Shown: piece by piece, positions 1 to 64,000 of the stretch
Layout of the letters: the number at the start of each line of letters is the position of its first letter
Numbering within the stretch: position 1 is the stretch's first letter
NCBI GenBank assembly: GCA_003164215.1
Contig: PLSR01000003.1
Location: forward strand, 28,892 to 92,891
DNA from: Candidatus Kaiserbacteria bacterium
GTDB lineage: Bacteria; Patescibacteriota; Minisyncoccia; Phycocordibacterales; UBA2100
Reading direction: 5' to 3'
Length of the DNA stretch: 64,000 nucleotides
Translations under genes and position numbers: made by a program
Notes under the pieces: generated by a model
Told to the model about the DNA's origin: nothing
The model's database searches: none
Seen by the model: only the letters and a program-made list of their open reading frames with translations

Positions 1-63
1 CCCTGATCAGAGCCGGTTCTCCTATCTTTTGATTGAGATCTCCTATAAAGGTCCGTTCCATAT

Positions 64-999
64 TTATATCGTAACACCGAGCTTCGTGCGTACTTCCGCC
101 ATCTTTTTCGATGCGATCGCACGGGCTCGCTCCCCGCCTTCTCTCAAAATATTTCTCACGTCCTCATCCGTGATCGCTTCTCGTACTTCACGCATTGGAG
201 CAGCGAAGGCCTCGATATCCTCGATCAGGGATTCCTTGAGCGCCTTATATTTACCTTTGTTCTCTGTGTAGATAATGCTGAGATCGTCTTTTGATCGAAA
301 AAGCGAATGAATGGCGTAGACATTCTCAGGACTCTCTGCCTTGGAATCAGTCACGATCGACATCACCGCCTTCGCGATCTCATCTTTGGTGCCGAAAAGA
401 GGAATGGTGTTGCCGTAACTTTTGCTCATTTTGCGTCCGTCGGTGCCGGGTACGACTGCAACAGTCTCTAGTATGTGTTCTTTGGGCTCCTTGAACGTAT
501 CGCCGAACGTGTTGTTGAACTTCGCCGCCGCCTCGCGCGCGTATTCAACGTGCTGCTGCTGATCTTTACCGACCGGAACGATGTCAGTGTCATATAGAAG
601 AATGTCTGCCGCCATGAGCATCGGGTAATCAAAAAGTCCCATGTTCGCCTCCTTACCATTGGCGACCGCATCCTTGTACGCGTGCGCTTGCATAAGGAAC
701 GAAACAGAGACGAGACTATTGAAGACCCACGTGAGTTCGGTGTGCTCGGGCACGTCGGATTGCTTGAAGATGATGGACTGCGCAGGATCGATGCCGATGG
801 CGACGTATGCCGCAGCGATGTCGATGATGCCTGCGCGAAGCTCGCCTGGGTCGCGTAGCGAGTTGATGGAATGGTAATCGGCAACCATAAACATACAGTC
901 ATATCGAGGAGCCAATTCAACGAATTGACGCATCGCGCCAAAGTAGTTGCCCAGGTGCAAGGTGCCCGTTGGCTTTATTCCGCTAAAAAGCTTCTGCAT
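64..999 (-). CDS. trpS: tryptophanyl-tRNA synthetase
   Basis: 311 aa; N-terminal GIKPTG.LHLGN (HIGH-like) motif and KMSKS motif; class I aaRS architecture. Confidence 0.9.
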   Translation of the reverse strand: MQKLFSGIKPTGTLHLGNYFGAMRQFVELAPRYDCMFMVADYHSINSLRDPGELRAGIIDIAAAYVAIGIDPAQSIIFKQSDVPEHTELTWVFNSLVSVSFLMQAHAYKDAVANGKEANMGLFDYPMLMAADILLYDTDIVPVGKDQQQHVEYAREAAAKFNNTFGDTFKEPKEHILETVAVVPGTDGRKMSKSYGNTIPLFGTKDEIAKAVMSIVTDSKAESPENVYAIHSLFRSKDDLSIIYTENKGKYKALKESLIEDIEAFAAPMREVREAITDEDVRNILREGGERARAIASKKMAEVRTKLGVTI

Positions 1000-1031
1000 A
1001 GAGCTTCATAATACCAGAAAATCTGGCTTTT

Positions 1032-2645
1032 TTAAGCCGCAGGTAATTCGACGACGAATCGCGAACCTTTGCCGGCCCCTTGCGATTCAGCCCATATCTT
1101 CCCGCCGTGCGATTCGACGATGGTCTTTGCAATGAAGAGGCCGTAGCCGGTCGAGTGAACATTGACCTTGATGGAATCCTTGCCGTGGCCGCCTTCAGTA
1201 AAGAGACGCGCCTTGTCTTCGCCCGTGATGCCAACGCCGCTATCTTGCACTGAAAATCTCACGATGGTGCCTACACGCACAACTTCGATCGTGATAGAAC
1301 CAGTCGGAGTATATTTGATCGCGTTATCAACGAGGTTACGCACCACGTGGTCACGGATCTTTTCTTCATCGCCGCTCACCTTGCATGGCACTTCCCATGC
1401 GAGCGACATGTTCATGGTGAGATGTTTCTCATCGACCGCGGGTTTGAGATGATCGACCACGCCCCGTACGACATCCTTGAGATCGAAAACATCTTTCTTA
1501 TACGAGACAGTGCCACGTTTTAGATTCGAAGCATCGAGAATATCCATCACCGTTCGAACGCCACGGCGCACGTCGATCAAAGCTTCGTTCGCCATCGTGG
1601 AAATATCCGATGAGACCGGTCCGAAATCTCCCTGCGCTATCGCCGCAAATCCGGCCTCGCTCTTGGTAAGATAGCCCTTGATCTCATGGCTGATGAAGTG
1701 GAGCAGGCTCACCTGCTGTGCATTCACGTTCTCTAATTCAACTTCTTGTTTTTGAATCACCTCGCGTTGCTCGACCTCATTGAAAACACCTCGAATGAGG
1801 AGAATTCCGACGGCCAAGACTAGCACGAATACGCTTAATCGAAAGATAAGGATCGTTGGATCGGACGACAAGAGGATATCGAACAGGGTCAGAATAGCCA
1901 CGCTCCCGACAAGTAACGCCGTCGCGATGATCTTCACATTGAACAGATGATGTCTCGATATGGCATACGCGGTCAATATGATGAACGGAAAAATGAACAG
2001 AGGGCCATACTGAACGAACGAAGAATTACCAAGCACGGCTGGAGCTATGAAGTTAAACGCGAGGATGAGCGTGAATGTGATGACCGTACCCAAGAGAATA
2101 GTTCTATACGCCGCACGCTCTTCGTTCCGCGCTCGATATGTTTGAATGGCGAATTTGATGAAGCTTGTAATGATGAGCATCCCGACGAATAGACCGAAGA
2201 TCGCAATGGCAGGTCCGTTTGTCACATTTTGAACACGTCCGGTCTCAGAAAAACTCGTGATCTTCTCAAAAACGAACGGCGATAGGGTGAGCAGTGAGAC
2301 AAGCGCGGTCAGCGGAATGAGCACATGACGATACCACGCGGGAAGCGACCTCTTTTCAGCGGGAAAAACGTAATAAAAGTGAAAGAGCGAGAACGCGAAC
2401 CATGTCGCGGAGAACAGCAATGCTCGCAGAAGCCAGAGGACTATCTGCGGCGAAGAAGATTCATAGATCTCAATATTCAGAACGCACCAAATGATGGATG
2501 AGATCGCGATGTAGAGGAATGCTTGATGAGTCACACTTTTGCGATTGCTGATGAAAACGGCGAACCCGATGACAAGCATGAACGCAGCTACTACTGCGAC
2601 AAAAAAAAGATCAATATTCGTAAGATCGAAGTAGGCGTTTGTCAT
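1032..2645 (-). CDS. sensor histidine kinase with multi-TM N-terminal sensor domain
   Basis: 537 aa; about 7 hydrophobic helices at the N-terminus, then an H-box (LHFISHEIKGYL) and HATPase_c motifs (DSGVGI, GLGL-like); no adjacent response regulator. Confidence 0.8.
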   Translation of the reverse strand: MTNAYFDLTNIDLFFVAVVAAFMLVIGFAVFISNRKSVTHQAFLYIAISSIIWCVLNIEIYESSSPQIVLWLLRALLFSATWFAFSLFHFYYVFPAEKRSLPAWYRHVLIPLTALVSLLTLSPFVFEKITSFSETGRVQNVTNGPAIAIFGLFVGMLIITSFIKFAIQTYRARNEERAAYRTILLGTVITFTLILAFNFIAPAVLGNSSFVQYGPLFIFPFIILTAYAISRHHLFNVKIIATALLVGSVAILTLFDILLSSDPTILIFRLSVFVLVLAVGILLIRGVFNEVEQREVIQKQEVELENVNAQQVSLLHFISHEIKGYLTKSEAGFAAIAQGDFGPVSSDISTMANEALIDVRRGVRTVMDILDASNLKRGTVSYKKDVFDLKDVVRGVVDHLKPAVDEKHLTMNMSLAWEVPCKVSGDEEKIRDHVVRNLVDNAIKYTPTGSITIEVVRVGTIVRFSVQDSGVGITGEDKARLFTEGGHGKDSIKVNVHSTGYGLFIAKTIVESHGGKIWAESQGAGKGSRFVVELPAA

Positions 2646-3670
2646 CGTTGTTCGTTCAATGCCAAGTAATGACCGTGAGAATAAAACCTGAGCGAAGACC
2701 CTGCGTGTCTACGCTTTATATTCTGTTTTGTAGCGAAGCGCAAATTTGAGAATACCACGGCGTTCAGAAAGACGGGGTGCGACCAGCCGGTCAATGTTTG
2801 CGGCAGCAGGTGGATATCGCTTCGCAACCCGTCATAATTGAGGGAATATCTCCCCAGTACGGACATGATCTCCATAAGTTTGATCACCCCATCGTTGTCG
2901 AGGTGGTGTAAGAAAAGCATTGTCATCACCACAGTAAAATCTCGCGGTTGAAATTCCCGAGAAAGATCGAAAATATCATTTTGACATTGCACGATCAAAA
3001 CGGGGGTCTTGTGTTCTCTCTCAAGCCTAAGCAGGACATCTCTGCTAACGACATTCTCGCGCACGATCGTAACGCGAGGATCATGAGTCTCGTTGAACGT
3101 CTGCGCGACCAGTGTGTGGGCTAATTCAGATGTGTCGATGGTCATGATGGTGACGTTGCGCACCTGATCCCCGGAAAGGAGCGTGGTGACGAATTGTCGC
3201 TCGGCCTCAGCGGCACCGCTACCGAGCGATGCGATTCGAATGCGGCTATCTTTTGAAATTTGCACAAGACGCAGAAGGCATTCTACGACCGGTCGCGCGA
3301 TACCTGGAAAAGGTCGACGTTCGACCTCGGACAATTTGGCATGCATGATGTGGTCAAGGTCAGGCAGTATCTCATTGATCTCAAGAAGGTCATCCGGTTT
3401 GATCGAGTGGGAATGGATAAGCCATTTCACATATGAAGGCACCGTTCGTATCGCCTCAAAAAAACGCAGATTCTGCTCAATCGCGTACGCATTAGTCAGC
3501 GGATGATCGTCACGTTTCAGACCTTTCAATTGAGACAAAATATAAGTGATCTGCGCTGAACGATCCTCGGGCACTGTTCCAGTGCTCGGCGTTCGCTCTG
3601 CGGTGCTCATATTGTCCGTTTCGTTACTGCTCATAGGTAATGTGTGGAGCTCGTCGCTTTGTTCGCGCAC
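2642..3670 (-). CDS. hypothetical protein with Rossmann-like GxGxxA motif (possible NAD/SAM-binding enzyme)
   Basis: 342 aa ORF; IASLGSGAAEAE motif; 4-nt overlap with the upstream kinase gene; true start may be an internal Met near 3610-3634. Confidence 0.4.
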   Translation of the reverse strand: MREQSDELHTLPMSSNETDNMSTAERTPSTGTVPEDRSAQITYILSQLKGLKRDDHPLTNAYAIEQNLRFFEAIRTVPSYVKWLIHSHSIKPDDLLEINEILPDLDHIMHAKLSEVERRPFPGIARPVVECLLRLVQISKDSRIRIASLGSGAAEAERQFVTTLLSGDQVRNVTIMTIDTSELAHTLVAQTFNETHDPRVTIVRENVVSRDVLLRLEREHKTPVLIVQCQNDIFDLSREFQPRDFTVVMTMLFLHHLDNDGVIKLMEIMSVLGRYSLNYDGLRSDIHLLPQTLTGWSHPVFLNAVVFSNLRFATKQNIKRRHAGSSLRFYSHGHYLALNEQR

Positions 3671-4772
3671 TCGCTGGACGGTGCGGGAGGCCGATGCGCA
3701 AAATCATGACAACGCCTTTAGACCCGACGGCCTGTTCAATTGACTCTTGCGCCGCAAGGATCCTTTTTCGAAGCTGCGACGCGATATCCGGGTCATTTGT
3801 TCGCCTCACGTATTCCGCAAGATAGAGAAGTCCTGCAAGTGGTTGAGCGGCGAGACCTTCGGCAGTCGTGGTAAGCCACGCACGTTCCATGCACCTGCCT
3901 GCGTTTATAAAATCCTCTTGCGTGGTTCCGGTGAGTATGACCGCTATACAGGCTCCAGTTCTCGCGTATAAGGCGGAATTACCCAATGCCGCGCCTCGCG
4001 CGAAGCCGATACGATTGAGTGTCGCCGTCACGGGCCAGAAATTCAACGCCCGAAAAAGAAGTTGCACCGGGGGCGGTAATTCCATCGTCTTAATATACAT
4101 GCCTGCCTCACCATTCTCGTTCTTATTCTCATCCCAAAAAATACTATCGAAAAAAGATCGGTGAAGTTTCTTTGTTCGCAATGCGGCCTCTTCCATGAGC
4201 ACAGACGAATGAGCGATGGTCTCAATTGCGTGGCGATCAGTGACAAGTAGCGCCCGAGCATCGCCCTCATGAATATCGCGAAGATGCTCAAAGAAAGACG
4301 GCTGAATGATCTGATGATATGGATTGCGATTCGTGTGACGCTTTTCGATCGTGTGAAATAAAGGATGCCCCGAACGATCACGCTCGTCAAAATGTACACG
4401 TGCGACGGCGTCGTCCTCTCCGTGAGAAAGATCAATAGCGGTATCGAGCCCGTCTTCCTGTGCGGCGATCGAGATATTTTCCACGAGCGCTCCGATCGCG
4501 ATCATCGTGCCGCGAGCCTCAATATTGAGGATCGGGTTATCGAGCTCGGGAAGCGCGTAAACATAGACCGTGTCACCCTTGACGGCAAAACGCCACGGTT
4601 GCGTATTATCGCCGGAAGGCGCCTTGGTACCGTGATGAAGAATTCGCTCGAGACGACTGCGGTCGATCATACGTATGATCTCATGGAAGTCCGATCGCGC
4701 GACGGAATTCGGCACGACGAGCATCTCGCTCAGTTTTTCCATCTGCATACGTCGGGTCGAAGATCGAGTCAA
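3624..4772 (-). CDS. nitroreductase-family (SagB/McbC-like dehydrogenase-type) protein, probably tandem NTR fold
   Basis: 382 aa; APSGDNTQPWRF matches the nitroreductase FMN-site signature; about twice the single-domain NTR length; overlaps neighbouring genes. Confidence 0.7.
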   Translation of the reverse strand: MTRSSTRRMQMEKLSEMLVVPNSVARSDFHEIIRMIDRSRLERILHHGTKAPSGDNTQPWRFAVKGDTVYVYALPELDNPILNIEARGTMIAIGALVENISIAAQEDGLDTAIDLSHGEDDAVARVHFDERDRSGHPLFHTIEKRHTNRNPYHQIIQPSFFEHLRDIHEGDARALLVTDRHAIETIAHSSVLMEEAALRTKKLHRSFFDSIFWDENKNENGEAGMYIKTMELPPPVQLLFRALNFWPVTATLNRIGFARGAALGNSALYARTGACIAVILTGTTQEDFINAGRCMERAWLTTTAEGLAAQPLAGLLYLAEYVRRTNDPDIASQLRKRILAAQESIEQAVGSKGVVMILRIGLPHRPASARTKRRAPHITYEQ

Positions 4773-5796
4773 GGCTTATTTCCACCTTCTGCTGAGTCAG
4801 CGGTTGCTTGAGCGCGATCCGCCTCAATGCGTAGGCGATGGCAACACCGGAAAGCGTCGCGGCGTCACCCAGTTGTGGCCAGGAGTAGATCGTCTTCCCC
4901 ACCTGTAACAACGACTCTGTCATGCGTATGGTGACGAGGTCAGGACCCGCGATCTTCGTCGCCAATCGAGGCAATTCCTGCGGCGGGAACGATCTGAATT
5001 CTTCGATCGTGATGTCCCCTATCGCGCCGTTGAAAAGCTGAGCATTGCGATCGAGATCGAACCGATCTGCTTCAAAAATGATGTTGTCGCCATTATCAGT
5101 TGCCATGATGACCGGAATACCGCGCTTACGCGCCTCGAATCGAAGGCGTATTTTCATCTCAAGGTTGTCTGTTTCTTCGACCAGGACGTCGATATCGGAC
5201 AGAAATGCATCCATGTTCGCTTCCGAAACTCCATCAGGAAATGACTCCACATCGGCATACGGATTGAGCTGGTAGAGATATTCGCTCGTTAGATCAGTTT
5301 TCTTCTTACCGACATCAAGAAAATCGAAGCGTATGCGGTTCAGATTAGAGGGCGACACTGTATCCGGGTCCGCGATCTTCACGTGACGGCCGCCACCCAT
5401 GAGCGCAAAGGTCGCGACGCCGTGACTGCCTACTGATAGACCAGCGTATGCGACTCGCAAGCCGTAGAGCGCGGCTTGCTCGTCCTTCTTGATGATCTCT
5501 CTATTGCGCGCGGTGCGTATCTCAAGATGCTCTGATTCTGTGAGATAGTGGGCGCATGTTCGATTCCAAGGAAAGTAGAACCATTCGCCGCATTCCGACA
5601 GCGATTTACCGACAGCGTATTCTCTCGTGAATTGTTCAAGTTCAGAAACGTGATCTTTGATGAATTTGAAACGCGGATTCCGTATGAGGAAAAGATCCTC
5701 AAGGAGCAGTTCGTACTGATCGATGATATTTGCCGGCTTCAATCGCCCGACGAACGATCCATATGTCTCAGTGCTTCGGTCAAGTCGTTCAGGCAT
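4681..5796 (-). CDS. ThiF/MoeB/E1-like adenylyltransferase with ~110-aa N-terminal extension
   Basis: 371 aa; nucleotide-binding loop YAGLSVGSHGV..GGG and DPDTVSPSNLNR typical of the E1/ThiF fold. Confidence 0.75.
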   Translation of the reverse strand: MPERLDRSTETYGSFVGRLKPANIIDQYELLLEDLFLIRNPRFKFIKDHVSELEQFTREYAVGKSLSECGEWFYFPWNRTCAHYLTESEHLEIRTARNREIIKKDEQAALYGLRVAYAGLSVGSHGVATFALMGGGRHVKIADPDTVSPSNLNRIRFDFLDVGKKKTDLTSEYLYQLNPYADVESFPDGVSEANMDAFLSDIDVLVEETDNLEMKIRLRFEARKRGIPVIMATDNGDNIIFEADRFDLDRNAQLFNGAIGDITIEEFRSFPPQELPRLATKIAGPDLVTIRMTESLLQVGKTIYSWPQLGDAATLSGVAIAYALRRIALKQPLTQQKVEISLDSIFDPTYADGKTERDARRAEFRRAIGLP

Positions 5797-5819
5797 GCTG
5801 AAATGATATCACGCCATTT

Positions 5820-7316
5820 TCAATTTTGTTTGAGTACCCACCGCTGCTTGATATCTCGCCTGAAATACGCCGGGTCTTCATAGGGCCAGTACACAATTTT
5901 GGGGACGGATCGGGCACCGAGAAAGTTGCACAGTTCACGAAACTCTGAATTCTTCTCTTTGAGATTCTTTATGATCTCGGCGAGCAATAACGCTGAGAAC
6001 TCGGGGCTGGCCTCTCTCCCCTGACGTAACTCGACGTTGATCTCAAGATATTGGTCGTGCGAGTCATCAAAACGCGTAGCAAGTGTCAAGCGGCCCGACA
6101 GGAACGGGGCGAATGATTCTCCGAGCAGGACCTCTTTGACGGTCTCCGGATAGACTTGTAATCCGTACAAAGTCGCCGAGAGATCACTACGCTCATACAC
6201 ATAGACGAACGGCAACAATCGAAGATCATCTGGGATCTTTGCGGCCTTCATTTCCTTCAAAAGATCGACACCGTGATCCGCCATGATCCGTTCAATTTCA
6301 GCGAATGTATACACGCCGCCATTGTCGCCGATCGCATACCGCATAAGCGGCATGGCGCTATCCGCCGAGAGTAGCAATTGCCCTTCGTGTTGTTCGAATG
6401 CAGTGTAGGCGGGAATGTTCTGCGCGAGTGTCGGCGTTTTGCTGATATCGCCGAACAAGGTCTTAAAAATTTCAGGTTTTTGTATCGCGATCTGACGAAC
6501 ACGAATAGAGAGCGGTGTCTCGAACGCCATCGTTCCCACGTCCGCGCTCCCGTATACATTCATTGTATCGGTCAGCGGGTTCTTTATGTTCGCCTTTTTC
6601 ACGACGTAATCTCGAAATTGCTCGGTGAATGCTTCTGCCGCGAAAAGAATTGCCACTTTGTGATTCTTTAAGGAAATACCTGCCTCGGCCGCACCGTCGA
6701 GGACATCTTTGATGAACGGCGGATACCCGGTAAGAATGATCTGTTTGTAGCTGGGAGCAAGTTTTCGAAGTATTTTCAGTATTTCGGTGCGGTTGATGCC
6801 CGGAGTAATGATGGATATCGGATGCCCGCGTTTTGACATAAGCTCGAAGGCTTGGTATGTCAACAGGCCGCCGATCCAGATCCCCATGCCGAAGCATATG
6901 ATGACAAGCGTAGATTCCGTTTTCGAGAGCGAAGTCTGAAGAAAAAAGCGCTCATGGATCAGCGCAGATTGTTCGTCGATGGTCGGTGACCGTCCGAAGA
7001 AGAACGGTTCCCCGGTCGAGCCGGATGTTGAAGTAAGCACATGTGGCGTCGCCAGTGAGCCGCCCCAAAAAAGATCTGCATATTTTGCAGGGCGTAGATA
7101 GTTGTCCTTTGAGGTAAGTGGTATGCGCAACAGATCGTGGTCTGTCTTGATATCCGCAGCTCGAGTCCCTGCATTTTTCAGGAATTTCTTATATGCCGGC
7201 ACTTCTGCCGCCATTTTGTGGAACAATCGCACGAGCGTAGAATCGGCCCGTGGAGATTCTGGGCTACGAACCTTCTTCGTACTCTTTTTCAGCCGTGGGC
7301 GAACCGATTGTTGCAT
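5820..7316 (-). CDS. adenylate-forming enzyme, PaaK/CapK/F390-synthetase-like (ANL superfamily)
   Basis: 498 aa; P-loop-like TSTSGSTGEPFFF (A3 motif) and YGSAD (A5-like) motifs. Confidence 0.6.
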   Translation of the reverse strand: MQQSVRPRLKKSTKKVRSPESPRADSTLVRLFHKMAAEVPAYKKFLKNAGTRAADIKTDHDLLRIPLTSKDNYLRPAKYADLFWGGSLATPHVLTSTSGSTGEPFFFGRSPTIDEQSALIHERFFLQTSLSKTESTLVIICFGMGIWIGGLLTYQAFELMSKRGHPISIITPGINRTEILKILRKLAPSYKQIILTGYPPFIKDVLDGAAEAGISLKNHKVAILFAAEAFTEQFRDYVVKKANIKNPLTDTMNVYGSADVGTMAFETPLSIRVRQIAIQKPEIFKTLFGDISKTPTLAQNIPAYTAFEQHEGQLLLSADSAMPLMRYAIGDNGGVYTFAEIERIMADHGVDLLKEMKAAKIPDDLRLLPFVYVYERSDLSATLYGLQVYPETVKEVLLGESFAPFLSGRLTLATRFDDSHDQYLEINVELRQGREASPEFSALLLAEIIKNLKEKNSEFRELCNFLGARSVPKIVYWPYEDPAYFRRDIKQRWVLKQN

Positions 7317-7340
7317 ATATTGCCCTACACGATGACATAT

Positions 7341-8384
7341 TTACGATCGTTGAACAAGGTCACGCAGGTGCTTCAAAACGATGCCCTGATGCTTGGGAGA
7401 TGGGACCGCCATCCGTATGGTATTACTCAGCAGCGTTCTGGCGGGGTCATACGCGGACATCCATGATCCTTCGGATACGTGAATTTTCCGCTTATGTAGC
7501 AAGCTCGAAAGAGAAACGGCATCCGGAACCCGAAACAAAATGAAATTCGTGGCAGAAGGATAAGCGGTGACGCCGGATATGGTACGGAGCTCGGTCAATA
7601 TATCGTCGCGCATGTCTGCAATAAGTCTGCGGCGTGCCACGAATTCTTTTGCTCGCACAAGTAAAGCCTGTGCGATGACGACGCTGGGATGTGCTACCGG
7701 CCATGGCAGGAGCGCGCGCGTTATGAGAGGGGTAATGTCCGGCGACGACATACAGTAGCCAATTCGTGCTCCCGCAAGCCCGAAGGATTTCGAAAGTGTG
7801 CGAAGAATAACGATCGATTGCGAATCGAGCCGTTCGATCGAGGTTTCTCCACCGAATTCAAAATAGGCTTCATCAACGACGGCAAGTATGCCATACTTTT
7901 GCGCCGCATCGAGCACTTTCTTGAGGTCCTCATGCGGAATAGAAGATCCAAGTGGATTATTTGGTGTACAAAGAAATATACATCCCACGCGACTCGCGGC
8001 GATGGCTTCAAGTACGTCGGCTGTTGGAAAAATAAAAGCTCCATCGACCTCATGGTAATAAAACGGAATGACAGTGGCGCCTTTTTGTTCAGCAATTCGC
8101 TCGTATCCGTAAAATGTGGGTACCGGAAGACCGATGGGCAGACCCGTGTGTTCGCAGTATTCGGTCAAGATAGAGATCGCCGCATCTGAGCCGGCAGTGA
8201 CGTTCACACGTTCCCGATCGACACCCGCATAACGGGCCAATGCGTCCAATAATGCGTCGTATGATGGATAGGTAGACAGTGTCTGCGCTTTCAACAATTC
8301 CGCCAAGCCACCTATGATCGCGTCATCCAGCAACCAATAACTTTCGTTATGTGCCAAAGGAATTATACCCGTACTGCCGTTCAT
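7341..8384 (-). CDS. class I/II PLP-dependent aminotransferase, histidinol-phosphate/aromatic aminotransferase-like
   Basis: 347 aa; PLP-lysine motif LSKSFGLAGARIGY; NPLG motif. Confidence 0.8.
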   Translation of the reverse strand: MNGSTGIIPLAHNESYWLLDDAIIGGLAELLKAQTLSTYPSYDALLDALARYAGVDRERVNVTAGSDAAISILTEYCEHTGLPIGLPVPTFYGYERIAEQKGATVIPFYYHEVDGAFIFPTADVLEAIAASRVGCIFLCTPNNPLGSSIPHEDLKKVLDAAQKYGILAVVDEAYFEFGGETSIERLDSQSIVILRTLSKSFGLAGARIGYCMSSPDITPLITRALLPWPVAHPSVVIAQALLVRAKEFVARRRLIADMRDDILTELRTISGVTAYPSATNFILFRVPDAVSLSSLLHKRKIHVSEGSWMSAYDPARTLLSNTIRMAVPSPKHQGIVLKHLRDLVQRS

Positions 8385-8400
8385 AGTCTTTGAACTCTCA

Positions 8401-8898
8401 TCAGCTTCGAACGAACGCGAGGATGATAAACACCCCTAGGAACCACAGAAGTGCATAGGGTAAGCCGAAAATCGCATGGATCTGATTGCCAGGATTCCAT
8501 AGTGCGACGAGAGCCGGTATCTGCAACCACATGACTATGAGCGCGATAGTTCCACTTATACCGGCGAGGAAGGAATTCATCAGTCCGCCCGATGACCCCC
8601 CGAACGTTGCCGTCATGCGGTTCGTGAGAAGAAATACTGCGATAAAGATCACGACCAAAATACCTGCCATGACATATGTCGATGCCAAAAATGGAGCGAT
8701 CACACTTTCCAATAGGAATGTATGCGGAATGAGACTAAAAAGAAATAGTGATACGGGTGACGTGATTGCGATTATAGAAGCATGTGCCGCACCCGAGCGC
8801 ATCGCATCTATGGTGAGCAGAAGGACAAGTAGAACGAAGACGATCCAGCCGAACGGGATGTGAGTGAGCCAGGTGGGAAAAAGAGCAGAAAGATTCAT
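8401..8898 (-). CDS. hypothetical integral membrane protein (about 5 TM)
   Basis: 165 aa, strongly hydrophobic; start overlaps the dnaJ stop by 4 nt, implying co-transcription. Confidence 0.5.
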   Translation of the reverse strand: MNLSALFPTWLTHIPFGWIVFVLLVLLLTIDAMRSGAAHASIIAITSPVSLFLFSLIPHTFLLESVIAPFLASTYVMAGILVVIFIAVFLLTNRMTATFGGSSGGLMNSFLAGISGTIALIVMWLQIPALVALWNPGNQIHAIFGLPYALLWFLGVFIILAFVRS

Positions 8899-8901
8899 AG
8901 A

Positions 8902-9999
8902 TCAAAGTCCTTCTGCACGCAACTTATCAATAAGGTCTCGCGCAGAGCGGGAAAGTTTCTTCGGAAATTCGATGTCGACGCGAATGATGAGATCGCCACG
9001 GCCGCCGCGAGCGGTTGGGACACCTTTTCCGCGGATCCTGATAGTCTCGCCATGCACAATACCGGCAGGTACCGTGACGACTTCTTCACCATCAAGCGTC
9101 GAGATGCGATACTCGCCGCCGAGAAGTGCATCGGTGAGCTTGATCGGAAGTGCCGTGAGCAAATTATTGCCGTCACGCGAGAATGATGCGTCGGTCTTCA
9201 CGTGCAATTTTACATAAAGATCCCCCGCGCTGCCGCCCTTGGCCGCTTCACCGCGACCCGGCATACGGATCATCTCACCATCTTGGACTCCTCCGGGGAC
9301 AGTAACGTGGATCTCCTCCTGACGCTTCGTCACGCCCGCTCCACGGCAGGTCTCGCATGGTGTCTCCGGGATCTCACCGCGGCCGCTGCAGGTCGGGCAC
9401 AAGCGTGCTGACGTGAAGTTCCCGAAGAAGGTGTTGCGGGTCTCACGAATATCACCCTTGCCGTTGCAGGTCTTGCAGGTGATCATTTTCGAACCCTTCT
9501 TGGCTCCAGTACCGCTGCACACGTCGCAGACCGCCATCTTCGAGATGAGCACCCGGCGATCTGTGCCGAAAATACTCTCTTTAAATGAAAGCTCGATATC
9601 GATGGAAATGTCGCGCCCTCGCTGTTGACCGCGCCCACCGCCACCATTGCCCCCGAAAATATCACCGAAAATATCACCGAGGTCGAATTCGACATTCTGC
9701 CCATTGAAACCCTGGAATCCTTGCTGGAAATTTGAGAAATCGAACCCACCGAATCCTGCGCCGGATGCCGCACCGTTGCCTCCCGCAAATGTCTTGCCGT
9801 ACGTATCGTATTCCGCCCGCTTCTTTTTATCTGAAAGCACGGAATACGCCTCGCTCAGCTCTTTGAATTTGGCCTCATCGCCGCCCTTTTTGTCGGGATG
9901 ATGTTTCTGCGCGAGTTTGCGGAAAGCTTTTTTTATATCGTCTTCAGTCGCGGATTTCGAAAGCCCAAGAATATCGTAGTAATTCTTCATAGAGGTCAT
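8902..9999 (-). CDS. dnaJ: molecular chaperone DnaJ
   Basis: J-domain with HPD motif, G/F-rich region, four CxxCxGxG zinc-finger repeats. Confidence 0.9.
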
Positions 10000-10065
10000 T
10001 ATATTCTCGCATCGCTAAACGCACAACGTGACGCAGTACGTTGAATTTCACACAATGAGCGTTGA

Positions 10066-11922
10066 TTATTTTTGCTCAGCGTCCGGAGCCGGGGGTGTTT
10101 CTTCTGCAGGTGGCTGTTGCTGTCCTTTCGACATCGATTCGCCGATCTTACTCATCTCGCTCGAGAGCGCACCCGTAGCTGTTTTGATGGCAGAAATATC
10201 GGAGCCGGCGCGGGCAGATTTCAAAGCGTCGATCTTTTCCTGAACTCCCTTCTTGATGTCATCGGTCACCTTGTCGCCGTGCTCTTTCAGTGCTTTTTCT
10301 GCAGCATATACCAATTGGTCGGCACTATTCTGTGCCTCCACCAATTCCTGCTTCTGCTTGTCGGTCTCCGCATTCACTTCCGCATCCTTGCGCATCTTTT
10401 CTACTTCTGCATCAGAAAGACCGGACGAAGCTTCAATGCGTATCGATTGTTCTTTATTGGTGGTCTTATCCTTCGCTTTGACCGAAAGAATGCCGTTGGC
10501 GTCGATATCGAATGAGACTTCGATCTGCGGCATGCCGCGCGGCGCCGGCGGAATACCATCGAGATTGAATCTACCGAGCGATTTGTTGTCAGCTGCCATC
10601 GGTCGTTCACCCTGCACGATATGGATCTCGACCGAAGGCTGATTGTCAGATGCAGTCGAGAACGTTTGTGAGCGCGAGGTCGGGATCGTCGTATTGCGCT
10701 CGATAAGCTTGGTCGCTACGCCGCCGTACGTCTCGATCCCGAGCGACAGTGGGATCACATCCAGCAAGAGTACGTCCTTTACATCACCTTGCAAAATTCC
10801 GCCCTGTATAGCTGCGCCGAGTGCAACGACTTCGTCGGGATTCACGCTCAAATTCGGCTTCTTGCTGAAGAATGTCTCGACGGCTTTCTGCATCGCCGGC
10901 ATGCGCGTCTGACCACCGACGAGGATGACTTCGTTGATATCGGGGATCTTGAACGGCGATGCTTCCATCGCGCGCTTGGTGATCGTCATAGCGCGTTCAA
11001 TAAATTCATTGGTGAGCTCTTCGAGCTTCGCGCGCGACATCTTCACGAGCAAGTGGCGCGGACCGGAAGAGTCGGACGTGATGAACGGGATGTTGATCTC
11101 GGTCTCTACAGCAGTCGAGAGCTCGATCTTCGCCTTTTCTGCGGCCTCATCAAGGCGTTGGCGTGCGAGCGGATCATTTCGCACATCGATGCCGGATTCT
11201 TTCTTGAATTCCTCCGCGATCCAATCCATTATTTTTTGATCGATGTCTTTGCCACCGAGATGTGAGTCACCATCTGTTGAACGTACTTCGATGACATCGT
11301 CGCCCACTTCGAGAACGGAAATATCGAACGTACCGCCGCCGAAATCAAAGACGACGATCTTCTCGTTCTTCTTTTTGTTGAATCCGTATGCGAGTGCCGC
11401 TGCCGTCGGCTCATTGATGATGCGCTTCACGTCCAAGCCCGCGATCTTGCCGGCATCTTTCGTCGCTTGACGCTGTGCGTCGTTGAAATATGCCGGCACG
11501 GTGATAACGGCCTCCGTGATCGTCTCTCCGAGGCGGGCTTCCGCATCGACTTTCAATTTTTGAAGTATCATCGCGGAGATCTCTTCCGGGCGGTACCATT
11601 TGTCGCCCATTTTGACCTCTATGCCGCCGGTAGCTGATTTCTGCATCTCGAACGGGACCGACGTGCGATCTTTTTGAACAGCCGATTCGTCGAAGTTGTG
11701 GCCGATGAAGCGCTTGATCTGGTAGATCGTATTCTTAGGATTTGTCACTCCCTGACGGCGTGCGAGCAGACCGACGAGTCGTTCACCCGTCTTCGAGGTG
11801 GCGATCACCGACGGCGTTGTGCGCGCACCTTCCGCATTCTCAATGATCTCCGGCTCACCGCCTTTGACGACCGCCATCGCGGAATTCGTCGTGCCCAAGT
11901 CTATTCCAAGAATTTTTGCCAT
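10066..11922 (-). CDS. dnaK: molecular chaperone DnaK (Hsp70)
   Basis: 618 aa; [10 protein letters not shown] and DLGGGTFD Hsp70 signatures. Confidence 0.95.
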
Positions 11923-11959
11923 AGAATTTATTTATCGTGATAAATAATTGCAGGTAATC

Positions 11960-11993
11960 TATATTATATACACAATAAAAACACGCTTGTCAA
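11960..11993 (-). promoter_or_regulatory. sigma70-like promoter upstream of dnaK (TTGACA - 17 nt - TATATAAT)
   Basis: minus-strand reading TTGACAAGCGTGTTTTTATTGTGTATATAAT about 40 nt upstream of the dnaK ATG, in an AT-rich spacer between grpE and dnaK. Confidence 0.45.
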
Positions 11994-12012
11994 ATTCCGC
12001 GGGTGTGGGAAA

Positions 12013-12570
12013 TTATTTTTTAACGATCACCTGCGCCGGTCGTATTACGCGATCACCCGTTTTGTACCCGAACCGAAGAACGCGGACGATCTCACCACTT
12101 TCCCCCGGCATGTCATCCACTTCCTGCACTGCTTCGTGAAGTTGGTGGTCGAACTGCTCTCCAACCTTAGCAAATCGTTCTATGCCGTGACGCGAGAGCA
12201 CATCGAGAAGTTGGTTGCGGATGAATTCGATGCCGTTGCGCCAATTTTCGTCAACCGCCAGCCACGCCTCTCCACCCGCTGCCATATCGAAGCTGTCCAA
12301 GACCGGGATGATATCCTCTATGACGGTCTCTTTGCCGCGACCGTGCGCACGATCATGCCGCTCTGTCGCCTCTTTGCGTGCATTGATAGAGTCCGCTTTG
12401 CATCGCTGCCATCCATCGAGATATTCATCACGTTTTTCCTTTGTCTCTTTCAACTCGTCGCGCAATTTTTTGACCTTCGCCTGTGCTGCGCCGATATCGC
12501 CCATCTCATCCTCGGGCTCGAAATTTATTTCTTCATCGGAGTGTTCGTTCATACGGGGCGAGTATAGCAT
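12013..12570 (-). CDS. grpE: nucleotide exchange factor GrpE
   Basis: 185 aa; coiled-coil N-terminus and GrpE C-terminal motif (ELRNGIEF-like, RPAQVIV). Confidence 0.85.
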   Translation of the reverse strand: MLYSPRMNEHSDEEINFEPEDEMGDIGAAQAKVKKLRDELKETKEKRDEYLDGWQRCKADSINARKEATERHDRAHGRGKETVIEDIIPVLDSFDMAAGGEAWLAVDENWRNGIEFIRNQLLDVLSRHGIERFAKVGEQFDHQLHEAVQEVDDMPGESGEIVRVLRFGYKTGDRVIRPAQVIVKK

Positions 12571-12688
12571 AATTCGACATCAAAACAGAGGCTCCCACAC
12601 GTTGTCTGGAGGATCAGATCCTCCAGAATAATCGCTTACGCACGAAGCCGCATATCGTTACGTTCGACGGTGTGTTACTGCGTTACCT

Positions 12689-12720
12689 CGAAAGAAAACA
12701 ACCCCGTGTGGGGTTGTTTG
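12689..12720 (-). terminator. intrinsic terminator downstream of rpsI
   Basis: minus-strand hairpin AACAACCCC-ACAC-GGGGTTGTT followed by TTCTTTC, 22 nt after the rpsI stop. Confidence 0.5.
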
Positions 12721-12741
12721 TCTTCGCCGTACTCATCGAAA

Positions 12742-13140
12742 CTAGCGCTTTGACCACTGAGGTGCACGACGTGCCCCCTTGAGGCCGAACTTCTTGCGTT
12801 CCTTAGCTCGAGGATCACGCTTGAGGAACCCACGGACCTTGAGATCTTTGCGTTGCTCTGGGACGATCTCGATCATGGCGCGAGAGATTCCGAGTCGGAC
12901 GGCTTCGGCTTGTGACTTATGTCCGCCGCCTGAAACTTTTGCCGTCACGGTATACGTCGCTCCGAGAAGCGCGATTGGAGCGAACGCTGTCTTTACCATC
13001 ATGGCAAGTGGAAAATATTCCTCAGCCGGTTTGCCGTTGACGACCATCGTCGAGCTCTTGGAGGGCGTGATGCGAACACGGGCAGTCGCGGTCTTCCTGC
13101 GTCCAACCGCTTCCGTATACATCGCTGCTTTTGTTGCCAT
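12742..13140 (-). CDS. rpsI: 30S ribosomal protein S9
   Basis: 132 aa; C-terminal ...PQWSKR, a typical S9 ending. Confidence 0.9.
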   Translation of the reverse strand: MATKAAMYTEAVGRRKTATARVRITPSKSSTMVVNGKPAEEYFPLAMMVKTAFAPIALLGATYTVTAKVSGGGHKSQAEAVRLGISRAMIEIVPEQRKDLKVRGFLKRDPRAKERKKFGLKGARRAPQWSKR

Positions 13141-13147
13141 ACTTGAA

Positions 13148-13504
13148 TTATGCGTTGATAGTAAGATTCTTCATGCGTTCCGTGCGGAACGTGTTGCGCG
13201 GCATCATGCGCTCGATCGCGCGACGCAATGATTCGCCCGGCTTTCGCTTGTTCATCTGCTCGAGCGATTCGATCTTGAGGCCGCCCGGATAACCGCTGTA
13301 GCGCGTGAACTTGGTCTGTACGATCTTCTTCTCGCGGATCGTGATCTTGGAAACGTTCGTGATCGTGACCTTCACATCAGAACGGATGTTGGGCGTATAG
13401 TCGGCGCTGGTCTTACCCATCAGCATCTTCGCGGCCTGTGCCGCGACGCGACCGAGTGACTTACCGGCGGCATCTATTTCGTATGTGGTCTTTTTTGTAG
13501 TCAT
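13148..13504 (-). CDS. rplM: 50S ribosomal protein L13
   Basis: ORF trimmed to internal Met (MTTKKTTYEIDAAGKSLGRVA), an L13 N-terminus; ATG abuts the rplQ stop. Confidence 0.85.
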   Translation of the reverse strand: MTTKKTTYEIDAAGKSLGRVAAQAAKMLMGKTSADYTPNIRSDVKVTITNVSKITIREKKIVQTKFTRYSGYPGGLKIESLEQMNKRKPGESLRRAIERMMPRNTFRTERMKNLTINA

Positions 13505-13505
13505 A

Positions 13506-13862
13506 TTATTTAACGAATTCGATGCGGGCGGATTCTGTCGCTTGCTTGCCGATCTTACCAAGCAGGATGATGCGTGTATAACCCCCGGCACGCTTCGCAA
13601 AGCGTTCACGAAGATCACCATTGAGCTTCGTTACGGCTTCAGGTGCGCCGCCCAAACGAGTTGCGATAAGGCGGCGCGAGGCGACGGTATTTTGCTTACC
13701 AGCAGTCACCAGACGTTCGACGAAGGGACGCAACTCTTTGGCCTTCGCGACTGTCGTCACGATGCCATCCTGAAGAACGAGCGAGCGCGCCAATGAACGA
13801 AGAAGCGCGGTGCGCTGACCCTTCTTTCTCCCGAGCGTTCGACCTTTTTTGTGATGCAACAT
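13506..13862 (-). CDS. rplQ: 50S ribosomal protein L17
   Basis: 118 aa; MLHHKKGRTLGRKKGQR N-terminus typical of L17. Confidence 0.9.
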   Translation of the reverse strand: MLHHKKGRTLGRKKGQRTALLRSLARSLVLQDGIVTTVAKAKELRPFVERLVTAGKQNTVASRRLIATRLGGAPEAVTKLNGDLRERFAKRAGGYTRIILLGKIGKQATESARIEFVK

Positions 13863-13879
13863 ACACGTTATCGACTTAA

Positions 13880-14854
13880 TTATTGTGAGCGAAGAGTAAG
13901 ACCGAGGTTGGAAAGTGCGCGTTTGATGTCCTGCAGGCCCTTTTGGCCCAACCCTTCGATCGCCAAAAGATCATCTTCGCGCTTGCGAACAAGACCGCCA
14001 ACGGTACGAATGGATGCATTGTCGAGCGCCATTTCAACGCGCTGCGGCATGCCGAGTTCGGTGATGCGGGTCTTCAATATCTCGGCGTCCATCGGAGCCG
14101 ATTTATCCTCGCGGGCAGGTGCGCGCAGATCGGAGATCATCGCCGATGATTCCGTCTCCTCCTCTTCCTTGAAACCGACGACCGCTTTGAGCTGATGGAT
14201 CATCGTCTCGATCGAGCGCTCGAGCGCCTCGCGCGGTGCGAGCGTGCCATCGGTCTCGATCATGATGCGTAAGCGATTGAAGTTGGTGCGGTCACCGACA
14301 CGCATGTTCTCAACTTCATAATTAGCGCGGCGGATCGGAGAGAAGATCGCGTCGATCGCGATGGTGCCGATGTCGACACGCTCTTTCTGATGCTCTTCCT
14401 TCGGAATGTAGCCCAAGCCTTGTTCCGCACGGAGCTCAAGCTCGAAATTGACCTTGGAGGTCACATCGGCGATCGGCTGCTCTGGATTGAGGATCTCAAC
14501 CTGGCCCGGGAGCTTAAGATCGGCGGCCGTGACAAGCTTCGGTCCTTTGACGGAGAGCGTTATGGTCTGCGGCTCGTCAGACAAAAGCTTAAAGCGGATC
14601 TTGCGGACATTGAGGAGGATCGTTACGACGTCCTCCTTTACGCCCTCGATCGTTGAGAATTCATGCGGCACGCCGGGGATCTTCACATGCGTGATCGCTG
14701 CACCCGGCAGGGACGAAAGAATGATGCGACGCAATGAATTGCCAAGCGTATTGCCGTAACCCGGATAGAGACCGTCTATTTCGTAGATACCGCTCCGTTC
14801 CGACTCGGAGACGACGCGCGGCTTGCTCGGCAATGCAATGTGGTAGTCCGACAT
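13880..14854 (-). CDS. rpoA: DNA-directed RNA polymerase subunit alpha
   Basis: 324 aa; conserved alpha N-terminal domain and C-terminal domain (ELGMPQRVEMAL...IRTVGGL). Confidence 0.9.
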   Translation of the reverse strand: MSDYHIALPSKPRVVSESERSGIYEIDGLYPGYGNTLGNSLRRIILSSLPGAAITHVKIPGVPHEFSTIEGVKEDVVTILLNVRKIRFKLLSDEPQTITLSVKGPKLVTAADLKLPGQVEILNPEQPIADVTSKVNFELELRAEQGLGYIPKEEHQKERVDIGTIAIDAIFSPIRRANYEVENMRVGDRTNFNRLRIMIETDGTLAPREALERSIETMIHQLKAVVGFKEEEETESSAMISDLRAPAREDKSAPMDAEILKTRITELGMPQRVEMALDNASIRTVGGLVRKREDDLLAIEGLGQKGLQDIKRALSNLGLTLRSQ

Positions 14855-14909
14855 AAAGCAATAAAAGTTAGCGTCCCGAAAGACTAATAAAAAGTTGCGT
14901 CATTATACA

Positions 14910-15515
14910 TTATCTGCTGTAAAACTCAAATACCGTGGGGTAATCAAGTCCCATATCAACACTGTTGTAGGTCGGCTCGCTCTTGATCTCAGCTCGCAGA
15001 AGTTTCTGGTCTGCGACGATCCATGCCGGAACGGCACGTCCGCTCTCGGGATTCACTTCCGCGAGCGCTGCAAAAAGCGGGCTGGTGCGACTTCCCTCTC
15101 GAACCGTTATAACGTCTCCGGTGTGAACACGGTATGAGGGAGTCTTGATACGAACACCGTTGACCACAATATGTCCGTGGCTCACGATCTGGCGTGCGGC
15201 GCGGCGAGTGCTCGCAAGACCGGCACGATAGATCGCCGAATCGGCGCGCATTTCGAGCGCGATGTGGAGCGCACCGGAAGGATCCTTCTCCTTGAAGGCA
15301 GTATGCGCATAGTTGGAAAGCTGACGCTCCGAAAGACCGTACGTGAAGCGGACCTTCTGCTTCTCGATCAGCTGGCGACCGTAATCCGAAGGGGCGCGGC
15401 CGCGCGGCTTTTTCGTGTTCGCTTCGGACAGCGAGAACTTTTGAGACTGCGTCTTTTCGAACACGCCTGCTCCGAGGCGTCGCGCGATCCTATACTGTGA
15501 TTTTACGAGCAACAT
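14910..15515 (-). CDS. rpsD: 30S ribosomal protein S4
   Basis: 201 aa; S4 N-terminal and S4 RNA-binding domain motifs. Confidence 0.9.
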   Translation of the reverse strand: MLLVKSQYRIARRLGAGVFEKTQSQKFSLSEANTKKPRGRAPSDYGRQLIEKQKVRFTYGLSERQLSNYAHTAFKEKDPSGALHIALEMRADSAIYRAGLASTRRAARQIVSHGHIVVNGVRIKTPSYRVHTGDVITVREGSRTSPLFAALAEVNPESGRAVPAWIVADQKLLRAEIKSEPTYNSVDMGLDYPTVFEFYSR

Positions 15516-15527
15516 AGATTTTAAATA

Positions 15528-15962
15528 TTAGATACGACGAGGCTTCGGAGCGCGCGGGCCATTGTGCGGAACCGGAGTGTCGTCTGAGATGCGTACGACA
15601 TCGATCCCCTTACCGGCAAAAGCACGCAGCGCCGACTCACGGCCGGCACCGACACCGCGAATAATAACGTCGACTTCCTTCATGCCGATGATGTTCGCCT
15701 TATCGCCGACAAGCTCACCGACTTTGGCTGCCGCGAACGGTGTGCCCTTCTTCGCCCCGGAGAAACCGAGACTGCCCGAGGACGACCATGCGACGGCGTT
15801 GCCATTCTTATCGGCCAACAGCACCTTTGTGTTGTTGAAGGTCGCATGAATATGCAGGGTGCCCGCGGTGATATTTTTCTTTGCAACACGTGCGAGTGAT
15901 CGCGACTTAAGACCCGCGTCGACGGTACCGCCTGATTTTCTAATGATTCGTTTTTTTCCCAT
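15528..15962 (-). CDS. rpsK: 30S ribosomal protein S11
   Basis: 144 aa; TFNNT...GFSGAKKGTPFAA signature of S11. Confidence 0.9.
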   Translation of the reverse strand: MGKKRIIRKSGGTVDAGLKSRSLARVAKKNITAGTLHIHATFNNTKVLLADKNGNAVAWSSSGSLGFSGAKKGTPFAAAKVGELVGDKANIIGMKEVDVIIRGVGAGRESALRAFAGKGIDVVRISDDTPVPHNGPRAPKPRRI

Positions 15963-15968
15963 ACATCC

Positions 15969-16352
15969 TTATGTCTTCTCGAGCTTACGGCGGCCCGAAG
16001 TCATTGTCTTTCGGACGTTGCCGCGAACTGTTCGTGAATTTGTTTTGGTACCTTGGCCATGCGCAGGCAAGTGCTTGGCATGACGACTACCGCGATATGA
16101 CTTGATGTCCTTGAGACGGCGGATATTACCGCTGATCTCACGCTTCAACTCACCCTCGACGGAGAACTTTTCAATCGCCTCACGGAGAGCGGACTCTTGA
16201 GCAGCGGAAAGATCGGTCGGGCGCTTGCCCGGATCGATGCCGAGTCCCATGAGAGTCTCCTGTGCGCGCGGACGGCCAACACCGTACACTGTCGTAAGGC
16301 CTATCTCAAGGCGCTTATTGTCCGGAATGGTTACTCCTGAAATTCTCAACAT
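15969..16352 (-). CDS. rpsM: 30S ribosomal protein S13
   Basis: 127 aa; MLRISGV.IPDNKR..IGLT.VYGVG N-terminus typical of S13. Confidence 0.9.
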   Translation of the reverse strand: MLRISGVTIPDNKRLEIGLTTVYGVGRPRAQETLMGLGIDPGKRPTDLSAAQESALREAIEKFSVEGELKREISGNIRRLKDIKSYRGSRHAKHLPAHGQGTKTNSRTVRGNVRKTMTSGRRKLEKT

Positions 16353-16359
16353 AAAAAAA

Positions 16360-16473
16360 TTAACCTTGGCGCTGCTTATGACGCGGATTCGTGCAGATGA
16401 CCCACAAGCGACCCCGACGCTTAACGCTGTGGCAGTGCATGCAGATCTTTTTGACTGAAGCTTTGACTTTCAT
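16360..16473 (-). CDS. rpmJ: 50S ribosomal protein L36
   Basis: translated by hand from the minus strand: [37 protein letters not shown] (37 aa, C-x2-C-x12-C-x4-H zinc ribbon); absent from the ORF track because it is under 60 aa. Confidence 0.8.
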
Positions 16474-16515
16474 GTGATTATACGAAATGTGGATCGAAAA
16501 TTTTACTTCTAGCAT

Positions 16516-16722
16516 TTAGCCGCGCCGGGTTATTCGTGCTCGCCCGCCATACGGATCGAGTTGGACTTGGACACGATCCCCGACAAGCACCTTAATGCGA
16601 TGCAGCCGCATTTTCCCGGCCAGATATGCCAGAACTACCTCTCCGCTGCCAAGCTTCACACGGAAGAGGGTATTCGGAAGTGCCTCATCGACAACTCCTT
16701 CCACAACCTCTAGTTCAGCCAT
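16516..16722 (-). CDS. infA: translation initiation factor IF-1
   Basis: ORF trimmed to internal Met; ...LPNTLFRV.L..G.VVLAYLAGKMR...I.VL.GD.V.V.L.PY, an S1-like IF-1 signature. Confidence 0.8.
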   Translation of the reverse strand: MAELEVVEGVVDEALPNTLFRVKLGSGEVVLAYLAGKMRLHRIKVLVGDRVQVQLDPYGGRARITRRG

Positions 16723-16766
16723 ATCTGCGCGTTGGAGAATACCAAAAAGTCCTTCTGCCGTCAAGC

Positions 16767-18281
16767 TTATTGGCCTTTTGCAGTGGAGGACGTTAGCGGT
16801 CCGGTGATTTCGATCTTGATCTTTGAGGGATCGCTCGGAAAACTACTGCTCCAGAATGGCTCTATACGGGCTCGCGCCGCCTCGATCCCGGGGAATCCCC
16901 CAATGACGGTCTGGAAGACGCTCTGGTCACGCCCTGCGAGCGCTTTCGCGAGGGCAGTCGTGTCAATGCTCCAGAGTATCTGCGCAGATCCGACGAGCGA
17001 AAAGTCGATAGGGGCCGTCCCGAGGGCGACCGGCGTTGTATTGGTCGGCTGTGCTCCATACCCTGTCCCGCCGATCACTTGGACCGGAGTGTTGTTCGTA
17101 TCGATCGCCATCGTCTGAGCAATAACTGCCGCAAATGCGTCTGAAGCAAATACCGGCACCTGGATGTGCACACTTTCCCCGATCGTCACCTGACTGCTTG
17201 TCGCAACTACATCAGGAAGGTCGCTGTAGGTTATCTCTGCAAGACCCGTGAATGCGACCGAACCCGGTACATTTTGCGATTGAACGTATTGCGCTGCCCG
17301 TTGTGCCAGACGCGTGCGCATATCTGAAACGGCAGCCTGGCGAATACTCGCGGAAATGCCGGGTTGTGTTCCTGAAAAGCCCCCGGTCATCGAGCCGGAC
17401 GATTGGGCATAAATTCCCGCATACATAGCGGCATTGGACTGGAGGCCGGGAACAGTGAGGCGTGGAGTAGGTCCGATGTTGTACTGCTGACCAACTTGAT
17501 CTGCGAATACGGTGACCGTCACTTGACCGGGGGTCGAACCTTGTTTCCCCGGGATGACGACATCCGCTGGAACACGGAATATCAGGCCGGCAGGCGTCTG
17601 GAAGCGGGTGTCCTTGATGAGTTTGACGCTCGCCGTGGAATAATTGTTGTACACCGTGATGGAGCCCGATGCTTTCATCTGGGTCTCAGTCGTACCGTTG
17701 CTCTGAACCGTTTCAGAATCCTGTAAATCGGTCGTTGCGACGGTATATGCGAGCGTCCCAGTTGCGGCACTCGATGCGGGGTATGCGCTAAATTCAGAGG
17801 TCTGGTCGAAATTCACCGTTTGCGTCCGTGCTGTCAGAGTGACCGTCGTGGAACGGAACATGAAAAGCGCCAGAAATCCAACTACAACCACCCCGATGAC
17901 CGCAAGGATCCAAATCCATACACGGGAATACTTGGAACGCGGCTTCGGAGGCAATCCGCGGCCCGACCCCGTGGACGGTGTCTCGCCGAGTTCGTTCGTC
18001 GATGATCGATAGCGTGCTCGGGGCGGCATGTTTATGTTGCGAATACCACGCGCCGGAGCGGCATCTATTGTTGAAATGTCATCATCGTCGTACTCAGGAG
18101 CTGACTGAGCCATGACAGACGGCTGCTCCGGTTGGTTTGGAGGAGCGATTGGAACCTTTCGCGTTGTCGGGCGAATCGGACGGTCACCCGATGGCGGGAC
18201 AATATCCTGAAAATAATCTTTGGCCATATGACTCAGTAGTATACCACGCACCCGGTCAGGACTGCTCTTCGGTGTTGACAA
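16767..18281 (-). CDS. hypothetical single-pass membrane protein (Pro-rich cytoplasmic N-terminus, TM, large Thr/Ser/Gln-rich extracytoplasmic domain); possible PilN/PilO-like
   Basis: 504 aa; TM segment VWIWILAVIGVVVVGFLALFMF near residue 130; INMPP motif resembling the PilN INLLP motif; 26-nt overlap with the upstream actin-fold gene. Confidence 0.5.
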   Translation of the reverse strand: MSTPKSSPDRVRGILLSHMAKDYFQDIVPPSGDRPIRPTTRKVPIAPPNQPEQPSVMAQSAPEYDDDDISTIDAAPARGIRNINMPPRARYRSSTNELGETPSTGSGRGLPPKPRSKYSRVWIWILAVIGVVVVGFLALFMFRSTTVTLTARTQTVNFDQTSEFSAYPASSAATGTLAYTVATTDLQDSETVQSNGTTETQMKASGSITVYNNYSTASVKLIKDTRFQTPAGLIFRVPADVVIPGKQGSTPGQVTVTVFADQVGQQYNIGPTPRLTVPGLQSNAAMYAGIYAQSSGSMTGGFSGTQPGISASIRQAAVSDMRTRLAQRAAQYVQSQNVPGSVAFTGLAEITYSDLPDVVATSSQVTIGESVHIQVPVFASDAFAAVIAQTMAIDTNNTPVQVIGGTGYGAQPTNTTPVALGTAPIDFSLVGSAQILWSIDTTALAKALAGRDQSVFQTVIGGFPGIEAARARIEPFWSSSFPSDPSKIKIEITGPLTSSTAKGQ

Positions 18282-19410
18282 GTGCCCCCGCGATCAAAAG
18301 TTCGACATCGGGCGGTGTAGCAGCATCGAAAGCAATGAGATGTGCAAGCTCCGCGCGACCGAGTGCATGAACGGAAAACGGCTGCGCCGTGAGCGTGCAT
18401 TGCGTGAAATCGATGCGCGCAAAAAAGGTCGTGAGCCATGGGACAAGATCGCTGTGGGTCACCAAAATAAGATCGGGTGGAAGACGCCTCGGTACTGCCA
18501 CTTTCGTCAACGCTTCTCCATATACCCGCGCCAGATCGATCTCGACACGTGCCATTGATGCCGTCACTGCATCGCAGACATCGCCCGTACATTCATCGCG
18601 CTCGATCATGCGTAAAAGAGAAAGCGTTTCCTCCGGTGTGCTTTTTTCGGCAATTCTTTTAACGATGGTGCGTACTCCTTCCGCGATCTGCAGATGCTGC
18701 ATCGCAAGACCGTCACGTATGACAAGCACATTGGTCGCCTCTGCCGTGACCGCAAGGATCACGCAATCTTTGCCGATATTCGGGATGACATTCATCGCCG
18801 AGACGAGCGCACGCGAGCCGGAACGCAACGTCAGTTTCGCACCCGGGAAAAGATGTGCAAGTGATCCAGCGACCTCTTTTTGTATCGTATCATCGCAATC
18901 GCTTAAGAGTACTGCTACGGAGATCCGATGAGCCATTTTACCGATGGGAGATCCGGTGGGATAGCCGTTGAGCTCAACGCGGACGACGGTAGATTCGATC
19001 AGGCGGTCTTTAACTATTTCAGTGTCCGCGCCAATAGCTTTTTGAGCGGACTCCTGGATCATCGCGCCGGTGACCCGCGTCTCTTTATCGAACGTAGTTG
19101 TGGCTCGCACCGTATGTGAACGTATCCAGGGGGCGTCAATGACCGCATACACTTCAGTGATCTTGTGTCCCTTATGTGGACCGATCGCGTATCGAGCGAG
19201 CAACTTCTGACCTGCATCTGACAGGCTTGCCAAGACACCTGTTCTCATCGCGCTTTCCGTGCGATCTTCGAACGGTAAGGTCACACGCTCGGCTTCGATG
19301 ACAGTAGCCGGTCCGTCGTTGTTCATAATGAGCAACGCAATACCGGCGCTCGCGCTTCCGATATCCGCAACGGCAACTACTCTCTTTGATGCGATCGTTC
19401 TTCCGAACAT
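18256..19410 (-). CDS. ASKHA (actin-like ATPase) fold protein, PilM/FtsA-like or Ppx/GppA-like
   Basis: 384 aa; N-terminal phosphate-1 loop VVAVADIGSASAGIAL and later glycine-rich ATPase motifs; family assignment uncertain. Confidence 0.5.
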   Translation of the reverse strand: MFGRTIASKRVVAVADIGSASAGIALLIMNNDGPATVIEAERVTLPFEDRTESAMRTGVLASLSDAGQKLLARYAIGPHKGHKITEVYAVIDAPWIRSHTVRATTTFDKETRVTGAMIQESAQKAIGADTEIVKDRLIESTVVRVELNGYPTGSPIGKMAHRISVAVLLSDCDDTIQKEVAGSLAHLFPGAKLTLRSGSRALVSAMNVIPNIGKDCVILAVTAEATNVLVIRDGLAMQHLQIAEGVRTIVKRIAEKSTPEETLSLLRMIERDECTGDVCDAVTASMARVEIDLARVYGEALTKVAVPRRLPPDLILVTHSDLVPWLTTFFARIDFTQCTLTAQPFSVHALGRAELAHLIAFDAATPPDVELLIAGALVNTEEQS

Positions 19411-19447
19411 CGTATATCAGTATACCAGAGCAAAACGATACAACGCG

Positions 19448-21394
19448 CTACTGGATGACCGCTTTAATGCGACGAACACCCGCCGCGACAGCTTCTTCTT
19501 TTTGGATCTTGAATGTGCCGGCAAGTTCGCGCGTATTGGATACGTGCGGTCCGCCGCAAAATTCTATCGAGAATGCTTGATCGTACTGAGGGTTTGACTC
19601 ACTGGCGCTCGCTGGCCCGATCGAATACACAGAGACCATATCGGGATATTTCGCACCGAATTCATGTTCGGCGCCAAGCTTCTCAGCATCTTCCCTTGGA
19701 AGCGTGCTGCGGACGACGGGTAATGCCGCCTTGATCTCGTCGTTGACGATCTTCTCTACTTCAGCGATCTGATCCGGAGTCATTTTCACTGTGTGCGAGA
19801 AGTCGATGCGCAAACGTTCGCTCGTGATATTGCTTCCGCGTTGCTTGACGTGATCGCCGAGAACTATTTGCAACGCCTTCAGCAACAAGTGGTGCGCGGT
19901 ATGCAGACGCGTCGTCGCTTCGGAATGATCGGCCAGTCCCCCTTTGAATTTTTGTTCACTGCCCGCGCGGGAAAGCTCCTGATGACGCTTCATATGTTCT
20001 CGAAAACTTGCCTCGTCGACTCTGATGCCGCGCTCTTGCGCGATCTCCATCGTCATCTCGAATGGAAAACCGTATGTAGTGAATAGCATGAACGCCTGCT
20101 CACCGGAAATGGTCTTAGCATCTTGCGTAATTTTTTCGAATTCTTTCATTCCGGTCACGAGCGCATGACCGAATTGCTTCTCCTCTTTCCAAATTTCCGA
20201 AGTGATCGTCTCATACATCTCTTCTGCTGCCAGCTCGGGATACGCCTCTTTATATTTTTCAATAATGATCACGGCGCAGCGATTGAGCATGCTCTCCTCC
20301 TTCTGGTCGTTCTCCACGCCAAGTTTCTGCGCATGCTGTGCCGCACGGCGCAAAAGGCGACGCAAGACGTAGCCACGATCGGTATTGCTTGGTCGCACGC
20401 CATCGGCAAGCATGAATACAGAGGCGCGCATATGATCGGCGACGATCCGATAGGATCTTATCCACGCCACATCATCGTATGATCTGCCCGAGAAGTGGAC
20501 CAAGAGATCAATAACATCTTTGAATGCGTCGATCTGAAAAACGTCCGCATTATCATTGCTCGCCGCCGTAATACGTTCCAATCCCCCGCCGAAATCAACG
20601 TTTTGCTTCGGGAGGAGTCCGAAGGAGCCATCCTCTTTTTTAAGGTATTGCATGAAGACCGAATTACCGATCTCCATGAATCGCCCGCAATCACAATTCG
20701 GATGACAATTTGGCCCATAGGCCTCATCATGCGGCAGTCCAAAGTCATAAAAGACCTCACTATCGGGGCCGCCCGGCTCACCCGCCGGCATTTTGTCCGG
20801 CGTGCCGGCACGGCTCCACCAATTTTTCTTCGCTTCGTAATAGAAAATGCGTCCGCCTTGCATGCCTTTCTCATAGCCGTCAGCCTCGGAACCGATCTCA
20901 ACGGTCTTTGCTTCGATCCCTTTGCCAGCGAATAACTCCTTCCAGATGTCGGTCGCCTCAGTATCGCGCGGCAAAATATTTTTTTCATCGCCCATGAATG
21001 CCGTCACATAGAGCATGTTCGGGTCGATACCGATCTCATCCGTCAAAAACTCGAAGAACCATTTCAGCTGCTCCTTCTTGAAATAATCGCCCAGTGACCA
21101 GTTACCGAGCATCTCGAAGAACGTTGTATGACGGTTGTCACCAACTTCTTCGATGTCTTCCGCGCGAAAGCTCTTTTGACTGTCGACGAGACGGCTCCCC
21201 TTCGGATGTGCTTCTCCGAGAAGATACGGCAAAAGCGGCTGCATGCCGCTGCCAGTGAAAAGCGTTGTTGGATCATTCTGTGGTACCAGGGGCGCCGACG
21301 GGATCTCTACGTGTCCGCGCGCCTTGAAATACTCAAAATATTTTGTACGAACATCGTTAACATTCATGGCGCTCAGCGTATCGTATTTTGCCAA
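19448..21394 (-). CDS. alaS: alanyl-tRNA synthetase, short form (catalytic, tRNA-recognition and editing domains; lacks C-Ala domain)
   Basis: 648 aa; class II AlaRS N-terminus (FTGSGMQP...); editing-domain H..H and C..H motifs. Confidence 0.9.
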   Translation of the reverse strand: MAKYDTLSAMNVNDVRTKYFEYFKARGHVEIPSAPLVPQNDPTTLFTGSGMQPLLPYLLGEAHPKGSRLVDSQKSFRAEDIEEVGDNRHTTFFEMLGNWSLGDYFKKEQLKWFFEFLTDEIGIDPNMLYVTAFMGDEKNILPRDTEATDIWKELFAGKGIEAKTVEIGSEADGYEKGMQGGRIFYYEAKKNWWSRAGTPDKMPAGEPGGPDSEVFYDFGLPHDEAYGPNCHPNCDCGRFMEIGNSVFMQYLKKEDGSFGLLPKQNVDFGGGLERITAASNDNADVFQIDAFKDVIDLLVHFSGRSYDDVAWIRSYRIVADHMRASVFMLADGVRPSNTDRGYVLRRLLRRAAQHAQKLGVENDQKEESMLNRCAVIIIEKYKEAYPELAAEEMYETITSEIWKEEKQFGHALVTGMKEFEKITQDAKTISGEQAFMLFTTYGFPFEMTMEIAQERGIRVDEASFREHMKRHQELSRAGSEQKFKGGLADHSEATTRLHTAHHLLLKALQIVLGDHVKQRGSNITSERLRIDFSHTVKMTPDQIAEVEKIVNDEIKAALPVVRSTLPREDAEKLGAEHEFGAKYPDMVSVYSIGPASASESNPQYDQAFSIEFCGGPHVSNTRELAGTFKIQKEEAVAAGVRRIKAVIQ

Positions 21395-21414
21395 TGTTGG
21401 AAAGTGAAGCCTTC

Positions 21415-22680
21415 CTATTCTTTGGGTATAGGACCCGCCGCTGATTCTGAAAGATCACCAGAGATCAAATACTTTTTCAATGCCGCATTGACTTGCCGCG
21501 CAGTGACCGTAAGAACGCGTTGCGGGAAGTCATCCAGCCACGAGGGTGTATGTCCTTCGATCGTAATATCATGCGCCGCGCGTGCGAGATCGCCTGAATT
21601 CGCGAGCGTGACGCGCGAGCGCGCCTCATACATCGTGCGATGTTTTTTCACCTCGATATCCGTAGCGCCATTATCAACGATCAAGCGAACTTCACGCATC
21701 ACGGCCGTCCTTCCGCGCTCATATAGTTGCGGTGCGAATGTCGCCCATACGCAGATATATCCATCCGCGGATGAAAATCCGGCCGGATATGCATAAACGC
21801 CGTACGTTAAGCCCTCGACTTCGCGAACGGTTTTCATCAGACGACCGGTAAAACCACTTCGATTACCGAGGATCTGTAGGCCAAGCATAAGCGCAGGATA
21901 ATCGACGTAATCTTTCGTGATCCCTGTCGCGATCCCAAGCATATAATCGATGCTTGCCTTATCTTCAATGTGAACTGCAATTGACTGGGTGGTACGACGC
22001 TCGGCAGGTGCGAACGATGGAATTTTGATATCTGCCTTCGGTAGTTTCGCGAACGATGACTCGATCACCCGAAGAAGCTCCAATCCGTTCATACTTCCCG
22101 TCGCAGAAATGACAAGAGAATTCCCATCGATCGCGCGCGCATGGAATTTTACGAGATCGGATCGCGATATCTTTGAAAGCTGAGTACGTGAATCTTCGGT
22201 TGATGTTTGATAATTCGGATGCTCTGGGTCGTATAAGAGATGTGAGAGATTGATCCCCGCTTGCGCGCGCGTGTCCTGGCCTTCAAGGGAAAGTTCCGCT
22301 GTCGTGCGCTCCTTGAGAATGGCAAGTTCGCGGGTCGGAAATGAAGGCTCACGCAACACTTCAGTTATGAGCATGAGCAAGTTTTTGAGATACGCGTCGC
22401 GAACATGTGCGCTGAAGCTCAGACGGTCGCGCTCGACGGTGAATGAAAGCGACGCTCCCATCGAATCCAATGCAATCTGAATCGCGGTCTTATTCCTTTT
22501 TTTTGTCCCTTCCAAAAGCATCGCTGCGTGCATTTGTGCCAACATGTCACTACCCGCCAGTCGCGCTCCGCCTGCAACGCTACCGACGATCGACACCATG
22601 CCGTGCGACGGGAACGAAGATATGAGCGCGGTGCCACCCGTGCGAAGCTTTAGTACTTTTATACGTTTTGCGTAGCTCAT
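21415..22680 (-). CDS. M16-family peptidase subunit (probably non-catalytic partner)
   Basis: 421 aa; insulinase-like fold without the HxxEH motif; overlaps the upstream M16 gene by 4 nt. Confidence 0.75.
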   Translation of the reverse strand: MSYAKRIKVLKLRTGGTALISSFPSHGMVSIVGSVAGGARLAGSDMLAQMHAAMLLEGTKKRNKTAIQIALDSMGASLSFTVERDRLSFSAHVRDAYLKNLLMLITEVLREPSFPTRELAILKERTTAELSLEGQDTRAQAGINLSHLLYDPEHPNYQTSTEDSRTQLSKISRSDLVKFHARAIDGNSLVISATGSMNGLELLRVIESSFAKLPKADIKIPSFAPAERRTTQSIAVHIEDKASIDYMLGIATGITKDYVDYPALMLGLQILGNRSGFTGRLMKTVREVEGLTYGVYAYPAGFSSADGYICVWATFAPQLYERGRTAVMREVRLIVDNGATDIEVKKHRTMYEARSRVTLANSGDLARAAHDITIEGHTPSWLDDFPQRVLTVTARQVNAALKKYLISGDLSESAAGPIPKE

Positions 22681-23987
22681 ATCGTCGTTTTCGTTTGAGA
22701 TGATAACGTATCAAAAAGTATTCCCGCAGTTTCGTTCGAGGTTGAAAGATACTTCTTGGCGACTTTATTAACCTCGGAGACTTTCATCTTCTTCACACGG
22801 TCCTCAAATGTATACCCGAGCGTCCAGTCTCCGGCGGCGACGGATTCAGAGACGGAGCGAATCTCACTGAATATACCATCATGTTCGTCAGCGATCTGCG
22901 AGAGTATGCGCTCCCGCGCACGAGTGAGCTCAGCAGAAAGGATCCCTTTTCGTGCTACCGCCTGCAGCTCCCGCCGCATGATATCGAGCACGCGTTTCGG
23001 TTTGACATTCTTACCGACCGTCGCAGTGAATGACATCGTCCCAGGATCATAGAGCGGAAACACTGCGGTGTGGATCTCTGCGGCAAGTCCCTTGTCGACA
23101 ATGCGTTTCTGCAATCTGCTGGAGAATCCGCCGGCGAGGATTGTGGCAAGCATGAAGATCGGAACAAAGTCCGAGTCTGTCGCGCGCGGCGCTTTGTAGG
23201 CGAGCGTCGCGATAGATACGCCGGCGGGTTTGCGTATCTCACACGAATGCGGCTCCATCTGCACCGGCTCGATGATCGTCATTACAGGAATCGAATGTGG
23301 TGAGCTTGAGATCGAGCCAAAATTCTTTATAACGAGATGCTCGAGCTCGTCCGGAGAGACGTCACCGAAAACGGCCAAAGTCGCGTTATTGGGCCAGTAA
23401 AATTGATCATAAAATTCGCGTAATTTCGCGGCAGTTGATCCCTCGATATCTTCTTTGAGACCGATCGTCGGGATACGATACGGATGAGTCGTGAAGGCTG
23501 TCGACATGACCGCTTCGTCGAGGATCTCATAGGGATTATTGCGAGAACGCTCGAACTCATTTCGCACCACCGTCATTTCGGAAGCGAGATCTGCATCATT
23601 GAATAGCGATCCGCGCATGCGGTCGGCTTCCATCGCGATCGCCTCGCCAACGCGCTCCGCAGGCAATAGTTCAAAATAATTCGTGCGGTCGAGCCACGTG
23701 GTGGCATTCATCAATGCCCCCATCCATTCGAGATGATCAGTGATCGAATTCCCTTTTGCCTTACTGTAATGTTTCGAATCCTTGAAAAGCAGGTGTTCGA
23801 GAATGTGCGTCGCACCAGTGTGCCCTGTAGCTTCATTGCGGCTTCCCACATGGAAGGTCACGCAGAGCGCCGCGATTGGTAGCGTTGTATCGCGTTTATA
23901 CAGCGCGCGCAGCCCATTCGATAGAGCGTATTCGGTGATCCCGTAGGCAGTGCGGACTTTTTTGAGCGTCGCCTTCATAGCGACCAA
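22677..23987 (-). CDS. M16-family zinc peptidase (catalytic subunit)
   Basis: 436 aa; inverted zinc-binding motif HILEHLLF (HxxEH). Confidence 0.8.
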   Translation of the reverse strand: MVAMKATLKKVRTAYGITEYALSNGLRALYKRDTTLPIAALCVTFHVGSRNEATGHTGATHILEHLLFKDSKHYSKAKGNSITDHLEWMGALMNATTWLDRTNYFELLPAERVGEAIAMEADRMRGSLFNDADLASEMTVVRNEFERSRNNPYEILDEAVMSTAFTTHPYRIPTIGLKEDIEGSTAAKLREFYDQFYWPNNATLAVFGDVSPDELEHLVIKNFGSISSSPHSIPVMTIIEPVQMEPHSCEIRKPAGVSIATLAYKAPRATDSDFVPIFMLATILAGGFSSRLQKRIVDKGLAAEIHTAVFPLYDPGTMSFTATVGKNVKPKRVLDIMRRELQAVARKGILSAELTRARERILSQIADEHDGIFSEIRSVSESVAAGDWTLGYTFEDRVKKMKVSEVNKVAKKYLSTSNETAGILFDTLSSQTKTTI

Positions 23988-24001
23988 GAATAGCCTACTT
24001 T

Positions 24002-24682
24002 TTACAGCCAGTCGATAGGCTTTTTATGGTGCGATTCGAGATACGCGTTCACGCGACTGAAATGCTTATTGCCGAAAAATCCATAATGAGCGGAGAACGG
24101 CGACGGATGTGCCGACTCCAGTACGAGATGTTTCGTTCGATCGATGTGCTCGCCTTTTGCTTTCGCGTAATTGCCCCACAACATGAAGACGAGATTTTCG
24201 CGCTCATCGGAAAGCACTTTGATCGCCGCATCGGTGAATTGTTCCCATCCCTTACCTTGATGTGATCCGGCATGGTGTGCATCGACGGTCAGCGTTGCGT
24301 TCAGTAAAAGAACTCCTTGCTTCGCCCATCGTTCCAAGTCACCCGTACGATGGATCATCGGTCGAGAAAGATCGCTCTCGATCTCTTTAAATATATTTTG
24401 AAGGGAAGGCGGGAGATTGATGCCATCGCCCACTGCAAAGCACAGACCGTTGGCCTGCTTCGGTCCGTGATACGGATCCTGACCGAGAATGACCACTTCG
24501 ACATCATCGAAGGGGCAGAGATCGAAGGCACGAAAAATGTTCTTCGGCGACGGATATACGATCGCATTTTGATACCGTTCACGAACGAACGAGGTCAGTT
24601 CTTGAAAATACGGCTGTTTGAATTCTCCGTGCAAATGCGCTAGCCACGACGGATCGATCTTAACCTCTTTGGTGTCGCCCAT
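24002..24682 (-). CDS. ung: uracil-DNA glycosylase, family 1
   Basis: ORF trimmed to internal Met; GQDPYHGP water-activating motif and HPSPLS-like C-terminal motif. Confidence 0.85.
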   Translation of the reverse strand: MGDTKEVKIDPSWLAHLHGEFKQPYFQELTSFVRERYQNAIVYPSPKNIFRAFDLCPFDDVEVVILGQDPYHGPKQANGLCFAVGDGINLPPSLQNIFKEIESDLSRPMIHRTGDLERWAKQGVLLLNATLTVDAHHAGSHQGKGWEQFTDAAIKVLSDERENLVFMLWGNYAKAKGEHIDRTKHLVLESAHPSPFSAHYGFFGNKHFSRVNAYLESHHKKPIDWL

Positions 24683-24692
24683 GCAGCGCATC

Positions 24693-24947
24693 TTACAACG
24701 CGCCTTCTGCCTTGAGAATCGCCTTCTTACGAAGCGCACCTCCGCGATTGTAGCTGCCGAACGAGCCATCACTTTTGATGACACGGTGGCACGGTATATC
24801 CGGATCGAAATTCGTTCGCATAATTGCCCCGACCGCGCGAGCGGCTTTCTCATTGCCGGCTTTTTTTGCAACTTCCTTATACGTCATTGTCTTCCCTTTC
24901 GGAATTTTCCTGACGACATCTCTGACCTTGTCTGCGAAGGTTTTCAT
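24693..24947 (-). CDS. minimal O6-alkylguanine-DNA alkyltransferase (MGMT C-terminal domain only)
   Basis: 84 aa; PCHRV active-site motif with the cysteine retained, so a potentially active transferase rather than an ATL. Confidence 0.7.
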   Translation of the reverse strand: MKTFADKVRDVVRKIPKGKTMTYKEVAKKAGNEKAARAVGAIMRTNFDPDIPCHRVIKSDGSFGSYNRGGALRKKAILKAEGAL

Positions 24948-25744
24948 ATCGCGAGTGTACCATTCGTCCCTATTTTAGCCTTGGCAGCCTGCGCTTGGAG
25001 CGCCTTCCCTGCTGCTTCGCGATAGTGGCAGTAGTCGCAGTCCTCGCCAGCTGGAGGGATTTGTTCCGAATCAAGGCACGCCTTCAATTCGACAAGAGCA
25101 CCGTCGATCCAGTCGGTCGAACCTTTGTACGGCACGAGCGTCAATTCAAAATCGAGACGTCCATCGAATGCGTCACGATCTTTTGTCGCATTCGCGTAGA
25201 ACCAGTACCCGGTATCAGAGACCATGAATCCATTCTGACGCAAGAGCCATTGATAGATTTCGATCTGACGCTTGTACCCGCGGTGCCACTCTTCATCGAG
25301 GCTTTCGATCTTCCCATCTTTGCTTGTCGCCTTGTAATCGATCACGATCAGTTCGCCGTCTTTGTTTACCCAAATATCGTCGACACCGCCACGTACCGTG
25401 AGGCCGGTCGCTTTGTGAACGAATTTAACGCCTTGATTCAACGCGTTGCGCCACTCATCCATTCGCTCGTGCGCGAACGGTATGGCGTCGAGACCGTATG
25501 CCTTCGCGAGCGGATGCTGCGTACCGTTCGCGCGGTGCGTGTCGAGCTCTTTCTTTAAGAGCGCATCGACCGCCGAGTTAAGATTGAATGGATAGCCGGG
25601 CGGACGGGCGGTGCCGAGTTTGTTGTCGATATAAAAACAGCGCTGGCACTCCATGAAAAGATCGATCTTCGAACGCGAGAGCGTCCACTTTGATCCCCCG
25701 TAGCACCAGTCGGGATTGCGCTTGGGCTTATAGAAATCGCTCAT
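24944..25744 (-). CDS. PD-(D/E)XK nuclease, Cas4/RecB-like (DUF83-type) with Cys cluster
   Basis: 266 aa; DIWVNKDGELIVIDYK (D..ExK-like) nuclease core; N-terminal C..C and C-terminal C...CDYC cysteines suggesting an Fe-S cluster. Confidence 0.65.
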   Translation of the reverse strand: MSDFYKPKRNPDWCYGGSKWTLSRSKIDLFMECQRCFYIDNKLGTARPPGYPFNLNSAVDALLKKELDTHRANGTQHPLAKAYGLDAIPFAHERMDEWRNALNQGVKFVHKATGLTVRGGVDDIWVNKDGELIVIDYKATSKDGKIESLDEEWHRGYKRQIEIYQWLLRQNGFMVSDTGYWFYANATKDRDAFDGRLDFELTLVPYKGSTDWIDGALVELKACLDSEQIPPAGEDCDYCHYREAAGKALQAQAAKAKIGTNGTLAI

Positions 25745-25757
25745 ACGGCCCAGTATA

Positions 25758-26588
25758 TCAGATACCGCTCAAGAGCTTCGCTTCTTCGATCACTTTTGGA
25801 ATCCGATCGGGCTTCACACCGTATTCCTGAAGGATATGCGGCGCTTGGATCTGCTTACAGAGAACGATCTTCTGATCAAGGAGACGGCGTTTCTCACCAT
25901 CCGTCAGGGTCGTGAGACACGTGAGCGGGTGTACGCCGGCCTCTTCAATGAGATTTAAAAGGCCGCGTGTGCGCGGATAATCCCAACCGATGATGCGAAG
26001 GTTGGAACATTGCGCATAGCGGATCGCATTGCGAGTGAATCGCGTATTGGTGATGAGGCAGCCTTCATCGACCCGAGAGCTCGCTTCCGGCGCTTGTCGC
26101 AGATCGTCATAGCGAGCCTTCACATAGAGCGCGTCTTTGATGTCGGTCTTTCCACCGGGATCGTTATGAAATTTCGCCTCAATGCCGACACGATTCCCAT
26201 CTTTTTCCATGAGAACGTCGATCTCGTGCGTCACGCAGCGCCCCATCAAGGTGACATCGGTTCGTACGCTCCAACCATGCCCGCGAAATACTTCAGCGAG
26301 AAAACGTTCGAACGGAAATCCGGAGGGGCCAAGCGCGAAGACCGCGCGCTTCATCGAATAGCGAGCGGCGACCGGCGGCTTTTCTTCTTGCTTGAGTATA
26401 TCGAACGCGTGTCGATAAATTTCTTCCGTCATTATGCCGGGATGCAGGTCGTGCAGTACGCGCGCGACCACCTTCGCGCGCATCGTTGACGTCGCACCCG
26501 CGTGAGCGAGCGAGTGCTCTAATTTCGCCGGGTCGAAGAGCTCAAGCTGGCCGTCGGCTTTGGTGATCGAGATCTGATCCATGAGCAT
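25758..26588 (-). CDS. ATP-cone domain fused to Mrr-like restriction endonuclease catalytic domain
   Basis: 276 aa; N-terminal ATP-cone-like segment (ISITKADGQLELFDPAKLEHSL...); C-terminal Mrr_cat-like D...E.K (HEIDVLMEK...GIEAKFH). Confidence 0.6.
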   Translation of the reverse strand: MLMDQISITKADGQLELFDPAKLEHSLAHAGATSTMRAKVVARVLHDLHPGIMTEEIYRHAFDILKQEEKPPVAARYSMKRAVFALGPSGFPFERFLAEVFRGHGWSVRTDVTLMGRCVTHEIDVLMEKDGNRVGIEAKFHNDPGGKTDIKDALYVKARYDDLRQAPEASSRVDEGCLITNTRFTRNAIRYAQCSNLRIIGWDYPRTRGLLNLIEEAGVHPLTCLTTLTDGEKRRLLDQKIVLCKQIQAPHILQEYGVKPDRIPKVIEEAKLLSGI

Positions 26589-26661
26589 TCATTGTAACGT
26601 GCCGATGAAGCGTTCGTACCTTGCTATGCACATATTTGTGAAACACGGGATTCTTGATCCG

Positions 26662-27726
26662 TTATTTTTTTGATTCATCGATCACTCCGCCTCCGAGACA
26701 CAAGTCGCCATCATAAAGCACGAGTGATTGACCGGGCGACGCGATATGCGGCGTGTTGAATACACATCGGATCCCACCGTCGGCCTCGGAGATCTCTGCT
26801 CCGACCGGCATTTCGTGATACCGAGTTTGCACTTCGCAACGGTGTGGAAGCGTCGGAGTCACTCCGATCCAATGCATATCCGATATCTCCGCTGATCTTC
26901 GCGCCGCGTCTTGGCGGTTCATCGACACGGTCAGTGTGTTGGCATCGGTATCGACGTCAACGATGAAATGTGCGGCACCAGACGAGCTATCTGTGATAGT
27001 GAACCCGTGCCGCTGCCCGATCGTATACAGTGCCGCCCCGTCATGCCCCCCAATGGTCTTTCCGTTCACATCGAGTACATTTCCGGGATCGACCGTAATG
27101 TATCTGCGCAGAAAATCCCGCATCGAAACATCGCCGACAAAACATAATCCCTGACTATCGGGTTTCTCGCTGACCGGTAATCCAAAACGACGCGCCTCGT
27201 TGCGCACAGCGGGTTTTTTTATACCACCGATCGGGAACATGATCTTCGTCAGATCTTCCGAAGACGCACGGTACAAAAAATATGACTGGTCTTTCGCAGG
27301 ATCAATTCCACGCAGGAGATCGGTGCGCGACCCATCCTTGCGAGATGCTTGTGTGCGGGCATAGTGTCCTGTCGCGATTGCATCTGCACCCTCCGCGAGC
27401 GCCCACCTCAGGAACGAGCCGAACTTAATGCGTTCGTTGCAAAGGACGTCTGGATTCGGGGTGATACCGCGACGGTAGTCGGCGATCATGGAATCGATCA
27501 CCTGCCGCTTATATTCCTCTGAAAGATCGACCTCGCGAAATGGAATTGAAAGAGCGGCGCAAACACGCATCGCGTCGAGGCGATCTTCGCGCCATGTGCA
27601 TTCAATGAACTCCGGCTGCCAGATCCTGATGAAAACACCGGTCACATCATATCCCTGCTCTTTTAACAATGCTGCAGACGTCCCTGAATCCACGCCACCC
27701 GAAAGCCCAACAAAAACCTTTTGCAT
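26662..27726 (-). CDS. mnmA: tRNA-specific 2-thiouridylase MnmA
   Basis: PP-loop VGLSGGVDSG; start set to internal Met (MQKVFVGLSGG), since the 16 upstream codons of the ORF lie inside an inverted repeat. Confidence 0.85.
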   Translation of the reverse strand: MQKVFVGLSGGVDSGTSAALLKEQGYDVTGVFIRIWQPEFIECTWREDRLDAMRVCAALSIPFREVDLSEEYKRQVIDSMIADYRRGITPNPDVLCNERIKFGSFLRWALAEGADAIATGHYARTQASRKDGSRTDLLRGIDPAKDQSYFLYRASSEDLTKIMFPIGGIKKPAVRNEARRFGLPVSEKPDSQGLCFVGDVSMRDFLRRYITVDPGNVLDVNGKTIGGHDGAALYTIGQRHGFTITDSSSGAAHFIVDVDTDANTLTVSMNRQDAARRSAEISDMHWIGVTPTLPHRCEVQTRYHEMPVGAEISEADGGIRCVFNTPHIASPGQSLVLYDGDLCLGGGVIDESKK

Positions 27727-27745
27727 GTTGCCACAATACAACAAG

Positions 27746-27870
27746 GAGCTGTGGCATGCACTGTTTTGGAGCATCGCCTAACGAGTCAGAAATTCAGTAG
27801 CTAGTCCGTCGCAAGACAAAAGATCTCACGCCGCTCAATCGTCGCTCCAAAACAGTGCATGCCACAGCTC
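27746..27870. repeat. 125-bp element with perfect 27-bp terminal inverted repeats (MITE-like / long stem-loop)
   Basis: GAGCTGTGGCATGCACTGTTTTGGAGC at 27746-27772 is the exact reverse complement of 27844-27870; 71-nt spacer; sits between the mltG stop and the mnmA start. Confidence 0.6.
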
Positions 27871-27879
27871 TACACCACG

Positions 27880-28923
27880 TCACTTCCCCAAATATTCCCG
27901 TTCATTCGCCTGCTGACATGCATATGTCGCACAGTAGTGCGTGACGCCACTGCTGTCGGCAAGATAATACAAATAGTTACTTTTGATCGGCGTTACGGTG
28001 GCGAGCAATGAGTTAAGCGAGGGGCTTCCGATCGGGCCGGGCGGCAAACCCTTGTGCGTATAGGTGTTATACGAGGACTGACTTTTGAGATCGGTCATCG
28101 TGAGCTGTGAGTCCGCCTTCGGAAGCGTGTATTGCAACGTCACATCGGTCTGAAGCGGCATGCCTCGTGCGATGCGGTTCCACAGAACGCCCGCGATCAT
28201 CTGTCGGTCCTGCATATTATTAGCCTCACGTTCCGTGATCGACGCCATGATGACATCATCGGAGAGCGGTCTTCCAAAAGCTTCGATCTGAGATTGGATC
28301 GTTGCAACGTGCAGGTCAAAATCCTGACGCATTGATTCAATGACCGTGTTCTCATTCGCATTGGGTAGAAAATAGTAGGTGTCAGGGAACAAATATCCTT
28401 CGAGCGGAGTCGCTTGAGCGAGGAAATTTTGGGCGTTGAAATCCTGCAATTCGATCGAAAAGATCGTCGCCATTTGTCGCACCGTCTCCCCCTCACTGAT
28501 CCTGATCTTGAGGGGTTCAAGACCGAACGCGCCAATACCTATCGTGCGCGCAACATGAAATACATCGAGCGGTTCCGTAAAAATATAATCCCCCGCATGT
28601 AGATCGCGTTCATGCCCGAGAAGTGTCGCCATAACGCGGAACGTAAAGGCGGATCGGACGACCCCGTCTTGTTGGAGGATCTCGCTGACTGCTCTGCCGG
28701 ATTGCCCTGCCGGTATAGTAATGATCTTTTGCAGCGGAAAATTATCCGGTGGGCGGACCAAATAAAGATATGCATAGATCGAGAGCAGTCCGAGGATCAA
28801 TATGATCAGAACGGTGCGCCGGTTGGCGTTCTCGCGCCAACGGCCTGATAATGAGCGTTCAAGCCCGTCAAGATACGCAAGGATCTGCGTGACAAAGTTG
28901 TCCGATGATGGATCCATAGACAT
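27880..28923 (-). CDS. mltG: endolytic murein transglycosylase MltG (YceG family)
   Basis: 347 aa; N-terminal TM anchor and YceG-like C-terminal domain (..YYLADSSGVTHYCATY..). Confidence 0.8.
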   Translation of the reverse strand: MSMDPSSDNFVTQILAYLDGLERSLSGRWRENANRRTVLIILILGLLSIYAYLYLVRPPDNFPLQKIITIPAGQSGRAVSEILQQDGVVRSAFTFRVMATLLGHERDLHAGDYIFTEPLDVFHVARTIGIGAFGLEPLKIRISEGETVRQMATIFSIELQDFNAQNFLAQATPLEGYLFPDTYYFLPNANENTVIESMRQDFDLHVATIQSQIEAFGRPLSDDVIMASITEREANNMQDRQMIAGVLWNRIARGMPLQTDVTLQYTLPKADSQLTMTDLKSQSSYNTYTHKGLPPGPIGSPSLNSLLATVTPIKSNYLYYLADSSGVTHYCATYACQQANEREYLGK

Positions 28924-28929
28924 ATCGAA

Positions 28930-30408
28930 CTATTTGGGCAGGTTCGCCGGCGGCTCTGCTTTTGTCGCCGGGATGCGTTCGAGTCCGGGCACCATGATGC
29001 CCGCGCTCGGGAAATGGAACATCGTTGCGATGACCTCATTCGTCATGACCTTATAGGGAACGGTCCACGGCGCGAAGAACGCGCAGCGACGTCGATACGC
29101 ATCGATATAACGGCGGATCAAAATAGTATCGCGGATGCCCATAAAATCCTGCCAGGGGTAATCGAATGGATTGTGTCCGCGCGTCGGGCGTAGCTCGTTG
29201 AGATAACCGGGATTGTTGATGGATTTCCAAAACCAACGCATACCATTAAGCGTCGCGCCATTGTAGACAGCGTTCTCGGCGATATAGAGCCCGCGCACCG
29301 CGACGTCGAATGGGATCTTGCCCAATTGTCGTTCCATGATCCGCATCTGTTCCGTCTGGCTCCACGTCGGGCGGGGAAATCCGTATTTGCGATCGTCGGT
29401 CTCCGGTGCGTCTTCCTTTCCCGGTGTTAATGAGGCTTCTTTGCGGATCTTTTGAATTTCTTTCTTCACACGTTCCATCCACAGCTTGTCGCCGGCTTTC
29501 GGATTGAAGAGACTGTCTTGTTTCGCGGACGCTCGAAAAATGATCTGCACCCAGACCTGTTCGCCCTTATTGAGGGAGCTCAAGTACTCGAATATCTGTG
29601 CGATCGGATCTACTTTGAATTCCTCTTTGGGATCTTTGTCGAGCTCGAATTCGACATAGGTCTTCAGCGGAAAGGCATCGCTCTTCGTGTAGAGATGCTC
29701 ATTGACAAAGGCTCGGTGTTTGCTGGGATCGAATTTGAACTTGGACGCATAGTCCTCTGCTTGGTGGATCTCTATCTCGGGAAATTGCGCGTAGAGCGCC
29801 GCCTCAACGACGTGACGGTGGCTCTTCCAGCACCAAATGAACATATGAACTTCACCACCGAAAGATGCGTACTCGAAGGAATACCAGACACGCACCTGAC
29901 CATGCCAGATGCGATGCAGGAATGCGCCCTCGCCGGAGGTGTTGTATAAGCTCGCGAGCGCGACCTCCATCGCCCGCGGCGATTTTGTGATATCGCGCGG
30001 GATCTTTATATCGAGCACGACCGGGTCGCGGCCGGATATGAAAAGCCCCTGTACATACCAGACCCATACCGACCACGATGCCAGGATGAGAACGATCGGT
30101 AACCAGAGCGGCGCTGTTCCCGCAAGCCATTCGAGCGTGAAGAGCGATAGTCCCGGGATCTCGAACGCGAGAATGAGCAGGAGACCGATGAACGTGACCC
30201 AGAGCGACAAGGCGCGCGATACGCCCCATTCGGCGAGCCATTCAAAAATGAACCACCCGAACCACGTATTGTGCACAAGGTAGTCGAATGACGTTACCGG
30301 ATACTGCTCATGATCGGCATGGTCGCCATGCGAACCGCCGAACAGCCCGTCCTCAAAGATGGTACCGCCGAATACGCCCGACGGAGCTTCATGTGCGTCG
30401 TCTGCCAT
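28930..30408 (-). CDS. hypothetical membrane protein (N-terminal TM region plus ~300-aa soluble domain)
   Basis: 492 aa; Trp/Phe-rich TM helices at residues 45-130; no family recognised. Confidence 0.45.
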   Translation of the reverse strand: MADDAHEAPSGVFGGTIFEDGLFGGSHGDHADHEQYPVTSFDYLVHNTWFGWFIFEWLAEWGVSRALSLWVTFIGLLLILAFEIPGLSLFTLEWLAGTAPLWLPIVLILASWSVWVWYVQGLFISGRDPVVLDIKIPRDITKSPRAMEVALASLYNTSGEGAFLHRIWHGQVRVWYSFEYASFGGEVHMFIWCWKSHRHVVEAALYAQFPEIEIHQAEDYASKFKFDPSKHRAFVNEHLYTKSDAFPLKTYVEFELDKDPKEEFKVDPIAQIFEYLSSLNKGEQVWVQIIFRASAKQDSLFNPKAGDKLWMERVKKEIQKIRKEASLTPGKEDAPETDDRKYGFPRPTWSQTEQMRIMERQLGKIPFDVAVRGLYIAENAVYNGATLNGMRWFWKSINNPGYLNELRPTRGHNPFDYPWQDFMGIRDTILIRRYIDAYRRRCAFFAPWTVPYKVMTNEVIATMFHFPSAGIMVPGLERIPATKAEPPANLPK

Positions 30409-30520
30409 TGCCCAAATAATACCACTTCAACGGCATCGCGAGCATTGATACCAACATATTCGAAAACCGACCGAACGAATTCACGTTGCGGCCGGTCATT
30501 CTTAGTATTTCAATTTGAAA

Positions 30521-31546
<1,026 letters not shown>

Positions 31547-31641
31547 GGTAATGGTGGGTCAAATTGACTATTGAGATTCGTATGTCTTATGTTGTATCAA
31601 ACATATCCTTAGCCGTCAAGGGCAATCGGCCCCAGGATATT

Positions 31642-31664
31642 TGAGCAAGGCGAAACCTTGCTCA
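31642..31664. repeat. REP-like hairpin copy 1 (TGAGCAAGG-CGAAA-CCTTGCTCA)
   Basis: 9-bp stem, 5-nt loop; same unit recurs at 31880 and, inverted, at 31911. Confidence 0.6.
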
Positions 31665-31715
31665 TGATCTTCCGAAGCTCCGGGCGAGTCGCATTTAGAG
31701 TATACTTGTACCTAT

Positions 31716-31860
31716 ATGCGAAAGGGGTCATTCGCACCGGGAGAGTTCTATCATTTGTATAACCGCGGGACTGACAAGCGGAAGGTCTTTTCGTGTGAAC
31801 GCGACTACAAACGCTTCATTTCTTTGCTGTACCTCTGTAACAGTACAGGAGCTATCAGAG
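31716..31860 (+). pseudogene. remnant of IS200/IS605-family (Y1, REP-associated-like) transposase, N-terminal fragment only
   Basis: GEFYHLYNRGTDKRKVFSCERDYKRFISLL matches the conserved N-terminal block of Y1 transposases; the reading frame then runs into the REP hairpin and stops, with no HuH/Tyr motifs. Confidence 0.55.
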
Positions 31861-31878
31861 TTGATAATCTAGGGAGAA

Positions 31879-31933
31879 ATGAGCAAGGCGAAACCTTGCT
31901 CATTATAATTTGAGCAAGGTTTCGCCTTGCTCA
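31879..31933. repeat. inverted REP-like doublet (REPIN-like)
   Basis: ATGAGCAAGGCGAAACCTTGCTCAT-TATAATT-TGAGCAAGGTTTCGCCTTGCTCA: two copies of the hairpin in opposite orientation. Confidence 0.6.
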
Positions 31934-31967
31934 GTGATAACTGTGGCTTGCACACATCTAGTAGTCA

Positions 31968-31994
31968 TAGTGGCCATGGTGCCCATGGCCACTA
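31968..31994. repeat. perfect 12-bp-stem palindrome (TAGTGGCCATGG-TGC-CCATGGCCACTA)
   Basis: seen directly; 11 nt downstream of the stop of the 32005..32553 gene; no U-tract. Confidence 0.5.
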
Positions 31995-32004
31995 GCTCCC
32001 GCGG

Positions 32005-32553
32005 TTAGAGGAACTTCCAGGTCTGCATGATCTGGCCCAGCCAGCTGTCGAGCTCCTTAAAGGTCGTGACCTCGTAGAGATAGCTATCGTGGGTGAACCA
32101 AACCTCACGCGTATCGCCCAGTATGTCGTTGTGGCCGAAGAACATAGTCGCCGTTACTCCGCCGATAACGACGGCGGTCGGCTGATCCATCACACCGGAG
32201 GGCTCGTCGAGCTTGAAGCGTTGCTCGGTCACCTTCGTATCGGGGTATGGCGTGACGTATATTTCGAACCCTTCGTTCGTATCGGGATCCTGAAATGAGA
32301 AGGTGTATGCACCGCCGGGCTCTTGAGTCTGAGTCGGTACCAAGTCAGGCGGATACGAAAGTGAAAAACCAAACTGCTGATTCGAGAATGGAATAAAATC
32401 CGACGGCGTAGAAGATGATGCGGCATACGTGTCCGCGATCGCTTGCTGTCCAGCAACGTTGGACGACTGACACCAAATGAACAATCCGGCAATAACAACG
32501 GCGAGTGTTGTCCCCCATATTGCAATACCCATCAGAAAAGATTTGTTCTTCAT
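32005..32553 (-). CDS. hypothetical secreted/membrane-anchored protein
   Basis: 182 aa; N-terminal signal/anchor (LMGIAIWGTTLAVVIAGLFIW); start 5 nt after the stop of the Gly-rich protein gene. Confidence 0.5.
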   Translation of the reverse strand: MKNKSFLMGIAIWGTTLAVVIAGLFIWCQSSNVAGQQAIADTYAASSSTPSDFIPFSNQQFGFSLSYPPDLVPTQTQEPGGAYTFSFQDPDTNEGFEIYVTPYPDTKVTEQRFKLDEPSGVMDQPTAVVIGGVTATMFFGHNDILGDTREVWFTHDSYLYEVTTFKELDSWLGQIMQTWKFL

Positions 32554-32557
32554 ATCG

Positions 32558-33187
32558 CTACAACTTCGGCCAGTAGGTTATGACAATGATTCCCGACCCA
32601 CCAGTGCCGCCGCTGAATGCAGTCGCTCCATCCACGCCGCCACCGCCAGGTTTTCCCAAAGCGGCGTCCCCCGTACCGCCGATTCCTCCGGAAAATCCCG
32701 TACCGGTACCAACGACGCCCGCCGCTCCTGCGGTAGCGTTCGTGCCATTACCTGCACCTGTGCAAGAAAGAACCGTCGTGCTTGTTTTGTCTTGAAAGTA
32801 TGTTGCGAGCCCGGTGCCGCCGCCACCCGCCTCAACATAGAGATTTACTGTGGACTGGCTCGCGCTTACGTTGTTGACATACGCGTAGGAGCCTCCGCCT
32901 CCGCCGGCACCGGCATATCCAGAAGTACCATAGTGTACCCCGTTGCCGCCCGAGCCGATGCACTCGACCTTGTTGTTGCCGTCGTTCCAGTCGGAAGGAG
33001 CGGTGAAAGTGCTCACACCCGTCGCGGTGACGAAGGCAACACAGGTGCTCCCGATGACGGAGAACGTGAGGTTGCCATTGTTTAGACAAGTGGTCGCCGA
33101 TGCCGTAATTGGCATCGAACACATGATGAGGATGAATATGGGGAGCGGTAGCAATGACGTGAGGAACTTTTTCATGTTATCGAGCAT
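32558..33187 (-). CDS. glycine-rich secreted protein
   Basis: 209 aa; signal peptide then G/T/A/S-rich repeats (GGGGGSYAY, GTGTGFSGGIGGTG, GGTGGSG). Confidence 0.5.
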   Translation of the reverse strand: MLDNMKKFLTSLLPLPIFILIMCSMPITASATTCLNNGNLTFSVIGSTCVAFVTATGVSTFTAPSDWNDGNNKVECIGSGGNGVHYGTSGYAGAGGGGGSYAYVNNVSASQSTVNLYVEAGGGGTGLATYFQDKTSTTVLSCTGAGNGTNATAGAAGVVGTGTGFSGGIGGTGDAALGKPGGGGVDGATAFSGGTGGSGIIVITYWPKL

Positions 33188-33314
33188 TACGATTCCATTT
33201 TACCGCAATTTTGGAGCCCAAGGGATGTTGTTCTTTGAATATCCACATGCAACGCACATATCTGCATGATTATGTCCATATTGTGTATTCGGTAGTGGTG
33301 ATAGAATCACCCGC

Positions 33315-34712
33315 ATGGCAACCAGTGCGGTGCGGACCCCTCCGCAAGATATCGAGATGGAGAAGGCCCTTTTGGGTGCCTTGATGCTCAATCAGAACGC
33401 GATGTACGAGGTCGCGGATCTCGTCGCGGTGGATTCATTTTATTCCGGCAAGCACCGGATCATTTTCGATGCAATGCTCGGCCTCTACGCGAAGACCGAG
33501 CCGGTGGATGTCGTGACCGTCTCAGCGAAGCTCAAAGAACGGAAACAATTGAAAGAAATTGGCGGCGCGGCATATCTCACCGAGCTCGCCAACGCCGCGG
33601 CGAGTCCGGGAAGCGCACGACACTACGCACAGACCGTGCAGACGAAATTCGTCTTGCGCAGTCTCATCGATGCATCAGCAAAGATCGGCGAGATCGCTTT
33701 TGAAGAAGACCGTGATATCGAAGAAGTGCTCGATGAGGCACAGTCAGCCGTATTTTCCGTATCCCAGGCGCCGATGCTACGCACATTTACTACGATCAAG
33801 GAAGAATTGACCGAGGCATGGGAGCGTCTCGAAGCTTTGCAGAAACATTCCGGCACCATGCGCGGTGTCCCGTCGGGATTCCCGCAGCTCGACAACATGC
33901 TCGCTGGTTTTCAAAAATCCGACCTCATTATTCTCGCAGCCCGTCCTTCAATCGGTAAGACCGCGCTCGCATTGGACATCGCTCGCCAGACCGCGACGAA
34001 ATATAAAACTCCGGTCGGCATTTTTTCACTTGAAATGTCATCGCAACAATTGGTCGATCGTATGCTTGCCGCACAATCCGGTGTGAATTCCTGGAAATTA
34101 CGCACCGGCAAGATCAACAGTGACGAGGAGTTCGAACGGTTGCAGGCGGGCATGGCCGCGCTCTCCGAAGCGCCGATCTACATCGACGACAAGCCAGGCT
34201 CGACCGTGCTTGCGATGCGCTCCGTCGCGCGCCGTTTGAAAATGGAAAAGAATCTCGGGCTCATCATCATCGACTATTTGCAACTCATTACACCGACCCA
34301 CATGCATGCGGGCGATAATCTCGTTCAGCAGATCACCGAGATCTCGCGCTCGCTCAAAGGCATGGCACGTGAACTCGACATACCCGTCTTGGCACTTTCA
34401 CAGCTCTCGCGCGCCGTCGAGCAACGCGGCGGCCGACCGCGTCTTTCGGACCTTCGCGACTCAGGATCCATTGAACAAGACGCGGACGTCGTCATGTTCA
34501 TCCACCGCGAAGACATGATGAAAGGCCGCAGCGACAACGGAGAGGAGCGTACCAACATCGCCGAAATTCTTATTGAGAAACACCGCAACGGCCCCATCGG
34601 CAAGATCGATCTTCGCTTCGATGAGGAGAAAACGACGTTCGTCTCGATCGAGAAAAGTGACTTCGGTGATTTTGTGCAAGAGGCAGAGGTCGAAGGAGGC
34701 GCACCATTTTGA
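33315..34712 (+). CDS. dnaB: replicative DNA helicase DnaB
   Basis: 465 aa; N-terminal DnaB domain and Walker A (ARPSIGKTALAL) with RecA-like C-terminal domain; no intein. Confidence 0.9.
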   Translation: MATSAVRTPPQDIEMEKALLGALMLNQNAMYEVADLVAVDSFYSGKHRIIFDAMLGLYAKTEPVDVVTVSAKLKERKQLKEIGGAAYLTELANAAASPGSARHYAQTVQTKFVLRSLIDASAKIGEIAFEEDRDIEEVLDEAQSAVFSVSQAPMLRTFTTIKEELTEAWERLEALQKHSGTMRGVPSGFPQLDNMLAGFQKSDLIILAARPSIGKTALALDIARQTATKYKTPVGIFSLEMSSQQLVDRMLAAQSGVNSWKLRTGKINSDEEFERLQAGMAALSEAPIYIDDKPGSTVLAMRSVARRLKMEKNLGLIIIDYLQLITPTHMHAGDNLVQQITEISRSLKGMARELDIPVLALSQLSRAVEQRGGRPRLSDLRDSGSIEQDADVVMFIHREDMMKGRSDNGEERTNIAEILIEKHRNGPIGKIDLRFDEEKTTFVSIEKSDFGDFVQEAEVEGGAPF

Positions 34713-34718
34713 TCTCGT

Positions 34719-35324
34719 ATGGATCCGCTTGAACGCCTCTCCGCGCTTTTTGAACGCTTTCCGGGCATCGGTCCGCGACAAGCGAATCGCTTCGTGCAAT
34801 TTCTCTTGCGAAGCTCACCAGCGGTGCGTCGTGAGTTGATCGATTCGATCGCCGCGGTCGGATCCGGTGTCCATCAGTGTCCGCAGTGCATGCGCTACCA
34901 CGCCGGTGTATTGAAGGTCTGTGGCATCTGTGATAACCCGCGACGCGATTCGAAGACCCTGGCGATCATCGCAACCGATACCGATCTTTCTGCGCTCGAG
35001 CGTTCCGGAACATTTCGCGGATATTATTTCGTGATGGGTGGAACCGTCTCTCTCGCATCCGAAAAGGGCGATAATTTGCGAACACAGCAACTCCTTGATT
35101 CGCTCTCGAAGCGTGCTGATGACGGTCTTGAAGAGATCATTCTTGCATTTCCTGCCAATCCCGAAGGCGATGCGACACTTATATTCGTTCGTGAACATTT
35201 GGAACCAGTCGCGCAAGTTCTGGCTGTAAAAATCACGTCTCTCGGCCGCGGCCTTTCGACTGGAAGCGAGCTTGAGTACGCCGATCCGGACACGATTCGA
35301 AGCGCCTTCGAGAGTCGGAAGTGA
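34719..35324 (+). CDS. recR: recombination protein RecR
   Basis: 201 aa; HhH (FPGIGPRQANR), C4 zinc finger (CPQC...CGIC) and Toprim domain. Confidence 0.85.
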   Translation: MDPLERLSALFERFPGIGPRQANRFVQFLLRSSPAVRRELIDSIAAVGSGVHQCPQCMRYHAGVLKVCGICDNPRRDSKTLAIIATDTDLSALERSGTFRGYYFVMGGTVSLASEKGDNLRTQQLLDSLSKRADDGLEEIILAFPANPEGDATLIFVREHLEPVAQVLAVKITSLGRGLSTGSELEYADPDTIRSAFESRK

Positions 35325-35340
35325 GGCGGGCGTGAATCCT

Positions 35341-35396
35341 CGAATCCCGAAGCTCCGACCTTGGAATCCCTTAAGGTCAGAGCTTAAGGATTCGTC
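35341..35396. repeat. palindromic repeat (GACCTTGG..CCTTAAGGTC / GAATCC..CTTAAGGATTC family), intergenic copy
   Basis: imperfect palindrome sharing about 75% identity over ~55 nt with an element inside uvrB at 56430-56486. Confidence 0.5.
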
Positions 35397-35404
35397 GGGT
35401 TCAT

Positions 35405-35434
35405 TCAAAAACCCGCCTTTCGGCGGGTCTTGTT
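35405..35434. terminator. bidirectional intrinsic terminator between convergent recR and rplU
   Basis: AAAAA-CCCGCC-TTTC-GGCGGG-TCTTGTT: the hairpin has an A-tract on one side and a U-rich tract on the other. Confidence 0.55.
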
Positions 35435-35753
35435 ACGGCAATGCTGTGATCTTCACTTTGAGGTATGGTTGACGATGGCCGCGCTTCTTGAAATAGCGGC
35501 TCTTCTGGCGATATTTGATGACAGTAACGGTCTGGTTGCGTCCCTCTTCGATGACCTCTGCGGACACTTTTGAGCCCTTGAGATACGGCGCGCCGACTTC
35601 CGTCTTCGCACCGTCGTCGGTCAAGAGGACATTCTCAAATGAAATTGCGTCGCCTTCCTTATGCTCGCCTTTTATCTTTTCAACCTTAAGGACAGTGCCC
35701 TCGGCGACGAGGTACTGCTTTCCGCCCGTTTCAATTATTGCAATCTTGGCCAT
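35433..35753 (-). CDS. rplU: 50S ribosomal protein L21
   Basis: ORF trimmed to MAKIAIIETGGKQYLV, the L21 N-terminal signature. Confidence 0.85.
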   Translation of the reverse strand: MAKIAIIETGGKQYLVAEGTVLKVEKIKGEHKEGDAISFENVLLTDDGAKTEVGAPYLKGSKVSAEVIEEGRNQTVTVIKYRQKSRYFKKRGHRQPYLKVKITALP

Positions 35754-35811
35754 ATCGCTTGTTTTGTCGGGCAACTATAACCTATCTGCAAGATTTCTGC
35801 AAATTATAGGG

Positions 35812-36891
35812 CTATTCGGCGTCGTCGAATGCCGGCTTGTCCAAAAGTACCGCATCAAGCCCCGCTGCCGTGCCGGTTATCTTCAAAACGTCCTTATCAA
35901 TCTGAGCAAAAGCCTTACTTCCGGCGTTGTAATGATTCACGGTCGTTGAAAGTGAATTCCCAACTTTCTTATAAAAATCCTCATACGATTTGAGGTGCTT
36001 TCCCAGGGCATCGATATTTTTTTGAATATCTTTGAAATTCTCCTCGACTTTGAATGCTTTCAAACCGTTGGCGACCATTGCGAGATACGCCATGAACGTC
36101 GTCGGGCTCGTGATAATGACCTTCTTCTCGCGATACGCGTAATCGATGAGATTGCGCGCATTGACCTTGCCCGGATTCACTTCACCCACGAGCAGGTCGT
36201 AGTAGATCGCCTCAGCCGGGATGAACATGAATGCGATCGGCAGCGTCCCCTCCTTCGGCCGCACATATTTCGATGTCTCATCAATGCGCAATTTTAGATC
36301 GTTCTTGAAGGTTTTTTCCAGCTCTGTTTTCTGAGTTTCATCTATAGCATTTGAGAGGCGGTTGTAATTATCGAGCGAGAATTTCGCATCAACGGGTATA
36401 ATGCCTTCCTTGGTGAAGATCGCCGCATCGACTGTCTCACCATCCTCGAATTGATACTGCATTTTGAACTGATTCGGCGGCAGGAAATTGCCCAGCACAA
36501 GTTCGAGCGATGCTTCACCCCAGTTACCGCGCTGTTTCTGGTGCGTGAGAACCTTTTCAAGGTTTCCCAATTGTTCGGCGATCGTCATGAAGCGCGTTGT
36601 CGCTTCGTTCGTCTTCGTCTGCTCCTTCGCAACCTCGGTCAGTTGGCGAGACATGAGCTCTTGAATATTCGAAATAAGCCGTTGCGATTCTTGGAATTGA
36701 TTTCGAACCGATTCATTCATCGTGCGCGTGCCCTCGCCAAGTCGCGTGTCCATTGAACGCGCGAGTTCTTGCATCTGTTGCTGAAGCAACAGCATACTGC
36801 GATCGTCTTCCTTCGCCGGCGGCTTGCGCATCAAGAGATACCCCAAAAGCCCCAAAATGGCGACCAGTAATATAATAATGACGAGTTCCAT
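35812..36891 (-). CDS. rmuC: DNA recombination protein RmuC
   Basis: 359 aa; N-terminal TM, long coiled-coil, RmuC C-terminal region. Confidence 0.75.
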   Translation of the reverse strand: MELVIIILLVAILGLLGYLLMRKPPAKEDDRSMLLLQQQMQELARSMDTRLGEGTRTMNESVRNQFQESQRLISNIQELMSRQLTEVAKEQTKTNEATTRFMTIAEQLGNLEKVLTHQKQRGNWGEASLELVLGNFLPPNQFKMQYQFEDGETVDAAIFTKEGIIPVDAKFSLDNYNRLSNAIDETQKTELEKTFKNDLKLRIDETSKYVRPKEGTLPIAFMFIPAEAIYYDLLVGEVNPGKVNARNLIDYAYREKKVIITSPTTFMAYLAMVANGLKAFKVEENFKDIQKNIDALGKHLKSYEDFYKKVGNSLSTTVNHYNAGSKAFAQIDKDVLKITGTAAGLDAVLLDKPAFDDAE

Positions 36892-36964
36892 GCGGCGATT
36901 GTATCACGGCAAATTGCAAAGGTCGGTCCTCTGGATTTTGTTCATGGTGTTGTATACTTTCCCC

Positions 36965-37420
36965 ATGATCACTCAACAGATCCGTTCCGAAATAGCCGTC
37001 GCGATGAAGGCGCGCGATACGATCCGCCTCAATACGTTACGCGGTGCGGTAACGGCCTTTACCAACGAGCTTGTATCCAAGGGTCGCAAACCGACCGAAG
37101 AACTGAATGACGCGGATGCCATCATCGTCCTTAAGCGCCTCGCAAAGCAGCGCAAAGATTCCATCGAGCAGTTCGAAAAGGGCGGCCGAGATGATCTGGT
37201 CGCGAAAGAAACTGCCGAGCTGAAGATCATCGAGGCATATTTGCCGGTAGGCCCATCGCGCGCTGACATTGAACGCGTCGCAAAACTTAAGATCGTGGAG
37301 CTCAGCGTCACGGACATGTCCGGTATCGGCAAGCTGACGGGCGCGATCATGAAGGAATTCGCCGGGACCGCAGATGGAAATGAGGTCAAGGATATCGTCG
37401 CTGAACTTTTTAAAGCGTAA
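36965..37420 (+). CDS. GatB/YqeY domain protein
   Basis: ORF trimmed to MITQQIRSEIAVAMKARD...; conserved YqeY motifs (LKRLAKQRKDSIEQF, AEL.IIEAYLP). Confidence 0.7.
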   Translation: MITQQIRSEIAVAMKARDTIRLNTLRGAVTAFTNELVSKGRKPTEELNDADAIIVLKRLAKQRKDSIEQFEKGGRDDLVAKETAELKIIEAYLPVGPSRADIERVAKLKIVELSVTDMSGIGKLTGAIMKEFAGTADGNEVKDIVAELFKA

Positions 37421-37507
37421 TCGTAGCTTTGTCGCATCGCTCGGCACCGTTAATAGACAATTCATCATATCGTGTTACAACTATCGGAGCATATAGGAGG
37501 AGGTGGC

Positions 37508-37768
37508 ATGGAACCGCTCAAAGAGTCGGTTGTGACTGGCATCGTGAACCGCGTTCGCGAGCGCATGAAGCACGGTAGCGAATACAACCTTACAGCCTTG
37601 ATCGAGTTCGAAATCCCGAAGATGTACAAGGCCGATCGCCGAGAGAGATACTTCAAGGAGATTCAAAGTCGATTTGCCAAGCGCAGCGCCGAAGCACGTC
37701 ACGAACGAGCCGTGAACCCCAAGCTCGCCGAGGAATCGGCTAGAGAAGCCGAGCGGAGGTACCCGTGA
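37508..37768 (+). CDS. small charged hypothetical protein
   Basis: ATG preceded by GGAGGAGG; 86 aa from this start; helical Arg/Glu/Lys-rich sequence. Confidence 0.35.
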   Translation: MEPLKESVVTGIVNRVRERMKHGSEYNLTALIEFEIPKMYKADRRERYFKEIQSRFAKRSAEARHERAVNPKLAEESAREAERRYP

Positions 37769-38073
37769 TCTGGCAGGTAGATGAATCTGGCCTCGAGGAT
37801 GAGGGTCGGTCGACGCTGCTTGTCGATATTGGGATCGCCGAACGTAGGAGGGAGTGCGAGATCGAACGCGTCACGAGCGTTCTCATGGTCCGCAAATTGA
37901 AACGGCGATACGAGGCTCATCTCGACTTCGAGGAACTTCTAGAGTCAGTCATCAACGAAGAAACGTCGATCACTGATGCGCAGCGCCATGCGTACAAATA
38001 CGTTGTCGGCAGAGAATTCTGGAGGAGACAGCGAAAGAAACAACTGCAGACTTCCAAAGGCAGGAATACGTGA
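37765..38073 (+). CDS. small charged hypothetical protein (GTG start)
   Basis: GTG start overlaps the upstream stop (GTGA) with GGAGG 7 nt upstream; 102 aa, Arg/Glu-rich. Confidence 0.35.
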   Translation: MIWQVDESGLEDEGRSTLLVDIGIAERRRECEIERVTSVLMVRKLKRRYEAHLDFEELLESVINEETSITDAQRHAYKYVVGREFWRRQRKKQLQTSKGRNT

Positions 38074-38103
38074 ATGCGTACCCTGCCTTTTGATTTGAAT
38101 ATA

Positions 38104-39294
38104 TTACATTGTCGATCCCGCGGTGTTCGACGCAATGACGGACAGCCCCGCCGCGATTCCTGCAATGACAAAGGCGGCGCCGAATGCGACGAACAACGAG
38201 AACAAGCTCGCGACAAAAGCGAAAACGATACACAAAAGTATGCGACCGATGAGTAGTCCGATCTCGCGTACGACTGTATATTCGTCGATGAAATGACCGG
38301 CATCGGATGTTTGTTCGAACGCGCTGTGGTCGGTGCTGATCTTCGGATTGCCCGTGTGAAGATACGCGTCCGCAACGATGATGCTCGCTGGATTGAAGAC
38401 GAGTATTCTGCCGATCCATGCTGAAGATACGATGGCGACGCGAACCGGCAACGAGCGCACGGTGCGCAGGCGTCGTGCGAATCCGTCCATACCGTCGCGA
38501 ACGATGAGAAGAACGAGAAGTGTGAATGAGAGAAGCAAGCCTAGCAGTTCATATGACCATCCAACAATAAGGAAGATCGCTAACGGCCAGATAAGGAGTA
38601 GCGCGGTGCCCTGAATGCCATCGGTGATCGCACCGAACACGAGACGGCGATGCGCGTGGTCGATCAGGCGCGCGAACGTCTCTCGATATCCCCACGGGAA
38701 TCCTTCATATCTGTCCGGGATCCAAATGAGCGGTATGAGCGACAGACTCATCACGAAGCCGGAGATCATGAGCAACCACGAGTCGAGCAAACCATACGAT
38801 ACCAGTAACGTGCCGACGAATGCCGGCATAAGTGCGACACAAATCTCGATAGCAAAGCGGGAGGCAGGCGTCTGAATGGTGCGTCGTTCGATCTCGTAAG
38901 GTACCCAATACAGCGCGCGGTACACACCAAGCGCTATCGCAAAACCGGTGATAGCAACCGTGTAGAAGTAAAAACCATTAAGCGGACCATGAACGACATG
39001 CCCCAATTGGAATGCCTCACCAAGACAAAAGAATGCTACTGCTGCCATTGCAACTCCACAAATTATTTCCCGCAACATGCCGTGCCGAAGCCAACGGGCA
39101 GAGAGCGGTGTGAAAAGCGTGGCAATCGTTTGTGAGAGCGCGTACAGCAACAGTGTGTGCACAATTGCTATGCCGGTATCGCCGGAAACGCGGTAGAAAT
39201 ATTCAAATATGAACAACCATGCAAAAAGATTGCTCGCCGAAAAAGCCATCCGGAGAAGGAGACGATGCGTACGCAACGCAGTGCCGGCATGCAT
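38104..39294 (-). CDS. MFS-like transporter (about 12 TM)
   Basis: 396 aa polytopic membrane protein with two-fold repeat arrangement. Confidence 0.55.
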   Translation of the reverse strand: MHAGTALRTHRLLLRMAFSASNLFAWLFIFEYFYRVSGDTGIAIVHTLLLYALSQTIATLFTPLSARWLRHGMLREIICGVAMAAVAFFCLGEAFQLGHVVHGPLNGFYFYTVAITGFAIALGVYRALYWVPYEIERRTIQTPASRFAIEICVALMPAFVGTLLVSYGLLDSWLLMISGFVMSLSLIPLIWIPDRYEGFPWGYRETFARLIDHAHRRLVFGAITDGIQGTALLLIWPLAIFLIVGWSYELLGLLLSFTLLVLLIVRDGMDGFARRLRTVRSLPVRVAIVSSAWIGRILVFNPASIIVADAYLHTGNPKISTDHSAFEQTSDAGHFIDEYTVVREIGLLIGRILLCIVFAFVASLFSLFVAFGAAFVIAGIAAGLSVIASNTAGSTM

Positions 39295-39295
39295 A

Positions 39296-39700
39296 TTATG
39301 AGATCATCCCTCCCTCGTCTTTTCGTGACCTGGTGAGCGGAGCCGCGAGCGGCAACAGCATGACGAGCGCATATCCGATCCACAAGTTCCAATTCGCGTA
39401 CATCTGCACTCCGCTGAACGGAAGCGTGAATACCGCATCGAGTGCGAGCACGGTGACCGTCCAAAGAACAGCATACGGCAAAATATCCTTCCACGAATTG
39501 AAACGGAGCGCCCTGCCGGCGATGGTCGTTATGATGACGAGCATGACCAGCCGCTCCGCGATCGCCGGAATACCGCCGGCAAATCCGTAAATAGCAAGAG
39601 CATTAGAAAAGAGATACATGATCGCATATATCACAATTCCCCAGGAAAGACGGGAGAGATATTTCATACGTACATTATGTACGACAAACGGACGCACCAT
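39296..39700 (-). CDS. small hypothetical membrane protein (about 4 TM)
   Basis: 134 aa hydrophobic ORF directly upstream of the MFS-like gene. Confidence 0.4.
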   Translation of the reverse strand: MVRPFVVHNVRMKYLSRLSWGIVIYAIMYLFSNALAIYGFAGGIPAIAERLVMLVIITTIAGRALRFNSWKDILPYAVLWTVTVLALDAVFTLPFSGVQMYANWNLWIGYALVMLLPLAAPLTRSRKDEGGMIS

Positions 39701-39774
39701 GATGACATGTGTGGATAGCCGCTACCGATCGCCGTTCGTATGTATTGATCCGTGCCGTCGATCGACGGCTAACA

Positions 39775-40908
39775 CTAATCAGATGTTGAGGTAGATGAAG
39801 ATGTGCTCGCGTCTTGATATGCACCGGTCGATGTCGAGTTGTCCGAAATATCGATAGTCGGTATCGTAATACGCGCTCCAAAATCCGCCTGAGCCTGCGC
39901 CGCGATCTGCACCGCGCGCGTGCCGCGAGTCATTGCCTGAAATGCCTGGAATGCTTGTTTGAGATCTCCATGCGCCAGACTTGTTTTGCCCGCATCCATC
40001 GCCTGCTGAGTCGACGAGGCATCGATCGCCACTTGACCGGTATCCGACGCACTCGATGATGCAGATCCAATGAGATCACTGGCATCATTTAATTGCGATG
40101 CGGCAGCCTGCATCTGACTGTTTATTGCACTACCGATCGATGAGGTCGCATTCGCATTAAGCGCAGAAAATGCGGCGATTCGAGCAATGCGTGCCGAAGC
40201 CGCCTGTGCGCGCACAGCAGCCACAAGTGGCGCGATCACACTTTGAACAGTCGGACTGGTGCTGGCGAGCGCGTCGAGCACTTGTACATGCGCCGAGAGC
40301 GAAGCTTCAAGATCTGATTGAGCATCGGATGCCTGTGCGATGGCAGCGACTTGTGTCGGACTACTGGTGGCTGCCACTGTCGAAGTCGCAGCCGGCGCCG
40401 TTGTCGCGGTCGCCACACTTGCATTGAGGTTCTGCGTCACATCAGCGAGCTGTGTTTGAACTATTTGTACATTGGTCGCGGTCAAGGCGCCTGTAGCCGC
40501 AAGTTTTTCCGCTTCCTCGAGGCGTCTGTTCGCCAAGGTGACGTCCCATTGCGCCTGGGTTTCTCCGGAAGCTGTAAGTACCCGCTCGACCGGCTCGGCC
40601 ACGTTCACTTTGATGCCATACAGCGGATCGCCCGGCAATGAATTTTCCGCCGCATAGGTCGTGCCCGCCCCCGCGACCAATACGATCACGAGCGACATCG
40701 CGACGAGTCGATACCCTGTAAATGCGTGTCGTGATGAAGCCATATCCAGGACGTGCGAACTATATGAAAATGCACGTACCAAAAATGGCGCCCGCGCAGG
40801 GTGTTCATCGATGAATACTGCAAGATCGAGCCGCATTTCGGTGCGTTCTCGACCTGTAAGCGATATTGATCGATGTTTTTTTGCGAGTTTCCTTAAAAAT
40901 TCTTCCAT
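39775..40908 (-). CDS. DUF5667-like membrane-anchored Ala/Ser/Thr-rich protein (possible anti-sigma factor)
   Basis: 377 aa; TM anchor then PGDPLYGIKV motif and a long low-complexity Ala/Ser/Thr/Gln helical region; ECF sigma factor gene nearby. Confidence 0.5.
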   Translation of the reverse strand: MEEFLRKLAKKHRSISLTGRERTEMRLDLAVFIDEHPARAPFLVRAFSYSSHVLDMASSRHAFTGYRLVAMSLVIVLVAGAGTTYAAENSLPGDPLYGIKVNVAEPVERVLTASGETQAQWDVTLANRRLEEAEKLAATGALTATNVQIVQTQLADVTQNLNASVATATTAPAATSTVAATSSPTQVAAIAQASDAQSDLEASLSAHVQVLDALASTSPTVQSVIAPLVAAVRAQAASARIARIAAFSALNANATSSIGSAINSQMQAAASQLNDASDLIGSASSSASDTGQVAIDASSTQQAMDAGKTSLAHGDLKQAFQAFQAMTRGTRAVQIAAQAQADFGARITIPTIDISDNSTSTGAYQDASTSSSTSTSD

Positions 40909-41100
40909 GATGTTCCGTAATACGGTGTCCGTAGAACAGGTTGCACGCTCACGATTATATCCCTTGTCCTCTATTTATGTCATCCATCATGCGCGCGCGA
41001 CACCTCCACATCATTTCGACGTATGAGAACCTCACTTCTTACTGCAAAAGCCCCGGCAGATCGCTCTGTCGGGGCTTTGCGTGTACGGTTGGTTATGGAA

Positions 41101-41457
41101 TTACCAACTGCGGCCGCCGCCGCCGTTGCTACCACCGCGACTACCGCCGCCGTATCCGCCGCGATCATTGCTGCCGCCACGGTATCCGCCGCTGGTCTTC
41201 GGCCGTTCCTCCATCGGGCGCGCCTCATTTACCGTGAGGGTGCGTCCGCCGAAGTCCTTCCCGTTCCACATATCGATCGCGCTCTGCGCTTCCGAATCGG
41301 AAGACATTTCGACGAAGCCGAAACCCTTCGAGCGACCGCTCATCTTGTCCATGATGATGACGGATGACTCGACGGCACCGGCTTGCGCGAATGCGTCCTT
41401 GAGCTGATCGTCGGTCGTGCTGTAGGGCAGCCCGCCGACATAAAGCTTCTTTGCCAT
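41101..41457 (-). CDS. RRM-type RNA-binding protein with Gly/Arg-rich tail
   Basis: 118 aa; RNP2 (LYVGGL) and RNP1 (KGFGFVEM) motifs; GGYRGG/GGYGGG repeats. Confidence 0.8.
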   Translation of the reverse strand: MAKKLYVGGLPYSTTDDQLKDAFAQAGAVESSVIIMDKMSGRSKGFGFVEMSSDSEAQSAIDMWNGKDFGGRTLTVNEARPMEERPKTSGGYRGGSNDRGGYGGGSRGGSNGGGGRSW

Positions 41458-41570
41458 GTGTAATTTCTCAGTACGTATCTGTTTCCTCTAAAAATGTAAA
41501 CCAACCATTTCCTTGCCTTCGCTTTGGAAAAATTACATTCACCGCAACATTAACCTATCCATGGCAACAG

Positions 41571-42119
41571 TCAAGGCCTTTTTGGCGGACTGTTGAAAAG
41601 TATCTTCAATCGCTCTATACCGCGATGTATTCGCACCGAGACGACGTTCTCCGATACCCCAAGCACGCGCGCGATCTCACTCGGCGACATTTCGTCGATA
41701 TAACGCAGGGTAATGACGACACGATACATCTCATCGAGAGATTCGAGTAATTTCAGTGCTTCGCGCACGCCCTGTATTTCCGCCGGATCGGTGATCGATT
41801 CGTCAACAACTTCATATCCGTTTTCCTCCACCATCACATCGAGGGACGATGTGTGTTTTCGTCTTGCGGTATCGACGATTAGATTATTGGCGACGCGGAA
41901 AAGGAATGCCTTGATATGCTCGATCTTTTTCCTATCCGACAGATAGACCCAGGTGCGCGAGAATGCCTCCTGTACGATGTCTTTCGCCCGTTCGCGGTCT
42001 CGCACGCGCAAGAGCACATGCCGGAAAAGTGCGTCCGCATGCGCCTCGTAGGCAGCCAAGAATTCTCGCTCAAGCGCTTCGGCCCATTCTTTTTGGGTAT
42101 CTTTTCTTTTTGACGCCAT
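41571..42119 (-). CDS. ECF-family RNA polymerase sigma factor
   Basis: 182 aa; region 2 and region 4 (PSEIARVLGVSENVVSVRIHRGIERLK). Confidence 0.8.
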   Translation of the reverse strand: MASKRKDTQKEWAEALEREFLAAYEAHADALFRHVLLRVRDRERAKDIVQEAFSRTWVYLSDRKKIEHIKAFLFRVANNLIVDTARRKHTSSLDVMVEENGYEVVDESITDPAEIQGVREALKLLESLDEMYRVVITLRYIDEMSPSEIARVLGVSENVVSVRIHRGIERLKILFNSPPKRP

Positions 42120-42199
42120 ATATAACGTTCAACGCATGTCTCACGTATCAATGATAAGTCGAAGTGGCGTATTGGAGAAGCTCCTATCGGCACGACATG

Positions 42200-43054
42200 C
42201 TACGGCAAAAACGGTGAAATGGAAAGCATGATCGAAAAAATAAGAAGCGTGATAAGCGACAGAAAAAAGACTTGTCGTGCCCATTTTGAATCATCGACCA
42301 CCGTGAATCCGCGGAAACCATATATGAGCCACCATATGCTTGCCGCTCCGACCACGAGCAGAAATACATAGCCGGTATGTGCAACGATCGCGAGCGAGGC
42401 AACGGAGAGCAAAAAGAGGACGATATATATGACAATATTCATTTTTGTGATCTTCAGACCTTTTTCGATCGGTAGTACCGGGATTTTGGCCGCGCGATAG
42501 TCAGCCAAGCGGTTCAGCGCGATCGCATAAAAATGCGGCATCTGCCATACGACGAGTATCAGAAAGAGAAGAAGTCCGGTCGCATCGACACGGTCGGTGA
42601 ACGCCGTATAACCGACAAGTATCGGCACAGCTCCCGAAACACTTCCGACCAATGTTCCCCAATGACCCGCGCGTTTGGTATATGAGTACAGGATGACGTA
42701 AAAAATGAATCCGACGCCGGCGATACATGCCGCAAGAACGTTCACCTCAAAGATCATGAGGCAAAATCCGATGATCCCAAGACACGTCGCGTAAACGAGA
42801 GCGGCGCGATTTGAAATACTTCCGACGACGAGCGCACGACCTCTCGTCCGTTCCATCTTGCCGTCGATAACTCGATCGATGTAATTATTGAACACACATG
42901 CCGATGCGATGACGAGCGCGAGCCCCATTACCGTCATCACGAGCAAAAGCGGATCAATATGCCACCGCGATGCAAAGAGGAACGCCGCGAGCGTCGTAAT
43001 GATATTCCCGTAGACAATTCCCGGCTTGGCGAGATCATAGAAGCGTTTGAACAT
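42200..43054 (-). CDS. cyoE: protoheme IX farnesyltransferase (heme O synthase)
   Basis: 284 aa; UbiA-family motifs (NNYIDRVIDGKMERT); 9 TM. Confidence 0.85.
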   Translation of the reverse strand: MFKRFYDLAKPGIVYGNIITTLAAFLFASRWHIDPLLLVMTVMGLALVIASACVFNNYIDRVIDGKMERTRGRALVVGSISNRAALVYATCLGIIGFCLMIFEVNVLAACIAGVGFIFYVILYSYTKRAGHWGTLVGSVSGAVPILVGYTAFTDRVDATGLLLFLILVVWQMPHFYAIALNRLADYRAAKIPVLPIEKGLKITKMNIVIYIVLFLLSVASLAIVAHTGYVFLLVVGAASIWWLIYGFRGFTVVDDSKWARQVFFLSLITLLIFSIMLSISPFLP

Positions 43055-43062
43055 AATGGCGG

Positions 43063-43458
43063 TTATATCCCCTGTTGATCCTGCATATATTGTTCCATCT
43101 GCGACGGGTCAGCCATCATGCGTTCATTGAGGTGCGTCATGATCCACAGAGATCCGACGACCAGAATGAGAACGATCACGAGAATGGCACCGAGCGCGAT
43201 AAGACGTTCACGCGAGGCAGAAGCCGAGTCAAGATGCAAGAAGCACATGATCTGCACGATGAATTGCACGCCTGCGAGTGATAGCAGAACGACAATGAGC
43301 GGCGAAGCCTGCAACAGGCGATCCACTGCGGTCACATATGCTACGAGTGTGATTATGAGCGAAAGCACGAACCCGATCACATACGAACGCGCGAGTGTAC
43401 GGAAATCTCTCGGCCAAGCGCCGATCTCTTCGAAATAATGTTTGATGTGGTCGGTCAT
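43063..43458 (-). CDS. cyoD: cytochrome o ubiquinol oxidase subunit IV
   Basis: 131 aa; 3 TM; position and size match CyoD. Confidence 0.7.
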   Translation of the reverse strand: MTDHIKHYFEEIGAWPRDFRTLARSYVIGFVLSLIITLVAYVTAVDRLLQASPLIVVLLSLAGVQFIVQIMCFLHLDSASASRERLIALGAILVIVLILVVGSLWIMTHLNERMMADPSQMEQYMQDQQGI

Positions 43459-43462
43459 ATTT

Positions 43463-44086
43463 TTAATTGATCCCCATCATATAGACAATCGTGAAAATGA
43501 ATATCCAAACGATGTCGAGAAAATGCCAGAACAGGCTCATGAGCATCAGCTTGCGAAGATTGCCACGAGTCAGTCCACGCATCACGATCGAAGTCGTTAG
43601 TACGATCATCCAGACGACGCCGAGCGCTACATGCAGCCCGTGCGTGCCGACAAGCGTGAAATACGATGAAAGGAATCCGCTCGTCTGCCATCCAACGCCG
43701 CCCGCGACGAGCCGTCCGAATTCGGAAAGTTCCATGGCAACGAACGATGCGCCCAAAAGTGCAGTTACACCGAGCCAAAACACGACGAATCGCTTGCTAT
43801 TTTTGTGAGCTGAAAGTAGCGCAAGCCCGCAGGTGAAGCTGCTCGACAAAAGCAAGATCGTTTCAGTGAGGATATATGGCGCGTTGAAGATGTCTTTCCC
43901 TGCAGGTCCGCCGAATGTGTTGCCGCGCAAAACTGCATAGACCGCAAAGAGGCTCGCGAAGAGCACGAAGTCCGTCATCAGGAACATCCAGAAGCCGAAG
44001 ACTGTCGTATTATCGGCGGCACGAGATTCGATAGGAAGCTTCTCGTTCCCTATGGTCAATGATTCATGTGCTATAGAGCTTTTCAT
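43463..44086 (-). CDS. cyoC: cytochrome o ubiquinol oxidase subunit III
   Basis: 207 aa; 5 TM; conserved GTHGLHV motif. Confidence 0.8.
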
Positions 44087-46068
44087 ATAGTTGCGTGGCG
44101 ACTATGATGTGCCGCTTCATGGACGCGTATGTGTTCCGCCGAGATGATCTCTTCAGTATCGTCGTCAAACATGCGCAACAGCATCGAAACAAATTCGCCG
44201 ATGAGTCCAAGGATCGCGAGCCACCAGATGTGCCACACGATCCCGAAGCCAATGAGGAAAACGAATCCCGCTATGAAAATTCCGATCGCCGAATTTCTCG
44301 GCATGACGATATCTTCGTAACGATGCGCGGCAACGGTCCCCGATTGTTTCGCAGTCCAGAACGCATCACGTCCGTGTACGACTGGCAGCACGGCGAAGTT
44401 ATATGCGGGCGGCGGCGAAGAGGTCGACCATTCAAGCGATCTGCCGCCCCACGGATCTCCCGTCGTATCGCGATTCTTGTGCCGATTCTTGATGCTTACG
44501 TACATCTGGATCACTTGGCATATAAGTCCGAGACCAATGATCGCGGCTCCGATCCCTGCGACGATGAACAAGGGCTGCCATCCGAGATTTGCAGCGTAGT
44601 GATCGAGGCGGCGCGTCGCACCCATGAATCCGAGAATATACAGTGGGCCGAAGGCAAGAATGAAACCGACAAGCCATGCCCAAAATGCACGTTTGCCCCA
44701 GCGTTCATCGAGTGTGAATCCGAATATCTTTGGGAACCAAAAAGTGAAACCCGCGAAGTAGCCGAAAAGGACGCCGCTCACGATCATCGTATGGAAATGC
44801 GCGACGAGAAAGAGGCTGTTGTGCAGTTGGAAATCCGCCGCAGGCTCGGCGAGCAACACTCCCGCTACACCACCCAAAGTGAAGAGGACGACGAAGCCCA
44901 TGAACCAGAGCATCGGCGACGTGAATCGAATGCGTCCGCGATACATCGTGAAGAGCCAGTTGAATATCTTCACACCCGTCGGTATCGCGATCACTGCCGT
45001 CATTATGCCGAAGAACGCGTTCACGTCGCCGCCCGCGCCCATGGTGAAGAAGTGATGCAGCCACACGGTGAACGAAAGGAACACGATCGCGATGACCGAG
45101 AGCACCATCGAGGTATAGCCGGCAAGTTTCTTTCCCGAGAATACCGGAACGACTTCGGAGAATATCCCGAATGCCGGCAAGATCAAGATATAAACTTCCG
45201 GATGACCCCACGCCCAGATGAGGTTCACGTACATCATCATGTTGCCTCCACCGCCCGCAGTGAAGAAGTGCATACCGAGTGTGCGATCGAGCGCAAGCAA
45301 CGCCAAAGTCGCGGTCAAGATCGGAAATGCGAATACGACGAGCGACATCGCCCCGAGGACCGTCCAGCTGAACATCGGCATGCGCATAAAGGTCATGCCG
45401 GACGCGCGATTCTTGACGATCGTGACAAGAAAATTGATGCCACTAAGCAGACTTCCGAGCCCGCCGATCTGCAGGCTCCATATCCAATAATCGACGCCCG
45501 AGGTCGGGCTGAACGCGAGCTCGGAAAGCGGCGGATACGAGAGCCAGCCCGCCGTCGAGAAATCACCCACGATGAGCGAGAGATTGATGAGCGCGGCGCC
45601 AGCGACGAAGAGCCAGAAACTCACTGAATTCAAGAAGGGGAACGCGACGTCGCGCGAGCCGATCTGCAACGGCACGACGAGATTGATAAGGCCGAACATG
45701 AGCCCCATCGCGACGAAGAAGATCATGATGGAACCGTGCGCCGAGAAGATCTGTTGGAAATGGCTCGCGCTTAATATTCCCTGTGATGCGCCGACGGATG
45801 TCGCCTGTTGTGCACGCATCAGGAATGCATCTGCACTGCCGCGCACGAGCATGACGACCGATACCGCGATGTACATCACGCCGATCTTCTTGGGGTCGAG
45901 CGAGGTGAACCAATGCTTCCACAGGTAACCCCATTTTTTGTAGTAGGTAATAAGGAAAATTATGGCAAAGCCGACGAGCACCATGAATATGCCTCCGCCC
46001 ATAGCTATCGGGCTTTGCGGAAAGACCGACCACGAGAGCTTGCCAAATATGAATTCAGTCCAGTTCAT
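44083..46068 (-). CDS. cyoB: cytochrome o ubiquinol oxidase subunit I (heme-copper oxidase catalytic subunit)
   Basis: start set at [12 protein letters not shown] (ATGA overlap with the cyoA stop); [17 protein letters not shown] and heme/CuB His ligands. Confidence 0.9.
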
Positions 46069-47045
46069 TGCATTGGTGCGTCGCCCATTGGCATATTCAT
46101 GCCGTTCATATCGTTTGAAGATGCCGACGTCGGTGCCAGCGTCGCAGCCATATCCGCCGCTGACATATATTTCATGGTGATCGCAGTATACAGGCTCGCA
46201 TCTATTGGCGCATAGATCGCAACGGCGTTGTACGTGCTCGGCGCAACGAGAGACGCGTATACGGCATTTGTGAGCGGCGTTGATGATGCCTTTACGCCGT
46301 TGATCCATGATTCAAAATCACTCTCTGAAACCGCGTGCACAGCAAATGTCATCCCTGCGAATCCCGCTCCACTGATGTTTCCCGAGACGCCGTTGAATAC
46401 GCCCGCATTGCTTGCGAGCAGATTAAGCTGGGTCGTCATGCCCGGCATGACCATGATCTGGCCGCCCAAGGCCGGTATCCAAAACGAATTCATCGGCGCG
46501 TCGGCGGTCAATTCAAAATGGACCGGACTGTTCACCGGGATCTCAAGATAATTGACCGTTGCGATACCCTCCTCCGGATAAATGAAAAGCCATTTCCAAT
46601 CGAGCGCGACGACTTGGATCGTCATCGGTGCATTCGATCCCTTAAGCGGCACATACGGATCAAGCGCATGCGCGCTCTGCCACGCGACGACGGCCAATAC
46701 CGCAATGATCGCCGTCGGTGCGAGCCACCACGAAAATTCGAGCCATGCGCTCGAGTGATCCCATTCGGGGCGATGATGTTTGGCGGTCTCCGGATTGGAT
46801 GCGCGATATTTCCAGGCGAACCAAAAGAGAAGCACGAAGACCGGCACGACGATGATCGCGCACAAGAGCAACGTGATATACATCACTGACAGTTCCCCAC
46901 TGGCGACCGGCCCCTGCGGCTCAAGCACCGGAATATTCGCTCCGTGCAAATACGCGACCGTCGCCCACACCGCCGCGACAAGAGCCAGCACCACTGCCAC
47001 GATGAATGATCGGTTCATCATTGTGGGATTAAGTGTAGCATCCAA
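46065..47045 (-). CDS. cyoA: ubiquinol oxidase subunit II (no CuA cysteines)
   Basis: 326 aa; two N-terminal TM then cupredoxin fold lacking the CuA Cys/His motif, which indicates the quinol-oxidase type. Confidence 0.8.
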
Positions 47046-47411
47046 CTAATCATCATCCCCCACATTATTATCTTCCCTATTACCCGATTCAACATGCGAC
47101 CTGACAATCGAAGATAATTCTGCCCATTCGTTTTCTGAAAGCAACCGCCTCGGAAACATTATGAATTGCCGATCTGAAACGTAGAGAAGAAGCACTTTGT
47201 TATCTTGCACAAAACGCACATACGCTTTCCAATAAGCCTCGCCAGTACCTATTTCTGGAGTGTCTGTATGAACACCCATTTCTGTGATCTCGAAATTATG
47301 CTGAACTCGCAGACTAGGGGCCCTTTGGAAGGCGTTCTTGGTTTTAAAACGCAAATAAATATATGGGAACGTCAAAAGATAACCGCTGACAATGAGTTCT
47401 AAAATCCCCAT
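47046..47411 (-). CDS. hypothetical protein
   Basis: 121 aa; an in-frame hydrophobic segment lies upstream of the called Met but has no canonical start codon. Confidence 0.35.
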   Translation of the reverse strand: MGILELIVSGYLLTFPYIYLRFKTKNAFQRAPSLRVQHNFEITEMGVHTDTPEIGTGEAYWKAYVRFVQDNKVLLLYVSDRQFIMFPRRLLSENEWAELSSIVRSHVESGNREDNNVGDDD

Positions 47412-47627
47412 CGAAACTGCAAAAGCGTTGCCGAGAAATAGAAATACTATTCCAATAACAAGAAAGACTACACCAAAAACTATCGGGATAAACCTCCACC
47501 TGTAATATGAATAAAATAACCTCTACGCATCATAATAATCTTTCTCCGTATATTGTAGGCTCAACTTCATAGAATCTAGGAAAAATGGTTTTAAGTCCCT
47601 TTCCCTCGTAAAGAAGTATAATACGGC

Positions 47628-48203
47628 ATGGTTAACGACGCGAACTGCATTATCATTCACGGCTGTCCTTCGAGCCCAGAGGGTCAAATAAATATTCAGA
47701 CTCGCTCATACGACAAGCACTGGATCCCGTGGGTTCGGGAGCAATTGAACGAGCAGGGCGTCCCGACGATATCGCCGCGAATGCCGGATCCCTGGGCGCC
47801 GGATTATGACGCTTATCGGAAAGAATTCGAGAAGTATCCGATCTCGGGGAAAACAATTCTCATCGGACATAGTTGCGGGTGCGCTTTTCTCGTTCGCTGG
47901 CTCGGCGACTCAAAACAAAAGATAGATACCTTGGTACTCGTCGCACCGTGGAAAATTCCGAAGGAGGGCGATACAGGCCGCAAAGCGTTTTACGATTATC
48001 CGATCGACGAGACGATCAAATCGCGTGTCCGCAAGATCGTGATGTTCACGTCAGATAACGATGAGGAGGACGGTAAAAGAAGCCTGAAAATTTTCCATGC
48101 TGCGCTTGGCGGGAAAATTGTAAATCTGCACGGCAAAGGCCACTACATCGGCCAGGATATGGGCAATCAAGAGTTTCCAGAACTGCTCAAGGAACTGGAT
48201 TAG
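47628..48203 (+). CDS. alpha/beta-hydrolase fold serine hydrolase (YdeN/RBBP9-like)
   Basis: 191 aa; IIHG oxyanion region and GHSCG nucleophile elbow. Confidence 0.65.
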   Translation: MVNDANCIIIHGCPSSPEGQINIQTRSYDKHWIPWVREQLNEQGVPTISPRMPDPWAPDYDAYRKEFEKYPISGKTILIGHSCGCAFLVRWLGDSKQKIDTLVLVAPWKIPKEGDTGRKAFYDYPIDETIKSRVRKIVMFTSDNDEEDGKRSLKIFHAALGGKIVNLHGKGHYIGQDMGNQEFPELLKELD

Positions 48204-48225
48204 CAAAGTGGATAAACTCGATTCC

Positions 48226-48257
48226 AAAAAAAGCGCCTCGACAATTGCCGAGGCGAA
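48226..48257 (-). terminator. possible intrinsic terminator, minus orientation
   Basis: CGCCTCG-N8-CGAGGCG hairpin; the minus strand reads hairpin then CTTTTTTT. Confidence 0.4.
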
Positions 48258-48463
48258 AAGAAGTGGACAGAGTTATTTAGGCGCCCCTGCCGAAGCAGCT
48301 TCACCCCTTGCGGGAAGGTCACTGTCATGCCCTGTCCTCATATATCGTAAATCCTTTGCGGCAAATTGCAAAGGACTTATTGCTGACATCTACATTGCAA
48401 ATGTAGCGCTCCCCGCCCGAACAACTGAATCGTTCAGTCGGGCGGGTACCAACTGAACTCATG

Positions 48464-48536
48464 TGGACCGTGCCGGTTTCGAACCGGCTACCTCCGCATT
48501 GCAAATGCGGCGCTCTACCAATTGAGCTAACGGCCC
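48464..48536 (-). tRNA. tRNA-Ala (anticodon UGC); CCA not encoded
   Basis: folded by hand: 7-bp acceptor stem with G3:U70, D-loop AGCTCAATTGGTAGAGC, anticodon stem-loop CCGCA-TTTGCAA-TGCGG, T-arm GGTTCGAAACC, discriminator A. Confidence 0.85.
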
Positions 48537-48772
48537 ATTAGTTTATCTTTAAGAAAACGACGGCCTGCGGCCGATTTGAAATACAACTCTCGTTTTCTTG
48601 CCTGCTCAAAGGTATCAAAATTCTCCGTATATGCAACAACGAAATCTTTCATTCTCGAGGTAGTTCGCGTGTGGCCGCTTCGGTGATCCTTCAAACGTTG
48701 CTGAAGATCGGATGTCATCCCTTTATATAATTTACCATCAACATCTTTTAAAACGTACGTGGTGAATTTCAT
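48527..48772 (-). CDS. GIY-YIG nuclease family protein (YhbQ/UPF0213-like)
   Basis: ORF trimmed to MKFTTYVL...; GIY-YIG core (YVLKDVDGKLYKGMTSDL...R...H); last 10 nt including the stop overlap the 5' end of tRNA-Ala. Confidence 0.65.
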   Translation of the reverse strand: MKFTTYVLKDVDGKLYKGMTSDLQQRLKDHRSGHTRTTSRMKDFVVAYTENFDTFEQARKRELYFKSAAGRRFLKDKLMGR

Positions 48773-48830
48773 GCATCGCGCTCCTTGCCCGAATCGAGCT
48801 GTAAGCTCGGGCGGGCCCGCCTGTATGACT

Positions 48831-49805
48831 TTAGCGTCGCTCGCGCGCAAGTCGGATAGCGTGTTCGAGGAATTCGGGGACCGAAGAGCCGACACTTTCG
48901 AGCATCGGCGGGAATGAGGCGCCCTCGTAGAGCCCGGGCACGGAATTGACCTCCAAGAGATACGTCGTGCGCGGCGTTTTGATCATGTCAGCGCGGGAAA
49001 AATGATCCATGCCCAGGGCTTGATGAGCTCTCCTTGCCAGCTCCATGATCTGCGCCTTTTCTTCATGCGTGAAGTGCGACGGGACTTCATGCTGGAGCAG
49101 CGCGTCGTGATGATGGCGATTCTCGATGAATCGCGAGCCGTCGGGGATCTTTTGATACGACGGCGGCAGCGCATAGAGCTCTTCGTTGCGGAAATCTTCG
49201 ATGACACCCGCGCTTACATGCTCACCGCGAATGAATTGTTCAACGAGCGCCGCACCGTATGCATCCAACACGTCGCCGATCGCATCGGGAAGATCGATCA
49301 CACCGTCCACGATCTTGATACCATTCGATGCGCCCTCGCTCGCCGGCTTAACGATATAGGGCGGCCCGAAATTCACGAATGCGGCGCGTGCCATTTCTGC
49401 GGTATCGAGATCGTCGTTCAGAGAAAAGGCAACGAAGCCTGGCATACGGATTCCGGCCTCCTCAAGCAATTCATGCGCACGGACTTTATTCATCGACGAT
49501 GCGGCACCTCGCGCGCCACTGCCCGCGTACGGGACGCCGGTCGTATCGAGGAATCGCTGAACGGTGCCATCCTCGCCCATGCCGCCATGGAGCGCGTTCA
49601 AGACGACATCAACCTGTTGCAATGCACGTGCTGACGGCACCGGCATACCGCGCATGTGCCAGATACCACGCTTGTCGATGAAGATATCGCGTGTGTCGTA
49701 GCGATCTTCCGGAAGACCAGCCAGCATCGCGGCACCCGTTTTGAGCGAAAGATCATATTCGCTCGAAGTTCCTCCGCGCAAGACGCCGACTATCGTGCGT
49801 GCCAT
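48831..49805 (-). CDS. ddl: D-alanine--D-alanine ligase
   Basis: 324 aa; ATP-grasp fold with Ddl N-terminal and C-terminal signatures. Confidence 0.85.
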   Translation of the reverse strand: MARTIVGVLRGGTSSEYDLSLKTGAAMLAGLPEDRYDTRDIFIDKRGIWHMRGMPVPSARALQQVDVVLNALHGGMGEDGTVQRFLDTTGVPYAGSGARGAASSMNKVRAHELLEEAGIRMPGFVAFSLNDDLDTAEMARAAFVNFGPPYIVKPASEGASNGIKIVDGVIDLPDAIGDVLDAYGAALVEQFIRGEHVSAGVIEDFRNEELYALPPSYQKIPDGSRFIENRHHHDALLQHEVPSHFTHEEKAQIMELARRAHQALGMDHFSRADMIKTPRTTYLLEVNSVPGLYEGASFPPMLESVGSSVPEFLEHAIRLARERR

Positions 49806-49877
49806 GGGGGAATTATATCATTAAAGGAACGAGCGCCAGTGGAGGCGCTCGTAGTTTCGGGGCGGACATTGATCTGT

Positions 49878-50174
49878 TCATTTGTCCTTGACATGGATGC
49901 GTGTTCCGCACGTACACACGACATCGCGACCGCTCCAGACAGAGTGGAACGTGTTGCATGTCGGGCAGTCGTACGCGATCCTCCAGTGATCGAGCCACAC
50001 CGTGACCTCATAGCGACGCCGTTCGAGCTGAGCGGACACTTCCTGCCGCGGATGAAGACGGGCATACGTCGTCCGACGATGCCCATCCAGCTGGGCTTTA
50101 TTGAGCGGCTTACCGCCGCAGTTGTTGCAGTGATAGCGATCGCGCGCTCGCGGTGAAAAGGTACATTCCAACAT
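49878..50174 (-). CDS. small Cys-rich zinc-ribbon-like hypothetical protein
   Basis: 98 aa; CNNC ... CPTC ... CTCG cysteine pairs. Confidence 0.35.
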   Translation of the reverse strand: MLECTFSPRARDRYHCNNCGGKPLNKAQLDGHRRTTYARLHPRQEVSAQLERRRYEVTVWLDHWRIAYDCPTCNTFHSVWSGRDVVCTCGTRIHVKDK

Positions 50175-50215
50175 TGGTATCTCCTATTCGTTGGTTGGGA
50201 GTTTATACATTATAT

Positions 50216-51505
50216 TTAATCGCGTGTCAAACTTCGGTCTCGTCGCTTCCGATGCCAGCTGATAGCGAAACGATGCGCTTCGGCGTTGGCGAGCAGGATG
50301 TCGTGCTCGTAGGCTTTAATCGCACGCGAATCCCCTATCAAATGATCCGCCTTATGCGCATCATTTTTCACGACGCCGACGATCGGAATCTCAACGCCTG
50401 CACTTTTCAAGACTCGCTGTGCCGCACGAAGCTGCGCCGTACCGCCATCGACGACAAATACGCGCGGTAGAGGCCATTCGGCGTGCTCTAGGCGGCGTGA
50501 GAGCACCTCCTCGAGTGATGCGACATCGTCGTTGGTCGAGGTTTTGATCTTGAACTTTCGATATGCTTCCTTCAGTGCCATCCCATCGCGGACGACGGTC
50601 ATTACAGCGACAGTCTCCGTGCCGCCAGTGTGCGCCGTGTCATACGCCTCGATACGGCCATTTACCCCGAGTTCACTCGAGGGGCCGCCCGAGGAGATTC
50701 GATTCTCATCGTTCTTGATGAGCGACACATCGCGGATATGTTCAAGCGCTCCGATTTGTCGATGCAGCATCTGTGCATCTTCGAATCGCTCGGCGACAGC
50801 GGCGGCTTTCATCTCACGCGCGAGTTGCCGTTTGAGTCCTTGGAAATTCCCGGAGAAAAGCGCCGTGATATGCGATACGTACCGTGCATATTCTTTCTTG
50901 TCGACTTCCCCACTGCACACACCTGGACAAAGCCCGAGCTGACGGTTGAAACAAGGCTTGCACTTAGATACAAAGATCAGATCTTTGTATTTTTGGGTAT
51001 TTTCAGGGCTACACGGTGTGCACGTGTCGCGAAATGGGAATATCTTGCGTACGATCTTCAGCGCTTCCTTGAGAGACCCACCTTCCGGGAACGGTCCAAA
51101 TAATTTCTTAATATCCTTGTCGTTCCATTTCTGGAAAAGATCTCGCCCGCGCACGATCAAGACACGCGGGAAATCTTCTTTGGTGACGACCAGATAGTTG
51201 AAACTTTTGTTGTCCTTGTCGCGAATGTTGTACGGAGGCTGGTATTGCTTGATGAGATTTGCTTCGAGTATCAACGCCTCGAGAACGGAGCCGGTTTCTG
51301 TCCACGTAAGTGTATGCGCCGTCGCAGCCATCTTCGCAATGGCAGAACTTCGCGTCTCGGCGATATCCAATGCGAAATAACTCCGCACGCGATCGCGCAG
51401 CGATGCAGCTTTACCGATATACAAGATCTCATGCTTGGTGCCACGGAACATGTACACCCCCGGATGATCCGGGAGTTTGAGCGCTGCAAGTTCTTCACGT
51501 GTCAT
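50216..51505 (-). CDS. uvrC: excinuclease ABC subunit C, short form
   Basis: start set to MTREELAALKLPDHPGVYMF; GIY-YIG N-terminal domain and UvrBC-interaction region; only ~429 aa, so a C-terminal HhH/RNaseH-like part is probably missing. Confidence 0.8.
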   Translation of the reverse strand: MTREELAALKLPDHPGVYMFRGTKHEILYIGKAASLRDRVRSYFALDIAETRSSAIAKMAATAHTLTWTETGSVLEALILEANLIKQYQPPYNIRDKDNKSFNYLVVTKEDFPRVLIVRGRDLFQKWNDKDIKKLFGPFPEGGSLKEALKIVRKIFPFRDTCTPCSPENTQKYKDLIFVSKCKPCFNRQLGLCPGVCSGEVDKKEYARYVSHITALFSGNFQGLKRQLAREMKAAAVAERFEDAQMLHRQIGALEHIRDVSLIKNDENRISSGGPSSELGVNGRIEAYDTAHTGGTETVAVMTVVRDGMALKEAYRKFKIKTSTNDDVASLEEVLSRRLEHAEWPLPRVFVVDGGTAQLRAAQRVLKSAGVEIPIVGVVKNDAHKADHLIGDSRAIKAYEHDILLANAEAHRFAISWHRKRRDRSLTRD

Positions 51506-51576
51506 CAGGCAACAATATACAAATATCGAAAGTATGCAAAAGAAGTCGCCGCGATCCATGGGATCGCGGCTTTGAC

Positions 51577-51882
51577 TTATGCGGAGATCTCTGATGCCCG
51601 CTTCTCGGCATAGAACTTCGTTCGTGAGCCCGTCCGTGCCATGCGCGCGATCGTGACCCAACACAGGCTCGATCTGGTCGCCCCGCGAAGGAAATTCTTA
51701 AGCTTCCGGTCCAGCGCACCCTGCGGTGTAAGAATGTTGGCCACAAACGCGACCGCCCCGTCATCGATTGGCAACGCAACGGACTTGCCGATCTGCGCGA
51801 GAAGTCGATTTTCGATGGCGGCATTGTCCGCTCCCGACGCCATTGCCTCGACGAGATTCGCTTCGGTTATGCGATTTTCCAT
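51577..51882 (-). CDS. hypothetical small protein
   Basis: 101 aa ORF occupying the uvrA-uvrC gap on the same strand; no recognised motif. Confidence 0.3.
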   Translation of the reverse strand: MENRITEANLVEAMASGADNAAIENRLLAQIGKSVALPIDDGAVAFVANILTPQGALDRKLKNFLRGATRSSLCWVTIARMARTGSRTKFYAEKRASEISA

Positions 51883-51962
51883 TGCAACCCCCTAGGAACA
51901 CACTAAAAATATATTGTCCCACGCAAATATATCGTCCGAAGCGTCTTTCTATGGGGACAAGC

Positions 51963-54620
51963 CTATTTCTTGGCTCGTTTTAAGACTCGTTTCAGGTAGT
52001 AGCCAGTGTGCGATCCATCGGTCTTCGAAACTTCTTCGGGTGTGCCCTTCGCGACGATCTTGCCGCCGCGCGCGCCGCCTTCAGGGCCCATGTCGATGAT
52101 GTAATCCGCACATTTGAGGACGTCGAGATTATGTTCGATGACGATCACCGTATTACCTCGTTCGACGAGCTTCTGCAAAATGTCGATCAGCTTGTTCACG
52201 TCGTCATAATGCAAACCGACCGTCGGCTCATCGAGAAGATAGACGGTCTTCGTCATGAGCGGTCGGTATAATTCCGACGCGATCTTCACGCGCTGTGCTT
52301 CGCCGCCGGAAAGTGTCGTCGCGCTCTGTCCGAGCTCGAGATAGCCAAGACCAACGTCAGCAAGTGATTTCAAGCGGTCGGTCACCGCCGGTATATCTTC
52401 GAAAAAGTCGATCGCTTGTTCGACCGTCATCGTCAGCACTTCGTAAATATTCTTCTTCTTGTATTTGACATCGAGCGTTTCCTTCATAAATCGCTTGCCG
52501 TTGCAGACATCGCAGGTCACATAAACCGTCGGCAGGAAGTGCATTTCGACAGCGACGAGCCCGTTGCCCTGGCACGCCTCACAGCGCCCGCCCTTCACAT
52601 TGAATGAAAATCTGCCCGGTCCCCAGCCTCGCGCGCGTGCTTCCTCGCTCATCGCAAACATGTCACGAATGTGCGTCCAGGCACCCGTGTAGGTCGCCGG
52701 ATTCGAGCGTGGCGTGCGACCGATCGGCGATTGATCAATGAGAATGGAGCGTCCGAGATATTCGGTGCCGCTGAATTCCTTACAGTTGTAAATTTTTGCC
52801 GTACGGAAGCGTTTGTCGAATTTTGCGAGCAAGTTGCGATGCAAAACTTCGTAGAGAAATGTTGATTTTCCAGAACCGGAGACGCCGGTGATGCAGACGA
52901 GTTTAGAAAGCGGCACGTCAACGTTCAGATCTTTCATATTGAACTTGCTTGCCCCGCGTATCTTGATCTTGCCGCGGTCGGCGGTGCGGCGTTTCTCCGG
53001 GATCTCAATAGCCGTTTCCTCACGTAAATATGACAGCGTACGTGAACCCGATTTGTTGGTCTTTGCAGTAAGCAGATCTTCGAGCCAACCGGAAGCGACG
53101 ATATTGCCACCGTGCACGCCCGCGCCCGGACCGATATCAACGATATAGTCCGACGCATAGATCGTGTCCTCGTCGTGCTCGACGACGATGACGGTGTTCC
53201 CCAGGTCTCGCAGGTGCTTCAGGGTCTCGATAAGCTTGTCGTTATCGCGTTGATGTAAGCCGATCGTCGGTTCATCGAGCACGTACAGTGCTCCGACAAG
53301 GCCTGAACCGAGCTGTGATGCCAGACGGATACGCTGCGCCTCTCCGCCCGAGAGTGTATTTGCTTTGCGGTCGAGCGTCAGATATTCGATTCCGACATTG
53401 AGCATGAATTGCAGGCGCGACGTGATCTCTTTGTTGATGCCGCGCGATATGTCGGTTTCTTTGGCCGAAAGTTTGAGATGATCGAAAAACGATTGCGCAT
53501 TTTCGATCGACAGCGAGGAAAGACTCACGATGTTCATGCCCGTTGCTGGACCTTTATGATCCGCTGGCTCTTTAACGGGGCCCAGAAATACGTTCAACGC
53601 TTCGGGTCGCAGACGCGCACCTTTGCAGACCGGGCACTCTTCATCACTAAAGAGATAGAGCGTGCCGAGGCCTTTGCATTCGGGACAAGCACCATACGGA
53701 CTATTGAATGAGAAAAGGCGCGGCTCGACTTCGGGAAATGAAAAGCCATCATACGGGCACATAAATTTCGCCGAGACGATGTGCGGCGCACCTGCTGCGT
53801 CAGTGATCTTGACCAAACCTTCCGATTCGTGGAGCGCGCGCTCGATCGCCTCGCTCGCACGCTCTCGGGCAGCCTTTGAATCGTCGACGAATTCCGAGAC
53901 AAAGATCTCATCAACAATCACATCGATATCATGCCGATCATTCTTCTCAAGGATGATACGTTCGCGCAGTGATTTTTCCTCGCCGTCAATGACGACTTTC
54001 TCGTAGCCCTTGTTCAAGAGATCATAGAGCAACTGGTAGTACTCGCCTTTGCGACCAACGACGATCGGCGAACTGATGCGGATCTTCGCGTCCGTAACTC
54101 CAGCGATCAAGGTCTGACCTTTCGATTTCCCCAAGGTCGGCCCTTTTGACTTTCGGGCCTTTTCAACGATATCAAGAACAGATGCGAGTATTTCTTCGTT
54201 CGATTGTTTCTTCACTTCCCTGCCGCATTCCGGACAATGCGGATGACCGATACGCGCATAGAGGACACGCAGGTAGTCATAGATCTCGGTGATCGTCGCA
54301 ACGGTCGAACGCGGGTTGTTGGAACGCGATTTTTGATCAATAGAAATTGCGGGCGAAAGGCCGGTGATCTCGTCGACATCGGGCTTCTGCATTTGCCGCA
54401 AGAATTGCCGCGCATAGGCGGAAAGCGACTCGACATATTTGCGCTGACCTTCGGCGAAGATCGTATCGAACGCGAGCGATGACTTCCCCGAACCCGAAAG
54501 TCCGGTGAATACCACCATTTTATTGCGCGGGATCTCCACGTTCACGTTCTTCAAGTTGTGCGTCCGCGCGCCCTTGATGACGATCTTGCCAGCGTCGAAG
54601 TTTTTTGATTTATCATCCAT
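51963..54620 (-). CDS. uvrA: excinuclease ABC subunit A
   Basis: start set to [25 protein letters not shown]; two ABC ATPase modules with Walker [10 protein letters not shown] and GVSGSGKST and zinc-finger inserts. Confidence 0.9.
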
Positions 54621-54758
54621 ATGTATACGTATTTTCCACTTAGAAACTCGGCTCTCAAGTACTTTCGTCCACACCAACTCCGACCCCCGCTTTGCACTAG
54701 GGGTTGGCTTGTCCCGAGGGAGCTCGCTCCTTTTCGGGGTATGGGCACTATACCATAG

Positions 54759-55685
54759 TCAGAAAATCGCCGCTTCTTCTGTCAGGGTGACGCCGAATTT
54801 CTCATGCACGGCGATCTTGATCTCCATCGCAAGATTGCGAACGTCATCTGCCGTCGCATTGCCGGTATTCACGATGTAATTAGGATGCTGGAGGCTCGCC
54901 ATCGCATCGCCGACTTTTGCTCCTTTCATGCCGGATTTTTCGATAAGCCAACCGGCGGGCACGCGGCCTTCGCGCGCCGTCGTATTCTTTTCTTGTTCGA
55001 ACATTTCTTGCACGTGCCGCGGAGCTCGAGGATTCATAAAAAAAGAGCCGGCAGCTTTGACATTCTGCAGATGGCGTTTCTCGCGCTCGGCAATCGTTCG
55101 TTCAATCAGATTCAGACTTTCTTCACGATCAACACCTCTAAGATTCATAAACTCCGCATCCGTGATAATCCATTCAGGATGATCTTTAAAATAGGAGTGT
55201 CGATAGGCAAAATTACATTCCGCGTTCGTGAATTCTTTGATTTCTTCAGTATTTGCATTTACAGCCCGGACAAGAGTGACAAAATCTTTGATTTCGGAAC
55301 CGAAAGCTCCTGCATTACCACGTATTGCACCACCAACACTTCCAGGGATTCCTGCAAGTTTCTCCCACCCACCAAGTGTCGCATCTGACGCACCTCTGAT
55401 TGTTGAAAGTAAATTCACTCCCGCACAAACCCCGTTATCTCCGCCCCCAAAGTCATAACCTTCAAGTAATATATGAACAACAAGCGCATCGATTCCGCTA
55501 TCGGACACCAAAACATTACTCCCACCTCCAAGCACAACTAGCTCGATATCTCTGGTTTTACTCCATGAAATGGCTTCGCGGATTTCTGAAATTGATTTTA
55601 CATCGACAAAGTATTTCGCCTTTCCACCGATCTTGAATGTCGTAAGTAGTGCGAGCGGAACATCTTGTCGAATATCCAATGTCAT
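54759..55685 (-). CDS. murB: UDP-N-acetylenolpyruvoylglucosamine reductase
   Basis: start set to [21 protein letters not shown]; FAD-binding PCMH domain and MurB C-terminal domain. Confidence 0.85.
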
Positions 55686-55689
55686 ATCG

Positions 55690-57774
55690 TTACTCTTTGA
55701 GTTTCGCCTTTTTCTTCGCCGCCGGATCTTTCGGCGGATTTTCAAGGCGTGAAATTTCATCGCGCAGTAGGGCGGCGGTTTCGAAGTCGAGGGCATCAGC
55801 CGCCTTATGCATTTCCTGGCGTTTCTCTTTGATCAATTTCTTTACATCGCCACCATATGCCGCAACGTCGGTCTGCGCCAGGTCGGATACCGCGCGCGTG
55901 CGTGCCTTTTGAATATCGCCGACGATGTCGTGAATGCGTTTGATGATCGTTTGCGGAGTAATGCCATGTGCCTTGTTGTATGCGATCTGTATATCGCGAC
56001 GACGATTCGTTTCGCCAACGGCACGGTCAAGTGAGCCCGTCATATGATCTGCATACAGAATGACGCGTCCTTCGACGTTGCGTGCCGCACGTCCAATAGT
56101 TTGAATGAGGGACGTCTCACTACGAAGGAATCCTTCTTTGTCCGCGTCGAGAATTCCCACAAGCTCGACTTCGGGAAGATCGAGTCCTTCGCGCAAGAGG
56201 TTCACGCCCACAAGCACATCGAATTCCCCACGACGAAATGCGGTAAGGATCTCGATACGTTCGATCGTTTTGATGTCGCTGTGAATGTATTTGGCGCGGA
56301 TCTGTTTTTCGACCAGGAATTGGGCAAGGTCTTCAGCCATCTTTTTGGTGAGCACCGTTACCATACTTCGTGCTCCGCGTGCCGTGACCTTTTCTGCCTC
56401 CGTAATGAAATCTTTGACCTGCCCCGGGTACGGATTCCCAAAGGTCTGACCTTGGGCTCCCTTAAGGTCGGACCTTGAGGAATCCGCCGACCCACTTACC
56501 ACCGGCCGGATAACGATCTCCGGATCAACGAGACCCGTCGGACGAATAACTTGCGAGATCGGTTCGCCGCTGCGCTCAAGTTCAAATGTGCCGGGTGTTG
56601 CTGATGTATAGATCGTCTGCCCGTGGCGCTTTTGGAATTCATCGAATTTGAGCGGACGATTGTCCAATGCACTTGGAAGTCGAAAACCATATTGTATGAG
56701 CGTCTCTTTGCGGGCACGATCGCCCGCGTACATCCCGCCAATCTGCGGGATCGTCACGTGCGATTCATCAATAACGGTAAGGAAATCCTTCGGAAAATAA
56801 CTCAAAAGTGTATAAGGTGGTTCGCCGGGTTTTCTTCGATCGAAATGGCGAGAATAATTCTCGATACCGTTGCAATAGCCGAACTCCTTGATCATCGAAA
56901 TATCTTGTCGTACGCGGCGCTTGAGGCGCTCATGCTCGATCACTTTGTCAGGGCCCTCCAATTGCTTCAACCGTTCGGCAAGCTCCTGTTCGATATCGGC
57001 GACCGCCGCATCTTGAACGTCTTTCGGCGTAACATAATGCTTTGCGGGAAAGAAGAATACTGAATCGACAGATCGCTCAATGACGCGTGTGATCGCGTTG
57101 ATCTCCTCGATCTTCGTGACTTTACCACCCATGAGATCAATGCGGTGAATGACGCGTTCATTCGCCGGCATGACTTCAATGGTCGAACCGAGTGCACGAA
57201 AGGTGCCTGGCGAAAGATCCCCTGCAACCCGCTCGAAATACATGCCGATCAGTTTTCGCGTGAGCGCGGCACGCGTCATCGCCTCTCCTTTTGCAATTTT
57301 CAAATTCACCTTTTGATATTCAATCGGGCTACCGAGTCCATAGATGCACGAGACCGACGCGACGACAATAACGTCATCGCGCGAAAGCAGAGCTTGTGTC
57401 GCTGCATGTCGCAGACGTTCGATGTCTTCGTTCACCATCGCTTCCTTCTCGATGAACGTGTCCGTTACCGGCATATATGCCTCCGGCTGATAGTAGTCGT
57501 AGTACGAAACGAAATAGTGCACAGCCGCATCTGGAAAGAACTCGCGATATTCGGCAGCGAGTTGTGCGGCGAGCGTCTTATTGTGTGCGATGACCAAGGT
57601 CGGCTTCTGCCATTGTTCAATGACATTCGCGATCGTGAACGTTTTACCCGAGCCCGTCACGCCCAAAAGCGTCTGGTCGCGCGTACCCGATTTAAGCCCA
57701 TTAACTAAGGACGTTATCGCCTTCGGCTGATCCCCCGCCGGTGTATAGTCCGATTTGATCTTGAACTGCGCCAT
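55690..57774 (-). CDS. uvrB: excinuclease ABC subunit B (carries an in-frame ~24-aa insertion encoded by a palindromic repeat)
   Basis: 694 aa; helicase motifs (GVTGSGKT, DESH), beta-hairpin, UVR C-terminal domain; insertion VSGSADSSRSDLKGAQGQTFGNPYP relative to canonical ..RPV-(A/E)-GQ(V/I)DDL.. Confidence 0.9.
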   Translation of the reverse strand: MAQFKIKSDYTPAGDQPKAITSLVNGLKSGTRDQTLLGVTGSGKTFTIANVIEQWQKPTLVIAHNKTLAAQLAAEYREFFPDAAVHYFVSYYDYYQPEAYMPVTDTFIEKEAMVNEDIERLRHAATQALLSRDDVIVVASVSCIYGLGSPIEYQKVNLKIAKGEAMTRAALTRKLIGMYFERVAGDLSPGTFRALGSTIEVMPANERVIHRIDLMGGKVTKIEEINAITRVIERSVDSVFFFPAKHYVTPKDVQDAAVADIEQELAERLKQLEGPDKVIEHERLKRRVRQDISMIKEFGYCNGIENYSRHFDRRKPGEPPYTLLSYFPKDFLTVIDESHVTIPQIGGMYAGDRARKETLIQYGFRLPSALDNRPLKFDEFQKRHGQTIYTSATPGTFELERSGEPISQVIRPTGLVDPEIVIRPVVSGSADSSRSDLKGAQGQTFGNPYPGQVKDFITEAEKVTARGARSMVTVLTKKMAEDLAQFLVEKQIRAKYIHSDIKTIERIEILTAFRRGEFDVLVGVNLLREGLDLPEVELVGILDADKEGFLRSETSLIQTIGRAARNVEGRVILYADHMTGSLDRAVGETNRRRDIQIAYNKAHGITPQTIIKRIHDIVGDIQKARTRAVSDLAQTDVAAYGGDVKKLIKEKRQEMHKAADALDFETAALLRDEISRLENPPKDPAAKKKAKLKE
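56430..56486. repeat. palindromic repeat element inside the uvrB coding sequence
   Basis: GGATTCC..GACCTTGG-GCTC-CCTTAAGGTC..GGAATCC imperfect palindrome; same family as 35341-35396. Confidence 0.55.
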
Positions 57775-57819
57775 GGAGACTACTGTAGCAGGATTGCGCG
57801 AATATATAAATCTCGACGT

Positions 57820-60325
<2,506 letters not shown>

Positions 60326-60373
60326 GACGTGAAATATAGCACCTGCCTTCGCCCAAGGCTACGGGCGGACGGG

Positions 60374-60406
60374 TAAAAAAGAGACCGCCATGTCGCCACG
60401 GCGGCC
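60374..60406 (-). terminator. intrinsic terminator/attenuator hairpin 50 nt upstream of tyrS and 127 nt downstream of cfa
   Basis: minus-strand GGCCGCC-GUGGCGACAU-GGCGGUC followed by UCUCUUUUUU. Confidence 0.45.
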
Positions 60407-60532
60407 TGAGTCTAGGGAGGAAACGCCCAAGGAGGGCATATGCGGCAGGTCATGCCACACCTCCTTCACCGTAGCAGTTCATCCAAATTTGTCTATGTGC
60501 GAGAGGTGTGGATAACATAAACCCCCATCGTG

Positions 60533-61648
60533 CTAACGAACTGCTGTATACCGCTCTCGCGCTCCTACCTTGGTGAATACGATCTGCCATAGTTGTAGAT
60601 TGCGGACTCGGAAGGAAGCTGCGCTTGACAGCAGATAATATTTCCACATGCGATAGAAACGATCGTCGTAACTGCTTTTGACAGAATCCCAATTCGTATC
60701 GAAGTTGGAGAACCAAGCCATAAGGGTCGTGTCATAATCCGGACCGAAGTTGTGCCAATCTTCCATAGAGAAAAGATCACCCGCCGCACGTCCAATCTGT
60801 TCGATCGATGGAACGAGCCCGTTGGGGAAAATGTATTTTTCGATCCAGGGGTCGGTGCCATAGGTCGACTTATTACCGCCGATCGTATGTAAAAGAAAAT
60901 ACCCGTCTCTTTTCAAGAGCGCATGTACCTTCTCCATATAGGAACGGTAATTCTTATAGCCAACATGTTCGAACATGCCGATCGAGATCACATGGTCATA
61001 CGCGCCTTCGTGCTCGTGATAATCCTGGAGAAGCGTCTCGATCGGTAAACCTCTCCGGTGTTCGTCGGCATACGCCTTCTGTGCGCGCGACACGGTGAGC
61101 CCTGTGCCGGATGCATCATACCGCTCTGCGGCGAACCGCAAGAAACTTCCCCATCCGGATCCGATATCGAGAATGTGCTGCCCCTTTTCCAATCCGATCT
61201 TTCTACACACTAAGTCGAGCTTCGCTTCCTGTGCCTCGTCAAGTGTCGTCGCGTTATTCCAATAGCCGCACGAGTAGACGAGCCGCTCGCCGAGCATTGC
61301 CGCATAGAGATCGTTGCCGATGTCATAGTGACGCTCACCGACCTCGAACGCGTGTCGTTTCTGCAGATTGATGATCCGTGCACGTAGATAGTGCCAGATG
61401 ACGGCGGGATTGATCCCGACCTTTTGTTCCAGATTACCGCTCAAGATCTTTGCGATAAGTTCATCGACGCGCTCCGCATCCCACCAGCCATCCATGTACG
61501 ACTCACCGAAACCCAGGGTCCCGCTTGCAAGCACCCGATCATAAAAGCGCGCATCGTGGACCTGAATATCCCACGTTCGATTACCGTTCACTTCAATGCC
61601 CGCCTTCGCGAAGGCGTCTCTGAATATTCGCTCCGTTTTTGCGGTCAC
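60533..61648 (-). CDS. cfa: cyclopropane-fatty-acyl-phospholipid synthase
   Basis: 371 aa; SAM-binding motif ILDIGSGWG and CFA-synthase C-terminal region. Confidence 0.8.
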   Translation of the reverse strand: MTAKTERIFRDAFAKAGIEVNGNRTWDIQVHDARFYDRVLASGTLGFGESYMDGWWDAERVDELIAKILSGNLEQKVGINPAVIWHYLRARIINLQKRHAFEVGERHYDIGNDLYAAMLGERLVYSCGYWNNATTLDEAQEAKLDLVCRKIGLEKGQHILDIGSGWGSFLRFAAERYDASGTGLTVSRAQKAYADEHRRGLPIETLLQDYHEHEGAYDHVISIGMFEHVGYKNYRSYMEKVHALLKRDGYFLLHTIGGNKSTYGTDPWIEKYIFPNGLVPSIEQIGRAAGDLFSMEDWHNFGPDYDTTLMAWFSNFDTNWDSVKSSYDDRFYRMWKYYLLSSAASFRVRNLQLWQIVFTKVGARERYTAVR

Positions 61649-61816
61649 AGCGCGGTCATTCTAGGCATCATTCGTGAAGGGATCGTGAGCAGAAGTAACG
61701 AAGGTATTCGTCTTCATGAAAGCTTAATCATCGATTTGGCATGATGTAGGCATGCAAAGGGTCGATCGGTTTTCATTTGGTACGTCTATTAATCTAATTT
61801 CTTCACAACATCCTGT

Positions 61817-62383
61817 ATGAACAAAAATATCGTTATCGGCGGTATTATCGTCGTTATTATCATTCTGATCGGTTTCTGGTATGTCGCATCTATGACCCCT
61901 ACCACACCGGCTGTGGGCACATCTACTACTGCGACAACAACGGCAACGTCTACCGCGACGACCGTGCCGGCTACTACGGCACCAGCGACGGTCGCGACCA
62001 AGAGCGCATTCAAAAGTATCTTTACGCAGTCCGGAAATCACGAGTGCACCTATCAGCAAGTCGGAGCGTCCACGCAAACGACGAGCGTCATTTACATCTC
62101 CGACGGAAAGATGCGCGGCGAATTCCGCACTACGGGTACCGTCACTTCATCGAATCTCATGATCTACAACGGCGGTTATCTCTATAGTTGGGTCGAGGGC
62201 ACAACAGTCGGAAAGAAGACGAGCATCAATTCCCTTGCGGATCTGCCGGCGGTCATTCCGCAAGATCTCACGAGCGGAGCGATATACGGCACGGCGAGCG
62301 ACAGCGTGGGCTGGGACTGCCAAGATTGGTTGACGGACAACAGTATTTTCGTCATCCCGACGTACGTGAAGTTTACGACGTAG
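61817..62383 (+). CDS. hypothetical membrane-anchored secreted protein with Thr/Ala-rich linker
   Basis: 188 aa; N-terminal TM (IVIGGIIVVIIILIGFWYV), TTATTTATSTATT linker, ~120-aa domain with two Cys. Confidence 0.45.
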   Translation: MNKNIVIGGIIVVIIILIGFWYVASMTPTTPAVGTSTTATTTATSTATTVPATTAPATVATKSAFKSIFTQSGNHECTYQQVGASTQTTSVIYISDGKMRGEFRTTGTVTSSNLMIYNGGYLYSWVEGTTVGKKTSINSLADLPAVIPQDLTSGAIYGTASDSVGWDCQDWLTDNSIFVIPTYVKFTT

Positions 62384-62437
62384 GAATTCATTTCCTGCAC
62401 AGCAAGATCGCCGCACTTCGCGGCGATCTTGTTTTAA

Positions 62438-63166
62438 TTATGAACTTTCGTTGATCCTAAAACGCATCAAATGCGTTAGTGCTTTATCTTTCACGCTGGC
62501 ATATTTCGGCGCTCGCTTCATTTGTGTTTCAGTTGGCATCATCGCCTTTTCTTCGATCAATTCGAGACCGGCCGCCTTTGCCGCCGCAGCATAGATCGCC
62601 AGTCGACGAACAATATCGGCAAGCGTACCGGATTCTCTCGTGACCGCTATCGCATATTGATCCTGGTCGATATCTTGTATCTCGATCCCGTATCCGTGCC
62701 GTGATGTCTTGAAATACTCGTAATCAGGAACGACTATGAGAACCTCTCCACCATCGGTGAGCATTGATCGTATCTTCTTGAAAGCCGCATCAAGGTCGGC
62801 GATATGCGGGAACGACATCACCGCAACGATCTCATCGAAAAGTTGGCCCGCATTATCGAATGCTTCGAGCGAACTCTTTACGAGTTCGACACCTGGATGA
62901 TCCTGCTGTCCTTGCGCAATATTTTTCTCCGACGGCTCGACCCCGATCGCGACCGCCGCGCCCTTTTCCAGCGCATGACTGACGAGCCACCCGGTCCCGG
63001 CTCCAATGTCAAGGACGGCCTTGTCCTTCCACAGTTCCGCATACGGTTCGAGATATTCCCAGAAAAAACCCGTGCGCGTGGATTCGGAACGACCTTCCTT
63101 GGCCCACTGGAGATCGCCAAGATCATACTGATCTTCTTTTGTTGCGCGCTGAAGCGGGGTCGTCAT
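62438..63166 (-). CDS. class I SAM-dependent methyltransferase
   Basis: 242 aa; motif I VLDIGAGTGW, motif post-I GVEPSE. Confidence 0.7.
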   Translation of the reverse strand: MTTPLQRATKEDQYDLGDLQWAKEGRSESTRTGFFWEYLEPYAELWKDKAVLDIGAGTGWLVSHALEKGAAVAIGVEPSEKNIAQGQQDHPGVELVKSSLEAFDNAGQLFDEIVAVMSFPHIADLDAAFKKIRSMLTDGGEVLIVVPDYEYFKTSRHGYGIEIQDIDQDQYAIAVTRESGTLADIVRRLAIYAAAAKAAGLELIEEKAMMPTETQMKRAPKYASVKDKALTHLMRFRINESS

Positions 63167-63190
63167 AATTGATATTCAATAAAAAAGCGA

Positions 63191-63697
63191 CTATTCTCGT
63201 TCTCTTTCGAAGATCTGATGCTCTTTATCTTCTTGTACGTTATCCCAAGGAAAAAGGTCACCGTTCATCGCAACGTATACGCCAGAATCAACCCGCAGAA
63301 GAGCTCCGATCGCAAACCCGACATTAAATGAGGCATCAGAATTCGGTTGACTGAACTGCACCATGGAGCCGACCAATATGATCGCCTTATTATGTTGTAT
63401 CTTCGGACCAAGATATTTCGAAGTTTCCGCCATCGTCGCAGTGCCGTGCGTAATGATGATCCGATCTTCTTGGCAAGAATTGCAGCGTTCGAGCATTAAC
63501 CCTCGATCAGCTTCGGTAATATCGAGTGAGTCCTTCTGCATTAATTCCTCCACGTTGATAGGTATTTGAACTCTCGCCTGATTTAAAATGTCCGGCATAT
63601 ACGAGCCGCGGGTAAAAACAGACTTCTTGATAAGGGAATCATAGAGCTCCGAATCAATGGTTCCGCCGGTCGTTATGATCCGTATTGAATCGCTCAT
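63191..63697 (-). CDS. asparaginase/glutaminase N-domain-like protein
   Basis: start set to MSDSIRIITTGGTIDS (the asparaginase TGGTI threonine motif); only ~168 aa, so a single domain. Confidence 0.5.
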   Translation of the reverse strand: MSDSIRIITTGGTIDSELYDSLIKKSVFTRGSYMPDILNQARVQIPINVEELMQKDSLDITEADRGLMLERCNSCQEDRIIITHGTATMAETSKYLGPKIQHNKAIILVGSMVQFSQPNSDASFNVGFAIGALLRVDSGVYVAMNGDLFPWDNVQEDKEHQIFERERE

Positions 63698-63704
63698 ATG
63701 GAAA

Positions 63705-64000
63705 TTATAGCAAGTCTTCCCGCTCGCGTACCTCCTGCTCATTCATCCCGAAATGGTGTGCGAATTCATGCCAGATGGTTTCGGCGACGACTTGTTCAAT
63801 AGGCATACTGTCTTCTTCGGCCGCCTCCTCGATCGGCAATTGATACAGGGTGATGGTATCGGGCATGACCATACCGATACCATATGATTCCCCGCGTTCT
63901 GACAGCGGTATTCCTTTGTATAAGCCGAGGAGCGTCTCATCCGCATCCAATCCCTGTGCTTTGCGCTCCTCCGCACTCGGCTCATCCTCTATTAATAGCG
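63705..64000 (-). CDS. zincin-like metallopeptidase family protein, 5'-truncated by window edge
   Basis: HEFAHHFG (HExxH) motif; the reading frame stays open to position 64000, so the N-terminus lies outside the window. Confidence 0.45.
   Translation of the reverse strand, partial: LLIEDEPSAEERKAQGLDADETLLGLYKGIPLSERGESYGIGMVMPDTITLYQLPIEEAAEEDSMPIEQVVAETIWHEFAHHFGMNEQEVREREDLL

Follow-up and report, generated by a model that had tools for sequence, protein, structure and literature searches.

A hairpin-bracketed, RAYT-like Y1 transposase cassette in a Kaiserbacteria-like genome, probably broken by deletion between its own hairpins

At 31640-31935, the window (the whole 64-kb stretch of DNA analysed here) very probably contains a dead, RAYT-like Y1 transposase cassette, bracketed by hairpins and broken by a deletion between two of its own hairpin copies. 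Taken by itself, the locus is an ordinary pseudogene: the window copy is a descendant of its family and not a functional member, with both the HUH motif and the catalytic tyrosine gone. The remnant led, however, to a large family in Patescibacteria in which the gene stands between hairpins specific to the lineage. Work on REP/RAYT systems has been confined almost wholly to Proteobacteria. The initial annotation had read the locus as a decayed one of the REP/RAYT kind, which is supported here in the form of a Y1-transposase/hairpin cassette of the RAYT/REPtron kind; it had also remarked that REP-associated transposases are hardly described in CPR-like genomes, and no literature linking REP/RAYT systems to CPR bacteria was found.

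Three hairpin copies between two minus-strand genes

The locus lies between the minus-strand genes 30521..31546, whose product carries sigma-70 region 4 and HARE-HTH domains, and 32005..32553, whose product is weakly PsbP-like. Elsewhere in the window, UvrB shares 96% identity with a JGI protein, and those of its relatives that are named belong to Kaiserbacteria; these affinities indicate that the window comes from a Kaiserbacteria-like CPR genome.

Three exact copies of the 23-nt hairpin TGAGCAAGGCGAAACCTTGCTCA are present, at 31642-31664 (+), 31880-31902 (+), and 31911-31933 (-), just where the initial annotation had placed them, and the chance expectation for this sequence in the window is 0 (100 shuffles). 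The unit is laid out as T-GAGCAAGG-CGAAA-CCTTGCTC-A with variable flanks, and a single copy folds as a stem of 9 bp around a loop of 5 nt (-9.8 kcal/mol, z = -5.4). The GTAG or CGTC tetranucleotide that tags classical REPs is absent from the hairpin foot, and there is no T-run 3′ of the single copies. The upstream copy (31642..31664, plus strand), recognised by exact match and fold, has its 9-bp stem and CGAAA loop 51 nt 5′ of the ATG of the gene fragment described below; the intact cassettes at loci L013 and L022 carry the same hairpin in the equivalent relative position.

The second copy (31880..31902, plus strand) and the third (31911..31933, minus strand, with its loop reading TTTCG on the plus strand) are separated by an 8-nt spacer, TTATAATT (31903..31910), the counterpart of which on contig L028 is TTAATTT (7 nt). 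Together they fold as one hairpin with a 23-bp stem and an 8-nt loop (31880-31933; -29.7 kcal/mol, z = -12.5), and their earlier description as a REPIN-like doublet thus holds. An inverted copy after the stop codon is likewise found in L028 (769-791) and L013 (1386-1408). Allowing up to three mismatches yielded no fourth copy of TGAGCAAGGCGAAACCTTGCTCA in the 64-kb window, where the hairpin is confined to the cassette. A search for further copies had been proposed as a check on the initial annotation; it succeeded in two related genomes (12 copies in a Kaiserbacteria MAG and 5 in MAG ELA268) but yielded none outside the cassette in the 64-kb window, which counts against the main reading.

Between the doublet and the end of gene 32005..32553 there is also an unrelated palindrome with a 12-bp stem (31968-31994; TAGTGGCCATGG TGC CCATGGCCACTA), which sits within approximately 50 nt missing from the syntenic contig L028. 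Two further palindromes with 10-bp stems, TCTGGAGGATCAGATCCTCCAGA and ATACAAAGATCAGATCTTTGTAT, share the centre GATCAGATC and lie at 12605-12627 and 50968-50990. An Rfam search of 31000-32600 returned only sub-threshold miRNA-precursor models, which match any long hairpin, and these were rejected.

The remnant of a Y1 transposase gene

The ORF at 31716-31913 (plus strand) encodes 65 amino acids, beginning with MRKGSFAPGEFYHLYNRG, continuing through DYKRFISLLYLCN, and ending in NEQGETLLIII and a stop codon. It comprises codons 1-55 of the N terminus, the hairpin-encoded EQGETLL, and then III and a stop contributed by the 3′ spacer. It ends at codon 65, before the HUH motif and before the catalytic tyrosine; neither motif is present or follows in the ORF, as had been stated at the outset.

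Pfam and NCBIfam gave no usable match for the 65-residue fragment (none to PF01797 at E ≤ 1), and this want of a significant match of its own counts against the main reading. A protein search with the fragment recovered three relatives, of which P0003 runs on into MPNHFHII, containing the HUH motif; over 67-69 residues, the fragment is 84% identical to P0014 and 61% identical to P0004. The latter is the intact 232-residue product of the gene at L013, a locus of a Candidatus Kaiserbacteria MAG that was reached by searching the hairpin sequence in one genome per species, and its N terminus is like that of the fragment. P0004 and P0014 score 35.2 and 32 bits, respectively, against PF01797 (cut-off 23), but only over residues 67-157, the HUH-to-Tyr part; the fragment has no PF01797 score because it is this part that is deleted in the window. 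The alignment to PF01797 proposed earlier therefore fails for the fragment itself and succeeds for its relatives. The ORF is accordingly identified, by sequence homology running through these relatives, as the N terminus of a PF01797 Y1/HUH (RAYT-like) transposase. The initial annotation had claimed a 48-residue match to the N-terminal block of Y1 transposases: the homology stands, whereas the stretch is nearer 62 residues than 48.

The sole NCBIfam match of P0004 and P0014 is NF047646 ('REP-associated tyrosine transposase'), at 35.4 and 43.1 bits and thus below the cut-off of 80. Among 35 sequences of relatives, PNHFH and Y..YIHLNP are invariant. An AF2 (AlphaFold) model of P0004 built from 35 relatives reached a pLDDT of 87.5, and its top PDB match in Foldseek is 4ER8_A, the E. 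coli RAYT with a REP hairpin (E = 6.7e-4, TM 0.62 by target length), with ISDra2 and IS608 TnpA ranking next. Sequence searches of the PDB with P0004 and with the family profile gave nothing significant, the best match again being 4ER8 (E = 0.35). The family numbers 7361 database proteins at E < 1e-10, the named ones almost all from Patescibacteria. No other Y1 gene was found in the 64-kb window by tblastn with the intact relatives.

A probable deletion between two hairpin copies

The intact counterpart of the window locus is found on L028, a short Logan contig that encodes P0014 and on which the downstream neighbour is an orthologue of window gene 32005..32553; L028 ends 30 nt upstream of the gene, and its synteny with the window thus covers one side only. 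Within the L028 gene, a plus-strand hairpin lies in frame at nt 216-238 as the codons for EQGETLL. After the stop codon there follow a plus-strand copy (739-761), a 7-nt spacer, and a minus-strand copy (769-791). The plus-strand copies at 216 and 739 are perfect 23-nt direct repeats, 523 bp apart. When these 523 bp are removed in silico, L028 becomes colinear with window positions 31690-32560 at 80% nucleotide identity overall, the match running from the gene start through hairpin, spacer, and inverted copy into the neighbouring gene. The left flank of the copy at 31880..31902 is that of the in-gene copy in the intact cassette and its right flank that of the first 3′ copy, which places the deletion junction within the 23 identical bases. 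The window is therefore L028 minus the interval between the repeats, that is, a deletion derivative without HUH and Tyr. The structure of this product and the existence of an intact syntenic allele are direct observations. They also amend the earlier remark that the frame reads through the hairpin and then stops: it does so, but the hairpin is native coding sequence (EQGETLL) and the stop arises from the deletion, which fused the 3′ spacer to this hairpin.

Over 55 codons, the fragment and L028 differ mostly at synonymous positions (pN/pS = 0.18). This low ratio suggests that the deletion may be recent relative to the split of the window and L028 lineages; alternatively, it could reflect residual constraint. 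A second and independent truncation, directly after the internal hairpin, is seen at L001, which has another hairpin type and lies at another locus.

Ancestrally, the cassette would have opened with a plus-strand hairpin, followed by the 5′ end of the gene, the plus-strand in-frame hairpin (EQGETLL), the remainder of the gene with HUH, Tyr, and the stop codon, and then a plus-strand hairpin, the spacer, and a minus-strand hairpin. The 523 bp would afterwards have been lost by recombination between the hairpin inside the gene and the first of the 3′ copies, leaving the present remnant. As to the agent, the deletion may have arisen by replication slippage or short-homology recombination between the repeats, or it may have been made by the Y1 enzyme, cutting and rejoining at two hairpins. 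IS608 TnpA excises single-stranded DNA by cleavage and rejoining at two hairpins. Slippage and the Y1 enzyme would both yield the observed product, and the sequence cannot tell the two agents apart.

By homology with E. coli TnpA-REP and IS608 TnpA, we infer that the intact enzyme would bind the folded hairpin in single-stranded DNA, recognise the conserved AGG/CCT tip, and cut beside the hairpin via a 5′-phosphotyrosine intermediate. The remnant has no such activity left, and its hairpins would act at most passively, for instance as a barrier to transcription, or at the mRNA level, between the minus-strand genes on either side.

A hairpin-bracketed cassette common in Patescibacteria

Eighty relative loci were retrieved from metagenomes, and family statistics were drawn from 79 of them. 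The architecture seen across these loci is that of a cassette common in Patescibacteria: a Y1 HUH gene of ~225 codons, belonging to the RAYT/IS200 superfamily, bracketed by copies of a lineage-specific hairpin. Perfect hairpins whose stems reach 7 bp or more cluster at three places: just 5′ of the start codon, some 155 nt inside the gene, and at the stop codon or beyond it. Within the 150 nt upstream of the gene, 65/79 loci have a perfect hairpin of 6 bp or longer. At 56 of 73 loci, a stretch of 12 nt or more (median 19 nt) is common to the two flanks of the gene; it is always a palindrome and differs between lineages. The cassettes at L028, L013, and L022 have an identical 23-nt hairpin and the same three-part layout, albeit with proteins only ~61% identical.

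The hairpin within the gene is matched to those outside it. At 16/77 loci, 12 nt or more of the upstream flank recur at the internal site, as against 1-2/77 for equal-sized control windows in the same gene. Internal hairpins at 17 loci represent 15 distinct sequences, every one with a perfect stem of 6 to 15 bp, in which a conserved AGG(N)/(N)CCT tip stands above freely co-varying lower pairs (compensatory variation). The peptides they encode are very diverse, including QGRTL, DIPIGEAYGNE, KLREGLTFTEL, and FFNRGLASVEI. These co-varying perfect stems, together with the match to the flanks, indicate that palindromy at the in-gene position is maintained at the level of nucleic acid. Carriers are concentrated in one half of the protein tree and patchy within it. 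The notion that the internal hairpin is an extra insertion in the gene was rejected, since the loop is of similar length with and without it (median 68 versus 67 residues). In the P0004 model, EQGETLL (residues 63-69) lies between helix 35-48 and strand 84-91, as a loop followed by the opening turn of a short helix; the internal site is thus, as modelled, a surface loop between helix 1 and the strand leading to the HUH motif.

The internal hairpin may be a functional site, or else an in-frame REP that is tolerated and kept in uniformity with the other copies. It is conceivable, if doubtful, that it serves as a third working recognition site of the enzyme, that the gene could thereby regulate or delete itself by cutting and joining at the internal and 3′ sites, and that the enzyme family also seeds and removes in-frame hairpins at fixed loops of UvrA, UvrB, UvrC, Tgt, LigA, and AlaRS. 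Were this so, truncated alleles of the window and L001 type would be regular products of the system, and the family would be a driver of protein-loop variation in reduced CPR genomes.

Some peculiarities of individual cassettes may be recorded here. An imperfect 42-nt direct repeat (582-623 and 1431-1472) brackets the whole intact cassette at L013 and is the 3′ end of a neighbouring DsbA-like gene; Y1 transposition, which makes no target duplications, would not account for it. At L022 (1285-1343 and about 1840), in MAG ELA268, the TGA stop codon of the intact Y1 gene is formed by the first three bases of the 3′ hairpin. This 3′ hairpin is present as a tandem 38-nt duplication, and the internal copy there has one change (GAGCGAGG), its pairing being kept as G-T.

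Dispersed copies and in-frame hairpins in host genes

The 12 hairpin copies in the Kaiserbacteria MAG (CAVYCR01) are spread over five contigs, 9 of them lying outside the cassette, and a Y1 gene is present at only one of the MAG's hairpin loci. MAG ELA268 has 5, with 3 exact copies in the L022 cassette and those of L011 and L021 on contigs apart from it. Such numbers of non-cassette copies (9 and 2) are low for a repeat whose classical REP counterparts run to hundreds. Only 10 further copies, too small a number to speak to dispersal, came from the 3 kb on either side of the 80 metagenome loci. Single matches in Competibacter, Burkholderiaceae, Anatilimnocola, and Pseudomonas were dismissed as chance, being ordinary coding sequence that reads EQGETLL.

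All but one of the nine non-cassette copies in the Kaiserbacteria MAG lie inside long ORFs, on the sense strand every time, and 7 of these 8 read EQGETLL. The hosts of these GAAA-type hairpins (L010, L017, L018, L019, L020, L026, and L027) encode UvrB (with two tandem copies), NAD-ligase, AlaRS, TsaD, COX1, a GatA-type amidase, and a probable LysRS; each of these assignments has Pfam confirmation apart from that of the LysRS fragment. The window orthologues of AlaRS and COX1 are without the element, and the MAG genes are longer there by 12 and 24 nt. One copy in the MAG that falls in the TGA frame has its leading T changed to G.

Hairpins of other types occur in frame in the window itself. The uvrB gene (55690..57774, minus strand) carries two tandem, slightly decayed hairpins at 56440-56477, CTCAAGGTCCGACCTTAAG and CCAAGGTCAGACCTTTGG, which read 'SRSDLKGAQGQTFG' in a loop bounded by RPVVS and YPGQVKDF; a pair of GAAA-type hairpins occupies this place in the Kaiserbacteria MAG. 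Of 120 relatives, some have an empty loop, even at 86-89% identity, and the rest have it filled by pairs of at least four hairpin types. The boundaries of the uvrB insert could not be placed against L112, which is too diverged. In uvrA (51963..54677, minus strand), there is an in-frame tandem pair of decayed AAGGTCNGACCTT-type hairpins at 54108-54146, and the UvrA of L111 (whose UvrB is 96% identical) has unrelated, shorter sequence at the same spot. The tgt gene (57820..59079, minus strand) contains a perfect in-frame 47-nt palindrome with a 21-bp stem at 58670-58716. It lies in the one patch that varies in a protein with 90% identity to its orthologue elsewhere, and the window has 8 additional residues there. 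A peptide similar to that encoded by the palindrome (DFVNPDMSGFTKS) occupies the uvrB hot spot of P0151, and no further copy of the 47-nt sequence was found in the window or in any of the loci.

On L109, where UvrB is 88% identical, uvrC has two in-frame hairpins, TACAGAGGTC[A/G]GTCCTCTGTA, at 16725-16819, and a third hairpin type, TACAAGGTCGAACCTTGTA, follows uvrA at 15746-15764. Several hairpin families can therefore coexist in one genome, and all three uvr genes serve as hosts. The idea of one hairpin type per genome, co-evolving with a single enzyme, is weakened by the three types of L109, which lie in uvrB, uvrC, and the spacer downstream of uvrA, and by the at least two types in the window.

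Alternative explanations

The locus might instead be the remnant of an autonomous IS200/IS605-type insertion sequence, in which the hairpins would be left and right ends and not a REP population served by a domesticated RAYT. Cognate hairpins directly at both gene ends in most loci would suit such an element, as would the low hairpin copy numbers (12 for the Kaiserbacteria MAG and, for the window, those of the cassette alone) and the occupation of different loci by the cassette in the window and L013. Yet hairpins are found solitary and gene-less on five MAG contigs, with a Y1 gene at only one of the hairpin loci. The two sides of the gene, moreover, carry identical and in many cases inverted copies, whereas the LE and RE hairpins of IS608 are distinct and lie on the same strand. 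The top structural and NCBIfam matches are to RAYT and not to IS200, no tnpB-like ORF adjoins the gene, and the cassette has retained one and the same neighbouring gene in the window and in L028, at ~80% nucleotide identity. An IS200-type origin is thus unlikely, and less likely than one of the RAYT/REPtron kind.

It is more improbable still that the 65-codon ORF encodes a working small protein, such as an N-terminal-only regulator that binds the hairpin. Judged from the model of the intact protein, the fragment supplies no more of the HUH fold than strand 1, helix 1, and a loop, and its C-terminal III and stop derive from the spacer. The ORF is nevertheless open and free of frameshifts, and short forms do recur (P0001 on 9 contigs, and P0002), but these end at different points and have unrelated tails; likewise, the pN/pS of 0.18 against L028, which could speak for a functional product, is predicted equally by a recent deletion. 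Finally, the hairpins could be host terminators or attenuators whose closeness to the transposase gene is incidental. The doublet does score as terminator-like on the minus strand, downstream of gene 32005..32553, but the same hairpin brackets and sits within intact Y1 genes in three genomes, its sequence changes together with the gene lineage across the family, and single copies are followed by no T-run, which makes this explanation barely credible. A dead RAYT-like cassette, cut short between its own hairpins, remains the preferred reading.

Significance

The deletion between hairpin copies provides a concrete route of death for genes of this kind, and short ORFs like that of the window should, when met in CPR MAGs, be annotated as pseudogenes of the cassette. 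In one clade, the gene carries the same hairpin in frame, palindromic through 15 sequences: this is natural covariation evidence that the hairpin is selected as a DNA or RNA structure inside a coding region. The in-frame hairpins of uvrA, uvrB, and tgt extend the phenomenon of intragenic REPs to genomes with almost no intergenic space.

Comparison with known systems

The E. coli TnpA-REP (RAYT) gene is reportedly flanked by REP/BIME sequences, as Ton-Hoang 2012 and Messing 2012 are said to have described. This REPtron is, like the cassette, a Y1 HUH gene bracketed by cognate palindromic hairpins with solitary copies elsewhere (here, in the related MAGs), and loss of the REPtron by deletion has been reported among E. 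coli strains (PMC3733652). The cassette differs in that its hairpins are without the GTAG/CGTC tag, its copy number is very low, and its host belongs to the CPR; its proteins fall far under the NCBIfam RAYT cut-off (35-43 versus 80 bits), and there is an extra in-frame copy inside the gene. The intact family thus has cognate hairpins on both flanks and a fold nearest to that of TnpA-REP, and it has neither the GTAG tag nor a score above the NCBIfam cut-off. The locus very probably descends from a REPtron, a RAYT-like gene with cognate palindromes, and would work like one.

With the REPIN-RAYT systems of Pseudomonas (Bertels and Rainey; PMC3116915, PMC5581495), the window shares a doublet of two inverted hairpins that form one long hairpin adjoining a Y1 gene. 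The gene may also be vertically inherited at a stable locus, as the common downstream neighbour in the window and L028 hints, and the one Y1 gene among the hairpin loci of the MAG hints at a single gene copy per genome. The spacing in the window doublet is 8 nt, however, whereas that of REPINs is tens of nt, and the dispersed copies of the related MAG are for the most part solitary or in direct repeat, and located within genes. The doublet at 31880-31933 is the only one of this hairpin in the 64-kb window, in which there is no dispersed doublet population.

The IS200/IS605 elements (IS608 and ISDra2 TnpA; PDB 2VJV and 2XM3) have the same HUH/Tyr fold and recognise hairpins at the element ends. 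Their known chemistry, precise and seamless excision between two hairpin-defined sites, would give exactly the deletion seen in the window. The ends of IS608 are, however, non-identical imperfect hairpins on one strand, and the whole element is mobile in several copies; the cassette hairpins are identical, often inverted, and also found without the gene. In the window, L013, and L028, the gene is flanked by identical copies in inverted orientation, and the cassette has no second ORF.

Short palindromes in frame in genes are reportedly known as Rickettsia palindromic elements, said to go back to Ogata 2000. In-frame intragenic REPs have been described in uvrA, uvrB, ligase, and tRNA synthetase genes of Opitutus, Rickettsia, and Thioalkalivibrio (Di Nocera 2013, PMC3733652), and the same gene classes are hit in the Kaiserbacteria MAG and the window. 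The cassette elements are 23 nt long as opposed to the 100-150 nt of RPE-1, and the reports on intragenic REPs include no copy inside the transposase gene itself and none co-varying with flanking copies. Since intragenic REPs are already described, the in-frame copies in housekeeping genes are a new instance of a known phenomenon; what is new is the conserved, co-varying in-frame hairpin within the cassette, together with the deletion route.

Follow-up and report, generated by a model that had tools for sequence, protein, structure and literature searches.

The window, a 64-kb stretch of contig analyzed as a whole, carries a complete cyoABCDE operon. By its sequence, the encoded enzyme is a quinol:O2 oxidoreductase of the cytochrome bo3 type (CyoABCD), within the A1 class of heme-copper oxidases, and is accompanied by CyoE. 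We consider it very probable that the operon specifies a functional bo3 quinol oxidase and CyoE in a Kaiserbacteria-like Parcubacterium, that it was acquired long ago from a proteobacterium-like source, and that the enzyme depends on scavenged cofactors and removes O2. Such a system is already known: cyo operons in CPR bacteria, their lateral origin, oxygen scavenging, and the use of scavenged quinone and heme have been in print since 2013-2015. The same inference was published in PMC4508563, PMC6031116, PMC8407418, and PMC7507113, and both O2 detoxification and host-derived quinone have been proposed (the same four papers and PMC13293708). The locus matches those of Nelson & Stegen 2015, Starr 2018, Beam 2020, and Nicolas 2021, and the finding is real and already known. 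CPR terminal oxidases bear on whether ultra-small, host-dependent bacteria use O2 or merely tolerate it, and on how they colonize oxic habitats such as soil. What this locus contributes is a well-assembled example and quantitative support in the form of catalytic residues that do not vary across 120 relatives, dN/dS ratios of ~0.06-0.10, and ameliorated codon usage.

The operon consists of five uninterrupted minus-strand open reading frames (ORFs) in the ORF listing, spanning 42200-47021, or to 47045 if a TTG start is taken. The five genes and their two neighbors are as follows.

47046-47411, minus strand: YcxB-like small membrane protein (Pfam YcxB), directly upstream, its stop abutting the cyoA ORF
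46065-47021, minus strand: cyoA, quinol oxidase subunit II (318 aa from the ATG at 47021, start per the public assembly)
44083-46068, minus strand: cyoB, subunit I, the catalytic heme-copper subunit (661 aa; Pfam COX1)
43463-44086, minus strand: cyoC, subunit III (207 aa; Pfam COX3; TIGR02842 CyoC, 243 bits, above the cut-off of 223.75)
43063-43458, minus strand: cyoD, subunit IV (131 aa; COX4_pro; TIGR02847 CyoD, 85.8 bits, above the cut-off of 81.45)
42200-43054, minus strand: cyoE, heme O synthase (protoheme IX farnesyltransferase; 284 aa; Pfam UbiA)
41571-42119, minus strand: ECF-type sigma factor (Pfam Sigma70_r2/r4_2/ECF), 80 nt downstream of cyoE

A sequence-only reading of this DNA had called the operon complete, and that call is borne out, as each of the five ORFs was assigned by both Pfam and NCBIfam and none contains a frameshift or an internal stop. 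The longer cyoA ORF of the ORF lister, which begins at TTG 47045, accounts for the end coordinate in that reading. The same reading had joined all five genes by 4-nt overlaps, which is correct for the cyoA/cyoB and cyoB/cyoC junctions (each an ATGA overlap) and incorrect for the cyoC/cyoD and cyoD/cyoE junctions, where gaps of 4 nt and 8 nt separate the genes. The CyoA product matched Pfam COX2 and COX_ARM and scored 263.3 bits against the NCBIfam model TIGR01433 (CyoA; cut-off, 266.2). The CyoB product scored 1018.3 bits against TIGR02843 (CyoB; cut-off, 1020.35), compared with 795 bits for QoxB and 552 bits for CtaD. Both scores lie slightly below the equivalog cut-offs, although the CyoA and CyoB models were by far the top scorers for subunits II and I, far above the Cox models. 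Finally, the CyoE product exceeded the cut-offs of both NF003348 (heme o synthase; 345.2 versus 285 bits) and TIGR01473 (267.9 versus 210.3 bits), and because cyoE is present, heme O can presumably be made.

The oxidase appears to be fed by quinol. At the positions of bovine COX2 H161, C196, C200, and H204 (reference checked against 1occ_B), CyoA has N, S, S, and F, and only M207 is retained. Thus, four of the five side-chain ligands of CuA are missing, with substitutions identical to those of E. coli CyoA, and the CuA ligands are likewise missing from 16 CPR loci. Neither Pfam nor the ligand alignment revealed a cytochrome c domain or a CuA site in the oxidase subunits. The missing CuA site, a conserved quinol (QH) site, and the margin of the CyoA and CyoB models over Cox all uphold the earlier assignment as a quinol rather than a cytochrome c oxidase.

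Subunits I and II could be aligned end to end with those of the solved E. coli bo3 enzyme, CyoB at 60% identity over 650 residues (1-650) and CyoA with an E value of 2.6e-68 (1fft_B). The six histidine ligands (H106 and H421 for the low-spin heme, H419 for the high-spin heme, and H284, H333, and H334 for CuB) and the cross-linked Y288 are present in the window CyoB and in 120/120 relatives. Residues D135, N124, N142, and E286 (GHPEV motif) of the D channel and K362, T359, and S299 of the K channel are kept in the window and in 118 to 120 of the 120 relatives, and R481/R482 are conserved in the window. Over the 24 functional positions compared, ligand, channel, and propionate residues were invariant in at least 118 of 120 relatives, and the variable positions were only D407 (108/120) and Q101 and F93 of the QH site. 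That site reads R71, D75, H98, and Q101 in the window. Among the relatives, R71 and D75 occur in all 120 and H98 in 119, position 101 is Q in 62 and E in 58, and position 93, Ile in the window, is I or V. The alternation at position 101 is conservative. As a marker of lineage or host it was rejected, since Q and E are intermingled when the 120 relatives are ranked by identity, and the Paceibacterota subclade also has a mixture of the two.

Known systems place the enzyme close to the E. coli paradigm. E. coli bo3 with CyoE (PDB 1FFT, 6WTI, 7CUB, and 8F68) has the same gene order, and its metal ligands, Y288, D and K channels, and QH site are the same, as are the N, S, S, and F at the CuA positions and the C-terminal COX_ARM domain of CyoA. 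The window differs in that CyoA reads LHGAN where E. coli has the lipobox LLSGC, and so lacks the lipoprotein Cys, and in that CyoB has Ile in place of F93. Moreover, unlike in E. coli, genes for making quinone or heme were not found in the ~74 kb of host sequence. The next-best solved match was the B. subtilis aa3-600 menaquinol oxidase QoxABCD (PDB 6KOB; E=4.7e-209), which is also CuA-less and of the same A-type heme-copper family. Qox models nevertheless scored well below Cyo models, and QoxB has Glu at the equivalent of Q101, where the window has Gln. Among CPR bacteria, Parcubacteria C7867-007 and C7867-008 likewise encode a four-subunit bo3 oxidase (CytO) in midcontig within OD1/Parcubacteria (Nelson & Stegen 2015, PMC4508563). 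Those operons match their contigs in coverage and composition, and genes for quinone synthesis and NADH dehydrogenase are absent (PMC4508563). The C7867-007 CyoB is, however, just 62% identical to that of the window and falls outside its Paceibacterota subclade. The cyo operons of soil Saccharibacteria, Doudnabacteria, and Parcubacteria have the E. coli gene order and were inferred to come from other bacteria (Starr 2018, PMC6031116; Nicolas 2021, PMC8407418), with scavenging of quinone and heme proposed. Several of those soil loci have an adjacent oxidoreductase, whereas the window has none.

The host is a CPR bacterium by its housekeeping genes, as had been supposed. The 90% cluster of RpoA includes a Paceibacterota protein, and all named relatives among the best 120 listed for AlaRS are Paceibacterota, Kaiserbacteria, Parcubacteria, or Patescibacteria; Paceibacterota maps to phylum Minisyncoccota at NCBI. 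In a QoxB-rooted neighbor-joining tree, with sampling biased toward close matches, CyoB of CPR (and Chlamydiae) formed a clade with 191/200 support nested among Proteobacteria, within which the Paceibacterota subclade had 198/200 support. CyoB is not strictly monophyletic in CPR, as the minimal clade also held two Chlamydiae, one "Bacteroidetes" MAG, and four unlabelled MAGs. We name no proteobacterial donor, as the sister grouping of Legionella/Neisseriaceae/Coxiellaceae reached just 61/200. The Saccharibacteria CyoB is placed beside the window's subclade, with weak support (60/200). The nested tree fits an old lateral acquisition of the operon. Lateral origin had been suggested earlier, and the tree, which followed the proposal to examine CyoB phylogeny, agrees with it; codon usage and dN/dS would make the transfer old rather than recent.

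Composition and selection point the same way. GC content of the cyo genes is 50-56%, versus 52.9±3.2% for neighbors, and codon usage of the operon correlates with that of neighbors (r=0.96) no differently from that of randomly drawn sets of genes (0.948±0.028). A comparison of GC and codon usage with flanking genes had been proposed, and with 50 neighboring genes as the comparison set, the operon was indistinguishable. Recent transfer, for which neither measure gave a signature, was rejected. Against a 92%-identical relative, dN/dS was 0.064 for cyoB, 0.079 for cyoC, 0.093 for cyoD, and 0.102 for cyoE, at dS values of 0.67-1.03 that are near saturation. More than 120 clusters of CyoB relatives lie at 70-92% identity, and the catalytic residues are common to them. 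These data support a likely old and functional operon that occurs widely in a Kaiserbacteria-like clade of Parcubacteria.

Might the operon not belong to this genome, or not work in it? An assembly or binning artefact, in which the operon of a co-occurring proteobacterium was wrongly joined to a CPR contig, is scarcely credible. Strain-level chimerism does occur in these assemblies: along L087, the contig of the 92% CyoB relative, identity to the window jumps from ~80-85% to 100% near position 41461. An identical CyoB, however, recurs on five contigs that were assembled independently, of which four are 50-200 kb long, and the two that were inspected have the same neighbors. The operon sits in midcontig between CPR housekeeping genes in two assemblies from different samples, one of 170 kb. 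Moreover, its codon usage matches that of its neighbors, and its CyoB falls within a clade labelled CPR (198/200) and is only ~60% identical to proteobacterial CyoB. A recent, nonfunctional or decaying import into a genome unable to supply cofactors is also very improbable. Genes for quinone and heme synthesis and for electron donors are indeed not visible nearby, but dN/dS of 0.06-0.10, ORFs free of frameshifts and internal stops, catalytic residues invariant across 120 relatives, and fully ameliorated composition all argue against decay, and the retention of cyoE would be sensible only if heme O is really made.

How the oxidase obtains its cofactors and electrons can be proposed. A search of ~74 kb of contig (the 64-kb window and 10 kb of flank on its left; a 4-kb contig retrieved for the right edge contributed nothing further) found no genes for quinone (ubi/men) or heme synthesis, none for NADH dehydrogenase, ATP synthase, or the TCA cycle, and no NDH-2 or other quinone reductase as electron donor. 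The earlier description of an otherwise minimal genome, of a type that usually lacks respiratory chains and quinone synthesis, agrees with these ~74 kb, which are the reach of the search. Because synthesis genes for both were not seen, quinone and heme would most likely be taken up, along with lipids, from a host or the surroundings. An ancestor of a large CPR clade would have gained the operon in the distant past from a proteobacterium-like donor, with strong purifying selection since. Membrane quinol would bind CyoB at R71/D75/H98/Q101 and give up its electrons to the low-spin heme and onward to the heme-CuB center, and O2 would be reduced there to water with proton pumping. CyoE would farnesylate imported protoheme to heme O. 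In soil and other oxic habitats, the payoff may be removal of O2 along with a measure of proton motive force.

Two other readings concern what the oxidase does. It is possible, though we hold it only tentatively, that the oxidase belongs to a minimal aerobic chain, whose NDH-2-type dehydrogenase and F-type ATPase would be encoded elsewhere in the genome, and is energy conserving rather than merely protective. Full conservation of D135, N124, N142, E286, K362, and T359, proton channel residues that detoxification alone would not need, favors such a chain. Published cyo-bearing CPR genomes, moreover, often encode NADH dehydrogenase and F-type ATPase (PMC8407418, PMC6031116, PMC9530719, and PMC13293708), and some relatives have FAD- or FMN-dependent oxidoreductases beside the operon; neither NADH dehydrogenase nor ATPase genes, however, were found in the ~74 kb. 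A more elaborate version, which builds on conservation of the proton channels and of the quinol site, has the clade truly respiring for energy on quinone and heme of the host membrane, with Q/E at position 101 tracking switches between ubiquinone and menaquinone hosts; we regard it as rather unlikely. Less likely still is a complex no longer fed by quinol that takes electrons from another donor, protein or small molecule, in an organism without its own quinone. Quinone biosynthesis is reported absent from cyo-bearing CPR genomes (PMC4508563 and PMC8407418), position 101 alternates between Q and E inside the subclade, and I or V has replaced F93. Nevertheless, R71 and D75 do not vary and H98 hardly does (119/120), the Q/E swap is conservative and E is found in the menaquinol-oxidizing QoxB of B. 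subtilis, and electrons from a protein would lack both a CuA site and a cytochrome c domain through which to enter.

Within ~74 kb, the respiratory chain is incomplete: the oxidase stands without a visible donor, ATP synthase, or quinone source. At the edges of the operon, promoter and terminator scans gave signals no better than shuffles, and no terminator-like site was seen on the minus strand between cyoE and the sigma factor gene. Contigs L081 and L082, from the same species, also have the YcxB-like gene, whereas other genes take its place in relatives L085 and L086; it is probably a neighbor outside the oxidase system. The ECF sigma factor gene occupies the same place in L087 and is missing there from L085 and L086; it is adjacent, with no demonstrated tie to the oxidase. 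In L085, cyoE is followed by a gene for an FAD-dependent oxidoreductase, whereas no oxidoreductase adjoins the operon in the window.

The minus strand carries five consecutive intact open reading frames, cyoA to cyoE.

46065-47021, minus strand: cyoA (subunit II), 318 aa, ATGA overlap with cyoB
44083-46068, minus strand: cyoB (subunit I), 661 aa, ATGA overlap with cyoC
43463-44086, minus strand: cyoC (subunit III), 207 aa, 4-nt gap before cyoD
43063-43458, minus strand: cyoD (subunit IV), 131 aa, 8-nt gap before cyoE
42200-43054, minus strand: cyoE (heme O synthase), 284 aa, last of the five

The sequence-only reading had proposed a complete cyoABCDE operon with 4-nt overlaps throughout. Completeness holds, as each of the five unbroken frames is matched by its Pfam and NCBIfam family, but the overlaps are found at only two of the four junctions (A/B and B/C), the C/D and D/E genes being separated by the short gaps listed. 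Moreover, the operon end then placed at 47045 corresponds to a TTG that lies eight codons before ATG 47021, the cyoA start chosen by the public assembly's gene caller, and immediately adjoins the preceding gene's stop codon. The Pfam families are COX2 and COX_ARM (CyoA), COX1 (CyoB), COX3 (CyoC), COX4_pro (CyoD), and UbiA (CyoE). The top-ranked NCBIfam model for each subunit was a Cyo-specific equivalog, with scores of 263.3 for CyoA (curated cutoff, 266.2), 1018.3 for CyoB (1020.35), 243 for CyoC (223.75), 85.8 for CyoD (81.45), and 345.2 for CyoE (285); models for aa3 quinol oxidase and for cytochrome c oxidase scored far below.

Subunit II bears out the assignment to the quinol oxidases rather than the cytochrome c oxidases. 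At the CuA ligands H161, C196, C200, and H204 of bovine COX2 (PDB 1occ_B, identical at 227/227 residues), window CyoA has N, S, S, and F, and of the CuA ligands only M207 is kept. Exactly these substitutions occur in E. coli CyoA, to which the window protein aligns over residues 15 to 310 (E=2.6e-68), and ligand loss was similar in cyoA of 16 CPR loci. The two proteins differ at the N terminus, where the lipobox cysteine of E. coli CyoA (LLSGC) is absent from the window protein (LHGAN; 46950-47021). Because that lipoprotein cysteine is missing, subunit II is probably not lipid modified in the host organism.

Subunit I appears functional. Window CyoB aligns with residues 1 to 650 of E. coli CyoB (E=3e-263, 60% identity), and 24 functional positions, numbered from that alignment, were compared in the window and its 120 best relatives. 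Invariant throughout were the heme b ligands H106 and H421, the heme o3 ligand H419, the CuB ligands H284, H333, and H334 together with Y288, and E286, N124, N142, T211, K362, T359, S299, R481, R482, and W280, while D135 was kept in 118/120 relatives. Among the residues of the high-affinity quinol site, R71 and D75 were invariant and H98 was kept in 119/120 relatives; F93 is replaced by Ile or Val across the whole subclade. The equivalent of Q101 (window residue Q106) is Q in the window, as in 56/58 of the mostly proteobacterial sequences of the tree set outside the CPR clade, but E in the menaquinol-oxidizing QoxB of B. subtilis. The relatives divide into 62 Q and 58 E, in no order along the identity-ranked list, and the variation is possibly related to quinone type. 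Relative to a locus with a 92%-identical CyoB (L087), dN/dS was 0.064 for cyoB, 0.079 for cyoC, 0.093 for cyoD, and 0.102 for cyoE, ratios that are approximate since dS was high (0.67 to 1.03). Selection on these genes is nonetheless clearly purifying, and the oxidase, judged by its sequence, is a working enzyme and no relic.

That the host is CPR-like, as first proposed, is supported by its informational genes. The 90%-identity cluster of the window RpoA contains HVM73867.1 ("Candidatus Paceibacterota bacterium"), and the named proteins among the 120 best AlaRS matches are all Paceibacterota, Kaiserbacteria, Parcubacteria group, or Patescibacteria group (73 to 78% identity). Paceibacterota belong to the phylum Minisyncoccota in the NCBI taxonomy, i.e., CPR. 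Gene content is housekeeping nearly throughout: TrpRS, TyrRS, AlaRS, ribosomal proteins S9, L13, S4, S11, and S13, TGT, and MnmA; DnaK/DnaJ/GrpE and RpoA; DnaB, RecR, and UvrABC; MurB and Ddl; one DUF5667 protein; and many open reading frames without a family match. Because five contigs, each assembled independently and four of them 50 to 200 kb long, carry an identical CyoB, and the two shown share the window neighbors, placement of the operon is no assembly accident.

How the operon entered this lineage was addressed by composition and phylogeny. GC content of the five genes (50 to 56%) falls inside the range of 50 other window genes (52.9±3.2%), GC3 is slightly raised in cyoB only (0.70 versus 0.59±0.06), and synonymous codon usage, pooled over the five genes, tracks that of the remaining window (r=0.960) no differently from random gene sets of equal size (0.948±0.028). 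Thus, no signature of recent import was seen in GC or codon usage. A bootstrapped neighbor-joining CyoB tree was computed from 95 sequences: the window protein, E. coli CyoB, 12 labeled Paceibacterota proteins, one sequence from each of 80 named genome loci, and, as the outgroup, B. subtilis QoxB. It placed every CPR sequence inside one clade (191/200) and the window within a Paceibacterota subclade (198/200). Rooted on QoxB, the CPR clade is nested among proteobacterial sequences, as expected of the lateral origin suggested earlier; its sister group (Legionella, Neisseriaceae, and Coxiellaceae) was unsupported (61/200). The clade also includes two Chlamydiae, one "Bacteroidetes" MAG, and four unlabeled MAGs (loci L018, L039, L038, L015, L029, L033, and L059); their presence could reflect transfers among host-associated lineages or mislabeled bins. 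We note that the Chlamydiae are a Parachlamydiaceae and a Simkaniaceae member and that Lys replaces Arg at quinol-site position 71 in five of the seven loci. More than 120 CyoB relative clusters lie at 70 to 92% identity, and identity decays with rank much as for AlaRS. The simplest reading of these sequence comparisons is that the operon was acquired once, long ago, from a proteobacterium-like donor and has since been inherited mostly vertically, in agreement with Beam et al. 2020 (PMC7507113).

No ubi, men, hem, NADH dehydrogenase, or ATP synthase genes were found in the stretch covered, the 64-kb window and the adjoining 10 kb on its left, out of a contig of 170 to 198 kb. Flanking genes vary among relatives. 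In one relative (L085), a PRK06185-type FAD-dependent oxidoreductase (592 bits; 13888-15108, plus strand) directly follows cyoE and may be the "associated oxidoreductase" of Nicolas et al. 2021. In another (L086), the operon is preceded by a PPOX-class FMN/F420 oxidoreductase and a DoxX protein (8013-8959) and followed by a GST/GSH-dependent disulfide oxidoreductase (13973-14602). The window has none of these redox genes; its operon is followed on the same strand by the three genes listed next.

41571-42119, minus strand: ECF sigma factor
41101-41457, minus strand: glycine-rich RRM RNA-binding protein
39775-40908, minus strand: DUF5667 membrane protein

L087 shares the sigma factor and RRM genes. 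Its identity to the window is ~80 to 85% from cyoB to the sigma gene and abruptly 100% from the RRM gene on (window 40262-41461 versus about 4880-6067), and it shares its ENA sample with a window-identical contig (L082). The switch suggests either a strain-chimeric assembly or very recent recombination between co-occurring strains.

What the sequence shows is an intact A1-type oxidase that lacks CuA, retains a quinol site and the two proton channels, and is accompanied by a dedicated heme O synthase. The CyoB site would oxidize membrane quinol, the heme-CuB center would reduce O2 and pump protons, CyoE would convert imported protoheme to heme O, and quinone and heme would be obtained by scavenging. 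The benefit to the cell may be O2 removal or energy conservation; because the pumping machinery is fully conserved, at least some energy conservation is mildly favored. Similar operons are known. Nelson and Stegen 2015 described a four-subunit oxidase of the same kind in Parcubacteria C7867-007 (our locus L012) and C7867-008, with matching coverage and composition and neither quinone synthesis nor NADH dehydrogenase (PMC4508563). Starr et al. 2018 reported the operon in a soil Saccharibacterium, proposed scavenged quinone and heme, and cited a previous interpretation in terms of oxygen scavenging (PMC6031116). Nicolas et al. 2021 found cyoABCDE operons among the Saccharibacteria, Doudnabacteria, and Parcubacteria of soil and described them as "acquired from other bacteria" (PMC8407418), and reviews of 2024 and 2026 take CPR cyo operons as established (PMC11665869, PMC13293708). 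The initial observation is confirmed save for the small junction correction, and its interpretation is supported but already textbook-level in the field. The contribution made here is quantitative support for the operon's age, function, and breadth in a Kaiserbacteria-like clade.

Two further features lie apart from the operon.

60368-60444, minus strand: suhB/mmgR sRNA-like element (Rfam RF00519), full length, 64.4 bits versus a gathering score of 41
1032-7316, minus strand: 7TM histidine kinase, unknown 342-aa open reading frame, FMN-binding protein, adenylyltransferase, and ligase

Since the suhB/mmgR family was described from alphaproteobacteria, its presence at full length in a CPR genome is unexpected. 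The element sits between tyrS (59072-60325) and a CMAS-type methyltransferase gene (60533-61648); its 5' half, which includes the CCUCCUCCC-like motif, is near-identical, and a terminator hairpin and U-run close the element. Of the loci compared, only L084, a contig of the same species, has the same 30-mer (3331-3360). In the 1032-7316 cluster, the FMN-binding protein is of the Acg/Rv3131 family (nitroreductase-like), the adenylyltransferase is ThiF/MoeB-like, and the ligase is PaaK-like and adenylate forming. The cluster may be a small-molecule or peptide modification system, and its FMN-binding and ThiF-like proteins, taken together, match both halves of the Rv1355c family.

Follow-up and report, generated by a model that had tools for sequence, protein, structure and literature searches.

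The window, i.e. the whole 64,000-nt stretch of DNA analysed here, comes from an ultra-small bacterium of the Patescibacteria (CPR), Kaiserbacteria-like by its UvrB matches, and contains a uvrB gene whose translation includes ...IRPVVSGSADSSRSDLKGAQGQTFGNPYPGQVKDF... (Table 1). Orthologues of this protein possess the Pfam domains UvrB, UvrB_inter, Helicase_C, ResIII and UVR. In a phmmer comparison with all PDB chains, the alignment to 9gy7_E is broken at one point, with query residues 1-425 corresponding to residues 2-427 and query residues 448-678 to residues 426-656 of the structure; the identical break occurs with 3uwx_B and, according to the hit table, also with 2fdc_A, 1d9z_A and 1t5l_A. 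Residues 426-447 of the window UvrB (approximately 22 aa) have no equivalent in solved UvrBs, and the protein exceeds canonical UvrB by 22-25 aa and the members of its own clade by 18 aa. The original prediction, which placed an extra segment at positions 56430-56504 and gave its peptide, was essentially right; codon-level comparison with two orthologous alleles that lack the segment (the empty alleles L003 and L125) refines it to 54 nt inserted in phase 0. Removal of these 54 nt leaves the eight-residue loop VVSGSAYP, a length that is shared by 57 of 121 close orthologues. The gene had also been described as an essential repair gene, but uvrB is not known to be essential.

Table 1 Coordinates and supporting evidence of the features discussed in the text
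Feature	Position	Strand	Evidence or remark
uvrB, 694 aa, host of the insertion	55690..57774	minus	ORF; PDB phmmer E = 2.4e-230 to UvrB 9gy7_E
In-frame insert, 54 nt, codons D431-P448, DSSRSDLKGAQGQTFGNP; DNA GATTCCTCAAGGTCCGACCTTAAGGGAGCCCAAGGTCAGACCTTTGGGAATCCG	56431..56484	minus	codon alignment with empty alleles L003 and L125
Full hairpin element (covariance-model match), sense = coding strand	56424..56493	minus	cmsearch 69.9 bits, E = 1.1e-17
Second strong copy, spacer between convergent recR and rplU	35333..35402	minus	cmsearch 64.9 bits, E = 3e-16
recR, flanks spacer copy	34719-35324	plus	ORF
rplU, flanks spacer copy	35433-35774	minus	ORF
Diverged copy in frame within uvrA, 15 residues encoded	54090..54161	minus	cmsearch 17 bits
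Small GIY-YIG ORF	48527..48772		5 kb from element; no family-1 copy within 1 kb

The boundaries of the insert cannot be fixed to the base, as the filled alleles (window, L004, L008 and L001) and the empty ones are approximately 75% identical. Within this limit, any direct repeat at the site is restricted to a possible CG dinucleotide, and no terminal inverted repeats separate from the stem were found in the same comparison. If translated, the insert would give rise to junction peptides such as GAQGQTFGNPYPGQVK. In an AlphaFold2 model of moderate quality (mean pLDDT 70), it follows the last strand ahead of the C-terminal helicase domain and precedes the first helix of this domain, and residues 429-447 have pLDDT values below 50 and no secondary structure. 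This predicted disorder agrees with the proposal of a tolerated surface loop. Since uvrB is otherwise intact and conserved, the protein presumably still works, and the insert, if translated as the reading frame suggests, may be neutral for it.

As had been proposed, the inserted DNA is an imperfect palindrome. Its arms (56431-56453 and 56464-56486, 23 nt each) are 87% complementary, and the corresponding RNA folds with -44.1 kcal/mol (z = -2.78), a value that is reached by one out of 200 shuffled sequences. A 20-mer of the arm occurs only here in the window (0 expected), while the half-site AAGGTCNGACCTT is found six times compared to 0.07 expected. The complete element consists of an outer stem, followed by AAGGTCNGACCTT, an AA bulge, a GG/CC pair and a GANN loop. 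Within the family to which it belongs (family 1), the inner stem GACCTT/AAGGTC, the 5' AA bulge, the GG/CC pair and the GANN tetraloop are constant and the outer stem is variable, the constancy of the core being partly imposed by the search pattern. A scan of the region against Rfam returned only sub-threshold models of eukaryotic miRNA hairpins (23 bits compared to a gathering score of 60).

In the variable outer stem, pairing is maintained in columns 18-24/47-53 at about 100%, with numerous double changes. This gives a covariation score of 0.329, compared to 0.146 in shuffled alignments (none of 500 reaches 0.329) and to 0.07-0.14 if the partner strand is slid. Orthologous copies in UvrB differ by paired changes as well: the stem of the window copy reads AAGGTC/GACCTT, that of L004 AAGATC/GATCTT and that of L008 AAGCTC/GAGCTT. 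In orthologous TopA copies, three stem pairs are exchanged (tcg/cga versus caa/ttg) between immediate flanks that are nearly identical (approximately 76-81% over about 430 nt), a pattern that reads as en-bloc replacement of the stem. We also considered tandem 13-mer half-sites as the conserved feature. This idea was rejected, as variants with a GC-rich stem (cccgccaGACCTT...AAGGTCtggcggg) keep the inverted and not the direct symmetry.

The insertion in uvrB is not the only copy in the window. The strong copy between recR and rplU is adjoined by a terminator-like hairpin at about 35407-35433. The diverged copy inside uvrA has retained the half-sites but possesses a different loop; it lies in a variable loop to which relatives devote 2-4 aa fewer, and one other locus (L080) carries a family member at the same uvrA site. 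A second variable region of uvrA (53523-53585), which is the site where other CPR UvrAs bear an element, was examined as a further candidate and is now not convincingly palindromic.

Searches with the 22-nt core GAYCTTAAGGGANNCCAAGRTC revealed 33 loci in genomes, 32 of which are labelled as Patescibacteria (CPR) lineages or as unclassified bacteria; the remaining one is a Bacilli record and looks like a chance match, approximately four of which are to be expected. Another 84 loci were found in metagenomes. No match was detected in viral contigs, so that nothing points to a phage vector. Pooling of the genome and metagenome loci gave 94 distinct contexts, with lineage labels including Nomura-, Vogel- and Kaiserbacteria, Paceibacterota and Saccharibacteria, and up to five exact copies of the core are present in a single MAG (CAINVT01). 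The elements are about 36-70 nt long, and some spacer copies resemble terminators, for instance the one in L018, in which a GC stem is followed by a T run.

This distribution bears on the question whether the palindrome arose within uvrB itself, by hairpin-primed repair or by replication slippage, and is unrelated by descent to the other copies. Such an origin would fit the hypervariability of the UvrB loop, in which non-palindromic or odd-length inserts also occur (P0036, P0033 and P0100), and the fact that no target duplication is visible, given alleles of the said identity and uncertain boundaries. However, it is contradicted by the excess of half-sites in the window and by the identical 22-nt core and stem architecture that recur in spacers and in genes without relation to uvrB, both in this genome and in others, and we regard it as very improbable.

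The insert is lineage-specific and patchy in its occurrence, as was shown by comparison with orthologues, the check suggested together with the original prediction. It is present in P0001 (96% identity), P0002 and L008 and absent from P0003-P0010 (86-89% identity by BLASTP); in L003 and L125, the absence was verified in the DNA. Among 121 UvrB orthologues, the loop length is bimodal, with either 8 aa or 20-26 aa, and about half of the close orthologues are without any insert. Of 120 TopA orthologues, approximately 95 are empty and approximately 22 are filled. Since the internal branches of the UvrB neighbor-joining tree are short, the numbers of independent gains and losses are uncertain. Sliding-window identity along uvrB of the insert-bearing alleles gave no locally raised similarity that would indicate a recombination tract.

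Where orthologous inserts do occur, they are found at the same codon position in separately assembled metagenomes or MAGs (L004, L008, L001/L002, L038 and L080), with flanks that are about 20% diverged and with elements that differ by paired substitutions. Palindromes can trouble assembly, and an artefact of sequencing or assembly would therefore be conceivable in principle. We found nothing specific in its favor, and these separately assembled occurrences together with the intact reading frame make it so improbable as to be negligible.

Element positions vary between lineages, with three sites within UvrB alone, and some copies have decayed to remnants. The loop that holds the window insert is a hot spot. 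It is also occupied by a copy in frame +1 (L050) and by a second palindrome family (L122-L124), and every insert-bearing orthologue that could be read as DNA is palindromic there. The use of the same loops by several palindrome families, which is found in both UvrB and TopA, had not been noticed in the original prediction. In a SAM methyltransferase, a single site carries the element in both orientations (L007/L078).

Approximately 70% of the distinct copies (66 out of 94) are located inside ORFs of at least 180 codons. The hosts include UvrB (10 copies), TopA (9), TGT (8), LigA (6), RecJ (5), UvrC (3) and UvrA (2) as well as aminoacyl-tRNA synthetases, an HhH-GPD glycosylase, a ComFC-like protein and the SAM methyltransferase mentioned above, and the inserts in marker proteins comprise 14-18 residues. 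Of these 66 copies, 57 are read in the frame that encodes DLKGxQG, compared to 8 of 25 copies in short ORFs. The favored frame (..R-S-D-L-K-G-x-Q-G-P-T-L..) can never hold a stop codon and encodes a Gly-rich, hydrophilic peptide; judged by the sequence, avoidance of stop codons would account for at most a two-fold frame bias. A search with a tripled peptide profile, performed for a census of hosts, gave nothing usable (three matches at E > 0.6).

One could assume from the strong preference for one frame, and from the fact that most hosts are enzymes acting on nucleic acids, that DLKGxQG is a functional loop motif under selection and that the DNA palindrome is incidental. Yet, the changes in the stem are compensatory at the level of nucleotides, while the adjacent residues are free to vary (S, Q, P or F before DLKG and PT, LA, LG or QS after the motif), and among the copies examined none was seen in which the peptide is encoded by non-palindromic DNA. 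In addition, about a quarter of the copies lie in spacers or short ORFs, antisense or +1 copies exist within genes (L012, L045, L078 and L050), and the loop is predicted to be disordered. Selection on the peptide thus has very little probability in our estimate.

More weight has to be given to the idea of a cis element that is functional for the host. At the level of the mRNA, genes for genome maintenance and tRNA modification might be co-regulated or marked by the structure, for instance through recognition by RNase III or by an RNA-binding protein. At the level of the DNA, the element might signal uptake or recombination in these naturally competent bacteria, comparable to DUS/USS or NTS/Ssn. 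That bulge, loop and inner stem stay constant across CPR lineages while the outer stem covaries would fit such a function, as would the sense orientation of 61 of the 66 genic copies and hosts that are mainly repair and replication enzymes and TGT, approximately nine of about 27 independent sites being located in DNA-repair or replication genes. The constant loop and bulge, the nearly exclusive sense orientation and the concentration in repair genes (UvrA/B/C, TopA, LigA, RecJ and the HhH-GPD glycosylase) exceed what one would obviously expect from a filter that is purely neutral. Papers on Neisseriaceae and Pasteurellaceae reportedly discuss that uptake sequences are biased towards genes for genome maintenance. 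Moreover, the NTS/dRS3 hairpin repeats of the naturally transformable Neisseria are cut by small GIY-YIG single-strand nucleases (Ssn), which modulates transformation (PMC11893778), and the window harbors a small GIY-YIG gene of its own.

A link to Ssn/NTS was nevertheless rejected. The published SRM pattern HGTCWYN(0-2)YYVSBRHN(0-5)WNVSBRGN(0-2)RNCYNB matches the window once, at position 39316 and off the elements, which is at the level of chance (mean of 0.7 in shuffled sequence). The GIY-YIG gene does not adjoin an element, and among 124 element-centred loci, GIY-YIG homologs were found on three distinct contigs (five loci if duplicates are included). The element is also dispensable, considering the frequency of empty UvrB alleles and the approximately 80% of TopA orthologues without insert; in L003, no family-1 match exists anywhere in the 18-kb locus, which includes the tgt-uvrB-murB-uvrA region. 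The density of three copies per 64 kb (two strong and one diverged by cmsearch) is far below that of uptake sequences, which occur about once per kb. The shifting positions, the decay to remnants and the lack of an Rfam family point in the same direction, and the predominance of certain host genes may stem from survivorship in genes that are long, conserved and weakly expressed, together with the counting of inherited copies. A host-functional cis element is in our view unlikely, although it deserves serious consideration. Its most specific version, in which a conserved structured signal is kept preferentially in genome-maintenance genes (uvrA, uvrB, uvrC, ligA, recJ, topA, the glycosylase gene and comFC) and in tRNA-modification genes, where it would be recognized as a hairpin in DNA uptake, in recombination or by a single-strand nuclease during natural transformation, or else would be a co-regulating mRNA tag, with the peptide as a tolerated by-product, appears slightly more doubtful still.

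We therefore favor, with a probability of about two in three, the interpretation of the UvrB insert as one copy of a non-autonomous, RPE-like hairpin family that is widespread in Patescibacteria and repeatedly lands in permissive protein loops. Copies might be placed or overwritten by copy-and-paste or by gene conversion acting on the folded single strand. Selection would purge every copy that breaks a gene, so that the surviving copies would be those in spacers or those in frame within permissive surface loops of conserved proteins, nearly always in the frame free of stop codons. In the window UvrB, the 54 nt would add a loop of 18 residues, predicted to be disordered, at the junction that precedes the C-terminal helicase domain. 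Regarding the mobile palindrome of the original prediction, its repetitive nature is borne out by the second strong copy, the diverged copy in uvrA and more than 90 copies in unrelated genes elsewhere in CPR, whereas its mobility is what we infer from this distribution.

A literature search for palindromic, MITE or in-frame elements in CPR/Patescibacteria found nothing relevant, and a coding palindromic element is apparently undescribed for this group. If our interpretation is correct, Patescibacteria would be the second and much larger group with reduced genomes, after Rickettsia, that carries palindromes in the coding sequences of housekeeping enzymes, and coding palindromes would look like a recurrent result of reductive, host-dependent lifestyles and not like an oddity of Rickettsia. 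The inserts inflate and scramble variable loops of UvrB, TopA, LigA, TGT and aminoacyl-tRNA synthetases and may thereby affect alignments, phylogenies and structure prediction in CPR. On the other hand, hundreds of independent insertions, together with alleles that are empty at the respective codon positions, would constitute a natural experiment on loops that tolerate approximately 18 extra residues. The reuse of hot spots, the bias towards one frame and the enrichment in repair genes could also provide a lead to the machinery behind the mobility, or else to a function linked to transformation in these organisms, which depend on DNA scavenging.

The family resembles the RPEs in being a palindromic repeat with several copies per genome that occurs in spacers and in frame in unrelated housekeeping ORFs, encodes a conserved and protein-compatible peptide, is without known transposase and resides in host-dependent bacteria with reduced genomes. 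It differs in its constant bulge and tetraloop, in the reuse of loops by several families and in the excess of repair and replication hosts; to our knowledge, the latter two are not described for RPEs. The CPR element is also apparently unrelated in sequence and occurs in another phylum, in many CPR classes as opposed to one genus. Finally, it is much shorter, with 54 nt in this uvrB and 36-70 nt across the family, compared to approximately 150 bp for RPEs (Ogata et al. 2000, as summarised in PMC10969869).

With REP/REPIN elements, which are associated with RAYT (IS200/IS605-like Y1 transposases), and with MITEs, the family has in common short non-autonomous hairpins with maintained pairing and a constant recognition part. 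However, REPs are extragenic by definition, in contrast to the predominantly genic copies in CPR. REPs also carry a GTAG-type 5' motif, which is absent from the CPR element. The outer arms GGATTCC...GGAATCC resemble the dRS3 arms ATTCCC-N8-GGGAAT, and NTS repeats likewise are hairpins around particular genes, with a small GIY-YIG ORF in the window as a further parallel, but NTS repeats flank genes, whereas the CPR copies lie in frame within them. Uptake sequences of the DUS/USS type reportedly share the excess in genome-maintenance genes, an orientation or frame preference within genes and the use of inverted pairs as terminators; they are 9-12-mers with no need for base pairing, whereas the CPR unit is a covarying hairpin of much lower density. 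The coding palindromes of Nematomorpha mitochondria are organellar and long (up to 284 bp; PMC6649704), and PARCELs are domains of surface proteins that consist of 25-residue repeats in tandem, as opposed to the single insertions in housekeeping enzymes of CPR (PMC2996958). What both systems have in common with the CPR family is translated DNA of dyad symmetry and evidence that it is the palindrome, and not the peptide, that propagates.

The window's uvrB ORF encodes a UvrB with E = 2.4e-230 to 9gy7_E (phmmer, all PDB chains), in an alignment that falls into two pieces (query 1-425 on chain residues 2-427, query 448-678 on 426-656). The identical break appears against 3uwx_B and, according to the hit table, also against 2fdc_A, 1d9z_A and 1t5l_A. 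Since the PDB alignments split at this point, about 22 residues are without a counterpart in the solved UvrBs, which possess only ...RP-x-KGQ... at this junction ahead of the C-terminal helicase (Helicase_C) domain. Beneath the extra residues lies an imperfect palindrome with 23-nt arms (56431-56453 and 56464-56486, 87% complementary), which as RNA folds with -44.1 kcal/mol (z = -2.78). A codon-by-codon comparison with relatives shows the insert to be 54 nt long (56431-56484, codons D431-P448); its removal leaves the loop VVSGSAYP, and 57 of 121 close orthologues have an 8-residue loop. The alignment split, the arms and the codon-level insert thus confirm the original prediction that UvrB carries an extra segment encoded by palindromic DNA. 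In an AlphaFold2 model (60-sequence alignment, mean pLDDT 70, pTM 0.62), residues 429-447 are predicted to be unstructured (pLDDT < 50), between a strand (419-423) and a helix (452-465). The remainder of UvrB is intact and highly conserved, and the most economical reading would be a tolerated surface loop.

Six occurrences of the half-site AAGGTCNGACCTT were counted in the window (0.07 expected), and they form three pairs, in uvrB, in the recR-rplU spacer and in uvrA. The covariance model gives 69.9 bits for the uvrB copy. The uvrA copy has kept its half-sites and differs in the loop; another locus, L080, has a family member at the same uvrA site (KSKGPTLKNSKGRTL). Of the sites occupied elsewhere, those in uvrC, alaS and mnmA are without the element in the window.

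Features of the window associated with the hairpin element or discussed together with it
Feature	Position	Strand	Details
Spacer copy of hairpin element	35333-35402		Between convergent recR and rplU; covariance model 64.9 bits
Stand-alone GIY-YIG ORF	48527..48772	minus	81 aa from MKFTTYVLK start; adjoins ddl, near uvrC
Diverged in-frame uvrA copy	54090-54161, within uvrA 51963..54677	minus	17 bits; encodes 15-residue peptide
uvrB	55690..57774	minus	694-codon ORF containing ...DPEIVIRPVVSGSADSSRSDLKGAQGQTFGNPYPGQVKDF...
Second-family coding palindrome in tgt	58659-58727, within tgt 57820..59079	minus	In-frame; arms ~21-32 nt, ...GATTTCGTAAATCC / GGATTTACGAAATC...

Some other sequences of the window deserve mention. 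Directly beside the spacer copy lie a separate GC-rich hairpin and its T run (about 35407-35433), which together resemble a terminator of rplU, and some GC-stem variants of the element elsewhere (e.g. in locus L018) themselves precede a T run. A 16-residue segment of uvrA (53523-53585) lies exactly where the UvrAs of three other CPR (Patescibacteria) loci (L010, L110, L096) have the hairpin element. It is common to the window, L001, L003 and L004, its palindrome is no longer clear, and an old insertion may have decayed here. Finally, a perfect palindrome with 23-nt arms (TGAGCAAGGCGAAACCTTGCTCA / TGAGCAAGGTTTCGCCTTGCTCA; 31880-31933) occupies the spacer between two minus-strand ORFs. It has the AAGG...CCTT flavour of the element, whose model gives it 25.7 bits, but its loop is different, and it may belong to another hairpin-repeat family or be a terminator.

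The 36 aligned copies share one architecture: an outer stem, the inner GACCTT/AAGGTC stem, a 5' AA bulge, two G-C pairs and a GANN tetraloop. Because the constancy of the core is partly built in by the search pattern, the outer stem is the informative part. Its columns 18-24 and 47-53 are paired in essentially all copies, with many double substitutions; 25 copies have U-A and 10 have C-G at pair 22/49, and five pair types are found at 24/47. Covariation scores 0.329, compared to 0.146 in column shuffles (0 of 500 as high), and drops to 0.07-0.14 if the partner is displaced by 1-3 columns. This compensatory pairing is also seen between orthologous UvrB genes, with AAGGTC.../...GACCTT in the window, AAGATC.../...GATCTT in L004 (whose UvrB is 96% identical to that of the window) and AAGCTC.../...GAGCTT in L008. 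Since the amino acids vary freely while the pairing is kept, it is the nucleic acid and not the peptide that is under constraint. Stems are also replaced en bloc: TopA copies whose immediate flanks are near-identical (about 76-81% over about 430 nt) have three stem pairs exchanged as a block, which looks as if another family member had replaced or converted the stem and not like stepwise drift.

A scan of GTDB (one genome per species) with the 22-nt core GAYCTTAAGGGANNCCAAGRTC gave 33 loci, 32 of which are labelled as Patescibacteria lineages (Nomura-, Vogel- and Kaiserbacteria, Paceibacterota, Saccharibacteria) or as unclassified bacteria. The remaining one, a Bacilli record without the flanking stem, is probably a chance match, about four of which are estimated for this pattern. 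The metagenome collection added 84 core loci, the viral collection none, and 94 distinct contexts were left after de-duplication; one locus, L086, is identical to the window across the 922 bases compared. The element belongs to a CPR-wide translated hairpin-repeat family with hot spots in loops of repair, replication and tRNA enzymes. No matching family was found in an Rfam scan, nor anything relevant in full-text searches for such elements in CPR/Patescibacteria, and within the literature searched the family appears to be undescribed.

Presence of the element is polymorphic. The loop has a bimodal length distribution (8 or 20-26 residues) in 121 Kaiserbacteria-like UvrBs, with both states scattered over the tree: the window and its orthologue P0001 are sister to the insert-free P0003, and the insert-bearing P0002 is nested among the insert-free P0004-P0010. 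In L003, which has an empty uvrB, no family member was found anywhere in 18 kb of tgt-uvrB-murB-uvrA. This patchy presence, the existence of a repeat family and the predicted unstructured loop support the earlier proposal of a mobile palindrome that was tolerated on the UvrB surface. The same sites are reused. The UvrB site holds a frame +1 copy in L050, sub-families such as AAGGACNGTCCTT (peptide PRTVLKGSQGPSL), and palindromes of an unrelated family, whose arms are of the GGATTTACGAAATCC type, in L123 (perfect 26-bp arms) and, as related units, in L122 and L124. To this second family also belongs the tgt palindrome of the window, which encodes a 20-residue stretch in a variable TGT loop; the loop exceeds that of the 96% relative L004 by 8 aa. 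TopA shows the same behaviour: of 120 orthologues (83-100% identity), the basal loop is found in about 95, and inserts of 12-14 additional residues, of at least four peptide types, in about 22. At one SAM methyltransferase site, different lineages have the element in opposite orientations. The overall pattern is that of a limited number of loops, permissive or preferred, at which copies are repeatedly gained, replaced and lost to decay. The TopA hot spot, between FET and ITLEC (P0124-P0243; L058, L067, L069, L114), also holds other insert peptides, e.g. SHHPALKGTPPQAGGE (six orthologues), IPLLSEEGAGGGNSEKKE and a 24-residue double insert, which suggest still more CPR coding-repeat families.

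ORFs of at least 180 codons contain 66 of the 94 contexts. These copies survive in-frame and mostly in one frame: 57 are read in the sense DLKGxQG frame, four in sense +1 and five in antisense. The 25 copies in short ORFs, which are probably spacer copies, show no frame preference (8, 4, 3 and 10 over the four open frames). Two of the six frames have a stop in the core, and, as read from the sequence, sense-0 is the sole frame that cannot gain one from the variable stem position; stop avoidance accounts for a two-fold frame bias at most. By Pfam, the hosts are UvrB (10), TopA (9), TGT (8), LigA (6), RecJ (5), UvrC (3), UvrA (2) and AlaRS (2), and, with one copy each, an HhH-GPD glycosylase, a ComFC-like protein, MnmA, PheRS-beta, a class-I aaRS, an aminotransferase, ATP synthase, RseP, alanine racemase and an FAD oxidase. 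If inherited copies are not recounted, about 9 of about 27 independent sites lie in DNA-repair or replication genes, a clear excess, subject to survivorship in long conserved genes and to host-gene adjacency. Kaiserbacteria-like genomes share the neighbourhood tyrS-tgt-uvrB-murB-uvrA-(small ORF)-uvrC-ddl (window 51963-62383 compared to L001, L003, L004 and L122-L125), and the apparent host-gene bias is inflated because the neighbours tgt, uvrB, uvrA and uvrC each bear hairpin elements in some lineage.

A function for the host, which we consider unlikely, might lie behind the constant loop, the bias in sense and frame and the enrichment in repair genes. We favor, with a probability of roughly two in three, that all three merely result from the filtering of a selfish element. 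Such an element would spread by copy-and-paste or by conversion on a folded single strand, and selection would filter out all disruptive insertions. Filled and empty uvrB alleles, too diverged to decide the matter, revealed no target duplication, and no recombination tract was found around the UvrB insert.

Among known systems, the Ssn family includes small GIY-YIG proteins that in Neisseria cut ssDNA hairpin repeats (PMC11893778). The stand-alone GIY-YIG ORF of the window is kept in the same place in L001 (74% identity); no link of this gene, or of a published Ssn-related motif, to the hairpin element was found. The NTS/Ssn hairpins and uptake sequences share with the CPR element the tie to particular genes and to transformation, but did not agree with it in tests of sequence, density and adjacency. 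REP/RAYT systems share the hairpin logic but are extragenic. The closest analogue is the Rickettsia palindromic element (RPE), a palindromic repeat that lies in-frame in unrelated housekeeping ORFs, encodes a conserved peptide and has no known transposase (PMC10969869). RPEs measure about 150 bp compared to 54 nt and reside in different hosts, and no sequence relationship is demonstrated; the CPR element is therefore an analogue of the RPEs and not one of their members.
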